64,000 nt of DNA, taken from assembly GCA_964187785.1 (NCBI GenBank), contig OZ076409.1, positions 48,548,001-48,612,000 of the forward strand. The letters are read 5' to 3'. The notes beneath the pieces were generated by a model. The model was not told where the DNA came from. It did no database searches and saw nothing but the letters and a program-made list of their open reading frames with translations. Both the position numbers and the translations under genes were made by a program. This DNA is from Amphiscolops sp. MND2022 (lineage: Eukaryota). Of the stretch, positions 1-64,000 are shown one piece after another; positions within the stretch are counted from its first letter, which is position 1; every line of letters begins with the position of its first letter.

Positions 1-3000
1 ATGCTTCCCTACCGGGTTGTCCGTAATGAAGCAATTTCATAAGGATCAAATCTGGTAACATTGAAATGACATGTCAATCATCCAACTACATGAAATGTTC
101 GCCCAGACTGAAGCAACGAAACTTCTGACACCATGGCGTTTTTAGGCGACTGATTTTAGTTGAGTCGGGCTTTTCGATTAGCTCGGTGACTCGTTGAAGG
201 AATTCATCTGACTCAAATTGGGAAACAAATGCAAAAATTTCCAGCGGTGGCAAAACTTGCAACTTGATTGCAATTTGTTTAATTGAGTAGCGTTACCTCG
301 TTTTTATTAGTGGCCTATTAGACTATTGCATTAGTGCGTTGATAACCACTCCGCTGTCGCTTGAATTTGCACTTGTCTCAATTTCTTTTGACGTCGATAA
401 TACTGCTGCGAACTCCCAAATTATTTTTTTCATTTGTTTTGGCTACTTCACTTTCACTTTCCACTTCCGCGCTCGCTTTCAAATCCGTTGCAGTTGTCAA
501 TTTTTCTCCTATTGGATGCTTCAACTCTCTTTGCTAATTTTGACTGCTCTAAGCAGAAGTGTCACTTTTCAATATTTCGTTCATTTTAAACTAAATATGC
601 CAAATTATTTTTTTCATTTGTTTTGGCTACTTCACTTTCACTTTCCACTTCCGCGCTCGCTTTCAAATCCGTTGCAGTTGTCAATTTTTCTCCTATTGGA
701 TGCTTCAACTCTCTTTGCTAATTTTGACTGCTCTAAGCAGAAGTGTCACTTTTCAATATTTCGTTCATTTTAAACTAAATATGCCACAATTCTTCTGCTT
801 CAATTTTACCCGCATTACGCTTACTTTCGGACGGATCCCATGACAGATAGTCTTCTATACCCATCGTACGTCTCAAGCCGTGTACTACGTTAAAGAAGAA
901 TGGAAGCAACCTATCTGCCCACCCAGTAAAAACTTTCACTTTCCACTTCCGCGCTCGCTTTCAAATCCGTTGCAGTTGTCAATTTTTCTCCTATTGGATG
1001 CTTCAACTCTCTTTGCTAATTTTGACTGCTCTAAGCAGAAGTGTCACTTTTCAATATTTCGTTCATTTTAAACTAAATATGCCACAATTCTTCTGCTTCA
1101 ATTTTACCCGCATTACGCTTACTTTCGGACGGATCCCATGACAGATAGTCTTCTATACCCATCGTACGTCTCAAGCCGTGTACTACGTTAAAGAAGAATG
1201 GAAGCAACCTATCTGCCCACCCAGTAAAAACTGATGAGAAGGTTTTATTCGATCGACTGTCTCTTTATTTTGTTATTAAAGCTTAATGATCTGATACGAC
1301 TTCGAACTCAGTGCCATATTCAAAATTCCAAAAATTCTCAGTCACCGACACAAGTGTCAGGTCAGTAATGCTAACTAGTTGGTTGAGTATTTATGTTCAA
1401 ACTCCGTAAGAACCTGCGAAGCGCAGTGTGTTGTTTCCCAACTTTCATCCTGTTTTTGTTGTAGCATCTCCTCAAGACCTTCTCCGCTGGCATCGCAGTT
1501 TATCCTCAGTGGTAAATCACGTTTGAATTGTTTTAGATCTGCCGTTCGTTTCATTGCTCTTTCACCGTTCCAAATGCTTCTTCGTGTTCCATTTTCCCAC
1601 CTGCACACTCGTTAACATGCTTCTATAAAGGTCGGAGGGGTGCACATAACCTGGAAAATATTTCTTTGAAAGTGTTCAGTTAATAACTAACACCAATAAA
1701 TGATGTAATGTCTTTCAAGTTCTTTGGGCGTAGTCTATCCGTGATCGCTTGCACCTTTCCGCCAATTGTTTTTATCCTCTCCGCTGACAGTTTGTATCCC
1801 AATCACTATGTTTCGGTTTTGGTTAATGCACAATTTTTTGTTTTTAGTCTGATTACTGCTTCGTGTAACACGTGAATAGCTTCTTCGACTTTCTTTAAGT
1901 TTGTCGGTTTTACTTCTTTTCGCTACAGTTAAAATGTCATCAATATTGTAAACGTATTCTTCGTTTTCAGCAACATTTTGTAAACTATCGTCTCGAAACC
2001 TGAGGGCACTGAGTTAATCCATGAAAATCTATGTTGAATGAGTATGTGCCCGTTGCTTTCCCTCCTACAGTTTGAAAGTTACAATGTTTTGATATAACTG
2101 AATGTAGCTCTGTTTGTTCATGCTTATACAACGTCCAATGAATTGAATGAATAACACACCCTGTTTCTTGCTGTTCAATATTTCCGTGATCTCTTCCATC
2201 AGACTTTCCAAATCTGGCATTTGGGAATAATTTTCAAAATGGCAAAATGGCATAGTTCAGCGTCCTGGCATCAAGAGCAATTTTGACGCTTCTGTCTCTC
2301 TTGACGATGATTACAACTGGTTGGATATACATCTAATCGGTATTATTTACTATCTTGGTAATGTGGCCCGCTTCCAATAGGTTCGTTGTTTCCAAGTCGA
2401 CTGCTTGTTATAGCTGTAATGACAACCGTCTCCCCTTCTGTTGCGTGATTTTGGCTCTTTCTTTGAATTTGAAATTTTACGTTTTGACCAATGATATCTA
2501 CGTTTCTTTTAAGGAAAACATTTTCTGTCTTCGTCTTCCACTTTTTCTGTCTTTCCTCCTGATTGGTCGGCCTGTTGTTAAATCAGCTTGATCATTCTGA
2601 TGTTGCCTCTATCAACAACTTCGCCAACTCCACTTGAGTTGGCAACTCTTGGCCGCTTACACATTTGAGGGAAATGTCAGGCAATTCCACAATCCCTGCA
2701 CTTTTCAGTCTTCGCTGTGAAGGACGCAACATGTTTTTGCGAAAACTCAAATTCAAAAACGGGGGAACGGATTTCTTGCTGTTTTACCGTCGATTGATAA
2801 AACTGGTTCTTTTTCGATTCGCTACTTTTTATGAAGTTTTTTTGCTGGCTAATCCTATCTTCAAATGATATTGCGAAGCGCAACCCTTGCTGAGGTTGTC
2901 CTTTGGGCTCGGTACACAGTCAATCCTGTACGGTATTGCTCTAAATATTTCGAGTAGAAGCGCCCGTGATAAAGCTTTACGTTTGTTGACTGAAATCACA

Positions 3001-3165
3001 TTTCGCAACCGATCTTATGATGATGTTCCAGTATTGTCTCAGTGATTCATGATTTTGTTGTTTTCTGGAGAAAGTTTTGTAGCAATTTTTATTCTTCTTA
3101 TGTCGCTGTTGATAACGTCAATTACGGAAATTGTCGCTCAAGTTCTTGCTGCATGCGACGCCAAG
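1..3165 (-). mobile_element. Highly degenerate Ty3/gypsy (Mag-like) LTR retrotransposon internal region, continuing off the left edge
   Basis: Minus-strand remnants: RNase H-like CDASGEGL...ASQVLTEFEHKYST (1375-1608), RT N-terminal MPDLESLMEEI (2065-2253), DDILTV-like RT motif near 1925-1950; PBS-like TGGCGTCGCA (rc of 3154-3163) lies 2 nt inside a CA end at 3166. Confidence 0.8.
416..1229. repeat. Two overlapping tandem duplications (184-bp unit 416-599/600-783; 298-bp unit 634-931/932-1229)
   Basis: Copies look identical by eye; the block ACTTTCACTTTCCACTTCCGCGCTCG occurs three times. Confidence 0.95.
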
Positions 3166-3444
3166 TGACACTAAAAGAGCGCTGACTTGTTTTCGCTATG
3201 CAGCCTGTTCTTTTAGAATGTTCAATAACGCTGCCTGTCTGGGTTCATTGTCTATCGGAGTTCTTTGGTAAGGATATTGCACAATTATTCTTATTATAAT
3301 CCTTATTACTATCCTTATTATATCCTTTTCACTAACTCTGGTAAGGATATTGCATATTGGGCAATAACTGACTTCACGAAAAGATGCCACTATTTTTCCA
3401 TTCTGCTTGAGGTGGCACTTTCGGTCCACTTTTTAGAAACAATC

Positions 3445-4003
3445 CTGAAACCACCTTAGGGGCCCAGTCCGGCAAAGGCAAAGCAAACTTAGTGCAAAGG
3501 GTCCCCCCTTTGTTTTTTTACTTTTTCAATGTAACCTACAAAACCGGACGGGACTACAGAGTCCACCCCTTTCGAATTGTTTTTTGGGCACTATGCGACC
3601 TTTTTTTCGAAATTTGTTTTGTCTCCAAAGAATCCCCCTTTCATTTTTTACTTTTTTAACGTAACCTACGAAAGCGGCCGAGGCTAAAGGGTCCCCCCCC
3701 TTCTGATTTTTTTTCGGCACTGTGCGACTTTTTTCCGAAAATTTTTTAATGTCCCCAAAGGGTCCCCCCTTTGAGTTTTTTGTTATTTTGCAACAGAATG
3801 CATGTTTGGAAATCAAAAAGGGTCCCCTCTTTTACATTTTTGGGTGCGACATTTTCCGAAAGAAAATTTTTTTCGAAAATGTCAAGTTTTTTTCCAAAAA
3901 AAATGTTTTGCGCATTTTGAGCCTTAGATATAGCGCCGACTTTAGACGTTCCCGTCTTGTTTTGACTTAGATATGGCGCCGGCTTATGCCGTTCCCGGTT
4001 TGT
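3445..4003 (+). mobile_element. Interspersed repeat family H1 (Helentron/HINE-like), left-truncated copy with a doubled 3' end
   Basis: Internal AAGGGTCCCCC/GGCACT(A/G)TGCGAC repeats; ends GCCTTAGATATAGCGCCGACTTTAGACGTTCCCGTCTTGTT (3961), followed by a second variant end (3963-4003); homologous to 13336-13946 and 15739-16373. Left boundary approximate. Confidence 0.7.
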
Positions 4004-6098
4004 TATATTCAACTGAAAGCATCTTAATATTAAACAAAAAACTTTTTAAATTGAAAAATGATCCAGATTCAATATCATGGCTCATTCAACATCATGGCGC
4101 TTCATCCATCATCATGGTTATGATTAGAACCCAAGATTCAACCATGAAGATCACTGAGAGATGGCTTTGTTAACAATGAAAACATTCAGAATGTCTGTGA
4201 TACTTTATGCATTTCAGCCAAAAACAAATCAGGAATGTCCGGTAGAAATGAATATTGCTTACAAATATGCTTCCAGCAAAAAATGGGAAATCAACGAAAG
4301 TAAAATTTAGTTGATGAATCAGATTCGTATCGGTGTAATTATGCAACACTAAGTTGGGTACGAATTAACATTTTGTTTTTACTAAAACTCACCGATAGAA
4401 GTTGCTTAACGAAACTCAGCTGAAAAACATGAAGTATTTGAAGCTTTTTTGGGAAAACTTCCTCAAAAGTTTTAGCACTGATAGCATTCACTGGAAATTT
4501 TTTAAATAGATTTCTTGTCTGTTTTCGTTTTTGCAAAAACATTATATAACAAAGTTTTTAAAGCAGAAATGTGCTTCATGAAGTTTCAAAGACTTTCTTT
4601 TGTAAAACTTGTAAAACTAAAGCTTGTACCTGAAATGTACTCCCAAAGTCTTTTTCTTTGTTTTATCAACAAAGAATTTCAACAAAATCGCAATTTTGTC
4701 GAAATTGGTCAAATCTTTAGTTTTTCCATATTCACGATTTCTATAGAAACAGACGTCTTCAATTGTTTTCGGTAACTCTTTCGATATTTGAACACTATAC
4801 GCAAACATTCAAACTTCCATTTGCGAGAAACGTTTGAAAGCACTTAGATTTATTCAGCCAGGGACAAAACGTTTGTCGGTAATTCTACAAGACATTGAAC
4901 TAGTAATTTCAGTTCACCATTTTCTATTCTAATGATTTTTAAGAGCTAGCAGTATTGCTAGATAAATTAAAAATTATCCTTTTTCATAGTTAAATTCATA
5001 TGTTTTCATCCATGACTTCACGGATTTTCATCAATGATCATCCATGGCATCATTGCTGTTCATCCACGTTCATTCATAAGTTATGGGTATATTTACATGA
5101 TCATGACATGATTATCCGCATGGCTAATTCATAAATTATGGATGCATTATTAGTGGAAAGCCATGATGTCCTGTCAACCTGGGAAGGGGCAATGACTTCT
5201 TCATTCGCATTTGAAGGGAATGCTCTTGGTGAACGATTTCTTAGTAAACACTATTTCTCTTTATCTCTGTGAATGTCTCGTCTTTACTTTGCTAGACAGC
5301 TTTCGAGAGAAAACAATTGATGATTTCGTCCTGTCGGAAAAAAAACAAAAAACTGTTGTTTTATGTTTGTAGGAATCATTTAAAAAATACGATTCGAATG
5401 AAGTTTTTTTTACAATCATTTTACACCGTATTAGGGTCCTATGTGTTCAATGACATCAAAATCGTATGACTGGGATCTGAGAAACAGCAAAAATTAGTCC
5501 AAACGACAACAAAGTACCTAGTTTGTTTTACAATATTTTAATCCTTTTCCTACTCCTTTACTGCATATGCGGTTCTGGTTAAAATTTTCCAGCTCTCGCA
5601 GAAATTATAAGACTTCAGGTATTATTTGTTTTCTACAGCATCACACCGAGGTATCTACTTTTTGTGACACTTGTTAGCGTATTCGTGCAATCTTCTTTCG
5701 AAATTCCCAAGTATCACTCTCACGCCTTCTCTCACGGCTTCCAAAGTATCACTCTCGCAGATTCTAGTATAACCGAAGATCCACAAAATTGGATTTTTTA
5801 TTGTAATCACGGGATTCAGAATCCTAAAATTTGACATAATTGAGCTTCAATAGACTAATTTTATTTGATACTGTCAAATTTGGTGATCTTTCAACAAGCG
5901 AGATCTTGAAATGTTTTTCAGTAACACATCTGAAGCATTTCTAGTATTGTCTTTTCACTTTACTACTGTTAATCAAGTCACAATTTCAGGAAACCTAGTA
6001 AAGTTTTAAGATAATGATCACGTTTCTCAACCAAGAAGCATTGTTGCACTGCGGCGTTTTTAATAAACTCTTACTGTAGTAGTGGTACGATGACTTGA

Positions 6099-6320
6099 TG
6101 TGACACTGACACTGATATGCCAATCTGTCAATGTCAAAGTAGTAGTTCTCCGAACTAAGGACATAAAACTACCTGCCACCCATCTTACATTGAAGTCATG
6201 TAATTACTATACAGTTACACGTTGATATCGATGGTATACAGTCGGATAAACTTTAGCCGATTCTATTTAGCTACATTGATTTTAAATTCATTCTTAGAAC
6301 CTATTTTCCACCTTACTTTA
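6099..6320 (+). repeat. 5' LTR of element 1
   Basis: Direct repeat of 11803-12024; termini TG...TA. Confidence 0.95.
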
Positions 6321-6334
6321 TGGCGCAGTCAGCA
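6321..6334 (+). promoter_or_regulatory. Primer binding site, tRNA-Ser type
   Basis: TGGCGCAGTCAGCA directly after the LTR, complementary to a ...UGCUGACUGCGCCA tRNA-Ser-like 3' end; same or near-identical PBS at 24906-24919 (-), 28028-28039 (+) and 54566-54578 (-). Confidence 0.8.
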
Positions 6335-6343
6335 ATTTGAACA

Positions 6344-9300
6344 ATGGAAAACAACAACACCAACTTCAACTCAACCGAGGGTGAACCGAATTCATCGGAA
6401 CAATCAACCAGAACAAACAACAATCAAACAACATCGTCAGAACGGATGGAAAAAAGTAAATACAAAATTCCGATTTTATCGGATAGAGAAACGGATCTCA
6501 CCAAAATCAACCCAAAGATGTGGTGGGAACAAATTTCGGAAAACACCCATTTGACATACATCCGCAATCTGGACGAAATCATTGACGAAGGTGTAGAATA
6601 AATGGACCCACATACAGTTTACCACATAAAAGGTGATGTTATCTGGGCACTAGGCCCGAAAGCCAAACATGAAATCATGAGAGGCCAGTGGGGCCGTGAA
6701 CTGAAAGACGTCCAACTACCCGAAGTATTGACACTATTCAAGAGAACCTTCCTTCCAGTGAGGAACGTATTCCACAGTAGAGCGCAATTTTTCAACATGA
6801 AGCAGGAAGACACTGCAACACTGGACGAATATTGGAAAAGACAAGTGGACATTGAAAGAAAGTGCGACTCCGGTAACATCACAACAGAAGAAATTATCGC
6901 ATAAAAATTCGCCTCTACCATCAGAGACAAAAGAGCCCGCGATAAATTCATAAAGGGCCCACTGAAGATAAAACTGGTCCTTGAGACGGTTGAACTCGAT
7001 AACTACAACCAAAAATACGGGGACAAGAAAACGATAACCAAAAAAGCTAGAAAAGATTCATCAAACAGCTCGACATCCACCGAATTGATCGGTCACACCA
7101 ACCAGTCACGGAAACGCAAAACAAATTTTACCGAGAAAAAGAAATTTTCAAACCACAATTGCCGCTTCTGCGGAAATTCAAACTGGTCAATGGAACACAT
7201 TTGCCCGGCACGGAAGGCCCAATGCAATAACTGCAAGAGGATGGGACACTTCGCCAAGGTATGTAAACCCAAAACCGTCAGTCGGATTAAAGAAGTGGCT
7301 TCATCGGATAGCAGCACCGAACCATGACCGGAAATTGACCATATTCAGTCCGTCAACGGAGTGAACCGAGTCGACTTTTACAAAACAATCCTATTGGTCC
7401 ATGGCCAACCAATAGAATTCATCATCGACACCGGCTCACCCGTGACGATTATACCTCCAATTATCACACCAAAAGAAATAAAAGAAACAACAAAAACCTT
7501 CGTCGACGTGAATAAAAATCCCATCAAATTCAAGGGCGAGACAATGGTAGAAGTACAGACAGAAAAAAGCAAAGAAACCCTGCCTATCCTTATCACAGAA
7601 AACAAAAATACACAACCATTACTGGGATCGAATTTGGTTGGACAAATTGGAAATCTGCCTACAGGGCGGCAAAAAGACGGATGTGATCCGCCACGTAGAA
7701 GAAGACCTGAGACGAAAGAAAATCATTAGCGAACATGAAGACTTATTCAAAAACAACCACACAATAAAAGATCTTACGATCGATATTCAGTTGAAGAAAG
7801 ACATCAAGCCCATACAACAAAAGGGACGGCCCGTTCCCATACATTTCCAAAAACATGTCCGAGAAGAACTAGAAAAACTTATCAAATCGGGACATATCGA
7901 AAAAGCTGACGAAACCACAGAAAATTGCTTCATTTCCCCCGCAGTCATCACCATCAAAAAGGACAAATCGGTCAAAATCGCATTGGATTCCAGAAAGCTT
8001 AACGAAGCATGCATAAAGCGAAAAGCTGCAATGCCAAATATGGAAGAATTTATCAGTAAAATTTCCGCCAAAATAACCAACGGCGAAGGCGAAATTTGGA
8101 TGTCGAAGATAGACTTGGACTACGCCTACGGCCAGGCAAGACTGTCCAAAGAAGCAGCTAAACACTGCGTATTTTCAATTATCGGCGGAGACTTCACCGG
8201 TCACTATCGCTTCAAGAAAGGCTTCTACGGACTATCAGATATTCCAACGGTATTCCAAGAACACAACGATAGCGTGCTAGAATTCAAAACCCCAGTCTGG
8301 CTCGATGATATTATTTGCGTAACTAATGGCAGTATCGAAGACCACGAGAAAGAAGTACGAGAAGTCCTCATAAAATTGCTGAACGCCGGCTACCGAGCAA
8401 GTGAAAAGAAGACGGAGTTGTTCAAAAAAGAACTAACCTGGCTCGGCTTCTTCATCAACCAAAGCGGCGTAAAGCCAATTAAAGACAAAACAGAAGCGAT
8501 AACCAAATTAGCCGCCCCGAAGAATGTAAAGGAGCTAAAATCTTTCCTCGGCTCCATACAACATCTATCCAAATTCATCAACAACCTATTCAAGAAAACC
8601 GATCGAATGAGGAAATTACTGAAGAAAGACGTCAAACGGGAATGGACAGCAGAAGTAGACGAAGATTTCGAAAAACTAAAGAAGGAGATCATAGAAGTCC
8701 CATGCTTGGCCCATTTTGACCCAAAAAGAGACAACTACATTACAACCGATGCTTGTAACACCGGACTGGGTGCGACTTTGTGGCAAAAAGAAGGTGTAGT
8801 ATTTAGACCCGTAGCCTTCGCTAGCAGATTTTTAACCGATTGCGAAAAAAAATACTCGATAAACGAAAAAGAATTGTTGGGAGCTTTATGGGGATTAGAA
8901 CACTTTAGATATTACGTCTACGGTAAAAGAGTAAATTTGTTGACAGATCACCAGGCATTGCAACCATTACTGAAAAACAACCGGGCACATAAACAATATA
9001 GCGCACGCTTAACTCGTTGGCTGGATAGACTGAGCCATTTCGACGTCAACATCCAATACACGGCCGGCAAAAACATTCCGCTAACGGACTACTTAAGCCG
9101 TCATCCGATCGTACCGACCGAAATCGCCGAACTAGAAAATAAAGCGGACGGACAAGACGAAACGGAAGCCGACGAAGAGTTCATCATCAATCAAATATAC
9201 GGCTTATTTGAGTTCAACCGAGAGCGAGGAAGCATGAAACGATTTACCGAACGACTAAACACGAGAGAAAATCTCAACCAATCACAACGCGATAAAAACG

Positions 9301-11674
9301 TACGGGAACAAAATCCAAGCACTCATTTGTTCAAAACCTCACAGCCATCAACCAGCATTAACGCTATAAATTGCAAACTTTCTAACTCAAAAATGGACAA
9401 AGTCAACGGCATTGACATGAACTTCATACACAAGAAAAGAGGCCATTCCCCGGAGACTAAACGCCTGTGGATTCAAAGAAACCATCTGCTAAAACCAGAC
9501 CGGACAAGAATCGTCGGAAAAGGAAAGAAGAGCGAGTGCATACAAGAATATCGGCCAAACCAGGCCAGTAGAAAGAGAATAGTGGAACTCAACGTCGAAA
9601 TTTACAACTGCTTTATCCACTACTGTGAAATACTGGAATACCAACAAAACAATAACGAATCCTGGCTACACAGCAACCAATCAGACGGGGAAAGTGAGAC
9701 TAGCCGGACGAAAAACGACAAATGCCCAACAAATGCTTTGAAAAAGTTCAAGAAACATGACTCTGTGAATTTAATCAGACTCAAACAAACGGCAAAGAAA
9801 AATTCACTCAGCTCCGACCAGAACGACTATACCGAGGAAGCAATCAAAAGAGCGGAGAAAGATTTCGCCCTAGACCTTTCCCTCCTCGTAGACGAAACAG
9901 CACGAGACATAAAGATATTAAACGCCATCGCCGCCATTGAAAATCAACAACTAGACAGTATCTTCTACCCTTATCGCCCACATCGCTCGCACTTATCCAA
10001 AAGATTTGGATTACTATTCTATAATGATAAAATTGTAATTCTGGAGAACATGCGTACAACGATTATCGCTATGCTGCACCACGGACACGCGTCGGCCGGA
10101 AAAATGGAGCAGATAGCACAAGCTTTTTGGTGGCCCGGAATGAACCGTGAGATTCAAGAAAAGGCCGAAACATGCCCAAGCTGCAGAGCCGCAGGTAAGA
10201 ATATTACTACTCAAATCCCATCCACGGAAAAAAAACAATCTTGAGATTTTAACCGAACCGAATCAAGAAATCCAATTGGACTTCGCCGGTCCAATTGAAT
10301 CGAAAACACGCGGTGACACATATATTTTAGTAGCTATTGACTGTTTTAGCAAATGGCCCACCGCACACATTTGTAAAAGTACGAACGCACGGACCGTCCT
10401 AAAATTTTTAACGAGATATTTTACGGACAACGGAACGCCACAGGTTATTCGAAGCGACAATGGAAGTTGCTTCAAAAGTAATGAATTCAAACAATTTTGC
10501 GACGGCCAAAATATCAAACGGATAAGGTGTACGCCCAATTTACACACCGGTACCGGCTTAGTCGAGCGATTAATACGGACAATTAAATCACTTACTAGAG
10601 CAAACATGGCAGACGGCTTGACTTTTGAAGAAAGCGTGCAATTAGCGATAAGAACAATTAGACAAACGCCACACAGCCGACCGAAAATGACACCTTTTCA
10701 GATGCATTTAGGCAGAAAGCCACGCACTGCTCAAACCAACTTGATAGATAAGCCGGAATGTCTGTTGTCTAATTGGAGGAGAACACTAACCAATTATATT
10801 TCAGCCCAACAGACAGAACTCCAAGTAGTCACAATAAACGATGCAGAAGGAGAGATGGCGGACTACCTGGTTCTCAACGAACAAAGAAAAAGGGCCGTTC
10901 GGTAAGCCAGGATTTTAAAAACTACCATTTTTATGAAAAGGAGAATAAACCAAATTCCATGAAATGCGGTTTTGAAACAAATAAAATCTTAACAGCGGTA
11001 GCCGAAACAGGAAATACAATAACTACCTCCGAAGGGAGGATAATACATAAAAAATTGGCATCATAGCCCCTGAATTTTTAGACATCAAGAAAACCCGAGG
11101 ATCAGAGAAAACCCACAAATAGATGCCGCAGATGTGTGAGCTTTGTGAAACGCACCTACGGCTAGAGGCCACCAGGCGAGACGACAATAACAATGAACCC
11201 AGCACTAGCCACACCACGATGCCAACAATGCCAGCGAAAAAGAAACGACCGTACAACCGAGTGGTTATGTACGATTCTTCTAGCCACGGCTCGGAATCGA
11301 CCAGCCAATACGCAGACAATGATACCTCAGAAGAGGAAGACGTTACCGAAGACGCCACTCTAAAGGAGGCGATCGACCGGGAAGTAGAGCGACTACGGTC
11401 ACAAACACCGATGCTGACATCTCCTATCGGCTGCAGCACCGAAATACCCCAGACCACCGACGCGACACCACCGGACGAATTCGGAACGCCGATTCGCGGC
11501 CAAAACATGCCCAACGCCGAAGCAACAGACCAAGACCATACAGGTAAAACACGGCTAAAACAAAACATTAGGGACGAAAGTAATTCATTAGATTCAAACC
11601 TAGAACCACGTAGGTCCGAAAGAATAAGAACGGCGAAGAGAGTAGTTAAGTTGGGCAGTGTCGAATATTTCTAA
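6344..11674 (+). pseudogene. pol: gag-pol polyprotein of element 1 (single ancestral ORF, now with stops and frameshifts)
   Basis: ORFs 6344, 6602, 7085 and 7361 share one frame; Zn knuckles CRFCG...HICPA...CNNCKRMGHFAKVC; protease IDTGS; RT LDYAY/WLDD; RNase H TDAC...TDHQAL...DYLSR; integrase HHGH...CPSC, LDFAGP, SDNG, VER; C-terminal RRSER. Confidence 0.95.
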
Positions 11675-11802
11675 CCATGGTTCATTTAGGATACGCTTTC
11701 ACCTTCACCGTTCCGAAGAAGTAACCCATCACGCCTTTTCCTCGCATCAGAAACTACGAGCCATCGCAGAGCTGGTTCCCTTGAACATCACGGAGGAGGG
11801 AA

Positions 11803-12024
11803 TGTGACACTGACACTGATATGCCAATCTGTCAATGTCAAAGTAGTAGTTCTCCGAACTAAGGACATAAAACTACCTGCCACCCATCTTACATTGAAGT
11901 CATGTAATTACTATACAGTTACACGTTGATATCGATGCTATTCAGTCGTATAAACTTTAGCCGATTCTATTGAGCTACATTGATTTTAAATTCATTCTTA
12001 GAACCTATTTTCCACCTTACTTTA
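11803..12024 (+). repeat. 3' LTR of element 1
   Basis: Preceded by the PPT and followed by TSD CTTGA. Confidence 0.95.
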
Positions 12025-13335
12025 CTTGATGAATACTGTTTTTAAATATTTACTGGTACTTGGTCTAAATCTCTGTCTTTGTTCGAGTCACACTTTGCGA
12101 AAGCCTTCCAAAACAGACAGTCAAGAAATCATTCAATTACATTCATCAATACACATTTTCACCTCAATTGTTTTTACAACACTTTTTGAGCTTCACGTCA
12201 ACAGAGCTTCACGTCAACACTTACAATGAAAAAAGTCCAGTAGGTAAAGAAGAGAAAACATTCAAATACCCGGCATTGTGACCTTCCGAAAAATTTCCCT
12301 TCAAAAAAGTCGCACAGTGACCCAAAAGTGTGACCGTTTAGGCTCGAAAAACGGTTTTATAAATTGAAATCTTCAAATAACGGAAGATGCGAAGTTTAAG
12401 TTAAAATCGTTTAGAAGCAGTATGACTTTTTGACTATTATTAAGAAAACTTTCGTCAGTCTCACAGCTAAAATATCCGAAGAGGTTACTCTTAAGACTCG
12501 AAAAACACTTTAGTTAACCAGAAACCCTCAAAGTACTAAAATTTTTCGAAAATTGAACTTTTTCCGGAAATCTCGCAAGTACCGAGAGGACCTCAAAGTT
12601 GGATTTTCTGGTGTTTCTTCTATCTTTACATCACTGCATTTGAGCACCTCGAATTCTATCACAATTAATTGCAATTACAATGTTTTGTTGTTTCGAAATC
12701 AAAAACATTTACAGAAGGAGCTTATTGCATGTTTAACTTTTGGCATTTCCCGAAATATATCATGCCCCTTCTTTCAAACCAAAAGTTGTCAGCGAGTGTC
12801 TTTGAGTATGTTCTGCTACTTTTAACATTAACATTTTTTTCTGGAAACGCCCTCATTAAGAATTTACACCGCAAAACAATCTTAAAATGCAATCGAAAAC
12901 TAAATTTTTCTTCGGAAACCGTACAAATGTGTAAAAAAAGTGTCAGAAATGAAAGTTAGAGAAATGAAAATTTAGACTACAAAATAATCATGATAAGTTT
13001 TTCTTCTTACAGGAAGTTTTTATTAAAATACGTTGAAAAATTCGAAAAACAAAATCACCGTTACAAAAGTTTAATACATGATTTTACATGTTGAAACTTC
13101 AAAACGAAAAATTACTTCGAAATTCCGATTATCATCGGAGATACATATCTAAAGAAATAATGCGCTTTTGTCTGCAATGTTAGCTTTCTTGAGGTTTTTA
13201 GTATCATAGTGTACCATATTTGTAACAGTACCTCTGCGTTTTTATGCACTAGGTAGCATTGATTCAGGTACTGCTGCACGTTTTTATCCATGAAATGTGC
13301 GAACGAAAGTTTGTTGACTGATTAGCAACGATCTG

Positions 13336-13946
13336 TTTTTATTCGGCGCATTTTCCTTTAAGGAGAAAAGCCCGACTCTTACAGTGACTGTTTTTTTTCG
13401 ACAGATACCAGAATGCGTAGTGGACACTTTTTACAGGACTACTAAAGTAGTCCGCTACTGGACTGGCAAGCGGAAACGCATTTAAGTTAGTGTAAAGGGC
13501 CCCCTTTCATTTATTCCCTTTTAACGTAAATTTCATTTTTAACGTAAGATACAAACCCGGAGAACACTACAAGGTCCCCCTTTAATTTTTTTCGGCACGG
13601 TGTGACTTTTTTTCGAATTTCTTTTGTTTCCAAAGGGTCCCACTTCAAACATTTTGATATTTTGCAATAACCTGAAGTTTCAAAAATCTCAAAGGGTCTC
13701 CTCTTTTAAATTTTCCGGCACTATGAGACTGTTTGAAAATTATTTTTTCTAGTCTATTCGAAATTTTGACGTATTATCCGGAGTAAAGCGCTATATCCGA
13801 ATTTTTGACGTTACATCTGAACTAAACTGCCTTTGACTAGGGAGAACGCGGAGGTTCGAAAACAGGAGTTTTTCATGAAAACGTCCTCCGAATATATTAA
13901 AAACTGGGTGTTTTGAGCCTTAGATATAGCGCCGACTTCATTTGTT
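13336..13946 (+). mobile_element. H1 repeat copy (Helentron/HINE-like)
   Basis: Starts T-run + ATTCGGCGC and ends GCGCCGACTT...TTGTT; shares GCCCGACTCTTAC.GTGACT and the internal blocks with 15739-16373. Confidence 0.7.
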
Positions 13947-15738
13947 ATGATTGGCTGACTGTTCATTTGTTATGGTTGGCTCAAGAGATAATAAAAAACG
14001 AGTGATAAGTTATAGAAGTGAATGAAGTGGAGACAGAATACTGAGTTTGTAAACTGAAACACGGATACATCATTGTGTTTGAAACATTGACATAAAAGAA
14101 AGTTCTCGGGGTTCCCGACCATGTTGATTATACTCTGATCAAATAAGGCACCAAACAAATCATACACTTTTTCATGATCTCCCTGTGATCAATCTGGAAT
14201 CGTAAATGATTCAAAGTATTGTCAGCCTGGAACCATAAACGTCATAAATGGTCCTGTCTGGAATCATAAGTGGCTCAGGCTATTATCAAACTGAAATCAT
14301 GAGCTTTTGTTGCCCATGCGGGTTGCCGTGACATCCAATTAAGTGAAAAAATTTCAAACACTGCGAACCTAAAGCTTTAAAGCTTGATTGCAGAACCGGC
14401 AATAGAGCCATATTCGACCTTTCCATTATCCGGACGATACATTACATGTCTCAACCCCGTAACACCCTTAGCTGAGTTAACAACAATTTATATCCGCGGA
14501 AGTTGTTCTCAGCCACTGCTTAGTTGATCATTAACTCTTTTGTTACAGCAGCACCCACTGTGTGATCTCTGATACTTTCGAGAACAATGAACAATAAGTC
14601 AGCAAAAAATAATAATTGCAAGTTTGGACTGAGATGGAGAGCTTCAATGTTGAGATTTCTCGTTTAATGTTGAGATTTCTTTTGGAGTATCCTCATGTTT
14701 TGCTATCGGTATCCAAAAAAAGTAATTCGAAAATTGGTGATACATGTTTGAATTTGGGATTTTGACATTTTTCTTGAGTTTTTAAGGTTTTCGCATGTAA
14801 CTTCTCACTCGAAATGGCCAGCTGGTTCAAAAAACTTGAAAGATAGTTGTTTCTCTAAACCTTTTGTAGCATCTGTAACGTAGTTATATAAAAGTCCCAG
14901 TCGTTTTTTTGATCCAATGTACATTTTTAGCAATTTATTTGAAAAGTCAAGTTCGTTTGTTTTCAAGTTTGGTTCGGTATAGTACCACTCGGCTATTCCA
15001 ATTCTTAGTTAGTGTGCAAAGTACCACTCGACCTACTCAGTTTTTTTCTTTTTCTGGTTCAATTATTCGCTGCAGGAAACTGTGTATCGTCAAGCAATTG
15101 CAATCATCAATCGTCAAAAATATAGAGGCAGTTTTGACCAAATTTACACAGTTGAACTTTGCATTTGGTGCAATGCGTCGTGAAGGTTTTGCGAAGTGGA
15201 GACCAATTCCGAAAACTGGCCAATTGATTGAATTAAGTTGTCGCCTACCTTTGATTGGATTTACCGTTTTCGGGTTCCTTTTACTTCAAAGTCTGAGCTG
15301 AACTGTGCACAAAGCGGATGCAAAGCGGGCTCCCAAAGCAAGTTGACTGATATCGATGAGGGAGTAACAAATTTATATTGGGATTTTTGAGGTGACAACT
15401 CCCAATAGGTGAAATTTCACGGAAGTGCTCGAATCCCCGAAGTGGTTTTTGACGTCAGTTTCAAGCTAAGATCGAAGGTTAATTAGGTTAAAATGTTCCC
15501 TGACTTGGACACACTTCAAGTCGTTCTCTTCTCCTAATTACCTTTTTCTCTATTTCAGGGGTTGTGTGATCACCATCGGAGTAGGTGATCTAAATTGATG
15601 TATTTCTTTGCTGACAATAGCTGAAGAATTCCATATGTATTTTGATAATGTTTCTGCATGAGATGAAATATATCTAGAAAACTTAGTATAGCTGTGTTCA
15701 CTCGCTACGTAGTTTAAAGCTTCTTTCGTTTTTCTGCG

Positions 15739-16373
15739 TTTTCAGTCGGCACTTGTGAAAAACAAAAAATGCCCGACTCTTACTGTGACTTTTTTCTTCA
15801 GACCCTAAAGCTCACATTGAAAGGCCCACTTTTTACAGAATTTCTGCAGGCCTTCCTATTTTACTAGAAAGCAATTATGGGCGCTTTCAAAGGGTGCCAC
15901 CTTTGGGTACTATATGAATCGTTTTGATGTCGCCTGTTCCCGAATTGTTTTGATGTTGCCAAAGGGTCCGCTCTTTTAGTATTTTGATGTCCTGCACCCA
16001 GCTTAATGATAAAAACACCCAAAGGACACCCTCTTTGTGTTTTTCAGCAATATGAGACTTTCAAATTTCTAATTTCTTTTCTGAAATAAGATTTTCTCAA
16101 TGTTCGAAAATATTGCGCTTAATCCAAACTATGACATTGTATCCGAAGTAAACTGCGTTTTACTTAGTGGGAGGCCGATGTTCGAAAACAGCGCTCCCAT
16201 GTCGCCCAGCACGCTCTATCCTCACTTCGGAAATTTTTCCGAGCACGAAAGGCACCTTTACGGTGTATGGAAACGAAAACTCTTTCATTAAAAAACGTCC
16301 TGAGCATATCCTAAAATCTTTGCGCTTTTCGAGCCTTAGATATAGCGCCGACTTTAGACGTAACCATCTTGTT
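15739..16373 (+). mobile_element. H1 repeat copy (Helentron/HINE-like)
   Basis: Starts TTTTCAGTCGGCAC and ends GAGCCTTAGATATAGCGCCGACTTTAGACGTAACCATCTTGTT. Confidence 0.7.
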
Positions 16374-16481
16374 GTGCATAGCTGTAATCCTGTAGAACCC
16401 GGTCCTGTAGTATCCGAAAAAAGGCAGACTTAGAAAAGCAGAACTGCTTATTCGGCGTCCACGTCCTGGTTATGGGAAAGT

Positions 16482-16565
16482 AAACTTTCTTCTTCTTCTT
16501 CTTCTTCTTCTTCTTTTTCTTCTTCTTTGTCTTCTTCTTCTTCTTCTTCTTCTTTTTCTTCTTCT
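16482..16565. repeat. (TTC)n microsatellite, imperfect
   Basis: Read directly from the sequence. Confidence 0.95.
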
Positions 16566-17378
16566 CGTGTGATGTTTTTAGTCAATTGCGGTTGCAAGGT
16601 GATCATTTCTTACTTTTTCTGTGAGCTACAGTGATAAGAAAGTTCTTTAATGCGTTTTTCTACGTTTTCGTTTCTGAAATCGTTTGTATTTCTAGTCATT
16701 ATAATTAAAAGTAGAAATTACTGACTTGTTCACAAAATAAATACTATAGCAGGACATTTGCTTCGGCTTTCTATCTCCAAACTGATCGTTTCTCATTATG
16801 AATTAGGCTTCTTTCAAGGGATCACAATAGTTTTTGTGAATGAAGATCCAAAGTTCCACTATAAATAACATCTGGAGTTATAATAACGAAAATGCAGTGT
16901 TACTAGAAGATGTTTACCACCAATAAATTGTTTCCTTTGAAATGCTTTCGAAGTAAATAAATGCATTATTTTTTGTCCTTGTCGAATTTTCACAAGAATT
17001 TGGATGTGCGTCAGAACTGTTTTTGTTATCTCAAATTCTCCAGATTTCCCAATTTCTCGAAAATACTGATCAAAGTTGATGATTCGTCTTGTCGAGCTCC
17101 AAACAATAAATAAAAGCTACTGTACGAATAGTTCAGTTTTTTTGCGAAGTACTTCTATGGTATACAAACAACAAAAAACATAAATTATAGTGAAAGTTTA
17201 AAAGTCTAGTTTTTAGAAGTTGACTGATTTTTCCAAGAAAGATATTCTGAGTTGAACGTTGATTATTGTGAGGACTTGATTCCTATTATTATCTAATGAA
17301 TGTTTTAAATGTTATGAAACCCACGTTACAACTTGATTCCCATATAATAGTATAAAGAAATAATGTAAAGAAAGCTTA

Positions 17379-18743
17379 CCCGGGTTGACCCTCCATGGAT
17401 ATCTTAGTAAGATCTTGGCAAGATCTTGGAACAATCTTGGCTAAGATCTTGTCAAGATCTTGCCATGGTATTCATTTTGCCATGGTAAGATCTTATCAAG
17501 ACAGGCATGTATCCAAGAAAAATCTTACTAAGAATCCCAAGATGGCAAGAAAAATCTTAGTAAGAAGCCCAAGATGGCAAGAAAAATTTGCTACGAACTG
17601 CTTGATATAGAGAAAAAAAGCAGCATCAGAAAAATTTCAATTTAAAAGTTATTGAAATTCCAAAACTCACTTACAACTATAAAATACAAGAATCTATTCA
17701 ACCATTAGAATAACATCAAAAACAACTGAAATAATGTTTTATCATCACTAAAATAAAATCTATCATCTGAAAATCACCGGAATAGCATCTAAAAACACTG
17801 AATTGAGAACCGAATCCAGAGGAATATACATGGAATAAGATCTAAAATTCCCCAGAACCACGATATTTTTTCCAATTTCATAGAAAAACCCCTGAATGGA
17901 CCAAAAACCGTGTACGTCGGTTCTCGTTTCACTGTTACAAGATCTGAAACTCACTGGAATAATGACTAAAACCTCTAGAATAAGATCTAAAGTTCTCCAA
18001 AACGACAATATTTTTTCCAATTTGATCCTGGAAACCCCTAAAAAGGTCCAAAAAACTTGTATATTGGTTCTCATTTCAGTGTAATATAAGATCGAAAACT
18101 CACTGGAATAAGAACTAAAACATATGGAATAAGATCTAAAATTCCCCAGAACGACGATATTTTCTTCAATTTCATACAGAAAACCCCTGAATGGACTAAA
18201 AACCGTGTACGTCGGTACTCATTTCAGTGGAATAAGATCCTAAGCCACTGATCACTGAAATAAGGACTTCGATCTCTGGATTAAGATCTAAAAGTTCCCC
18301 AAGATGTCGATATTTTCGCCAATTTCTTGATAACCCCTAAAATAGTCCAAAAACCCTTGTAGGTCGGTTCTCAATTCACTGTTGTAAGATCTAAAACCAC
18401 TAGAATAAGTCTAAAATTACCTAGAACGACAATGATTTCTTCGATACTAATCCAGAGAATTTCAATCTTTGCAGGAAATCACCGGCAATCGCGGCAGGAA
18501 ATCGCGGAAAGACCCGGCAAAAGAATTATTATACGAATGTAGCTATTTTTAGCATTCTTGATCGAAATTTTGAAATCTTAGAATTTTTTCAATCTTAGTA
18601 AGATTCGATCTTGGAATAATGATACATCTTGGTAAGATCTTAGTAAGAATCTTGCCATGGGATCCATGGATGCCAAGATGTAGTAAGAATTTGGTAAGAT
18701 CTTGCCAAGACAGCCAAGATGCTAGTAAGAGGGTCAACCCGGG
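17379..18743 (+). mobile_element. Non-autonomous TIR DNA element A (TA target), with AAGATCTT subterminal repeats and an internal ~147-bp tandem array
   Basis: TIR CCCGGGTTGACCCTC at 17379 and its reverse complement ending at 18743; TA on both flanks; no transposase ORF. Confidence 0.88.
17832..18440. repeat. ~147-bp tandem array (about 4 units) inside element A
   Basis: GAATAAGATCTAAA-like starts at about 17832, 17978, 18126 and 18278. Confidence 0.85.
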
Positions 18744-19389
18744 TACAAATTGAACATTTTGAAACGAGACTTAATTCATAAGTTTCAATAGAAGAGTTCT
18801 GAACGCAATTCAATCGGTTTAGAGAACTAAATGTGTCAACAAGCGTCGACTTCATCAAAACTCTAAACTATGTGTACCCGGGTTGACTCTCTCACGAGCA
18901 TCTTAGCTGGAAATTTTTCTAAATTCATATCTTCAGATTTTTTTGAGTCTGTTTCAGCAGCCCTATTACTACTAGAAATGTTTGGGTAATGATTCAGCTC
19001 GAGGCTTTTCTGACGTGTTGTTGGCGACACAGTTTTGCTATTGATAGAACAATTTAATCAGTGCCTCCCTAAATAAACATCATAAGTACTCTTGTACTGA
19101 GACTCCATTCGATCCCATCGATGGGCATCGATGGGCTCATCGCAGCCCATCGATGGCCATCGATGGGATTTGAATTATCGCCGAGCGCATGGGGGCACTT
19201 GTGGAGCATTTTAGGGTTAAATATATCTAATTTTATCATACTCTCATTTCCTTTTCAGCCTGAGTAAGCTTCCTCGAGCCTGAAAATCACTTATTTCGGA
19301 GCCTTGCCCTTGAATATTTTGAAAACAAAATTGAAAAACTTGGCAAAACTGCAATTATACGTATGAAAATGCGACGGAATCAAGCTCCC

Positions 19390-22300
19390 TGTAATAGACT
19401 GATGAGATAAATAGGAAGTTGAAATAAAACTGGAGTCTCACAAACAAAGTACGTATCGAGTTTAGCATACCACTAGAAGATCAACTGTAGTCTATATAGC
19501 ACCAGCACTAAATGTTCATGCAGTAAGGATGTTTCTTTAGGCAGGTACTTTGAACTTAATAGCCGTGTGAGTGGCATCTTCGTCTCATTCCCCCCTCTGT
19601 AGCCAGGGAAACCAATCCTGACTTCCGGAGGGTCCCTTGGTAGTTTCGCATGCTTGTTGTGTGCCATCCTTCTTTAGTCTCGGGAATGGAGTTGTCAGAA
19701 ATCGTCGGAGTGGGCTGGAGATGATTTCTAAACGACTAACTGAATTAAAAATACTCTACTCCTCCTAATTTTTCAGTCCGCCTAGCGCCCTTTATCCTAT
19801 TTGATCTGCAGAGATCGTTTGATTGTTCAAATGTTACTTTATAGTTTTTCAATTTTGTCTCTTTTATTTGGGTCTTACCTTTTGCTTTGCCCGCTGTTCA
19901 CGTTTCCGACGCCTCCCCGGCAGTAACGGTTGCGCGTATCGGTGTGGTCTGTTGTTCGTCTTCCCTCTGGGCCGGACGCGGACCGTGGCTGGTAGTGCAT
20001 TGGATCGGTGTGGTAGGTAGCGGTGTGTTTGATTCAGGTATGCTGTCCTCCTCCGGTTGTGTCTCCTCTGCGATGGGAGTTTGTTCTTCTTGTTGTTCAG
20101 TATCGTCCGCTAGTGTGGCAGCTTGTGGTTCAGGATGGTCCGTTTCTGCGCTAGCTGTGAGGATATCGCCGTATGTGGATCGTTTCTGCAGCATTGTTGG
20201 GAGGGTGTAGCTGCTGCACGGTTCTTGCGGACTTTTCGTAATTCCGTAGACTCTCTTGTGTGTGTCGCAGTACCCTCCTTGGCAGAATTTTCCTCATCGG
20301 CGGCATCGATTGGTCGGCTTTTGTCTTTCTTCCGGTTTTCTTGAAAGCTGAAAATTTATTGGTTTTGACGCTAATTTTTTGTGTATTGTTTTCCCTTCAA
20401 ATGTAGTTACGGTATGTTTTGTCTTTTTTATGGCCGTTAACATTTTATTAGTTTTGAATCTGCATTTCAATGCGGTTGGTTTATTTTCTTTTAAAAAACT
20501 GGTACTGTTTAAATTTCCGGCTTACCGATCGAGCTCTTTTCTTGGAGTCGTTGAGGACCACATAATCGGCCATCTCTTCTTCCGAATCGTTCATTGTAAA
20601 CATTTGGAGCTCTGTTGGTTGTGCAGAAATGAAATTGGGCAGTGTTTTTTTCCAATTAGACAAGAGATATTCCTGATGTACGGTTAAATTAATTATCTCC
20701 GTCAAACGTTTTCGTCCGAGAACCATCTGGAATGGCGTCATGTCTAATTTACTATGCGCAGTTTGTCTGATCGTTTTAATCGCTAGATGAACACTTTCTT
20801 CAAGTATTAAGACATCCGCCATATTTGCTTAGTTATTGACTTATTTTTCCGTATCGTTCTTTCCACTTTGCCGGTACCGGTGTGTAAATTCGACGTGCAT
20901 CTAATGCGTTTCATATTTCCTCGGTTACAAAATTCCTTGAAGTCGTTACTTTTAAAACAACTGCAGTTGTCGGTACGTATACTCCGTGGTGTTCAGGTTA
21001 TCTGAACAATTTTTCGTTTAAAAATTTAATACTGTCCGTAAGTCGGTATTTTTACAAATTTGAACAGTTGGTTTTTTGCTAAATCGGTCGACGGCCATTA
21101 AAATATACACGTCGCTGCGAGTCTTTGATTTTATTGGACCAGCTAAGTCCAATTGAATTTCCTGGTTCGGTTCAGACAAAATGTTTAACCTTCTTTTCTA
21201 CTTTGACGGTACCGGGCCACCTACCTACTGGGCCACCGGAACGCTGCCGCTGATTGGTCTTGAGTGCAGAAAGGTGTCCTCGATAGAGCATGGCAATAAT
21301 TGTTGTCCGCGTGGCTTCTGGTATGACAATCTTGTCATTATAGATTAGGAGACCAAATCTGGTAGTTAAGGTTAAGTGGCTTCTATGCGGACGGTAAGGA
21401 AAGAATATGTCTTCGGTCTGGTTCTTTTCGATGGCAGCGATAGCTCTCAGGATCTTTACATCCCTCGCAGTCTCGTCCACAAGCATCGGTAAATTGAGAG
21501 CGAAATCCCTCTCCGCTTTTTCGATCGTTTCTTCAGTATGTTCAATATGCTCATCATCCATCGTGTTTGTTTTGACCGTCTGTTTCAGCCAAATCAGATT
21601 GACAGTCTCGTGCTTGCGGAACTTTTTGAGTGCGTTGGTAGGGGATTTTTTTGTCTTTGGTTGCTCACTTGGCTCTCGTTGTCGGATAGATTTTGGACAA
21701 TCCATGACTCGTTGTTGTGTTGCTGATACTGTTTCAGCGGCGTCGATCCTAGGGTTTCGCAGTAGAGGAAGAAGCAATTGTACATTTGAATGTTTAATTC
21801 CATTATCCTTTTTAGGGCTTGCTGTGGGGGCGGATATTCCGGCAGTTTTTCGTGGTTGCTTCCTTTTCCGACTATTCTAAGTTTTTGCGGCTTCAAAAGT
21901 CTCCTTTTTTCCTTCCAGTGTTGATTAGTATTCGTGGAGTGGTTCCTATTCTATGAACAAAATGCATGTCAATGCCATTACCTTTATCCATTTTAGCTTG
22001 TGGCGCGGATTGATTAAGATTTGAAAGTTTTGTCGATGAAGTTTGGTAGCACCGTTCGATGGTATTGAGGCTTCAAGCGATTGAGTTTGTTTGTTCTCTT
22101 CACGCTTGCGTATGTCGTGCTGTGATTGGTCAGTTTTCCGTCTCGGTTTGGTTCGTTCCGTGAATCTCTTTATGCTTCCGTTCGTTTGAATGAAATCAAA
22201 CAAGTGGGTTTGTTTATCTTGAAGTCTTCTTCGGATTCCGTTACGGTTTGACCGCTTACGTTATTTTCCGTTTCGTTCTCAGCGGTGTTTACGATCGGAT

Positions 22301-25117
22301 GTCAGCTTAAGTAGTCCGTCAACGGAATGTTTTTTTCCAGCAGTAAACTGCACGTTTACATGGAAATGGCTCAACCTATTTAACCACCGTGTTAATCTAG
22401 CGCTGTACTGTTTGCGCCCTATTTCTTTTTAAAAGCGATTGAAGTGCTTGGTGGTCAGTTAACAAGTCAATCCTCTTCCTGTAAACTTAATATCTGAAAT
22501 ACTCTAACCCCATAGCGCTCCTAGTAATTCTAGCTCATTAATTGCGTATTCCCTCTCACAATCAGTGAAAAATCTACTAGCGAATGCGATTAGTCTGAAT
22601 ATTTCTCTTTCTTTTTGCAACAGTGTTGCCCCAAGTCCCGTGTTGATTGCATGCATCTGTCGTCACGTAATTGTCTTTCTTCGTGTCGAAGTGGGCCAAG
22701 CATGGTCATTCTGTTATCTCCTTCTTCAGAGTCTCGAAATATTCATCTATTTGGGGTGTCCAATCCCAACGAGTTACTTTCTTCAACAGTTTTCTCATTC
22801 AGTCGGCCTTCTTGGATAAGTTGTTTATGAATTTCGACAAATGTTGTATCGAACCCAAAAATGATTTATGTTCTTTGGCATTCATTGGGGCATTCAATTT
22901 CGTTATTGCTTCTGTCTTGTCTTTCATCGGCTTTACTCCACTTTGATTTATGTGGTAGCCCAACCAAGTTAGTTCCTTTTTAAAGAGTTCAGGTTTTTTC
23001 ACTTGCTCTGTATTTTTTCGTAGCGTTTTTCAACTGGAGGAGTACTTCCCGTCACTTGTTCCATTGGTTACACAAAAGATGTCATCTAGCCAAACCGTTG
23101 TTTTAAATTCCAGCACTTGGTCAATATACTCTTGGAACTCGGTTGTGATATCCGACAGCCCATAAAAGCTTTTCTTGAATCGGTAATGGCCAGTGAAGTC
23201 GCATCCAAAAATTGAGAACACACAATGCTTTGCTGCTTCTTTGGACATCCAAATTTCTCGTCTGTTTTTGGTAATTTCTGCCGATATTTTACTGATTAGT
23301 TCTTTGATGTTTGGCATTGCCGCCTTTCTCTTGACAAATGCCTCATTTAGTTTTCTTGAATCTAGTGCCATTTTCACGGTCTTGTCCTTTTTTATAGTAA
23401 TCACGCCCGGTGAGATAAAACGTTTTTCTGTGGTTTTGTCCGCCTTTTTTAGGTGTCTTTTTTCAATTAGCTTTTCCAGTTCATGGATTGGTACTAGCCT
23501 CCCTTTTTGTTGTATTGGTTTCGAGTCCTTTTCAGTCGAATGTCAATGGTTAGATCTTTGATTGTATGGTTGTTTTGGAATAGGTCTTCGTATTCGTTCA
23601 TTATCTTCTGTCGTCTTCCATCAGTTTCGATATATCGCATAATATTCGTGTTTTTGTTTCCTTGTAGTCCAATTTCCAGTTTGTCCAAACATTCCAGTCC
23701 CAACAGGGGTTGTGTGTTTTTGTTTTCAGTTTTTAGTATGGAAAGGACTTCTTTGCTTTTTTCCGTTTTCACTTCCACCATGGCCTCACCTTTAAACTTT
23801 ATCGGGTTTTTATTTACATCTACAGGGCTTTTTGTGGGTTCGTGTACTTGAGCTAGTATCAAAAATGAATTCTATTGGCTGTCCCTGAACCAATAGTATC
23901 GCTTTGTAGAAATCAATCCGGTTGATGCCGTTGACGGATTGAATGTGATCAATTTTTGGCCATGATTCGGTCTTACTGTCCGTTGTTGGTTCTTTGGATC
24001 CGACTGACTGTCTTGGATTTGCATACTTAGGCAAAATGTCCCATTTTTTCGCAGTTATTACATTGTGCTCGCTGTGCTGGACCTATGTGTTCCAACGACC
24101 AAATTGGTTTGCCGCAAAAGTGACAGTTACGGTTCGATAGCTTCTTCTTCCCCGTTTCGGCTATCTTTCGTTTTCGTGCTGGGTGTGTGTAAGTGACTTG
24201 TTCTTCGCTTGACGAGCTATCGGAGGGAAGTTATCTTTGTTTTTTGTTTGGCTTCTTATCTCCATACGTGCGGTTGTATTTGTCTTGTTTGATGGTTTCA
24301 AGGACCATTTGAAGTTTTATTGGCCCTCTAATGAAATTGTGCCGGGCTTTCTTGTCATTGATGGTTGCTGCGAATTTGTACGTGATAATCTCTTCTTGTG
24401 TAATTTTGTTGAATTCGCATTTTGTTTCGATATCTACGAGCCTTTTTCAGTATTCGTCTAGTGTCTCATTGTCTTCTTGTTTGATATTGAAGAATTGGGC
24501 TCGGCTGTGGAATACATTTCTCGCAGGTATGAATGTCTTCTTGAATAATTTCAATAATTCAGGTAAATCGACGTCTTTCAGCTCTCTGCCACATTGACCT
24601 CTCATACTTTTGTGTTTGGCTTTGGGACCTAGTGCCCAAACAACATCTCCCTTGATGTGATACACGGTGTAGGGATCCATTTGATCGGTACCTTGATACA
24701 TTATTTCGTCCAAATTCCGGTTATACGTAACATGTTTGTACTAGGAAATTTGTTCCCACCAAATTCGTTGGTTTATTTTGGTCAAGTCAGTCTCTCTGTC
24801 CAATAAAATTGGGATTTTGTATTTGTTCTTCTCCGTTCGGTCTGCTTTTGTCTGATTCATTATTGTTAGATTCGCGGTTCGGGTCTGAGTGGGTGTCCAT
24901 TAGAATGCTGACTGCGCCATGTAATAGAATGATGAGATAAATAAGAAGTTGAATTAAAACTGGAGTCTCACAAACAAAATACGTATCGAGTTTAGCATAC
25001 AACTAGAATATCAACTGTAGTCTATCTAGCACCATCACTAAATGTTCATGTAGTAAGGATGTTTCTATAGGCAGGTACTTTGAACTTAATGGCCATGTGA
25101 ATGGCATCTTCGTCTCA
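19390..25117 (-). mobile_element. Full-length Mag-like LTR retrotransposon (element 2), degenerate; close relative of element 1
   Basis: 198-bp LTRs at 19390-19587 and 24920-25117 (about 13 mismatches), TG...CA; TSD CTCCC; PBS 24906-24919; PPT rc AGAGGGGGGAA at 19588-19598; gag/PR/RT (WLDD)/RH/IN fragments highly similar to element 1. Confidence 0.96.
19746..24900 (-). pseudogene. pol: gag-pol pseudogene of element 2
   Basis: Fragments MDPYTVYHIKGDV, ALDSRKLN, TVWLDDIF, KSFLGSIQHL, RFGLLIYNDKIVIP; many stops and frameshifts. Confidence 0.92.
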
Positions 25118-26985
25118 CTCCCATTGCTGAGAAAACCATTTGCTTGTAAGAAGTAAAAATATCTGAAATACGCAGAAATTTGACTCTTAAAATACGTTTT
25201 TGTATCGAAAAATTTCGTATTTTATCCTTGGAAAACCAACAGAATCCGGTTTTTCACAAAGGTAAACAATATGGATAATTTTGTATAACTTCATTTCCGA
25301 ATAAAATATTTGGGCATCCTCGAAATCCCAAACAGAGGTTAAATAGACTGAAAAAATTTAAATGGCGAGAGTTTTGTTAAACTTTTGAACATGGCTAAGT
25401 CGAGCGAATTTTTGTGATCGAACTTTTCGATTCCCATCAATGGGATCATCGTTAGAAAAATTTCATCAATGCTCGTCCATGAAACTGCGATGGCCATCGA
25501 TGAACTGCGATGGGATCTCAGTCCGGTCTCTTCAATCAAATGTTATACCTTGCTAACAGAAAATTGCCTATCAATGTAAATCTGCATAGATGCTGATTTT
25601 TGTTGACTTCATTTCAGCTTTTTTTTCTGGCCAAATAGGATTTTACAATAAACTTCTGAATATGACTCTCTTGATAAGATTTACCATCGCAAAATGAATA
25701 CCATGGCAAAATCTTGACAAGATTTTGGCCAAGATTGTTCCAAGATCTTGTCAAGATCCTGCCAAGATCTTACTAAGATATCCATGGAGGGTCAACCCGG
25801 GTAGACATTCTTGAATTCCAAAGTACACTACACCTGTAAAACAAATCCCTTTCTATGTGTCCAAGATAGTTTGATTTAAACAGGAGTGTCGTTTTTTGTG
25901 AAACAAGCTTTGTGGACATTTTTGTTAACCAATCGCTAATTTTAGATGACCGAATATTTCGAGCAGTAATAACGTCTGAGGAATAACGTGTTAGTTAAGT
26001 CACACTCATTCCCTATCTTGAGATATTGAGCTTTGAACATTTATGAACGTCATTCCTGAAAATCTTTTAACCGTTATTCGCGCCGGCCGGCCCCCAAATA
26101 AACATTTTGTTGAGGAAGAAGTTTTTTCAATCAAAGACCTAGAAAATCATTGCAGAGTCTGGAAATTTTTGAGCTACGAAAGTCATTTCTATAGAAAATC
26201 CCATGCAAAAGAAATCTCGAAATTGCTGTTGTTTTATTTTCATAGTTGCGGATCTTTTCTCCATTAGTTTTCGTACCTTTTTCGCATGTCAATTTGTAAT
26301 ATTTTCATTTTAGTTTTTCGTTCTCTATGGAAAATTTCTCCTTGAAAAGTCATCAAAATAATTAGCACTGATGGTTTGCGAAAGCCGCAAATAAAATATT
26401 GATGTCGATTTTTCCAAACGCAATTTAGCTGCGCTTGGGGAATAGGAACTGCGTCATTAGTTTTCCGATCGCCTTGAAAGCAATTTTAGAGTGGAAAAAT
26501 AGCAAATATGTTCATTTCCGATCTTGATAGCAGATAATTTAATCCGTCGACTTCATGCATTTTCCAATTTTTTCATAATTTTATGAAAAACTAGGGGAAC
26601 TCATCGTTGGCCGCCGGGTTTCTCGTCACCAGTGACCATCCGACAATTTGCCGTGGTTATTTGGACCTGCGGTGGAAATATTCGAAGCTACGTTCAAGCT
26701 CTAAACAAAACATGCATAGTTAACAGCTTAGCATTTCACTTTCTTACTATCTACAGTTGCAAATTGAATATTGCTACTGAACTGCATTCGCATAGCCGTG
26801 GAGCTTCTTTGATACGACCCCGGGACCTTATAGTACTTCGAAACACTCTAACAACATTATTGAGTCTTGTCAATTTCAACTAAAATGTGTTGCTCAAGAA
26901 CCCAAGCAAATTGCATTTTTTCACGACAGCTTGGTAAATAAATTTTCAAATGAGTTGGCCTTTCATGGATCGTATAGAGGTCTCA

Positions 26986-27103
26986 GTACCCAATGTTACC
27001 TCTAGATTTTTTTAACGTTTCAATTATATCTTTGATCCCCGTTAGAGACCGAGTCAAAGATATAATTGAAACGTTAAAAAAATCTAGAGGTAACATTGGG
27101 TAC
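26986..27103. repeat. Perfect 50-bp inverted repeat with an 18-bp spacer
   Basis: 26986-27035 is the exact reverse complement of 27054-27103. Confidence 0.95.
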
Positions 27104-27440
27104 CTTTGTTACCCAAAGTCGGACTTTTGACGAAACGCCCGCCCGCAGTGAGATATCATGTAACTTCTTCATAGCCAGGCCACTTTTTAGCATGAGACTA
27201 CATGGAGCCTGCATGGCCAGGCATCGCATCGTAGCAACATTGAAGCGCTTTAAAAAACCTCTTACATCTCGAACCTCGAAATTTTCGCGAACCAAAATTT
27301 TGAAGACATATGTGTTTTACAATTTTTTTCTTGACAGCTTGTTTTCAGATGGCGTTTTTTATAACAAAAAAATGCTCGACTTCTAGAATGGCAATTTTTT
27401 GTAAGACCACGGAACGTCAATTTTGCAGACACGTCGCTTG

Positions 27441-27494
27441 GCCGCCACTTGGCTTAGTGGTTAAGAGGTCGTGCATTCGAATCCCGCGCAGTAC
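27441..27494 (+). other. tRNA-derived fragment (pol III A/B box-like), possible SINE head
   Basis: TGGCTTAGTGG (27450-27460) and ATTCGAATCCC (27475-27485); too short for a tRNA and the anticodon arm is missing. Confidence 0.4.
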
Positions 27495-27821
27495 TAATTT
27501 TCCTAAAAGTTTCCAAACCTTGGCGAGATCAAAGTGTTTCCTTTCGCAATTTTATCGACACTGCAATTTCTTTCAGACGAAAATTTTGAAACTTTTTTTA
27601 TCAATATGGGTCTTTTGATGTTTTTTTTGAAAAAAATGAGTTTTGGAACAGTTTTCCTCTCTGAAATCTATGAGAAATTTTTTGAAAGCCACTCTGAGCA
27701 TATTTATGAGATTTTGTGAATTAAATGGGGACCGACTTGAAACACTTTCGTCTTGATTTTATATAACTTTTTTGACATGTCTTCTGTGACATAAAGGAAT
27801 ATTTTTTCGAAATATTGTATG

Positions 27822-30800
27822 TGTAGAATAGAGCATGGTAAAGGTCACGATGTCATGTAAGATTACATAACTTAATACCATACTGTCTATGACCATATTA
27901 CATAATGTACCTGCTAACATAGTACTGAAGAATACTGTATATCTTAACAACACATTAACCTTAGATTCAGTTACAATTCAGTATTACATTCCTTACTCCT
28001 TTTGACTATAACCGATAACATACAACATGGCGCAGTCAGAATGAGTCAAAAGAACGAGACGAACCCGACAGAAGTGTCAAGGAGAAACTCCTCAAGCGAA
28101 GAATCCGGAGAAAAGAAGGGGAGATCAACAACACACCAAAAAATAACGTTACTCATATTTGAGAAGAAGACCATTCAAAAGGCCAAACTATGGTGACGAC
28201 GATTCATACAATATGTCAAAATGACACAGAAGATCGATTTAAACAGAAAGACAACGGACAAAGAGATTATAGAAGAATAAAGAGAAGAACTGGAGATAAA
28301 AATAAAGGATATCTTTTTCTGGGCTTTAGGAGAAGAAGCGGTCACCGAAATGACAAAAACAGTGAGAGACAATGACACAAACAAAATGAACATTAATCAG
28401 CTATATTCATTATTTAGACTCCACTTCATCCCAGAAAGGAACAAGTTCCATAGTCGAGCCGATTTTTTCGGAATAGTACGAGAACCTAGTGAAACAGCTG
28501 AAGATGTATGGACCAGAATTCTTCAGACAGAGAAAAACTGTGAATTTGACAACGTTACACCAGCAGAGCTTATCGCATCGAAGTTCCTGTCACTAATTGG
28601 AAGGTCAACGGGAGACTATGAACTGAAGAAAAAGATACGGAAAAGCAACATGACAATCGAAACCATTACCGATCTTATACATGAGTATATGTATGACCGA
28701 TTAAATGATTCAAACAACTCAAACGACGGAACAAACGTAAAACATGTACAGGAAAGGCCCAAAAGAGAAAATGGTCAGAAAAATCCAGTTACGAAAGGAA
28801 CAAGAAACGACCGGAATATCAGAAACAAAAATACATAGATAACCGGTGTGGACAGTGCGGAGCACCTAACTGGTCAAGACAACACATTTGCCCTGCCAGG
28901 ACGGTAGAATGCAGAAACTGTAAAAAGAAGGGACATTATGAAGAAATGTGCAGACTCCCAAAAAGAATACAATACGTGGATAAAATATCATCCTCAGCTG
29001 AAGAAGACGACTGAGACTACAACAAAATACAAAGTATCAACAACAACAAGAAGAAAAAAGAAGATTTCTTCCACGCAACGCTATTGGTCAATGAATTTCA
29101 TAATAGACAGCGGATCACCAGTCACACTAATACCCCAAAAGTTTTTAAGGGCACTTCAGAGGTGACGAAGCTAAACACAAACTACAAAGACGTAAACGAC
29201 AACAAAATTGAATTCCGGGGACAAACATTGGCAACGGTGAAAACAAACAATACGACGCTACATTTACCATTGCTAATCACTAAAGCAAATATAACACCGT
29301 TAATGGGACTAGACTGGATGAACCGGCTAGGTATAGCTCTCAACACACACAACAACGGAGAACGTCAAAATACACAACATCAAACTGGACGAAACCCAAA
29401 AAAGATCCTAAAATTAAAAAAACGAATTCAAGGACCTGTTTTACAATAACACGGAAATAAAGAATTTATCAGTAAAGATAAATCTGAAAGCAGACGCAAA
29501 AATAATACAAAAGAAAGGCAGATCAGTGCCGATTCATTTGCAACAACAAGTAGCCAATTAAATCAAACGATTAATAAAGAACGGCTATCTTGAAAGAGCA
29601 ACTGAGATAACCGAAAACTGCTTTGTGAGCCCCGCGGTAATTACAGTGAAGAAAGACAAATCGGTAAAAATCGCCTTAGACTCAAGAAAATTGAACGAAG
29701 CAACAATAAAAAGAAAAGCACAAATGCCAAACATGGAAGAGCTGATATCGAGAATATCACGAAAAATATTTGAAGAAAAAGAATGTGAAATATGGCTAAC
29801 AAAACTAGATTTCGATTACGCATACGGACAAATCAAACTGGACGATGAAACAAAAAATCTCTGCATTTTCACCATTACAGGAGGAGACTTCACGGGATAC
29901 TACCGTTTCCTCAAAGGATTTTACGGACTGGCAGATATACCAACCATTTTCCAGGAACGGATAGACAAAACACTAGAATTCAAACACCCCGCTTGGTTGG
30001 ACGACATCATAATTGTAACCAAAGGAACAATTAATAAACACGAAGCGGAGGTAAAACAGACAATGGAAAAGCTAGAAAAAGCCGGATACAGACTACACCC
30101 AAACAAATGCGAATTCTTCAAACAGGAAACAGAATGGATTGGACACAGAATAGACCAAAACGGAATCAGACCTTTACAAGATAAATTGGAAGCTATCACA
30201 AAGATAGAAATACCAAAGAACGAAAAAGAACCAAAATCATTCTTGGGCGCAATCCAATACCTGGCAAAATACATAGAAAACTTGTCAGCACAAACAGATA
30301 TCCTCAGAAAATTACTGAAAAAACAAAACGAATGGAATTGGACACAAGAACATACGGAGGCATTTAACAACTTTAAAAAGTTAATAACACAACTGCCATG
30401 CTTAGCCCACTACAACGCCAATAACGAAAATATCCTAACAACGGGCGCCAGTACAAAAGGATTGGGGGCAACATTATGGCAAAAACAAAAAGACGGAAAT
30501 TTAAAGCCGATCGGATTTGCAAGTAGATTTTTATCGGACACGGAGAAAAAGTACGCAATAAAAGAACTAGAATTGCTAGCTGTAGTGTGGGGATTGGAAC
30601 ATTTTCGTCTATACATATACGGAAAGCCAATCGAATTACTTACCGATCACCAAGCACTGGAGCCGCTAATTAAAAGGAACAGATCAAATAAAACCTATAG
30701 TGCAAGATTAACAAGATGGCTGGATAGACTGGCCCACTTTGTTATCAACATAAAGCACATCGCTGGAAAACACTTGACGTTGACGGATTATTTGAGCAGA

Positions 30801-33800
30801 AGACCAGTAGCAAAGCCTGTACCAATAGAGAATTACGACGAAGAATACGTAATCAATTGCATAATACCACTACTGGAGTTCATTAACACGCATGGCAGCA
30901 TCTTGGATGAAAAGAAAGTGACGATGCAAACGGAGAATAACACAGCGAAGCAAAACAACAACCAATCACAGACAAGAAGCGTGAACAAACAACCACTCAC
31001 CATAAATCAGATAAACGAACGCAAGCCATTCCAAACATTACAAACGAGCAAACCAAACAATTCACACCACAAATTTGACCACCGTTGAATCAACATGGAC
31101 ATTAAAACAATCGAAAGCATTGAGAAAGATGATCCATCAGAAGATACACTTCGACTTACCAGCAGATAGAGAGAAATTACTAAACCGGGCGATTATCGAT
31201 TCACTCAAGGACAGTGGAGAAAATATGCACCGCCGAGAACATTGAAAGCCGAATTAAAAAGAATCGAAGTAGACTTATGGCAAAGAAGAAATAGACTAAT
31301 CTGGCAGAAAATGGAGAAGAATAGTAAAAAAACACCGGAAGAAGTAGCACGAAAAAAGGAGTTCCACAGAGTAATTGAGAAGATCAGAAATCTGCCTAAA
31401 CGAGACGAAGCAGACCCGAGCAGCAGCAACACACAGCAACAACAACAACCACAGTACGAAGAAGAGGACATAAATGTAGACCAGAGAGATGAAACGGAAA
31501 CAATGTCCTCCGATTCAGACCAAACAATAGCCGTACCGGCAATAAACTTTAAACGATATCTGGGCGCAACCAGTGTGAGATACATTCAAATGGGAACCGC
31601 AAGCAAAGTACAAGTGGGATTAAGAAGAACAAAATTTTTCAACGGACCTGCGAACAATCGCAGACGAAACTACCAACGATGAAAAGCTAATAAAAACACT
31701 GGTTTGCCTTGAGAGAAGAAATTTTGAACAAATCCCTGAAGAGTACAAACAATACAAAAACAACCTCTCGACACGATTTGGAGTCGTCTTTTACGACGAC
31801 AAAATAGTAATACCAAAGCCACTTGGACAAACCGTCATTATGTTATTGCATAAAGGACACCCGGCGATCAACAAAATGAGCCACGCTGCCCGCCCATTCT
31901 GGTGGCCTAAACTGACAAAGGACATCCAAACAAAATGCAATGAATGCATTCCCTGCAAGATGTCAGGTAAGAGTATTAAACCACAATTACCAATGACCGA
32001 AATTAACTACTTACCACCGGCCGAAAAACCAAATCAGGAAATCCAATTGGACTTCATCGGACCAATAAGATTTAGGCTCCGGAGATTTTATATCCTCATA
32101 TCAATTGACCGATATAGTAGATGGCCGGCCGCATGTATATGCGAAGCTCCCAATAGCAAAGCAGCAAAAAATTTCTTAGAACAATACATTGTACTAAACG
32201 GGATCCCGCAGACAATAAGAACGAATAAAGGAACTGCCTTTACCGGAAGGGAATATAGACAAACGTGTAAAAATTTAAATATAAAACTAATATATGGCAC
32301 GCCATATATTCATACAGCGACGGGATTAGTCGAAAGAGGTATAAAAACCTTAAAAGACTTGATGCGAACAAATATACAAGATAAGTGCAATTTGAACGAG
32401 GCACTATACCAAGCACTAATGGTGATGAGAATGACCGTCCTTTCAAAAACAAAAGAATCACCATTTGAAAGACACTATGGCAGAAAGCCAAGAACGGAAC
32501 TTACAAACTATCTAAACCTACCAACGGGTAATAATGAATATACTTCAGCCCAACCGGAGACTCTCCAAGTGTACTCCTTCAACAACAAAAAAGGAGGCTA
32601 CGACCAACTGATTATGAAGACGCCCAGAAAACTCAAATGTGACGTGAGCAATAACTTTCCATACAAATTTTTGGAAAAAAGACAAACAAAAAACAAATTC
32701 GAGAGCGAATATCAAACAAAACCAAAAACAGCGGTAGCTGGAACAAAACATACCATAACAACCGATACAAACAAAGTAATACACCGAAAATTGGCAAGCA
32801 AACCCCTACCAAATTCATTTCAGAACCCACTCTCTCGCCGCGGGGAGAACAGGAGAGGAATAGATGGGCGAATAATCCAGATGTCCCTACCATCACTGGA
32901 GACGGAAGATACGGACGAAGAAGAAACCCAATCAGAAGGGGAAAAAGAAAGCACACCGGTAGCAGAAACATCGACAGAACAGATGGACGAAGAGTTCGAA
33001 TTCACGCCACCAACACCGATCAGAAGAGGCGGACTAGAGTCACCAGGAGCAGGTAACTTGAAACTTCATGTGGAAAACATGAATGAACAACAACTAGAAC
33101 AAGCTCTCGAAACAATCAATGAGAACCCAACAACCACCACAATCATTGACAATAACGGTAACGAAAATTACATAAAAACAGAAATAAATGAAATTACAAA
33201 TACAAACGAAATAAATAGTAATAATAACTAACCAATTAGAAGATCTTAAAGACTAAGAACAAATAATCCAGTAATAAGATTTGGAAACCCGTTAACTCAT
33301 TAACGTTTACAGGAATCACCGTTGACAAAATTAACGAGAAGTTCACCCAGTCGCAGAGCGAATAAGAAAGAACCGGACGGATAAGCAGAATACGCGAAGT
33401 CACACCCAGTGACAAACATAACGGAAGAAGAGCGAGGATCCAGAAGTACTACCTGGAACTTTATGTTCATTCATCACAATCAAGTGATGAAAACTAAAAC
33501 ATTTTCATGTATCAGTGTGTATGTGTGATAACTTTATTTTGTTAAAACTTATACCGTATTAACATTTGAGTCATTATTAACAGATTGTACAATCTGGCCC
33601 GTAAAGGGGGGAATGTAGAATAGAGCATGGTAAAGGTCACGATGTCATGTAAGATTACATAACTTAATACCATACTGTCTATGACCATATTACATAATGT
33701 ACCTGCTAACATAGTACTGAAGAATACTGTATATCTTAACAACACATTAACCTTAGATACAGTTACAATTCAGTATTACATTCCTTACTCCTTTTGACTA

Positions 33801-33819
33801 TAACCGATAACATACAACA
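27822..33819 (+). mobile_element. Full-length Mag-like LTR retrotransposon (element 3), defective; a different family from elements 1 and 2
   Basis: 206-bp LTRs at 27822-28027 and 33614-33819 (1 mismatch), TG...CA; TSD GTATG; PBS TGGCGCAGTCAG at 28028; PPT AAAGGGGGGAA at 33603-33613. Confidence 0.97.
28041..33303 (+). pseudogene. pol: gag-pol pseudogene of element 3
   Basis: gag FIPERNKFHSRADFF; protease IDSGSP; RT FDYAY/PAWLDD and RNase H in 29625-31088; integrase HKGH...CIPC, LDFIGP, VER in 31840-33231; multiple stops and frameshifts. Confidence 0.95.
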
Positions 33820-34139
33820 GTATGAAACCTGATTATCTTTTTTCATACAGTCCAAGCACAGCTTTTTGCTGAGTACTTGAAGCAATAACACATGAGATTA
33901 CGGGAGATCTCAGCAAAATTGCTTTGTTACACTTAAACTGCATAGAGAGGAACTGCATGCTATAGGAAGGCTATTGTTCAGAAAGCTATAGGACAAGTCG
34001 CCCGCTGGCCAGCAGGTTATTCCTCGCTCATAAAGTTATTCCCAGCTCTCTCTTCCAAGACCATACTACTAAGCTAGAGATAAGGAGCTTCCTCGAAATC
34101 CAACTTTGATGAGTTGCAAATGAATGAAAAGTTGAATTG

Positions 34140-34660
34140 AACGAAAGTTGGACTATTTTGTCCCAGTTTTTTGTACTTTTCCTAGTTTTTTAAACGTTTT
34201 TTGTTGTGTTCTCGAGGCACTCTTCAAACACAAATTGCCAATAGTTCTTCCAAAAAGTGTACTGGAAAACTACTTTTTGTTGTTGAAATTCTTCAAGAAT
34301 CTAATATTAAGGTTTTTACATTTCATCGAAAATATTCATAAAAGTAGAAACTTTTGGTTTACTTGATTACTTTGAGTCATTCTAAGGATCAATTTTTGGC
34401 AAAAAACTGCAAAGTTCGGATCACACTTCATTGTCAATTCTTCCGTCGTTGAGATTTCTGGGGTCATTGGGGTTAACCAAAAGGGTGCAAACTCTTTACA
34501 TGTACATATCGCAAGAAACTAAGTTTTTGTCTGTCGAATTATTTGGATGAACATTCAATTTGGCTATAAATTTAGAAGTTTTGTGTAAATTTTGAAAGAA
34601 AAACGCGACTGAGTTAAATAGTTTCCTTTCCCGTGTGGAATTTGGGCGGAAAATAGTGAA
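34140..34660 (-). repeat. Diverged minus-strand copy of repeat family H2
   Basis: GGGCGGAAAATAG at about 34644-34656 and upstream blocks are the reverse complement of the head seen at 37351 and 45911. Left boundary approximate. Confidence 0.6.
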
Positions 34661-35678
34661 AAAACTCATATGATACAATCACTTTGTGAATTCAGTTGTC
34701 TATTTCGCATTAAATGATTCTTCACAACATAATCATTGACACAAAACAATTTTGCACTGCACCGTGTTTTAATGTTCCCGAAAACTTTTTTTATTGTTTT
34801 TTCGTCATTATAATGATTCAACAAAAGGTTTCAAAAAACAGTGATGCATATTTTTCGTGTTTTTATCAAGCTCTTACATGTGCCATGTTCCGATATCAAC
34901 ATATGTAACGTAGTTTAAAACCAAATTGTGAATATTTTCATGTTGGAAATGACACTAACTTAAAAAGGTGTGAAAGTTTTTTGGATGGACTGGATTCTAC
35001 TCGGAGAAATATTGCGTGGATTCAACTCTAGTCACCTTAGCCCTTCCTCTAAATTCAAACCCTTTAACTTTTATCCATCTTAATCCAGTCTACGTCATAA
35101 ATCACGAGTGCATAAAAACTGTCAGGTATTTCGGCGACGCGATCATGCCGCAAATTCTTTTGTGAAGTATTTCTGAAGTCAAGTCGATTTTTCATACATT
35201 TATTAAGACAGAGGTCTCTGAAGGGAACCTTGAAGAGATCAATCTCCTCTGTGGTTCGAGACGAAAATCGAATTTGTTGCTGAAAAGTTAATACCCAAAA
35301 ATAACCGGCTTGTTTTTCATCTTAGATCTGCGGCCAGTATTCTTGAGAGCTTCACAGACAATATATGGGTCTTTGGCTCTTTTTAGTATATTGCATGTGA
35401 ACACTAACCTACTAACTTTTATTTACAACCTGGTATGAAAACTTCATTACTTTTAAAAATACTTGCGTCACCTTTTGTTGCATTTTATATATTACTAAAT
35501 TTCACCCTCTGTTGATTTACCTTTTGTTCAGCAATATTTTCATTCCAATGTTACGCTTGGACCATTATTGATGAAAACTTGAATAATTAAACACCACGTT
35601 TTGTTACATTTGCTTCGTGGAGTTCAAAGTGTTAATATAAGACTATACCTTAAAACTGCCTGGTACGGAAGTTTCCAA

Positions 35679-36385
35679 ATGGAAGCTTTCAGTGATGAAA
35701 GTATTTGGGAATATTTAGATGACATTCCACCGTCTTCGTTGGACCAATTTCTGAGGTTACGGGAGCGGTTAGTTGCGTGCGAGGAGAGTCTAGAACACCC
35801 TACGCACACAGAGATCCAGTCGGCATCTGAAGAGGGGGGCTCCATTACACCTAGCAGAAAAGACTTCAAGGTATTGCCGGCTTTCGCAACGAAACCCCAA
35901 TTATCAACATTTTGATGGAATTTCATTAGAAAAACTGACTTTACCTGCAAAAACAAAATTTCCAACGTTGCTCAAAATATCTACGCTAAGTATTGTTACA
36001 AATTTCGTGAATCGTTTTCGCGAACAGCAGCTTTGAAGTTGGCAAGTATTTTTCGGAAATTAAACGATATGAAATCACAATGTATGTATATAAATTTGAA
36101 AGTATTTCGACACAGTTTTTAAAAGCGGAACCCGGTTTCTCGTGGCAGCCACAAAAGGAAAAACAGTTGAAAATGAGTGCGAAGAAACTGAAGCAGGAGT
36201 ACATGTTCTTCTACGACAGCCACTATGCCCGCAGATTCTGTGCCAAATTCTTTCAAAGTCCAGACTTCCCAGATTTATGTGCAGGCTGTGGGTTCAATCG
36301 CGACGACCACGTCAAAGTTAGTGCTCTTCGTACAACATACAAGAAATGTAGATCATGTAAAGCATACAATGTAGAGCATCCCTAG
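35679..36385 (+). CDS. Candidate two-exon orphan gene (about 153 aa) with a C-terminal Cys/His motif; exons 35679-35870 and 36116-36385
   Basis: ATG at 35679; donor AAG|GTATTG at 35871 and acceptor CACAG| at 36115, both phase 0 and in frame; motif CAKF...CAGCGFNRDDH...CRSC; exons more GC-rich than their flanks. Confidence 0.35.
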
Positions 36386-37350
36386 TTGAAAGTGCTCGAA
36401 ACTTTTACATGCTTTTATAGGTTGCAAGGCAAATTTATCATGTTTTTGGGAGCTGCTTAAGGAAGTTTTCATGCTCGAATTTTTCATGCTGCGTCACTAA
36501 TTTTTCAGGTATTTATCAAGATTTCTCTACAACTTGGCTGATTTGATATATTATTTTCTATCGCCTAATTCAATTCCATGCACGCTTGATAAGATTTTAG
36601 AAAACAGAACTCGAATCTCGAAGTAACTGATAGAAACTATAGCATTTAGATAAATTAACCAAAAAAGAAAAATGTCAAAACAAACAAAAATCCGGAAAAG
36701 ATGCTTTCATTGGATAATTTAATAATTGTTTTTATCACCACGAAGCTTTATAGTGTCCGGCAGAAAACTTACTGACAAATCAGATTTACGGCTTCCAACA
36801 TGTAGAAAATAATCAACTCGCTTGTAAAATTGTTACATTTTATAGCGCCGAAGGCTCGACAATTGTTCAATTAAGTCGCTTGAAATTCAATTCAGAACAA
36901 AAAATTCTATCTTTTGTTCGATCTCAAAATGTTGAGACGTATCGCGGAAGCATAATTTTTTTTGAGAAAAAGTGTTTCGATTGAACGTGATTATAACATA
37001 CATGATGCAATTGCTACATAACATAACACTGATGCAATTGTTAACTTGAGAAACGAGAGAAACCAGAAAAGTCTAGCCTTTTTGTCAGCTGACAGATAAA
37101 AACATTCTATTTGTAGAAAGAAGGCGTTCCGTTTTCATTATAGCTTTTAAAAAATTTTCGTTTATAGATTTGATAAAACACCTTTTTTATTTTGCAGTGT
37201 CAAAATTTATGAAAGTTTGACCCTTCCGAAACATTTTTCTGAAGTTATTATAGCCTGTAGTTTGCTCCTTGCAGTGGTTGAAGTTTGCCACCACAGAAAA
37301 AACGATGTCGAATTGAAGTTGAAAATTGAACAAGAACGTTCAGAAAAGAA

Positions 37351-39700
37351 TCATTATTTTCCGTCCATTTTCATATGGAAAAGGAAAATATTTATATCAA
37401 ACGGGTTTTTCATTTTCCGTCCATATTTCATATGGAAAAGAAAAATATTTAAATCAAACAGTTTTTTTTCACAAAATTTGCCAAGAATTAAATTATATCC
37501 TAGCTAAAGGGTTTCACCCATAGAATTCAACTGATGTAAAATTAGTATCATGCGATATGTATTTGTCGAGATTTTTGGACTTTTTTGGTTGACCCCAAAG
37601 ACCCCAGAATGACCCAAAAATGACCCCAAAAACAGTAATAATTGCAAAATTTTCCAATTATGTGCAATTTTTGTCGAATTATTGATAAATTTGCTGGCTT
37701 TGAATGTTGAAAACAATCCAAAGAGAAAAAAATTGTTATCCAAGAGGCTTTTTCGAAGAAATAAATGCAATTTTCAATGAAAAAAAGCCTCAAATTCAGA
37801 CCCAAGTTGACACAAATACACGAAAATTCTAAATTTTGAAAATTTTATGCAAATTTTGTCTATTTTTCGAAAACTTGGTGGTTTAGAATGTCAAAGACGT
37901 TAAACAAGGAAAAGATTCAATGTCCGGGAGGCTTCCTTGAAGAGATAAAAGCAGTTTGTGTTAAAAAATGCATCAAATTTGGAACGAAATTGACAAAATC
38001 CTTAAAAATTCAGATTTTTGAAACTTTCATGCAATTTTTGTGTACTTTTCGAAAGACTTAGTGGCTTAGAATGTGAAAGACGTTCAAAAAGGATCAAATA
38101 ACTTGTCGTGGAGGCTTATTTGAAGAGATAAAAGCAATTGGTGTTGAAAAATTGCATCAATTTCAGACCGAAAATGACAAAATGACAAAAAAATTCAATT
38201 TTTGAAAATTTTATGCAGTTTTTGGTTTTGTGTAATTTTGGAAAACCTTAGTGGCTTAGACTTTCAAAGACCTTCAACAAGGAACAAATTAGTTGTCAGG
38301 AAGGCTTTTTCTAGGGAATAAACAATGTTTTTCACTTGAAAAAAATGCACAATTTGCGATCAAAAATGACAATAACTTCAAATTGTACCAATTTTTCATG
38401 TTTTCATGCAACTTTCGTCAAATTTCTAAAGATTTCATGGATCAGAACGTTAAATATCTTCACCCACGAATGATATCGTTGTCCAATAGGGTTGTTTGCG
38501 GAGATAAATTCAGTTTCGTAAGAAAAAAACAATTGCCACATGGACCCCAAAATAGTCAAAAAATCTTACTTTTTTGCATTTTTGTATTTTACAACGCAAT
38601 TTTTGTAAACGTTTCAACCTTTTCATGGATTAGAACACTGAAACGATTCAACAACAACTGAAGGCGTTGTCTGGTGGACTTTTCGATGGGATAAGTGCCA
38701 GTTTTTGGTAACAAATGTGCTTCAATTTGACTCAAAAATTGTCGAAAACTCCAAAAATTTCCAGTTTATGTAGGTTCTTCATGTTATTTGGGTACAATTT
38801 CTAAGAATTTGTTGAGTTGGATGGTTCAAAACAATGAAAGGCGATAGAATCAGGTTTGTAGTTTCCCTTCTTGATGAGAAAATTACAGTGCTCTACATCA
38901 GAAATACTTCAAATTTAAAGTTTTTCTTGCAGTTTGTGTTCAAATTTTGAACGTTTTTGTGACTAGAAAAGTTCAAAACACTCGAAAACAAATAAAACTA
39001 GCTATGCAGTACGCTATTTTTAAGAAAGTTGCAGTAATTTGCTTCGAAAGTACTCGCAAAGTGACCCTGAAGAGTCGGAAATAAAAAGTCTGAATTCAAG
39101 GTTTCTTATGCAAAGTTCTGAATTTTTTGAGACGTTTCCATCGTTGGAAGACAGAACACCCTCAACAGCGAACGAATGCGTTATTCAGTATGTTTTTTGA
39201 AGGTGAATTGCTGTTTCACGTTAGAAAAGAGCCTCAAAATGACCCCAAAATAGTAGGAAAAAACGTTTCGGCAGTTGTTCGACAAATTAGTGAATTCCTT
39301 TTGAAAGTTACCCAAACTTCCTAATAGTCTAGAAGTCTAATCTTTTGGAGTAGGCATTCAGAATTTTTAAAAAAGAAATATACAATTGTGTATGCAAAAA
39401 GTTCTTCAGAACGACTTGAAATTTAGTGAATATCAATTTTTTGTTTTTGAAATGTTGATATACCTTTTTGTAAACATTTCGAGCAATTTTGTCATTCAAG
39501 AACGACTGGAACCATTATCTAATAGGCGTTTTTGAAAAGACATCTTTAGTTTCTTTTAAAAGTTTCTCAAATGACCGCAAAGTTGTCGAAAAAGCAAAAT
39601 TGTAGAAATTTTGACGTTTTTGGCCACTTCGCGCAAATTTAAATAAAAATCAATTGGTTAGGTTTCGGAATACACAAAATCTGACGAAAAACCAAATAGT
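37351..39700 (+). repeat. Repeat family H2: hairpin head followed by a ~185-bp tandem array that decays to the right
   Basis: Head ATTATTTTCCGTCCAT...ATATGGAAAAGGAAAATA (duplicated); units start ATGCAA(A/T)TTTTG at about 37846, 38029, 38213, 38406 and 38594. Right boundary approximate. Confidence 0.75.
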
Positions 39701-40449
39701 TGTGCGAGTATTCCCTTCTGAAATGGCATGACATTATTCAAAAAGTGTCAAACCTTTTTCTTCAAACCTCTATGCGTTTTCATAGTGCAATGGCTACTCT
39801 TGAGCCTCAAAATTATGTCATTGCTAGAACAGTTGGGACGGAAAATATCCTGCTGGTCAGCAGGCGTCTTGTTTTCGCCTATTCACGTCAACAACCATGT
39901 GTTAGAAGCTTTGAGTGCGGATTAGAACCAAGCATGCTTAAAACGACCTTGTTGAACAAATCAAAAAGTATTGCCTGCTTCAGTTGTTGGCCATGAACTG
40001 AGCGACAAAATGTAATCAACAAGTTAGTATAAAAGAGTTTAGAGCTCGAGCAAAGCGAACTGCTACGTTCCTGGACTTCGTTTTCTTGTGAAAACTTGAG
40101 AAACAAAAGTCGCTTTTTATCTAAACTTCAGCTTTTCTTTTTCTTGAAAAAAGTTTTCTTCATAGTTGATCAATATTTTTTCTTCTGGTTCTTTTTCTCA
40201 AAACCTACTTTTTGTAACAGTGTTCGCTTACCTTAGTCAAACTACTAAATATTAACTTCAAAGAACTTACATGAAAACCGTACAGATCAGGCATTATTTG
40301 CAAACTTTGTATTTCAAGCTATTGTGTGTAACTTATAAGATTTTTGCAAAAATGGCCAAGCAGTTCAACTAGTTTTCTCAAGCGTTACACAGTAATCACA
40401 ATTCACTTACATCTTCTCACACATTGTTCACATCTTTTACGAAAATGAT

Positions 40450-42830
40450 TTCATGGACTTCTGCCTTTTAGCACGTGTCTTGAGGCTTCGTGCGACTTTG
40501 TTCTGAGTGTAATGACTCTCACCTTGAGCCATTTCGTCCATCCTTGTCATTTTAGATGATTAGGCTACATTTTCTGAACTGATTTCGTTCGCTTCTAGGA
40601 TTGCAGTCTCAGGCGTCCTACTGGACAACGAGTCCATTTGCGAAGACAGATTCTCTATCAGTTTGATGATTTCTCTCTGTCCTATTTCAGTCTCTTTTAG
40701 AATCTTTCCAACGGATTTCTCCACCCTTTCAGTATTCTCTGAGAAGTCCTTGTCTGAGATACTCGGTATATTCTCAGTCCTCAAGCTTGCTGTTTCAGGA
40801 TCTTCCACTGAACTAGCCGGCAAATCCCTCCTTGCTTTTCGTTTTGACGAGCGTGCATGCATTTTTAGTTCGTGATTGGTTCAGAGTTTAAGATTTCTTA
40901 TCTATTTTATCTTTCTTCGCTAAAATAATTGAGGGAAAAAGAGGTTTTGAACAATTTTATTGTTTAACATGGTTTGGAACGGTTGACAAATTGAGCTTTC
41001 AAAAAAATAGTTGTTACCTTCCTTCATGAAAACGGGGAAAATATTTCACATCGATTTCATGCTTTGTTCAGTCCGGCGTCCCTCGGAGACAAAAAACCAG
41101 AAGCTCAGTTCCGCCTTGTCGAACTCAGCCTTTCAGCTTGTTCATGCTTTCCTAGGAAAGCAAGCGTTCACTTCGGGTCTGAGTTGCGACTAAGCTTCAC
41201 TTTGCTCCCAATTCCCGCCCTTTCGAGACGCCGAAGCTGAACTTGGGAATGAAAATATGCGAATGAATCACCAAGCGTAACTGATGAGTGGAAAAAATGA
41301 ACAAAAATGATGACAGTCAAATGTTACAGATAGCTAAATATTTCTTGATTCGAGCTAAATCTTTGAAATTCTGTGCTAAGATTATAACTTAACTCGAAAC
41401 ACTGGATTTTGAGGATATTAAAGGTGTCAAAATCACATGAAGGAAAACTCCTGATCCCAGGCCGTAGTCCGGGATATTCAACAAATTAAAGATTTTTCCA
41501 TGGAAAACTTGTAATACAAACTGCATGTAATCACCAATTATCAATTAGGATTGCGAATACGTTATTTCGATTAGCAAAAGTAATCACCAAAATCATTGAA
41601 ACAATCCAGTTTTACAATTGAATATTTCTTTGACCTGGGACACGTCATGGGTCATGTTTATTGTATTTTGAAAGTCTAATTGGATCGTTAGCAAAAATTA
41701 CATAACCCGCATCTTTTCAACAATCATTTATATGCAATAAGTGAATATACAAGTTTTCAACAGCAGTGTACTCGTGACAATATTAGAGAGTAATAAGTTT
41801 TCTAGTTGAGGCCGCTTGCCAGGCTGTCGCTTCAATTCACATATTTGAGGCCGGCTGCCAGGCCGCGGTACTGTCATTCACTCTCTCAGGCCGTTTTGCT
41901 AGGCCGTGTGTTTCAATTGTTATTAATTATATAGCACTGTAATAAATACTATTATCTGTACAATATCTCTGTATTGGTCAGTGTACCGTATATATGTATC
42001 TTTTTATATTAGCGTACAAATATTAGTGTGAGTTTCTATGTAAAGATTATTTAATTTAGAGCCGCTATTATGAAATATTATTGAGACATAATTAAGTATT
42101 AACCGTTTTAAATGTTGTTTCTGTTCATTGTCTCTCTTTCTTTAAGTTCCCATTTCCTTCTCTATAGACTGAGAATTTGTATTGCAACAGCTCAGCTGGG
42201 GCTGTGGCACTGAGCAGTTCTCAATTTCATATAAAAGTGGAAGAAGGGAAAGAGTGGGGCAGTTTGTTTTACATACGTGGAAGAAAATAAGGAGAGGTAC
42301 TGCTCACTATGAAAAGTTTTGTTTACGTGGAAACTATTTTTTTGCAGTTGTCGTCTTAATTCTTTCTCGCATGACAAATAGTTTTTTCGTGGGTTATCTT
42401 GATGTAAATATATAAAGATCAATACACGTGTGACTTGGTTCTATTGATAGAATATAAAATTACTATTAAATGACCCTCAAAAAGATACAATTTAAGAAAA
42501 ACAAGGATTCCTAGTAACCATAATGCCCAATGGTTGTTACGTGTAAAAACGCATGAGAACATGTAACCAAAATTCCACCGAAACGCATGATACAGTATAC
42601 TCCACTACATTAAAAACGTATAATAGCGCATAATCAATCACTTTACATCGAAACGCATAATGACGTGTAATTACATATATTCCACGCAATAAAATAATAT
42701 CAGTGTAATAGCATTTATCAGAGTGGATATACGCTTGTCGTACTCCTGTTGTACGCCAGGTACAAAAGAATCCTGTTTCAAGTAGGCCTAACAGTATGAG
42801 GCTACATGACAATCTTATTAAAACGGGGCG
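40450..42830 (-). mobile_element. Remnant 5' portion (LTR-like region plus gag N-terminus) of a gypsy element possibly related to element 5
   Basis: ORF 40560-40862 has the same basic start, acidic stretch and coiled-coil layout as 55734-56246; ~35-bp AAACG(C/T)AT(G/A)A repeats at 42545-42690 resemble the reverse complement of the repeats at 55139-55303. Confidence 0.4.
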
Positions 42831-43239
42831 TTTAGTGTATAGGATTTGTTAAACATGCGAAATTTGGAGTCTTCGAGAATATGTCAGCTTCAACTTTTTC
42901 TTGGAACTGCCCGATGGCACTAGCACAACTGTAGGGTTACAACAAAATTCAACCAATGAAATTTTTCCAAATCAAAGTACAAGTTTACAATTTAGTCAGT
43001 ACAATAAGGATGTGTTTACGATGGACACATTTACGGTTTTTTCGGCACTATGCGACTGTTACTGTTTTTTAGCCGGGGCAAAACGTTTTGTTGCCAGGCT
43101 GCCCTTAGTGTGTTTCGGCACTGTATCACTGACTGAAGAAGTTTTTTAGAAAAACCAAATTCTCTGGTATAACTTATCAAAATACACCTCTGAAATGACT
43201 GTCCGTAGCGTTTCAGATAACAAAACGTTTCTCTCACTA

Positions 43240-43651
43240 CCGTATATTCCGGCGTATAAGCCCTTTTTGAATTTTTGGTGGTCAAAATTTTGGGGAGGGG
43301 GCTTATAAGACGAACATCATGTTTTATGATAAAACGAAGACCTTTTTCTAGAATCAAAATATTGGCATAATTTTTGAATTTCTGAAGAAGTCATTAGTCA
43401 CCCATATGATGACGAGTTGGATGACGAGTCAGAGGAAATGACAGGTGATGACTCCGATTTTAATCCCTGAGAGTTGAAAATTGATTTTATACCTCGAAAA
43501 TTCATTCAATTTACACTCATTAAGCTTTTATTGTCTTTTATTTTTCTTGATTTAGGGAGGAGAGCTTATGTGACGAACATACCGTTAATCAACAATTTCT
43601 CTTCAAAATTGGGCTTATACGGAGGGGGGGATTATATGCCGGATTATACGG
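43240..43651 (+). mobile_element. Tc1/mariner-superfamily (pogo/Tigger-like) MITE
   Basis: TA|CCGTATATTCCGGCGTATAA ... TTATATGCCGGATTATACGG|TA, 18/20 TIR match; acidic DDELDDESEE remnant at about 43408-43460. Confidence 0.85.
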
Positions 43652-45742
43652 TATTTCTGCCCTTGATCTTGAACAAAATAAGGATTGGGAAAGATTCGAT
43701 GGAATGTAATGAAATATTGGCAAGTTAAATCTGGTTTTGGTCTTTTATAAGAAAAAATTTCAATTTTAGAATTTGGAATGAGAGTTTCCATGAAAGTTTT
43801 GCCACAATCATGCAAAGTCAATTGAAGCCTTTCAAGATCTTGGTTTGTATTGCGCCAGATCCGAATTTTTCTTGAGGCATCTTCCAAGATCAGAAATTCT
43901 CGTGGGAATTCTTTAAAGTATTCGCTAGAATAAGGCATTATCTTGCAAGATCTTGGACGCGAAACCTGCAAGAAATGTGTCGAAAACTTCTGAAAGCTTA
44001 ACTATAGTAGAACAAGCCTGGAACGGCCCAAGTCAGCGCACCGCTAAAGGCACAGAAGTGTACCCGGAGACGTGACTTTAGAATGATTTGTTGACTAAAG
44101 ATTTTTCGAAAATTGAAAAAAATTATAGTACCGAAATCCTGACCCTAAAACTACATTGGACGCAAATTGTTTGAAATTTTCCCGAAGAATCGATAACGTT
44201 ATACAAGAAATGAAAACGCTATATCCGAGCTTTGAAAACAATACATCCGGACGTTGCATTGTTATAGAGTATATAATTATCAGATGTAGCATAGTTTTTT
44301 AAATGTAGCATTTGAACAACATTCATGGATATATTCGTCCTTTAGGGTCAATCTACAGCTTCCATTTAACTACCTTTTTTTGAGTGATATAATTCCACTA
44401 AACAACTGATAACAGAAGTGTTTCAGCCAAAAGTTCGATCTTTGTTTGGGAAAGTTAATTGTGCGGAACAGTTGCTCCAAACCTACGGGTTTCCTGGCTG
44501 CAGCATTATCTTTGAGCAACGTTGATTACGACGCTTTTCTTCTTGACAACCATTTCCTGTAGTTCGTTCGTTACCGTGTCCCTCTTACTTTCTTGTAGGG
44601 CATGTTCTTTTACAAGTATTGCCGAAAAAGTTTGAGGAAAGGCGTTTTTGGCTGCTTGTCAAATGATGATATCAATTGAGAATCTCGGATGGTTACCTTT
44701 TCATGTCGGTAAAAGGTCGATAATTTGTCTCTGTAGGTCGTTATAAACTTTTTGTAAGCGTAAAAAGGAATGAACTCCATTTGTCAAGGTCAACAAATCA
44801 GCTAATCTCAATATATAATTACTCGTACTGACAAAAACTTGCATTCCAGGACTGTCAAGGATTCTCAAGGACTGGTAAGGACTTGTCAAGTTCTAGACCA
44901 GTCCTTACCAGTCCTGGGAAATCCTGCTGTTCAGAAAGATACGCTGCTCAGGACTGGAACACGGAACACCCCAAAACCGATTCATGACTTATAAAGGCCA
45001 GAAAGGTGGTAGATTAGGTCGCAAAAACTTTTATTGGGTGCGGGAAAACGAACTTTTCAGTATATTATCTTACAAAAATCCTGAAAATAGTTTCTCATCA
45101 AATAATAATCTAAGGAGAACTCGAAAATATCGTTTTTTTTGCTGGCCAAATGAAAAACAGTCGACACTAGCAGGGCTACTAAGGAGCATGAAAAAGTCCC
45201 ATTCTACATCCCAATAATACATCAAATGAATGAGCAAAAACTATGTTGGATTTCTCGTACAATGAGATGTAAGGAGGGAGGAGGAAAGCTCATTTTCTAT
45301 TATTATAACCGGTACTATTGGACAGAGACAGAGTCTCGACTATGGGAGTAGTACGGGAACAGTTAGAACCGGGGCAAAATTGATGCAAAATACGCTTGAA
45401 AGCGACAGGAAAAACACGCAACTCGCTTTTGCTACTCAAATCGAAAATGGCCTCATCCTATATGCAACTTCCATATTTCATTGAAATTTCCCAAAAAAGC
45501 TAAGGACTTACCCAGGACTAGTCAGAAATTGCGATTTTTTTAGAAAAGTGGGGTGTTGTATTTTCACAAATGAGATGTGTTCTAGAACTTTGAATTAGAC
45601 TTTGTAACTAAAATGTGATAGCATCGAACTCAATATGATATAACAGTTTGTTTGTCTATAGTTTTTGTTTACAAAATTAGACAGGTAGTCTACGACCGAA
45701 ATACGATAGAGGTCATATTGATCGCATGAACCGTATGGCATT

Positions 45743-45746
<4 letters not shown>

Positions 45747-45783
<37 letters not shown>
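45747..45783. repeat. (CT)n microsatellite at the PPT position of element 4
   Basis: Read directly; abuts TTTCTCCTCT next to the LTR. Confidence 0.9.
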
Positions 45784-45786
<3 letters not shown>

Positions 45787-45910
45787 CTGTTTACATGTTT
45801 GAGGTTCCAGGTGCCGTCATGTCTTCCGGCATGAAGTCCGCGGGCTTCTGGACCTTCTTCGATTTTGCGGTGCTTCTTGTCTTGTTCCACATTGGACCTC
45901 TAACAGTCTT

Positions 45911-46260
45911 TATTATTTTCCGCCCATATTTCATATGGGAAAGGAAAATATTTAAATCAAACGGGTTTTTTTTTTACAAAATTTGCCAAGATTTTATTTA
46001 TATTTAAATTTAAGGGTGTTACCCATAGAATTCAACCCACATAAATTCAGCTTCGTGCGATATGTATTTGTAGAGATTTTTGAAGTTTTTTTAAAAAATG
46101 ACGAAAATGACGAAAATGACCCCTTAATGACAAAATGACCCCTTAATGACAAAATGACCCCGAAAATGACAAAAATTCCCAAATTTCTCATTTTTAAACA
46201 TTTTTATGCAATTTTTGCCATTTTTTGAGACACCGCGAATTAGAAAAATGGACAAGATGA
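45911..46260 (+). mobile_element. Short H2 family copy inserted in element 4
   Basis: Closely matches 37351-37680; contains local AAAATGAC(CCC) duplications. Confidence 0.8.
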
Positions 46261-46655
46261 ATCGAAGCTTTCTTTTCTTCGAACTTCTCAGCGTTTTTAT
46301 AGTGCATTAGTTATTCTTGAGCCTCAAATTTATGTAGTTGTAGAACAGTTCGGGGCGGAAAATATCCCGCTCCTCAGCGGGCGTCTTGTTAATTAATCCT
46401 ATCCAAAAATATTCTGTATAGGGTATGCTACCGTATTTATCCTGTTTATTGGTGTTCCGGTCTGATCGCCTTATTTTATTAGTAATATCGTCACCTTGTA
46501 GAATTTCGCCATTCGTATGTATTTGGATGACGTCGTTTTCCGGATCAGTTATGATACGTGCGTATCTCCCGCCTTTCTGGTATGTATCGTAGCTCTTTCC
46601 GATCTCGTCCGGCATTTCTTCTTCTTCTTCTTCTTCTTCTTCTTCTTCTTCTGTT

Positions 46656-49600
46656 TTATCGCCTTGCGGCATCAGTATCGGTTCCGTTTGTCTTCTTCAG
46701 TAAACTGAGGGTTTTGCATTTGTTCGTTGCTTGGTGTCTTGACATGTTTGTAAGCGCTATCAGGGAATCGCATCTAGGGCAGACTCCTTTCTTCGGGACG
46801 TATTTTCGAGCTGAAGGCAAGTCTTTCTGAGATGTTTCGAGACACTTTTTCATGTGGTTCTTCAGTGTGGCTTCTTGTGTGAAAGTCTTGCCGCATTTCT
46901 CGCATTGAGTTTCTTTTTGTTGCGAGTCGTGAAGCCTTTTCCTGTGTATAGCTAGGCCTGCTTTGCTTCTGCACACTTTGTCACAATTCTCGCATTGAAG
47001 GGTGTTTTCGGTTGGTGTTTTCGTCGATTCCCTTCTGTCTCTGATGATTTCATCGGGTTGGATTACGTGGTTGTGGCCTTGCTGTCTCTCATATTCTTCG
47101 AGGTGTTTTGCTCTGTTCCGTACGAGCGCTCTCCACTTGGTTCGATCGGTTATCAGGTGTTCAATATTGTTGGGATCCTCGCCGGCTTCATTGATAAGTT
47201 TGCGCCAGTATGTTATGGTGTTTCTGTGTGGGAGTTTTTTCGTCTTATTCTCTTCTTCTAGTTTGCTGTACCATCCTAGCACTGCCTGTTTCACCAACCT
47301 GTCATCGTTCATTCTCAGAACGTGGCCCATTCTTAGGAGGTGAGCTTCATCTATCTTCGTTCTGAGAGATGTTACATTCAGTAGTTCTCTGATGTCCGCC
47401 ATAATTAAGTGTTTCTCTTCCATCTGGCGTAGAGGTTGGCCATTCTTATCGCTCTAGATGTATCTATATCTCTTGTCCATGAAAGTCTGCATCCTTTTGA
47501 TCTCTTTCAGCTTGAACGGGCGAACCGATGCATTGAAGAGCATAGTGCTCTCTATGCAGGCTTCCACTACTTTGGCCTGTGTTCGCTTGGTCAGACGACA
47601 TTTCAGGAACCTCCTTTTGATGGTAGCTTAGTTCTTTCCCGCCCTTTGGATGCGTTTTGTTGTGTCACTATTGTTTTCCATCCACGTTCCAAGCATTCGA
47701 ATTTCTGTGTTGTTCTTCTCGTCGCCAAAAACCATTTTCGCCTCTTTGTCTAAGTTCGTTTCGTCTTCAAACTCGAGGAGACATCTTTCCACTATCCTCT
47801 TTCCCTCTTCTACTTCATCGTTGTGACCGATTACTGTTGTATCATCAGCGAAGAGAGAGAGAGCGTGAAAATTTTTTGGCTTGCATCCGAGTTTTGTTGA
47901 CCTCTGCGTTGTGGAGGAAATCTCTTTCCTGGTAAATACGACCATCTGATCCCGCATTGTTTTCCACTTCCCCGGCAGCTTCCTCCCGCTTGCTCTCTGC
48001 TATGCGAATAGCTGCTTGGTGATATATGTTGAAAAGTGCGGGTGAGGTAGCACACCCTTCCCTCAATCCTCTTTCTGGGTAGAATGCTGTACTCACACCC
48101 TCCGCACCTTTGCCCTTGTAGCTCGTGTGCTCGTGGAGGTCCATTAGTTTGTTTATTATGTTCTGTGGCAGTGAGTATCTTCTCAGCAGGGCCCAGAGGA
48201 TCGGCTTGTTTACTCGAGGGTATGCCTTCCTCAGGTCCAGTAATATGGCTTCTGCGTTGTCCGTGACATTTCTCGACCTTCGATACTGTTTGATGTCCTC
48301 ATTTATTCTGACGAAAATCTGTGTGGCGTCTGCGGTAGAGCGGTCAGCCCTGAAACCTGCCTGGTTCTCATCGAGAAGGCTGAGTTGCCCGGACCATTCT
48401 CGTATTCTCGTGGCAAGGACTCTGGCCAGTATTCTGCTCATAATCGGAAGTAGACAAACTCCTCTATAGTTGTTCATGTCCTTTTTGTCACCTTTTTTTA
48501 GAGGGCAATTATTTGTCCGACTTTCAATGATGCCGGCCACTCTTGAGCTCTATCTTCCCACATGCATTGTATTTTCTGGATGATGACTCGTTTGACCTCA
48601 TCGTCGGACTGTTTGATGAAGCGAAGTCTTATTACATCTTCACCTGCCGCCGAGTCTTTCATCTTGTTCATTTCCGCTATTATCTCGGGCGCGTTCAGGC
48701 TTCTCGATACCTTTTCGTTCGCTGCTTTTATGATCTCCTCTCCTACTTGAGAGGGACTGATTCTCTCCATTAGTGGGGCTATTTCCAGCGGGTCATTTTC
48801 ATGACGCTCAGATGTTATCTTCTGGAGGTGGTTTTTGAACTCTTCCTCACTAAAAAGGGGGACACTTGAGCTGTTATTGTAGTTCCTTCTTCTTTGGAGG
48901 AGGTTGAGTGTTGCGTACATTTTCCCGATCTGTCCTTTGGCGCACGCCTTTTTGCATTCCTCTGCCAGTTCGTTCCACCATTCTTCTTCCCTCTCTCTGA
49001 TTTTCCGTTTGTAGATTTTTCGATACGACTTGATCCGCTGTTTCAGGTTTTCCATTCTGTCGAGGTTATTGTCCGCTCGGTTCTGATTCCGTTCTTTCAG
49101 CAATGAAGTCAGTTTCTTTTGAAGTTCTCCGTGTTCATCGCTGTGTCTCGACATCCATGGATTTACCTGTCTGTTGCGGCGGCCACATACTTTGGCAGCA
49201 GTTTCTCCAATCATTCTCTGCAACTTTGTCCAGTCCTCTCTATCGGTTTCCGTCATCTGCTCGATCTCCTTCTTCGTTTCCACTTGGTATTTCGATGTTA
49301 TGTTGGGGTCACGTAGTTTTTCCCAATCAATGTTTGGGCATCGCTTTTTGAAGAACTTCCGTTTCTTCGTACTCAGAAATTCAGGTGACATTACGATCAT
49401 CTTCGCGTTGTGGTCGGAGAGGTTTCGGTGGTTCGCTGTTGACATTTTGCGAATTATTTTCTGTTTGTCTTTCCATTGCGTCGCAAAACCGTCCAGCTCG
49501 TACCACCTCTTTAAACTCTTGTTAAACCACGTGCCTCTGAAATTATGCGGGTACTGCGAGTTTATCCAGACGAGCTCGTTCTCTGTCAGCCAATCCAGAA

Positions 49601-50429
49601 GGTCTAGGCCTTGTGCGTTGGATGATCGTAGGCCAAAACGGTTTTCTTCCGCAATGTGGGCGTTGAAATCGCCGCCCATCAGGAAGAATTTTCCGTTTCC
49701 GTGTGTCGTCATTATTCTTTCTACTTCACTTCTCAGATTCTCCAGATCTTTCTCATAGTTTTCCGATCCAGCCACTGGTTGGTAAACTGATAGAATTATC
49801 GAGTGTTCTAATTTTATCCCTGTGACTCTTTCTGTCGCGAACCATTTGCGACCCTGGGATTCCCATAAGGCGTACATTTGTTCAGACAGGAGTACTGCCG
49901 TTTTTTGGGAGTAGATCAGGTAAGAGATCTTTTTCTCGTGTTGGTACGAGCGTATCCTTTTGTCTCGTGTGTTCAGTTCACTCAGGAGAGTGATGCTCCA
50001 TTTCTCTTCCATGCATCTTTTGACTTGTTCGCCGAATCTGCTACCGAACAGGTTCGCCCTGTTCACATTCCAGGTGGCTATTTTTATCTCTGTTCCCTCT
50101 AGTTGGTTTATTAAGGAAATCTTTTGCTTCTCTCTCTTTATTTCTCTTCGTTGTTTCCTTCTACAGCTCGTGTGTCCCGGCCCTGGATTGCTTTCAATGT
50201 CTGTTTCCAGAGCAGAACATTTGTAAACCCTCTGATGTCTTCGGTTGACAAACGTTGCCGATCGGTTCGCCTGTTTTCTTTTTGAAGAGGTGGACTGGTC
50301 GGCTAATCCAGCTACCCTCTGTTCCGGAGAGGCTCTTCCAGTTAGTACCTGGTATGTGCCCCCCAGCCTGAAATTTTTTTTGTCGTCAGAGACGTCCACT
50401 ACGCACCATGCGAGGAGGTTGAATTTCAT
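46656..50429 (-). pseudogene. LINE ORF: APE endonuclease, reverse transcriptase and C-terminal C2H2/C2HC fingers, frameshifted
   Basis: APE motifs ATWNV, SVYQP, GGDFNA, ELD, LSDH; RT motifs NYRGVCLL, QAGFR, DLRKAY, GLREGC, LFADD; fingers CENCDKVC...H...H, CEKCGKTF...H...C and CPRC; split over at least four ORFs. Confidence 0.93.
50178..50201 (-). other. 2A-like ribosomal skipping motif DIESNPGP
   Basis: Matches D(V/I)ExNPGP, in frame, about 30 aa upstream of the APE domain. Confidence 0.75.
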
Positions 50430-50437
50430 CGCCCAGC
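50370..50437 (-). ncRNA. HDV-like self-cleaving ribozyme at the LINE 5' end
   Basis: Reverse complement: GCTGGGC gat GAAATT ca ACC TCCTCGCAT GGT GCGTAGT GG a CGTC tct GACG a C aaaaaa AATTTC = P1, P2, P3, L3, P3', P1', P1.1 GG, P4, J4/2 C, P2'; the first G coincides with the TSD junction. Confidence 0.82.
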
Positions 50438-53400
50438 CCGGCATTTCTTCATCAACTTCGTCATTGTCATCGTCCTTGTCTTCCATATCTCACTCAGCTC
50501 TTCTAATTTGAACTATTCTCAGATTGCCGTTGCAAATGTCCCGTAGGATCTCGTCTCGCTCTCAGTACTTCCTGTCAAGGCCGCAGAGGCAGTGGCGGTT
50601 TTCGGGGGTGTTCTGGCTGACATCGCGGGCGCCGTTGTTTTCCGGTTCTTTCTGTCGGTCTGAAAAAGTGGAACTGAACTGAACGTTCGGGGAATTGTTG
50701 CCCGTGTCTGTTTCTAGTGTTTTCGGTTCCGCTGATTGCGCTTTGTACTTTTGTTTGGAGTCTATCTTCTACAAATTTTTGATTATGATTCTTTTCAACA
50801 AAGTTGGAGTGATATCTTACCGGAACTTTTTTTTGGTGATTTCATTTTCGAGGCTAGCTGTTTCTCTTCGGCTTTAGTTCTTGCCATAATCACATGGTTC
50901 AATGTTTCTCCGTCTGCATCTCGACCGACATAGATCGGTATCTTCGGTCTACTTGGTGCTGAAACATATAATTCTGATCAGTCTGATAGGTATGATTATC
51001 CATCTTTTACACTATTTGTGAAATCGGTTCTCATTTTCTCCCGTGGTGTATTTAAAATGGTGTTTTATTTTGTGCGGTTTGTACTTTTCTGTTTTCTAGA
51101 TTAGTGGTAATTAAATTTTTCATTGTTTTGCTCGTTTGACTGCTCCGTTCTCGGTATCCATTCGGGGTGGGCAATATTCGATTTCAAATTTTCGGTTTTC
51201 ACAAAAATTTTTATATGCATTTGATATGGATGCTCTCCTCTGACATTATTTTTTTGGTACTCCGTATAAATGAAGTTAGTTGTTAAGATTTGGAGGTTTT
51301 GCAAATTTTCGCCGTCGGCCATCTGCTGAAACGATTTATGCCGATCAATATTTGTATCTCTCCATTCAGATTCTTGTTATGCAATTTTCCAGTAAAATCT
51401 AATAGTCGTTCTTGTCACGGTTCAATTGATGTTTCTAGTTTACCATATTTGTAAAGGAATTAGGTATTTAAGGTGCTTAACTGTTGCAAGGCAGGCTGTA
51501 CAATCCTTACCTTCATGCTCAATGTTTTCCGGAGTTCCAGCCTACAGAAGATTTTTGCTTCGGCTATCATCTTTGCAACTCCTGATTGACCGAATGGTAA
51601 TACGTCCAGTATTCGCCTTCGTGAGTCGTACGAGATTGCTTTTTGGTTGTCTACGAAGATTAGACCCCAGCGAAATGACAGTTCCTTGAAGACCGGTTTC
51701 TATCCTTCCGGTGCTGTATCTCTGTCTTCCCGTCTCATGCTTGACAAGACTCTCGTTCTCTTGGCATCGGTTGCCGTCTTCGATATAAGTGTCTTCAGGT
51801 CCAGCATAAAATCAAATCGTGCTCTTTTGATCCTCTTCCGTAGTTTAGTTGTTCGCCGTAAGCTTGATTACAATCTGATTGATTCGTATATAATGGGCTT
51901 CATTCCCCTCTGTGTGATACTTGCTCAATTCCACTACCGGTAGGTTATCTCCTCTCATAACAACGCTCTCTTCTTTGGTATCTACAGGACTTTGCTCGTT
52001 AACGATTTCTCCATCGTCCGGAATTTCGGGTTTTTCTTCCTCTTCTTCGGGCGCTGCCTTCAGTGGTTGGTATCCACCCCTAAACGGTTAGCTCTTTGTA
52101 AAAACTGCTCGTCAATTTCCGCAGTTTCTTCTCAGCTGCATTTGCTTGGTCTCGATGGTGCGAATACCGTCCGCTGTGATTTGGGATCATATCTCCGCAT
52201 TACTCCCGGTCACGCTAGTGTCTTTCTTCTCTCCACCAGTCATCTAATTTCGGGGCTCTTTTTTCTTCGGCGAATAATCTCCATAGTTTCCCTGGTGGCG
52301 CGGCAATGATAAACGTTTTCACGGTTCGTTTTTGAATTTGAATTTTCTTTAGCTTTGAAAGATGACTCCACGGTGCTAATATCAGACTGCCAGGATGTAG
52401 TTGTCTCGTTTTTTTTTCTGGATTTTGTTCACATAGTATTCATTCTGGAATGTTCCATTTGTTTGTGATTGGTTGGTTTCTTTCTCCTTCTTTTCTCTTT
52501 TGTCATCCGTTTGTCTTCGGTTTTCTGTTTTTCGTGTTGTGATTGGTTGGCAAACATCGAGCCATATTTCGCGTTCAATTGTGCGTCTTCGGTTAAAACG
52601 GTAATTACTTATTCTTCGTCGTATTTGTTTTCTGATGTCGGTCCGCCTACCAATTTTCTGCTCAAGAAACTGATAATATTTGAGTACTGCCGGCCACATG
52701 TTGAACAGCGATATGAAAATATGCTGAAGGATCTAACCATCTGGTAACACTTGCGCTGTGTTCATGCTTGTTACGAATCCGTTTTATTAGCGGTTCTAAT
52801 GCTTGGTGATCTGTATAAGTGTACTTTCGTTCCCTAAAGGTATAATCCATTTTTTTCTAATACCTAAATTACCGCCAGTCTTTCTAGTTGGCCGATCGAA
52901 TAGTTATTTTCGATATTGTTTTAGTATTTGCTACCGAATGCGATCGGTTCAATTTCCCCGCTATCTTGTTTCTGCCACAGTGTAATTCCAGGTAGTGTTT
53001 TTCTAGCGTCTGTTGTAACAATATTAAAGTTTTTTAAATCTTCTGCATAATGTGCCTAGCATGGTGTTTTGGTTAAAATCCGTTTATTTTGGTTAAAATC
53101 ATTTTGTTGCTCGTCTCCCCTCTCTCATGGTTCATTCTTTTCCAGCAGTTTCTGAGTCTGTCTGTCTTTTCCGGTAACTTCGGTAAGAGTTTTGCTAGGT
53201 ATTGAGTTGCGCCGAGAAAGGATTTTAAGGTGGTTTTAATTTCAGTATCATTCATCTTGTTTTTCATTCAGTTTAATTCCGCTTTCGTCAATTTCATGAC
53301 CCAGCCACATTGTTTGTTCCAGGAACAAATTGGATTTTCTTTCACTTTCCCGGTATTTTTTACTCGTATTTCCCCGCGGAATCTTACTTTGTTCTTATTC

Positions 53401-55138
53401 ACATTTTGTTAGCGGTTTGCTATTTTCTGAATGACGGTATTCTCCATCATTTGTTCGTCTGGTGGCAATACTGTTTTTGGTGATCCGGTGTCTTTTACAA
53501 ATTGTTTCTTTATCCCGCTTAATGGTACCATGGCTGTGTATGGTTTTTGTCTGTTTTTGATTCCCTTTATGTCTTTTAAATGGTTTATACTCTCGTCTGA
53601 TTCGCTCATTGATTCGTTCGAATCGTTCAGTTTTCCGTCTTCGGTATGTTTTTTTACTGTTTAATTGTTGTTCATTCTTCGTCTGAATGCTCTTGCGTAA
53701 AGGCCTTTCTTTCCGCATATGTTATAATTTGTCCCCAGTGCAGGGTATTTGTGTATTGAGCTTCAGTTTGGTGCATTGCAAAATCTATATAGTCAGTTTC
53801 CGGTGTTTCCGTTAATTCCGGTTTTTTCATGTTCTTCGTTCTCGTTCCGAATCTCTCCATTTTTTGTTATAGTTCTTCTTTCAATTTTTGTCGTTTTTTC
53901 GTCATAATTAAGGTCTCCGGTATTGTGGTTTTTTGTTTTTCTTTTCCTATGTTGTGTTCTGTTTAATTAATTCGATTATTTTCTTCAGTTTCAGGGTTTT
54001 TTCTTTCATTATTTTGTCTCGTAGTTTTTTGTCGGTGATTGCTGCCATAAACTTTGATATCAGTAACTAATAGGCTGAAATTGTTGTCAAGTTGCATTGT
54101 TTTTCGATCTCAATTTACTGTCTCCAAAACTTTTCCAGTGTTTCATCTTCGGTCTGTTTGCCCAAAATAGGTCTCTCGGTTATGGTAAGTGTTTTGTTTC
54201 GGGAAGTAGTACTCAGTGAATAACCGTATTAAATCTTTCATTTTTAAATTATTGGGTTCCGTTTTATATTCGGCTCTGATTATTTGATAGAGTGTTTCAG
54301 GTCACACTCCCCAGATATAATCTTCCTGTATGGGTTGCTCTTTTCTGGTTCAACCAGTACCCGTAACATTTTCCTCTTCAGCAATGAAGCGATATGAATC
54401 TTGTGTTCTTCTTTGCAGAGCTGCCGGAATGTTTCCAGCCACTATCTCGGTGTAAATACCGGATTTCCGTCCGTTGCTTTTGAGTCTAGGCTCGGTACTA
54501 TTTGTCTTTCTGCCATTGTTGAGTTTGTTTTAATGTTTGTTGTGTTTTTCTTTGAAATTTTGCTAGCTGATTGCGCCAAGTTGTATTCTCACAAATGTTT
54601 TCTAGATCTTTGAGTTTAACTTTGTAACTAAAATGTAATACCATCGAACTCAGAATGTTATAACAGTTCGATATCTTTAGTTTTTGTTCGCAAATATAGA
54701 CAGGTAGTCTACGACCGAAATACTGTAGAGGTCATATTGATCTGGGGAACTTTTTCTTGAGTTATCGTGTTAAAATACTTGAGATGCTCGAGTTATCCTG
54801 GCAAGACATGGGTCCGATAAAGTGACAGTACGGCCGATCTAAACCACAGTATGTCGGAGCCCCAGCGCTGCGATGGAGCCGTAGTGCAACCCTGAACAAA
54901 CAGAAAAGCAGCCAAACCCAACTAAACTTGAAGACATGTTTTATTTTTTGAAGTCATGTAGATGTTAAATATTTTCCCATTCAAAAACATTTTGATTTGA
55001 TGTTAATGTTAAATTAGTCTTTTTGTCATGAATATTCAAAACCTTAAGTTGAGTCATCCTTATATGACGTAACTTCGGGGCTATAGTGCATTTGCTATTT
55101 CATTCATGCAGTAATGATCTTTTTCACTCAATTTGACA

Positions 55139-55303
55139 ATGCGGCATTATACAGTTTGTAGGGTGCCGCATGTACGGCATCATACTGATTTGCACAATGT
55201 TGATATGCGGCATTATACGTTTTTAAGAGTAACGCATATGCGTTATTATACGTTTTCCAAGGTGATGCACACACGGTATTATACATTTTCAGCAGGATTA
55301 ATC
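55139..55303. repeat. 33-bp minisatellite, 5 diverged units, probably in the 5' LTR of element 5
   Basis: ATGCGGCATTATAC-like cores at 55139, 55172, 55205, 55238 and 55271. Confidence 0.8.
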
Positions 55304-56259
55304 ACACTGTATAGACAATGCATACACGGTGCTGTATATCATTTGGAATACCTTTTACGTCGCGTTATAACTACTTTCCAGGGTCCAATAGGACAATTAA
55401 GTTCGTTTTAAATGTCGTGTTCTGATGATTGCAGGATATAAATAGAATGACGTCCTTTTGACGTAATGTTATTTTTGTATTTTTCCTACCGTGATTTTCA
55501 TAAAAAGTAGTGTCATTCTTTCATTTTCGAAACCAGGAGTGCAATAAGAGAATTCGGAAGAAGTGGTTTCTACCTTCACAGAGTACAGTTGCTTCTTAAT
55601 TGTACCTCTTTTGCCCAATTTGTAAACTTTTCATCCACAACTTTGATCATCAACCGTTTGATTATTTCACCAATTCACTGAAGAAATTCAACTGATTTCT
55701 CTTTTGCAAACTGATGTTTTCAATCGAGTAAAGATGGGAAATAAGAGAAACAGACGTTCTAGAAGATTAGAGACACCGTCCCCTGAGAGAGAAGTCAATA
55801 ATACCCAGTTAGAAACACCCAACACAGGTAATGAAACTTTAACTAATTTAAATGAGAATGTACAAGGAAATCTAGGTGATAACGTCCCAGAAAATCAACT
55901 AGCTGAACCCAGTCAAACTAGCAACGAAATACAAGTTTGGACGCAGATTTTAGAGCAAAAAAGCAATGACAGAATTACCAAAATGAGGGAAGAGATGGAC
56001 AATAAATTAGAGTCCATCTTAAAGGAAATTAGATCCAATAAAAGCATGTCAACAACAACGAATCCCAGGTCAGAAGCAGCTGAAGTCCATAATTCACAAC
56101 CTTCGGGATCCAAGTCTATAGGAGTTCACGCATCTAACTTTGAAAATACTGACTCAGAAAACGAGGACTATCCTCTTAAAGCCTCAGGTTCTAAGGATTT
56201 GAAACATCCTGCAAGACCTTTGTACCGAAATGAGATAGACCTAGACTCTAGGAGACTCT

Positions 56260-56732
56260 AAGAGAGAAGGTTGCGAGTTTTTGTTTGCCAGTTTTTCTAT
56301 TGCTAGTGCAATTTGGTTAACTGGGTCGAGTGACTTTGCTGTCGGATTTGTCGTGTTGTGGTCTGCGTGGGATCCTGTGGTTTCATTTAAAGACTGAGGG
56401 TTTTGTGAGCTCTGTCTATGGAGTTGTCGGTTGGCTCCTGTCACCATGTGATAATCCTCTTCCTCAGAGTCCTCATTTGAGATCATTGTTTCGTCGGACG
56501 AAACATTGATCTCAAATGAGGACTCTGAGGAAGAGGATTATCACATGGTGACAGGAGCCAACCGACAACTCCATAGACAGAGCTCACAAAACCCTCAGTC
56601 TTTAAATGACACCACAGGATCCCACGCAGACCACAACACGACAAATCCGACAGCAAAGTCACTCGACCCAGTTAACCAACTTGCACTAGCAATAGAAAAA
56701 CTGGCAAACAAAAACTCGCAACCTTCTCTCTT
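56260..56732. repeat. 473-bp palindrome (236-bp arms, 1-nt spacer)
   Basis: 56260-56495 is the reverse complement of 56497-56732, with about 3 mismatches. Confidence 0.95.
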
Positions 56733-57656
56733 TCATCCGAAAAACACACTAACATTCAATGGGAAAAATGAAAAAAACGAGAAATTTGAGTATTTCGAAG
56801 ACTTATTCCATACAACTCTTCGAATGCAGCCGAACCTAACAGAAGACATGAAAATAAACCATTTCCATGCCCATCTCAGAGGTTTAGCACTCAGAACATT
56901 TAAAAACATCCAACGTACCCCAACTACAACTTTGGAAGATATCCTAAAAGTCTTCCGCCGGAAATACGTAAAACCAGAATCTAGTGCATCCGCGAAACAC
57001 AGATTCAACAAACTGTCATTTGAACCCGAAAATCAGAAACTTCCAGATTTCCTTGAGGAACTCCAAGAAAGTGCAGAAAAGGCTTTTGGTGATAAAGCGC
57101 ACCAAATGATAGAAAACCTACTCTATGCAAAGATGCCCCCTCATCTGAAAAAATCAATTAATCAGGCATACTTAGTGAACGGATCATACGACCAAATCGT
57201 TAAACATCTTGAAAGGGAGATGGAACTTAACGGTCTCGAAGCTGACGAACCTCTTGTCAAAACTCAAATGACTGTTACTAAAAAAGACCAAAAAACCGAA
57301 AAATCCAACAAAAAACAAACTGAAAAACCCAAAACACAGACTCCAAAAACAGTGCCAGATAAAACCCTCAAAAATGACCAATGCCGTTACTGCAAAGAGA
57401 CAGGTCACATGATGGCTGATTGCCCCAAACTGGCAAAACGACGAAAGCTTGAAGAAGACCCAGAGGCTGAAAAATGCCAGAACTGTAACACACCTGGGCA
57501 TCAAGAAGAAAACTGCTACTTTGGTGCTAACATGGAAAACCGCCCACCCAAGTGGACCCTAACGGAAGCCCAAAAGAAAGTCATTGAGACATACAAACAA
57601 GCACGAAAACCGATAAAACCCAAAGTAGAACGACAACAACAATCCTCTTCAAAGGA

Positions 57657-57663
57657 TTTAAAC
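57657..57663 (+). promoter_or_regulatory. -1 ribosomal frameshift slippery site T TTA AAC
   Basis: X XXY YYZ heptamer in the gag frame directly before the gag TAG; the pol frame is -1 and open across it. Confidence 0.85.
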
Positions 57664-60600
57664 TAGAAACGCCACGCCCTAAAAACCAGCACTTACAGTT
57701 GAACGACACGAGCCCGCAAGACGACTGGCAGCGTCATGTGGACACAATAAGCATTCAACTCAAACAACTTACAACCGAAACAGACACAAAACCTCAAGAC
57801 CTAACAGACTCCGACGACAATGAACCTCCCCAAGAGTCCTATTATCAACTCTTACGGGATGCACCTGACAACTACCTTTCAGACAATACACGAACGACTG
57901 AGTCGCAGACAAACAACACACCAGAAAATCACCACACAACAACCCTTCCTTGCAATGAACAAAAACAACCCCTCTTAGATGAAGACATCTCTAACCATAT
58001 ACAGTTTGACCATGAACGAAATCTGTCATACCTACCGATTTCAACTTCTCTGACTTTGAAGCGAAAACGACACATGTACTATATGCCGATGGACTTCGAA
58101 AAACTCACTCTTGATGGACTCATCGATACAGGAGCCCTGACAAGTGCAATTTCTGAACAGGACCTAAACAAAATCAAATTACTTGCCAACGAGGCAATAA
58201 AAGAGACTGGCCCACCGCCAAATTTCCAAATTATGGTGGCCAATGGTCAATTAGAAGTACCAATCGGCACAGTACTACTTGAATTCGAGGTCGCTGACTT
58301 CATGTTACGAGAAAATTTCATCATAATGAAAAACCTTCCAAACCCATTAATCGGACTATGCTTCCTCAGAAGAAATAACGCAATTTTTGATGTCACTCAA
58401 GGCATCTTAACCTTCCCATATCTCTCAATGCAATTAAAACCAGACTCACAAGTTGCTATACGACAAGCAACGCCTCTATTTGCCGAAAACACATACACTT
58501 TACAACCAGGAGAAACCCTCGCAATAGCAAGCAGAATGCCACACCTGTTAGACCACGATGCAACAGGAATAGTTACACCTTCACCACAATTTGAAAATCA
58601 CGATAGCATATTTATCACATCGTCACTCAGTACGGTTAATAACAACGCTATCGGGTACCAAATCATTAATTTCTCTGAACTCCCACACACAATAACCTGT
58701 GATACCCATTTAGCGGATTTCAAAATCCTCACTCCAGAACAGATAAAACATATACAACCAGTAGATCCTGCGATGTTATCCTTCATGATACAACACGAAG
58801 AAACAACTGAGATCTACATTAATGAACTCCTGAAAGTCCCTCCGCAAAACCCAGACCAAGAATCATATTGGTTTCCCACACCAGAAGACCCCGGGGATCC
58901 AACAACATACACACCAATCCAACAACGAATATATAACGAACTCCTTGAACTGAAGGAACTCGGAAAACTCAACCCACAAGAGAATGAAACATCCAGAAAA
59001 TCATTTCTTTCAAACTTTGACTGGTCTGACACAACACTCAGCCCAGAAGAACGACAACAAGTCGAAGAAATTCTCATTGATTTTCACGACATTTTTGCAA
59101 GACATCGCTTTGACATCGGAACAAATCGCAAATTCAAAGTAAAACTTACACCCAATGACGACAGACCAGCTTATAGCCAAAGTCTACCAACCCCAATCAA
59201 CCTGAAAGACGACATCACAGTAGAACTAGCACTTCTACATAAATATGGAATCATAACAACACTACCGTTTTCGAAATACGCAAGTCCCATCTTCGCACAA
59301 CGAAAACCAAATGGCCGACTCCGCCTTCTGGTGGACCTTCGAAAATCAATAACTTAATCACAGAAGACTACATCAACAACAACCACCCGGTGAGCACCTT
59401 ATCGGATGCAGCACAACACATGGCTGGAAAGAAACTTTTCTGCAAACTCGACTGCTCCCAGGCTTACCACTGCCTTCAAATGGCAGACTATCAATCCATT
59501 CAGATGCTTGCTTTCAATTTTGCAAGCCGAACTTTTGCTTACCGCAGACTTGCGCAAGGACTGAGCAGATCGCTCTCGGCATTTTCAAGCTTCATGAGAG
59601 AATACCTCGATAGAGCCATTAAAGCCGATCAATGCGCACAATATGTAGATGACATCGGAGGAATTGCAGCAAATGATGCAAAACAATTATGTGCGAACAT
59701 CAGAACTGTGTTCGAGTGTATCCGAAACGCTGGATTGAAACTCACCATGTCCAAGTGCCATTTCGGAGTCAAACAAGTCGACTTTCTGGGCCGTACAATT
59801 ACACCAACAGGAGTTGCTCCTCAAGCCGACAAAGTCAAGGACTTCTTGTCAAAACTCAGATTCCCCAAATCCAAAAAAGCACTTCAGCGCTACATTGGAT
59901 TCCTAAACTATTATCGGAACTACATTCCACGCCTCTCTGAAAGACTATCCCCGTTTTTCCAGCTTCTCAAAGAAACGACCAAATTCTACGTACCAACGAA
60001 TCTAGTAGAAGAATTCACCAACCTAAATAAACTTCTTGAAAATTCATGTCAGTTAGCTTTGAGACAACCCCTCAAGGACAAACAACTCATAGTCATGTCC
60101 GATGCAAGCTTCACAGCTGCAGGATATGCTATAATGATAGAAGATGATCGAAGCCAAAAACTTCAGTCTAAACGCAAAACCTACGCACCCATAGCATTTG
60201 GGTCCAAAACTTTTAACCCAACACAAACCAAAATGTCTATATATGCAAAGGAATTCCTCTCCATATAATTTGCGTTTGTTGAGTTTGGTCACCTCATGTG
60301 GGGAAGCACTTTCCCAGTCATCGTGTTCACTGATAATAGATCAGTAACACGCTTTTTCCAAGCAAAACTCATTCCCCCAGCACTCTGGAACGCATGCGAT
60401 TATGTTTTACAATACAACTTTGTAATCGCCCACGTTGCCGGTTCGATGAATACTGCAGCTGATTTTCTGTCAAGGACAGAAGTAAACCCGATCGAGAAAC
60501 TCGAAATGAGTATACGGAACGATATCCAGACGAAAGCAATAGAAGTCAACATACAATCATCTGGAATAGTAGAAGAAGAACAAATCTACATTCTCCCCGA

Positions 60601-62554
60601 TGATGAATTAGACGAAAACAAATTATGGGAAGAAAAACAAAACGTACGAAATCAAGCCCTAAACGAAACCCACAACGATCCAGAAAACAATGTAACTGAA
60701 CTTCAACAATTCCATAAACCCACATCTGGGTTGAACCTGGCTTCAGAAGGACACTTCCGAGACAACGCCAGAATTCGCCTTGAACAAAACAATGACATCG
60801 TTCTCAGAAACCTCAGAGCCAAACTAGAAGGGAACCCCTTCAATGAAAACGATTTGGCCTCTGATTACCGATACCAACACTACCTCCAAAATATCACAAG
60901 AATCGAAATTAAACAAGAGGTTCTGACACGTAAATACTATACAGACACAGGAACCACTTCGCACTACCAAATCCTACTACCAGCTCAACTTCTTGAAGAA
61001 TTCCTTCAAGCCATGCATGGCCATAACTCAAACCATCCCGGCATCACGAAGATGATACAAGAAGCCAGACAAAAGTATTACTACCCATGTAGAGCCAAAT
61101 ACATCAAAAAGTGGGTGACTAATTGTCAAACTTGCATTCAAACAAAGAGAATCAACAATGACCTCCTCAGGACAGAGTTGCTCAATTGCCCTGAATGGGA
61201 TCTCGGCCCTGAAGATATACTTCAGATGGATATCTTACCCAATCGCCCGCCCAGTGGCGGATACGACCATATAATAACAGCTATAGACGTTTTTTCCCGA
61301 TACCTGTTTGCATATCCAGTTACTCGCATTACCGCTACAGCAGTGGCCCGTGTCATTATGGACATACTATGCAAACATACATACCTTCCAACAACAATAA
61401 TCACCGACCTCGGAACACAATTCAATGCTCAAATAACCCATGAAGTCGCAGCAGTTCTCGGAATTGAGCTTAAACACGCAACGATGAAGCACGCTCAAAC
61501 AATAGGACTCCTAGAAAGAACTCATGCATCAGTAAAAACACACCTTAAAGCTGCAACGGGAGAATTCCGAAACAACTGGCACAAGTTTCTCCCGCTAGCA
61601 ATCCTGAATCACAACACAACCTATCATGCATCACTTGGTTGCGAACCCTCACGAGTTTTCCATGGGCGCATACCACATAACATACTTGATTATAAACTTG
61701 GTTACAATCCCAACCCCAAATATCTACCACAAACTGACGTAGCAGACGAAGTACAAAGAAGAATGAAAATACTTCTTGACCAAACCAAAAAGAACATAAT
61801 GCAACCCTATCTTAAATACAAGGCATATTACGATAGAAAAGCAAAAGCATCTCCACTGGAAACAACCGACTACTGCTACATCTTAAACCCGAAAGCAGAT
61901 ACACAAGCATCAAAGATACCATTCCGGGAGTTCCGATGGCAAGGTCCCTATAAAGTTGAAAAAGTTCTTCCCAACAATAACTATATAGTTAGAAGGCTAG
62001 GAACCAACAATACCCAACTGTTACATCGAATCCGTTTGCGAAAATTTACCCCGCAAGCTCCTCTAGCTGACATCTTTGTCAGAGAAACTGATTGGCAAAA
62101 GGATGATCAAATTTCTGTGGCGCATGATGATCTTTACGCCCAATCATGGAATACAAACTTTGGCCCCAACCCATTCGAAGAAAATCCACCCGATGTTACA
62201 CTTAACGATGACCATGTTGAATATGTACCTTGTCAAGTACCCGAAATTAACCACCCTCCCTCCCGCGAAATTTCAAAAACGAGTGGGGGGAGCCCAGTGG
62301 AACAGACCACTGATCTAGAAGAAGAAATTAATAATGAAATTTCCCAAGAAACTCATAGTGACGAGATAAATACTCCCCAAAGCACCCAAAAAGACAAAGA
62401 TACTACACCAGAAGAAAGAACCCCAAAAACCCCAAAAACCCCAGAAAACCCACAAAATACTCCATTGCAAGAAAAACCCATTAACACCCTTGGTGAAAGA
62501 TACAACCTGCGACCTAACCCTAACCCAAATTACTCTGACTCTTACAGATACTAA
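57663..62554 (+). pseudogene. pol: pol of element 5 (PR-RT-RH-IN) with one frameshift and one stop
   Basis: IDTGA; LDCSQAY, AQGL, YVDD; SDAS...TDN...ADFLSR; HGH...H...CQTC, MDI, TDLG, LER; WQGPY; frameshift at about 59345, stop at 60266-60268. Confidence 0.96.
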
Positions 62555-62729
62555 AAAACAAACTTCAAGACAAAATCATCTCTTCTGTCCTGGCTCATTA
62601 CAGGGCCCTTTTTATCTTATTGACCCATACAGGGTTAAATATGGCATACTAAAAACAGAAAGAAATCCAAAACAAAATATGAATACAATGAAAATAACTC
62701 GGAGACAATGAAATAAATGTCTCAAAAGT

Positions 62730-63901
62730 TCAATTCTTCTTTGACTTCGCCGACTTTTTCTTTGTTCCACCTGACCCACAAGGAACCTCATCTTGCAGCT
62801 TAGCCACCGCAACAGTAGCCTTTCCCAAATTCAATCGGGCTGTTGGCGATTCAGAACTGCTCGACGTTTGTGGCTCGCTTGCCACGTCACTGTCCTCTGT
62901 AGGATGCAAGACACTAGGGCTAACTACCACACTCTTGTAAGCAGTCTCGAACTTGGCAAACCATTTGCCTCTCCTTAGTGCAGCCCCTCGGAGGAAATTC
63001 CAAATGGAGAATTTTCGGTCAGCTAACAACTCCCGTCCTCTCCCGAGCAAACGGAAAACTCGACTAATCGACCGAGGATCCTTGTATAAACTGGTTACAT
63101 TGGGCACCGTGTTGTACGAAATTTGAACACCAGCAACACATGAGCGGAATACCTCCTCATCAGGGCCCAACTCGGTCAAAGGAACTGTAAATTCTGGAGG
63201 ATAAGATATCTTAGGGGGCAGACACAGACAAGACAACTTGAAAAGCTGATGGAGTTCAGTCCGACATTGCAGCTCATAATGTGATGACAAATAAAGGAAC
63301 CAATCCCTGGAACGATCAACTTGTCCAGCACGAAACTTGGTGACCATGGCACGATATTGGCTCACCGCCTTTGCCTTGTCCGCAGAACTCAACCATCCCT
63401 TGGAAGCAAAGTACGTGGTCAAATGTTCCACAGCAGCAATGTATCGTTCTTCTTCACTGTCAAGAATTGTGGCCGAATCGAAGCATGACAAACCTTTTAC
63501 AAGGTCCGATTTCACGATAGGATGTGATAATAAACCCCGACCGAAAGCTTTACAAAATGGAATTGATTGTTCGATAAATTTACTCGGACGTGGTAACTTG
63601 CTGGATAATACAAGGCGATGATAGTCTGAGTTGAGCACGAACTGGTCAGGAGTTTTGAATGGCAAGTTGGGCTGACTCAAGTCCAATTGAAGGTACTTGT
63701 CCCACTCTGAAATACTCCCAAGGAAATTGTCTGGGAGAATGGATTGTAGCTGGCTGTAAACGAAGACAGTGTACTGGTTATAAATTCTGAACCCACCACC
63801 ATACTGGGAATACACTTCAGAGAATGCAGCTTCGTCTAAAATACAGCAGCTAATCAGAAGAAATAATTCAAAATTCAACCCGTACAACTACCGTGAATCA
63901 T
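62730..63901 (-). CDS. Intact antisense ORF of unknown function downstream of pol, probably spliced (exons 63901-63892 and 63835-62730)
   Basis: 385 open codons in AT-rich DNA that overlap no other long ORF; candidate 56-nt GT-AG intron at 63891-63836 gives MIHDEAAF...; Lys-rich C-terminus. Confidence 0.7.
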
Positions 63902-64000
63902 CTACGGATACTCAAATCACATCACCTATTATGCTAAAGAACTAGTCAAAAAACATATACAAAGCAATTAATCATCCTCGTGCAAAAGTCTGAATGACGT

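Follow-up and report, generated by a model that had tools for sequence, protein, structure and literature searches.

The 64,000-nucleotide stretch of Amphiscolops sp. MND2022 DNA analysed here (the window) carries on its minus strand a full-length copy of an RTE-like LINE whose 5' end joins an HDV-like ribozyme fold, a stop-free leader and a 2A-like motif. The explanation of this arrangement that we favour, with some confidence, is that of a promoter-poor RTE-like LINE in which the ribozyme would release the element RNA from read-through transcripts of the host by cutting at nt 1, the leader would be translated, and the 2A-like motif would split this leader from the endonuclease-reverse transcriptase protein at least part of the time. 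The pairing of a ribozyme with a 2A motif has precedent in Ingi elements. Judging from the sequences compared, what is likely new is its independent recurrence in a broad RTE-related lineage, together with a StopGo-like core two changes away from the canonical one and a target motif at a fixed distance from the insertion site.

An RTE-like LINE and its broken copy in the window

The copy, which belongs to a family referred to here as family A, is 3.8 kb long and occupies positions 46622..50437 of the window (minus strand, as for all features of the element below), with its exact 5' end at 50437. It terminates in a (GAA)n tail (46622..46651) and is flanked by a 13-bp target site duplication (5' copy at 50438..50450, 3' copy at 46609..46621), its 5' junction being confirmed by two empty paralogous host sites. 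The coding region comprises an APE endonuclease domain beginning with IKIATWN at about 50087 (49407..50087; PF14529, E 5.6e-6, slightly below the curated cut-off), a reverse transcriptase (RT) recovered in pieces and bearing a GLREG signature (47685..48486; PF00078), and three C-terminal zinc fingers of the C2H2/C2HC type (46689..47000; Pfam). A search of NCBIfam returned no match, and the PDB yielded nothing beyond weak matches to L1 and R2 and to generic zinc fingers. The window copy is 98.1% identical to an intact paralog (L052) that encodes 1,254 amino acids; relative to this paralog, its coding frame is broken near 48498, 47973 and 47863 and interrupted by an in-frame stop at 47456-47454, upstream of the zinc fingers. 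The window copy is therefore dead. Seven further copies (L007, L008, L011, L012, L014, L015 and L018) are internally deleted with an intact 5' end and have kept the ribozyme, the shortest being L018 at about 200 bp; the leader is duplicated in tandem in L007/L010. Elsewhere in the window, the stretch 55662-59357 (plus strand) contains reading frames of an LTR retrotransposon (Gag-like and protease/RT-start), and long inverted repeats with sub-threshold matches to miRNA models lie at 26983-27104, 25704-25764 and 17394-17476; these repeats probably represent MITE-like sequences or simple palindromes.

Over about 1030 columns, post-RT region included, the intact protein aligns collinearly with that of a classical RTE (24% identity, E 3e-54), and L1 and R2 score far below it. 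The comparator is one that we take to be an RTE from hallmarks of the clade and from its host range, in place of a database label. The defining arrangement of the RTE group, a single APE-RT ORF collinear with RTE, was thus found. In an 82-row RT tree, midpoint-rooted and built without an Ingi, L1 or CR1 outgroup, the lineage forms a branch separate from classical RTE, and family A falls within a subclade made up entirely of D(V/I)E-type members. The RT motif G-L-R-E-G, in which the usual QG reads EG, is present in 114 of the 120 members listed and in none of 120 classical RTEs; in the window copy it lies at 48030-48070. A set of distant relatives (L163, L165, L166, L170-L172 and L176; P0217 and P0230) shares the EG signature, with no NPGP in the frames examined. 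Membership in Ingi was rejected, as Ingi entries compared by eye read GVPQG in place of GLREG and a Pfam search at an E-value of 0.01 recovered no RNase H. RTEX and Proto2 were likewise rejected, since the element has no separate ORF1 and a single ORF runs from its 5' end; where an esterase or a PHD finger is present, it lies in frame behind the 2As. The RTE-like assignment of the original prediction is supported by the RT motif and the collinearity. Because the element is RTE-like and not Ingi, the design known from the trypanosome element L1Tc was likely arrived at a second time, independently.

Ribozyme head and leader

The ribozyme fold spans nt 1-69 of the element (50369..50437), G1 being its first base. 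It consists of P1 (nt 1-7/34-40), P2 (10-17/62-69), P3 (19-21/31-33) and P4, with UCCUCGCAU as L3, GG at 41-42 and C56 at the catalytic position (50382). In the intact paralog, the nested double pseudoknot is complete (P1, P2, P3, P1.1 and P4, the cleavage-site G and the catalytic C) and scores 25.0 with our strict descriptor. This descriptor misses the window copy, which differs from the paralog by private changes at nt 36 (50402; a G in this copy alone among the heads) and nt 62 (50376; A for G) that break one P1 and one P2 pair, respectively. An Rfam scan of the whole window yielded no ribozyme match; on a short stretch, RF00094 (HDV_ribozyme) aligned in register with 14.2 bits (E 5.4) for the window copy and 19.6 bits (E 0.45) for the paralog, both below the family's gathering score of 50. 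Since the Rfam scores are weak, the case for the fold rests on the position of the junctions and on covariation between families.

With regard to the junctions, a homolog search with the 5' 451 bases returned 21 matches, namely the window itself, the two empty sites and 18 other heads, all of which begin at ribozyme nt 1-2, with flanks diverging at G1. The coincidence of the junctions with G1 is an indirect sign of self-cleavage. The descriptor recovered the fold in families A, B, C, D and H (20.5 in B, 21.4 in C and D, 25.5 in H) and in six of eight NPGP-bearing metagenome loci (17 of the 42 loci examined), with scores of 19.7-30.7; the background maximum was 13.6 in 60 shuffles, and 18.8 was the best of 17 background matches in the 64-kb window. 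Families E and G also failed the strict descriptor, E being recovered by a looser one, and family F fitted with a bulged P1 only. With regard to covariation, 81.8% of the cells in an alignment of eight heads are paired (96% in P1), a value reached by none of 500 shuffles; in this alignment P2 is poorly aligned (58.8% paired), and one of its rows had served to derive the structure. Eight pairs have changed on both sides, and the covariation score was reached by none of the 500 shuffles. In a simple alignment of six heads the stems came out of register, and nested folding energy was unremarkable (z +0.6 to +1.2), this measure being uninformative for a pseudoknot. The HDV-like fold of the original prediction therefore stands as a structure that starts at the junction and covaries between families; for the window copy, it has to be qualified by two broken pairs and sub-threshold Rfam scores. 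On these grounds the family's ribozyme very probably cleaves itself 5' of G1, and self-cleavage of the mutated window copy would be less probable.

An AUG at nt 9 (50427..50429), lying across J1/2 and P2, opens a stop-free leader of 84 codons (50178..50429) that ends with the last P of DIESNPGP; no Met is found between this motif and the start of the APE domain in the window copy. The layout first proposed for this locus (5' end at 50437, AUG at 50429, 84 codons to DIESNPGP, then a basic stretch and APE with no intervening Met) is reproduced in every coordinate. Across the lineage, the frame from G1 to NPGP is free of stops in 10 of 13 representatives and in nine of ten families (shuffled controls, p 0.003-0.052 for each), with leader peptides that cannot be aligned between distant families. 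The AUG is less constant. Its in-frame position is nt 9 in family A and in two metagenome families with about 46% protein identity, nt 48-53 in families C, F and one more, and nt 141 in family D; in families B and E no in-frame AUG precedes the 2A. The AUG within the ribozyme at nt 9 thus holds for one sub-lineage and is shifted or absent elsewhere, and a universal nt-9 start was rejected. A leader kept open while its AUG varies or is missing fits the notion that the 2A fixes the N-terminus of the protein wherever translation starts, and is the strongest point in favour of this part of the original prediction. The leader looks translated, with no fixed start: translation of it is highly probable from these patterns, via the nt-9 AUG here and via other, non-AUG or host starts in sister families. 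An AUG lying 8 nt from an uncapped 5' end and within a pseudoknot would be a hard start site.

The 2A-like motif and its expected activity

The candidate 2A is the 19-mer QRVYKCSALETDIESNPG-P (50178..50234), with a predicted skip between 50181 and 50180. Its terminal DIESNPGP (50201-50178), the only NPGP in the six frames of the window, conforms to the core D(V/I)ExNPGP, for which about 6e-8 matches are expected by chance per 90 codons. The basic stretch that follows it (50121..50162; K+R about 46% in 30 residues across relatives) likely serves nuclear import or nucleic-acid binding. The motif is conserved among paralogs as anticipated, being unchanged in all seven young copies tested. It is also widespread. 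The lineage protein set consists of 120 listed of 187 matches, 61 of them with at least 40 residues before APE, and among these NPGP precedes APE in 57 of 61 and is lost or decayed in four; the named hosts among the matches listed are two acoels and an amphioxus. No NPGP was found in 120 classical RTE proteins, most of which have short N-termini, nor in 30 other RTE-type loci of the genome. The 57 motifs divide into T(I/V)H (33), T(I/V)E (9), S(I/V)H (7), D(I/V)E (6) and G(I/V)x (2), so that, among the matches listed, the canonical D(V/I)E core is kept by six relatives only and the dominant core, T(I/V)HPNPGP, is two changes away from it. PG-P is invariant, and the rise in conservation is one-sided, being confined to about 14 residues upstream of it. 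The consensus of 38 T/S-class peptides reads E(I/V)KxRLxT(I/V)HPNPGP. In one comparison, KLETDVEKNPGP (window 50178-50210) and KLETVHPNPGP (L057, L143) differ by one residue of register, and the T class may have arisen through loss of D.

Whether such motifs would skip depends on context. The available text of PMC12846837 reports single variants with T at p12 or H at p14 to be each about 90% active. In that work Li et al. allowed no more than a single change in the cores they searched for, and one-change cores likewise make up class X of bioRxiv 2026.09.24.754024; carrying two changes, the T+H double variant falls outside both searches. The same preprint, as far as its available part goes, describes substitutions of G11 and of L6/L7 as abolishing P2A and F2A activity, and bioRxiv 2026.06.17.732966 reports active eukaryotic 2As mostly with at least three Leu. 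Many LINE 2A-like motifs, including E-to-H forms in Crack elements, were inactive in the accessible portion of Odon 2013 (PMC3708506). The window copy has T at p11, C and S at p6 and p7 and a single Leu in -19..-10, and so lacks both the G or H at p11 and the Leu-rich upstream tract of class A 2As. The original prediction had been doubtful about the residues upstream of the motif; this caution was justified, as T11, C6/S7 and the one Leu predict weak skipping. Taken over the lineage, skipping is likely; in the context of family A, its chances appear evenly balanced.

Two other readings of the motif were weighed. NPGP might mainly stall ribosomes or cause drop-off, damping ORF2p output with little clean skipping. 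This is unlikely, though not without backing: 59% of tested ORF2p-linked 2A-like peptides lower protein abundance (Snell and Matreyek, bioRxiv 2026.06.17.732966, in the part available), 7.4% only of retroelement-linked candidates are highly active according to the corresponding part of bioRxiv 2026.09.24.754024, and the 2A context of family A is non-canonical. However, the reduction class of Snell and Matreyek is Leu-rich, whereas 30 of our 38 T/S-class peptides have no or one Leu in p1-p9; PG-P is invariant, and sister family G separates its domains by three canonical 2As, placed around an SGNH esterase within one ORF. Less probable still is that the motif is a non-skipping relic, or a linker or protease site, within a single chain started at the nt-9 AUG. 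Family A indeed has neither G11 nor the L6/L7 pair, its AUG would make a skip unneeded, and some relatives have lost or decayed the motif (the four of 61 above, among the matches listed, and one decayed family), but family A shares LETD(V/I)ExNPGP with a metagenome family of 46% identity, although the rest of the two leaders cannot be aligned, and conservation is one-sided, upstream of PG-P. A motif that would split leader from enzyme remains the reading we prefer.

Two side observations concern motif-bearing relatives. At L211:2710-4501 (plus strand), in the family of L068, the ORF encodes in order a 2A, an SGNH/GDSL esterase, two further 2As, a PHD-like finger and APE; this element sits directly after a (GAT)n run, and the descriptor gives no clear ribozyme. 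A decayed metagenome family (L144-L146, L150 and L167), found behind (GAT)n microsatellites, has an HDV-like head that appears altered by eye and the decayed motif NDVNENPES.

Target motif and comparison with known elements

Upstream of the window copy, the host motif GACGATGA (50467..50474, minus strand) lies 37 bp from G1 and 24 bp from the duplication. We analysed 52 flanks (57 minus four duplicates and one element-derived flank) from four families whose APE regions share about 32-35% identity. In 23 of these flanks GACGA begins precisely at -37 (10/16 in family A, 2/8 in B, 6/13 in C and 5/15 in D), and it lies within -43..-29 in 32 of 52, compared to a mean of 1.5% and a maximum of 9.6% in control windows; the -37 window was picked after inspection of family A, and several flanks share host repeats. 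The other 20 flanks have no GACGA near -37. The spacing recurs in families F and H, and two of five metagenome flanks have an exact GACGA, the other three carrying GATGA or GAAGA at -37 or -38. Of 21 loci, seven have a duplication of 13 bp and 13 have one of 12-16 bp. One host repeat has received both the window copy and L064, and there a 3-nt indel between motif and site shifts the junction by 3 nt and keeps the distance of 37 (by eye). L066 has insertions of two different families (560-900 and 4640-4990) in separate units of a single tandem host repeat, spaced about equally from GACGAAGC. Among eight copies lacking the 5' end, GACGA was found 24 bp before the duplication in three and about 21 bp before it in one, the remaining four having no usable duplication. 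The persistence of the 24-bp spacing in copies without a ribozyme suggests that targeting acts on the DNA and is linked to the first nick, not to the ribozyme. Quite probably, the protein works by a ruler mechanism, recognising GACGA and cutting the bottom strand 24 bp further on in the downstream direction.

Alternatively, the motif could help to join the LINE ORF to host ORFs in the same frame, with host starts being borrowed and the 2A freeing the protein. This is very improbable. In its favour, most families have G1 at codon position 2, so that the -37 motif is in frame (GAC GAT reading Asp-Asp in the LINE frame), families B and E lack an in-frame AUG upstream of the 2A, and the LINE frame is open for at least 40 codons from the junction in 15 of 52 flanks. 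Against it, another frame is likewise open in 15 of 52, the three frames upstream of the motif reach at least 40 codons in 13, 8 and 14 of 52 (one flank being inflated by unknown bases), the LINE frame is the longest in 18 of 52, and G1 falls at codon position 3 in family B and one metagenome family. That the frame is open into host sequence, as had been proposed, is correct for the window copy, where it extends to a stop at 50492-50490 and includes two in-frame host AUGs (50486 and 50444). This is not general: past the target motif, the openness of the LINE frame does not exceed that of the other two, and in-frame capture of host genes was rejected as unsupported.

The closest parallel to this element is L1Tc/ingi of trypanosomes. 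In the available part of PMC5814959, L1Tc has a ribozyme, a 2A, C-terminal fingers and an upstream GAxxAxGa pattern, in agreement with the earlier statement that it pairs a 2A-like motif with an HDV-like ribozyme. Like the present element, L1Tc/ingi has a single ORF, an HDV-like ribozyme as its first ~70 nt, a 2A-like motif in frame just upstream of APE, C-terminal C2H2 fingers, a short duplication of fixed length, 5'-intact internally deleted derivatives and a target pattern, GAxxAxGa, which GACGATGA fits. In contrast, the RT here is of the RTE type (GLREG against GVPQG), there is no Pfam RNase H and the tail is GAA; the motif begins 24 bp ahead of the nick (19 bp in the L1Tc pattern as printed), no TATG-type consensus is seen at the nick, and the AUG lies within the ribozyme. 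As to animal elements, the Odon 2013 clades with 2As comprise Rex1, L2, L2A, Crack, CR1 and Ingi, an active one being in an Aplysia Ingi (PMC3708506, available portion). These share with our lineage a single ORF with the 2A 40-80 residues from its start and before APE and, in some, a PHD between 2A and APE; unlike here, where the dominant core is T(I/V)HPNPGP, RTE is not among their clades. The strings GLREGC, YPRVN and YRGVCL are absent from the Odon 2013 RT set in the form available, in which line breaks could conceal one.

Both RTE and Ingi are listed among ribozyme-bearing clades in the accessible part of PMC5786205, and HDV-like ribozymes of such elements are described in that of PMC6765202 as promoting translation. 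The classical RTE clade (Ruminski 2011, as conveyed by these two sources) also has a 5' ribozyme, bipartite derivatives and a microsatellite tail; the present lineage differs from it by its own RT branch, the EG signature, NPGP (57/61 against 0/120, among the matches listed), three zinc fingers and the fixed-distance target motif. R2Bm similarly combines a 5' HDV-like ribozyme with an upstream motif at a fixed distance, its RUM motif 22-34 bp before the nick setting the cut distance (PMC10499050, in part), but it has a restriction-like nuclease, N-terminal ZnF/Myb domains, a second motif at the cut and an rDNA target, whereas the element described here has an APE, C-terminal fingers and dispersed targets. 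The parts available of PMC12338488, PMC3894237 and PMC7245038 have no bearing on RTE. In the literature covered we found no account of the ribozyme-2A pairing in an RTE-like lineage, in keeping with the original prediction, nor a description of this target motif; for both, Ruminski 2011, Repbase, Dfam and preprint supplements may contain members. Tentatively, and at somewhat less than even probability, all of these features may be read together: a widespread and as yet undescribed RTE-related LINE lineage would have independently built the whole L1Tc design, with a 5' ribozyme, a disposable translated leader, a StopGo mostly of a new class, LxT(I/V)HPNPG-P, that one-mismatch searches would not see, an upstream target motif, and an APE-type nick 24 bp from a bound GACGA.

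How single-ORF LINEs make protein without a promoter or a cap is an open question, and families that differ only in the place or presence of the leader AUG permit a direct comparison. The T(I/V)HPNPGP series provides dozens of natural peptides for studying which exit-tunnel contacts are able to stand in for D12 and E14 of StopGo. If the nick is indeed placed by a motif 24 bp away, this would be an exception to the view that the APE domain alone chooses the site, and a compact element of 3.8 kb that exists in an intact natural form, has sharply defined 5' ends and follows a known spacing rule would make a handy model for RNA-templated insertion.

Follow-up and report, generated by a model that had tools for sequence, protein, structure and literature searches.

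A compact HDV-like ribozyme fold with a predicted cleavage site at the 5' junction of an RTE-like LINE

Results

The LINE and its surroundings

The window, a 64-kb stretch (64,000 nucleotides) of the Amphiscolops sp. MND2022 genome, contains an RTE-like LINE of 3,816 bp on the minus strand (50437-46622), bounded by a 13-bp TSD whose copies are exact repeats at 50438..50450 on the 5' side and 46609..46621 on the 3' side. The 64-kb window holds the 13-mer, GAAGAAATGCCGG, at exactly two places (50450-50438 and 46621-46609, with 0.01 occurrences expected). Since the 5' copy ends at 50438, G50437 is the first base inside the TSD, where the first-pass annotation had placed G1 of the ribozyme. A single ORF (46656..50435, minus strand) has domain matches to an APE endonuclease, a reverse transcriptase (RT) and C2H2 zinc fingers. 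The minus strand also carries a (GAA)10 tail (46622..46651), with two further GAA units belonging to the TSD, and just before the tail a short 3'-terminal hairpin with a GCAA loop (46661..46670). This hairpin is identical in L012, a related locus whose family is ~37% identical to that of the window in protein, and is a candidate RT recognition signal. The features of an APE-type non-LTR element are thus present, namely APE and RT, a simple-repeat tail and a TSD, with no terminal repeats. No Pfam match to RNase H was found in the pieces of the window element or in six full-length relatives, and no second copy of the LINE was found within the 64-kb window. Compared with the intact relative P0145, the ORF has three frameshifts and two in-frame stops, so that the copy is, to judge from its reading frame, dead as a retroelement. 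It diverges from the longest X1 contigs by about 1-3% with few gaps.

Elements of the RTE clade have a single ORF, no RNase H and a microsatellite tail; the window LINE likewise has a single ORF, no RNase H match and a microsatellite tail. It also carries motifs that we take to be of RTE type, the same basis on which P0141 and its relatives, which have no clade name, are called RTE-type here. The LINE is collinear with P0141, itself a long branch in our quick tree. The label RTE-like reflects these motifs and this collinearity, and not placement by a reference tree.

The surroundings of the insertion are rich in Ty3/gypsy-type LTR retrotransposon remnants, with matches to gag, protease, RT, RNase H or integrase at 7551-10905, 28281-33231, 51132-53355 and 55662-62554. 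One of these, a decayed pol remnant on the minus strand (51132..53355, listed as context only), lies 0.7-2.9 kb upstream of the LINE on the same strand and is a possible source of read-through transcription into it. Both this remnant and the LINE are enclosed by a pair of direct repeats (45555-45723 and 54580-54742; 84% identical, 9 kb apart), which are either partial LTRs or another repeat. The LINE also interrupts a minus-strand ORF of acidic codons (50489-50438 and 46608-46310), which is in frame at the 5' side of the element and has no Pfam or Atlas match; its 3' part has an 84% match to window positions 39756-39873. The flanks of the related loci L003 and L016 likewise read as D/E runs in the frame of the element, which probably stems from target preference.

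A nested double pseudoknot at the 5' end

The first 69 nt of the element (50369..50437, minus strand) form a compact HDV-like nested double pseudoknot, supported by covariation and a covariance model, with predicted cleavage 5' of G50437. P1 pairs 50437-50431 with 50404-50398, with a G·U at position 1 and a G·G mismatch at 50433/50402. J1/2 follows, and P2 pairs 50428-50422 with 50375-50369. P3 (50419-50417 with 50407-50405) is closed by L3 (50416-50408), the GG for P1.1 is at 50397-50396 and P4 spans 50394-50384. The candidate catalytic C of J4/2 is C50382, which we take to be the equivalent of HDV C75; the J4/2 C and the U and G of L3 presumably have the catalytic and structural roles known from HDV-like ribozymes. 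All the elements claimed in the first-pass annotation are therefore located, in order, on the minus strand. Its P2 is present as well, at 7 bp instead of the 6 bp given. According to the accessible part of PMC4908430, cleavage in such ribozymes maps to the first P1 nucleotide, P1 is 6-7 bp long, and a 3-nt J1/2 is tolerated with slow cleavage.

Relatives and their junctions

An N-terminal protein search returned 21 long relatives, 20 of which were aligned with the window protein (alignment A1). This alignment retrieved 25 metagenome loci, 13 of which reach far enough upstream to include a 5' end. The same ribozyme type as in the window is found in four of the 13 (L002, L003, L016 and L020), and in two more (L004 and L023) parsing by eye gives a form whose P1 is 6 bp. 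Five loci that make up one family (L006, L007, L008, L009 and L011) have an atypical nested pseudoknot, and the remaining two (L013 and L015), which appear 5'-truncated, have no ribozyme. By eye, the atypical family (L006:41-125 and its four fellow members) shows the HDV-like helix order, starts with C, has TTTAAGG as L3 and AA in place of the GG after P1, and lacks both an NPGP and an open leader frame; it may be a variant in which P1.1 consists of U-A pairs, or else a degenerate ribozyme. A quick 33-row tree places the window together with L002, L003, L012, L015, L016, L017, L020, P0124 and P0145 at a support of 100, and the three ribozyme families of this ten-row clade are about 40% identical in protein.

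The junctions of several copies fall at G1. L016 and L020 are identical over the 110 nt shown from G1 and diverge from -1 upstream. A contig in X2/X3, apparently a single data set, follows the window over 50360-50438 before passing into unrelated flank, and thus represents a second insertion; as this copy too has G at -1, its junction can be placed only to within 1 nt. The base at -1 is G in the window, L002, L003, L004 and L016, and T in L020 and L023; the base before P1 in the L006 family is T in three loci and G in two. A G at -1 cannot extend P1 because it would face a G, and the GAT/GAA-rich flanks of several loci may explain its frequency. A search of viral contigs gave three unrelated matches and no relatives. 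Genome contigs yielded a single decayed copy lacking its 5' end. A decayed LINE of this group, eukaryotic in kind, sits on a contig of a bacterial MAG (L001, G001 contig C38), which suggests host contamination.

Covariation and model searches

Covariation was assessed in four rows from three families (window, L002, L003 and L016, two rows being from one family), L020 having been left out because it is identical to L016. In this alignment, from which the structure was itself derived and in which P2 of L016 is misregistered by one column, 91% of cells are paired and seven of 26 pairs are changed on both sides. The score of 0.333 is matched by none of 500 shuffles, and slid controls are 28-44% paired. 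The double-sided changes fall in P1, P2, P3 and P4. The P1.1 pairs are possible in all four rows and are nearly invariant, with a single one-sided change. G1, the U, C and G of L3, the GG after P1 and the C before the A's are invariant throughout, and the first pair of P1 is G·U in three rows and G-C in one.

A covariance model (R2) was built from the three relatives with the window sequence left out. Run on the window, it recovers 50437-50369 at 42.3 bits (E about 3e-10); of the 19 matches listed, the second-best scores 11.3. The same model gives L004 a weak score of 13 bits and returns neither L023 nor the L006 family, which is why those parses were made by eye. Our own motif descriptor has one match in the window, the ribozyme site, and three in 236 shuffled windows, a lenient control because the descriptor was written after the site had been seen. 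Rfam searches returned no HDV-type family for the window site with the cutoff relaxed to E 10, nor for any of 14 related loci at E 1; none being above its gathering threshold, the ribozyme is not placed in a named Rfam family. Plain folding with flanks, by a method without pseudoknots, gives an alternative structure with z = +0.57.

State of the ribozyme in this copy

The ribozyme of the window is the weakest of the four aligned, with 6/7 pairs in P1, 7/9 in P2 and 4 bp in P4, compared with 7/7, 8-9/9 and 5-7 bp in the relatives. The G·G in P1 is a G-C pair in all three aligned relatives and is the likely cause of weakening; in PMC3774820, mismatches in P1 are said to be uncommon and to go with a loss of cleavage. 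The first-pass annotation had attributed possible weakening to an elongated A-run in J4/2. This explanation is rejected: the span between the ends of P4 and P2 measures 15 nt in the window, as it does in L002 and L003, and 14 nt in L016. What looks like a long run consists of an ordinary linker and two P2 positions left unpaired, the extra A's occupying the place of the relatives' last two P2 pairs. The suggestion that this copy is weakened probably holds by way of its helices, and we expect its ribozyme to be slow or inactive.

An open leader, a second structure and a 2A-like motif

The frame of the long ORF has no stop between the beginning of the ribozyme and an NPGP motif in four of the six elements tested (window, L003, L016 together with L020, and L004), and is broken in L002 and L023, as it also is in L006. 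Among 5000 dinucleotide shuffles of each of the four open elements, 191, 4, 104 and 90 stay open, and in the window clade's three open members each of the other two leader frames is interrupted by 2-6 stops. An ATG at nucleotide 9 (50427..50429, minus strand) is in frame with the long ORF and is the only in-frame ATG inside the window element upstream of the endonuclease domain. It is in frame in three families (window, L003 and L016/L020) whose P4 lengths differ by 3 and 6 nt; L004, L006 and the decayed L002 have it in another frame. Predicted N-termini that fit a ribozyme read from such an ATG occur in two of 20 relatives (P0134 and P0137), compared with one of 696 control methionines; cluster-mates of P0134 read another frame at this place. 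An AUG is present at this position in the HDV genomic ribozyme too, so the one at nucleotide 9 may be structural. As a loose end, the G-run 50364-50359 appears to be one base shorter in the X2/X3 copy, which would shift the frame unless compensated.

Downstream of the ribozyme lies a second conserved structure (50268..50320, minus strand), consisting of a stem (50320-50286) with a 9-nt loop and conserved in the window, L003, L004, L015, L016, L023 and L025. Over these seven rows, seven of 13 pairs are changed on both sides, a score reached by none of 500 shuffles. The GCC of the loop could pair with a GGC near 50270; this pairing is conserved, with no double change. The structure has no Rfam match. 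A role as a -1 frameshift signal was rejected, a U-run before the stem being present only in L004 and L023 and not in the window clade. In this sister group (L004:246-275, L023 near 300 and P0122-P0139) a U7 run encoding FFWQ or FFRQ lies ~6 nt before the stem and resembles a -1 frameshift signal. Mimicry of a codon-anticodon pair as in an IRES was likewise rejected, the frame of the GGC differing, by eye, between the two groups.

Upstream of the endonuclease is a predicted 2A-like motif, DIESNPGP (50178..50201, minus strand), which in the window lacks a G before the D. The D(V/I)ExNPGP core is shared by the window, L002, L003, L015, L016 and L020 and by the proteins P0145 and P0152. Among the 20 proteins P0121-P0140, NPGP is found in 18 and the D form in none, and none of 120 P0141-type proteins has NPGP. 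By the accessible text of PMC3708506, a 2A motif by itself is not enough for skipping activity.

Discussion

Our results provide a model for how the 5' end of this LINE family is defined. We consider it highly probable that, at the level of the family, read-through RNA folds into the pseudoknot, C50382 promotes a cut 5' of G50437 and TPRT copies to that end. What is directly shown, and forms the basis of this explanation, is the covariation of the fold, its invariant core and the junctions at G1. In active members of the family the pseudoknot would cut the element RNA from a longer host transcript just before G50437, with C50382 as the putative catalytic cytosine and a product that would carry a 5'-OH. 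The RNA would come from read-through, here possibly by way of the upstream gypsy remnant. The APE would nick GAA/GAT-rich targets and prime on the tail, and target-primed reverse transcription would stop at G50437. In a second, less certain layer, ribosomes probably read through the ribozyme, and the leader peptide so made would be shed by the 2A-like motif.

That short helices fell into this arrangement by chance might be argued from the failure of Rfam models to match, the unremarkable folding energy and a descriptor tuned after the fact. Against this stand the match of an independent model at an E-value of about 3e-10 exactly at the edge of the TSD, and the same motif at the 5' ends of relatives. 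Together with the covariation, the relatives-only model and these 5' ends refute the chance reading, which we regard as very unlikely; the earlier proposal of an HDV-like fold with its predicted cleavage site at the LINE 5' junction is supported by covariation, the independent model and the junctions of relatives. The 5' segment could also be mainly an internal promoter or protein-binding hallmark, with transcription starting at G1 and cleavage absent or secondary. A copied cap is a source of an extra G in L1, and the frequent G at -1 could reflect one, although the target accounts for it in the window. A capped RNA would also make it easier to use an AUG 8 nt from the end, and in L1Tc the same 77 nt act as promoter and ribozyme according to the accessible part of PMC3383444. 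However, with a DNA promoter there would be no reason for crossing helices to change in a compensatory way, or for the C at the catalytic position to be invariant, and we consider this reading improbable; promoter activity and cleavage are in any case not mutually exclusive.

A further alternative concerns the window copy alone and is compatible with the main explanation: the ribozyme of the family is real, but this copy no longer cleaves and is a relic in a dead element. The G·G in P1 where relatives have G-C, the weakest helices of the four, the frameshifts and stops of the ORF and its divergence from the longest X1 contigs favour this, whereas all core residues are intact, and P2 of L016 is also imperfect beside P3, so that the imperfection is possibly a family trait. 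On balance we lean slightly towards the relic, and it is somewhat doubtful that the window copy still cleaves measurably. For the family as a whole we retain the model of self-cleavage at the junction.

Cleavage at the 5' junction is already published for R4, L1Tc-type and RTE elements (PMC3774820, in its accessible part), and the ribozyme alone would therefore add one more family. Less expected is the open frame through the ribozyme, combined with a covarying second stem-loop and a 2A-like DxExNPGP before the endonuclease. A tentative reading, which we judge unlikely as a whole, is that a so far undescribed lineage of RTE-like elements has arrived by convergence at a three-part 5' module, where translation starts at the nucleotide-9 AUG on cleaved, uncapped RNA, the ribozyme and the second pseudoknot are read through, and the 2A sheds the leader. 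If true, the ribozyme would double as coding sequence, and StopGo would give the endonuclease-RT a fixed N-terminus. The leader is of more weight than the ribozyme and bears on the translation of uncapped, ribozyme-terminated retrotransposon RNAs. With three families, about 270 nt, a single defined AUG and a single 2A motif, the lineage is a compact natural set in which point changes could separately knock out cleavage, initiation and skipping, and it supplies short HDV-type ribozymes missed by Rfam models. Among the papers listed by our literature searches, no title or opening of an abstract describes a ribozyme-plus-2A module in RTE elements or an ORF that begins within such a ribozyme. Both are weak negatives, and this lineage may be listed in Webb 2009, in Ruminski 2011 or in their supplements.

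HDV-like ribozymes of RTE, Baggins, R2 and R4 elements were reportedly described in Webb 2009, Ruminski 2011 and Eickbush 2013. The window LINE resembles these elements in having a 5' nested double pseudoknot on a single-ORF non-LTR element with a predicted cut at the junction. It differs from them in its compact 69 nt and lack of an Rfam match, and in an ORF frame that spans the ribozyme, whereas theirs is placed in the 5' UTR in the accessible sources. PMC6765202 and PMC3774820 report such ribozymes from RTE and Baggins elements, along with a role in initiating translation, and PMC13725137 deals with ribozyme-dependent translation in RNA viruses. The accessible text of PMC6765202 also has RTEs co-transcribed downstream of LTR elements, and the gypsy remnant upstream of the window LINE suggests the same arrangement.

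L1Tc and Ingi are similar in several respects: as far as the accessible sources go, they combine an HDV-like ribozyme at +1 (Pr77), a 2A motif N-terminal to the APE and a single ORF. L1Tc has C-terminal zinc fingers, which the window LINE shares. Ingi has an RNase H domain after the RT, in contrast to the window LINE and six full-length relatives, in which no match was found. The window LINE further differs from both in its GAA tail, which replaces poly(A), and in its motifs, taken to be of RTE type, and from L1Tc in that the ribozyme of the latter lies in the 5' UTR, as the accessible sources place it. The L1Tc ribozyme and promoter are covered, in their accessible parts, by PMC3185411, PMC3383444 and PMC4035085. 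2A sequences are listed for the LINEs Rex1, Crack, L2, L2A, CR1 and Ingi in the accessible text of Odon 2013 (PMC3708506), in which the terms 'RTE' and 'ribozyme' each occur 0 times; 'RTE' likewise occurs 0 times in PMC12338488 and bioRxiv 10.64898/2026.06.17.732966. The window LINE resembles the elements of Odon 2013, as described in that accessible text, in that DxExNPGP lies in the N-terminal part of one long ORF.
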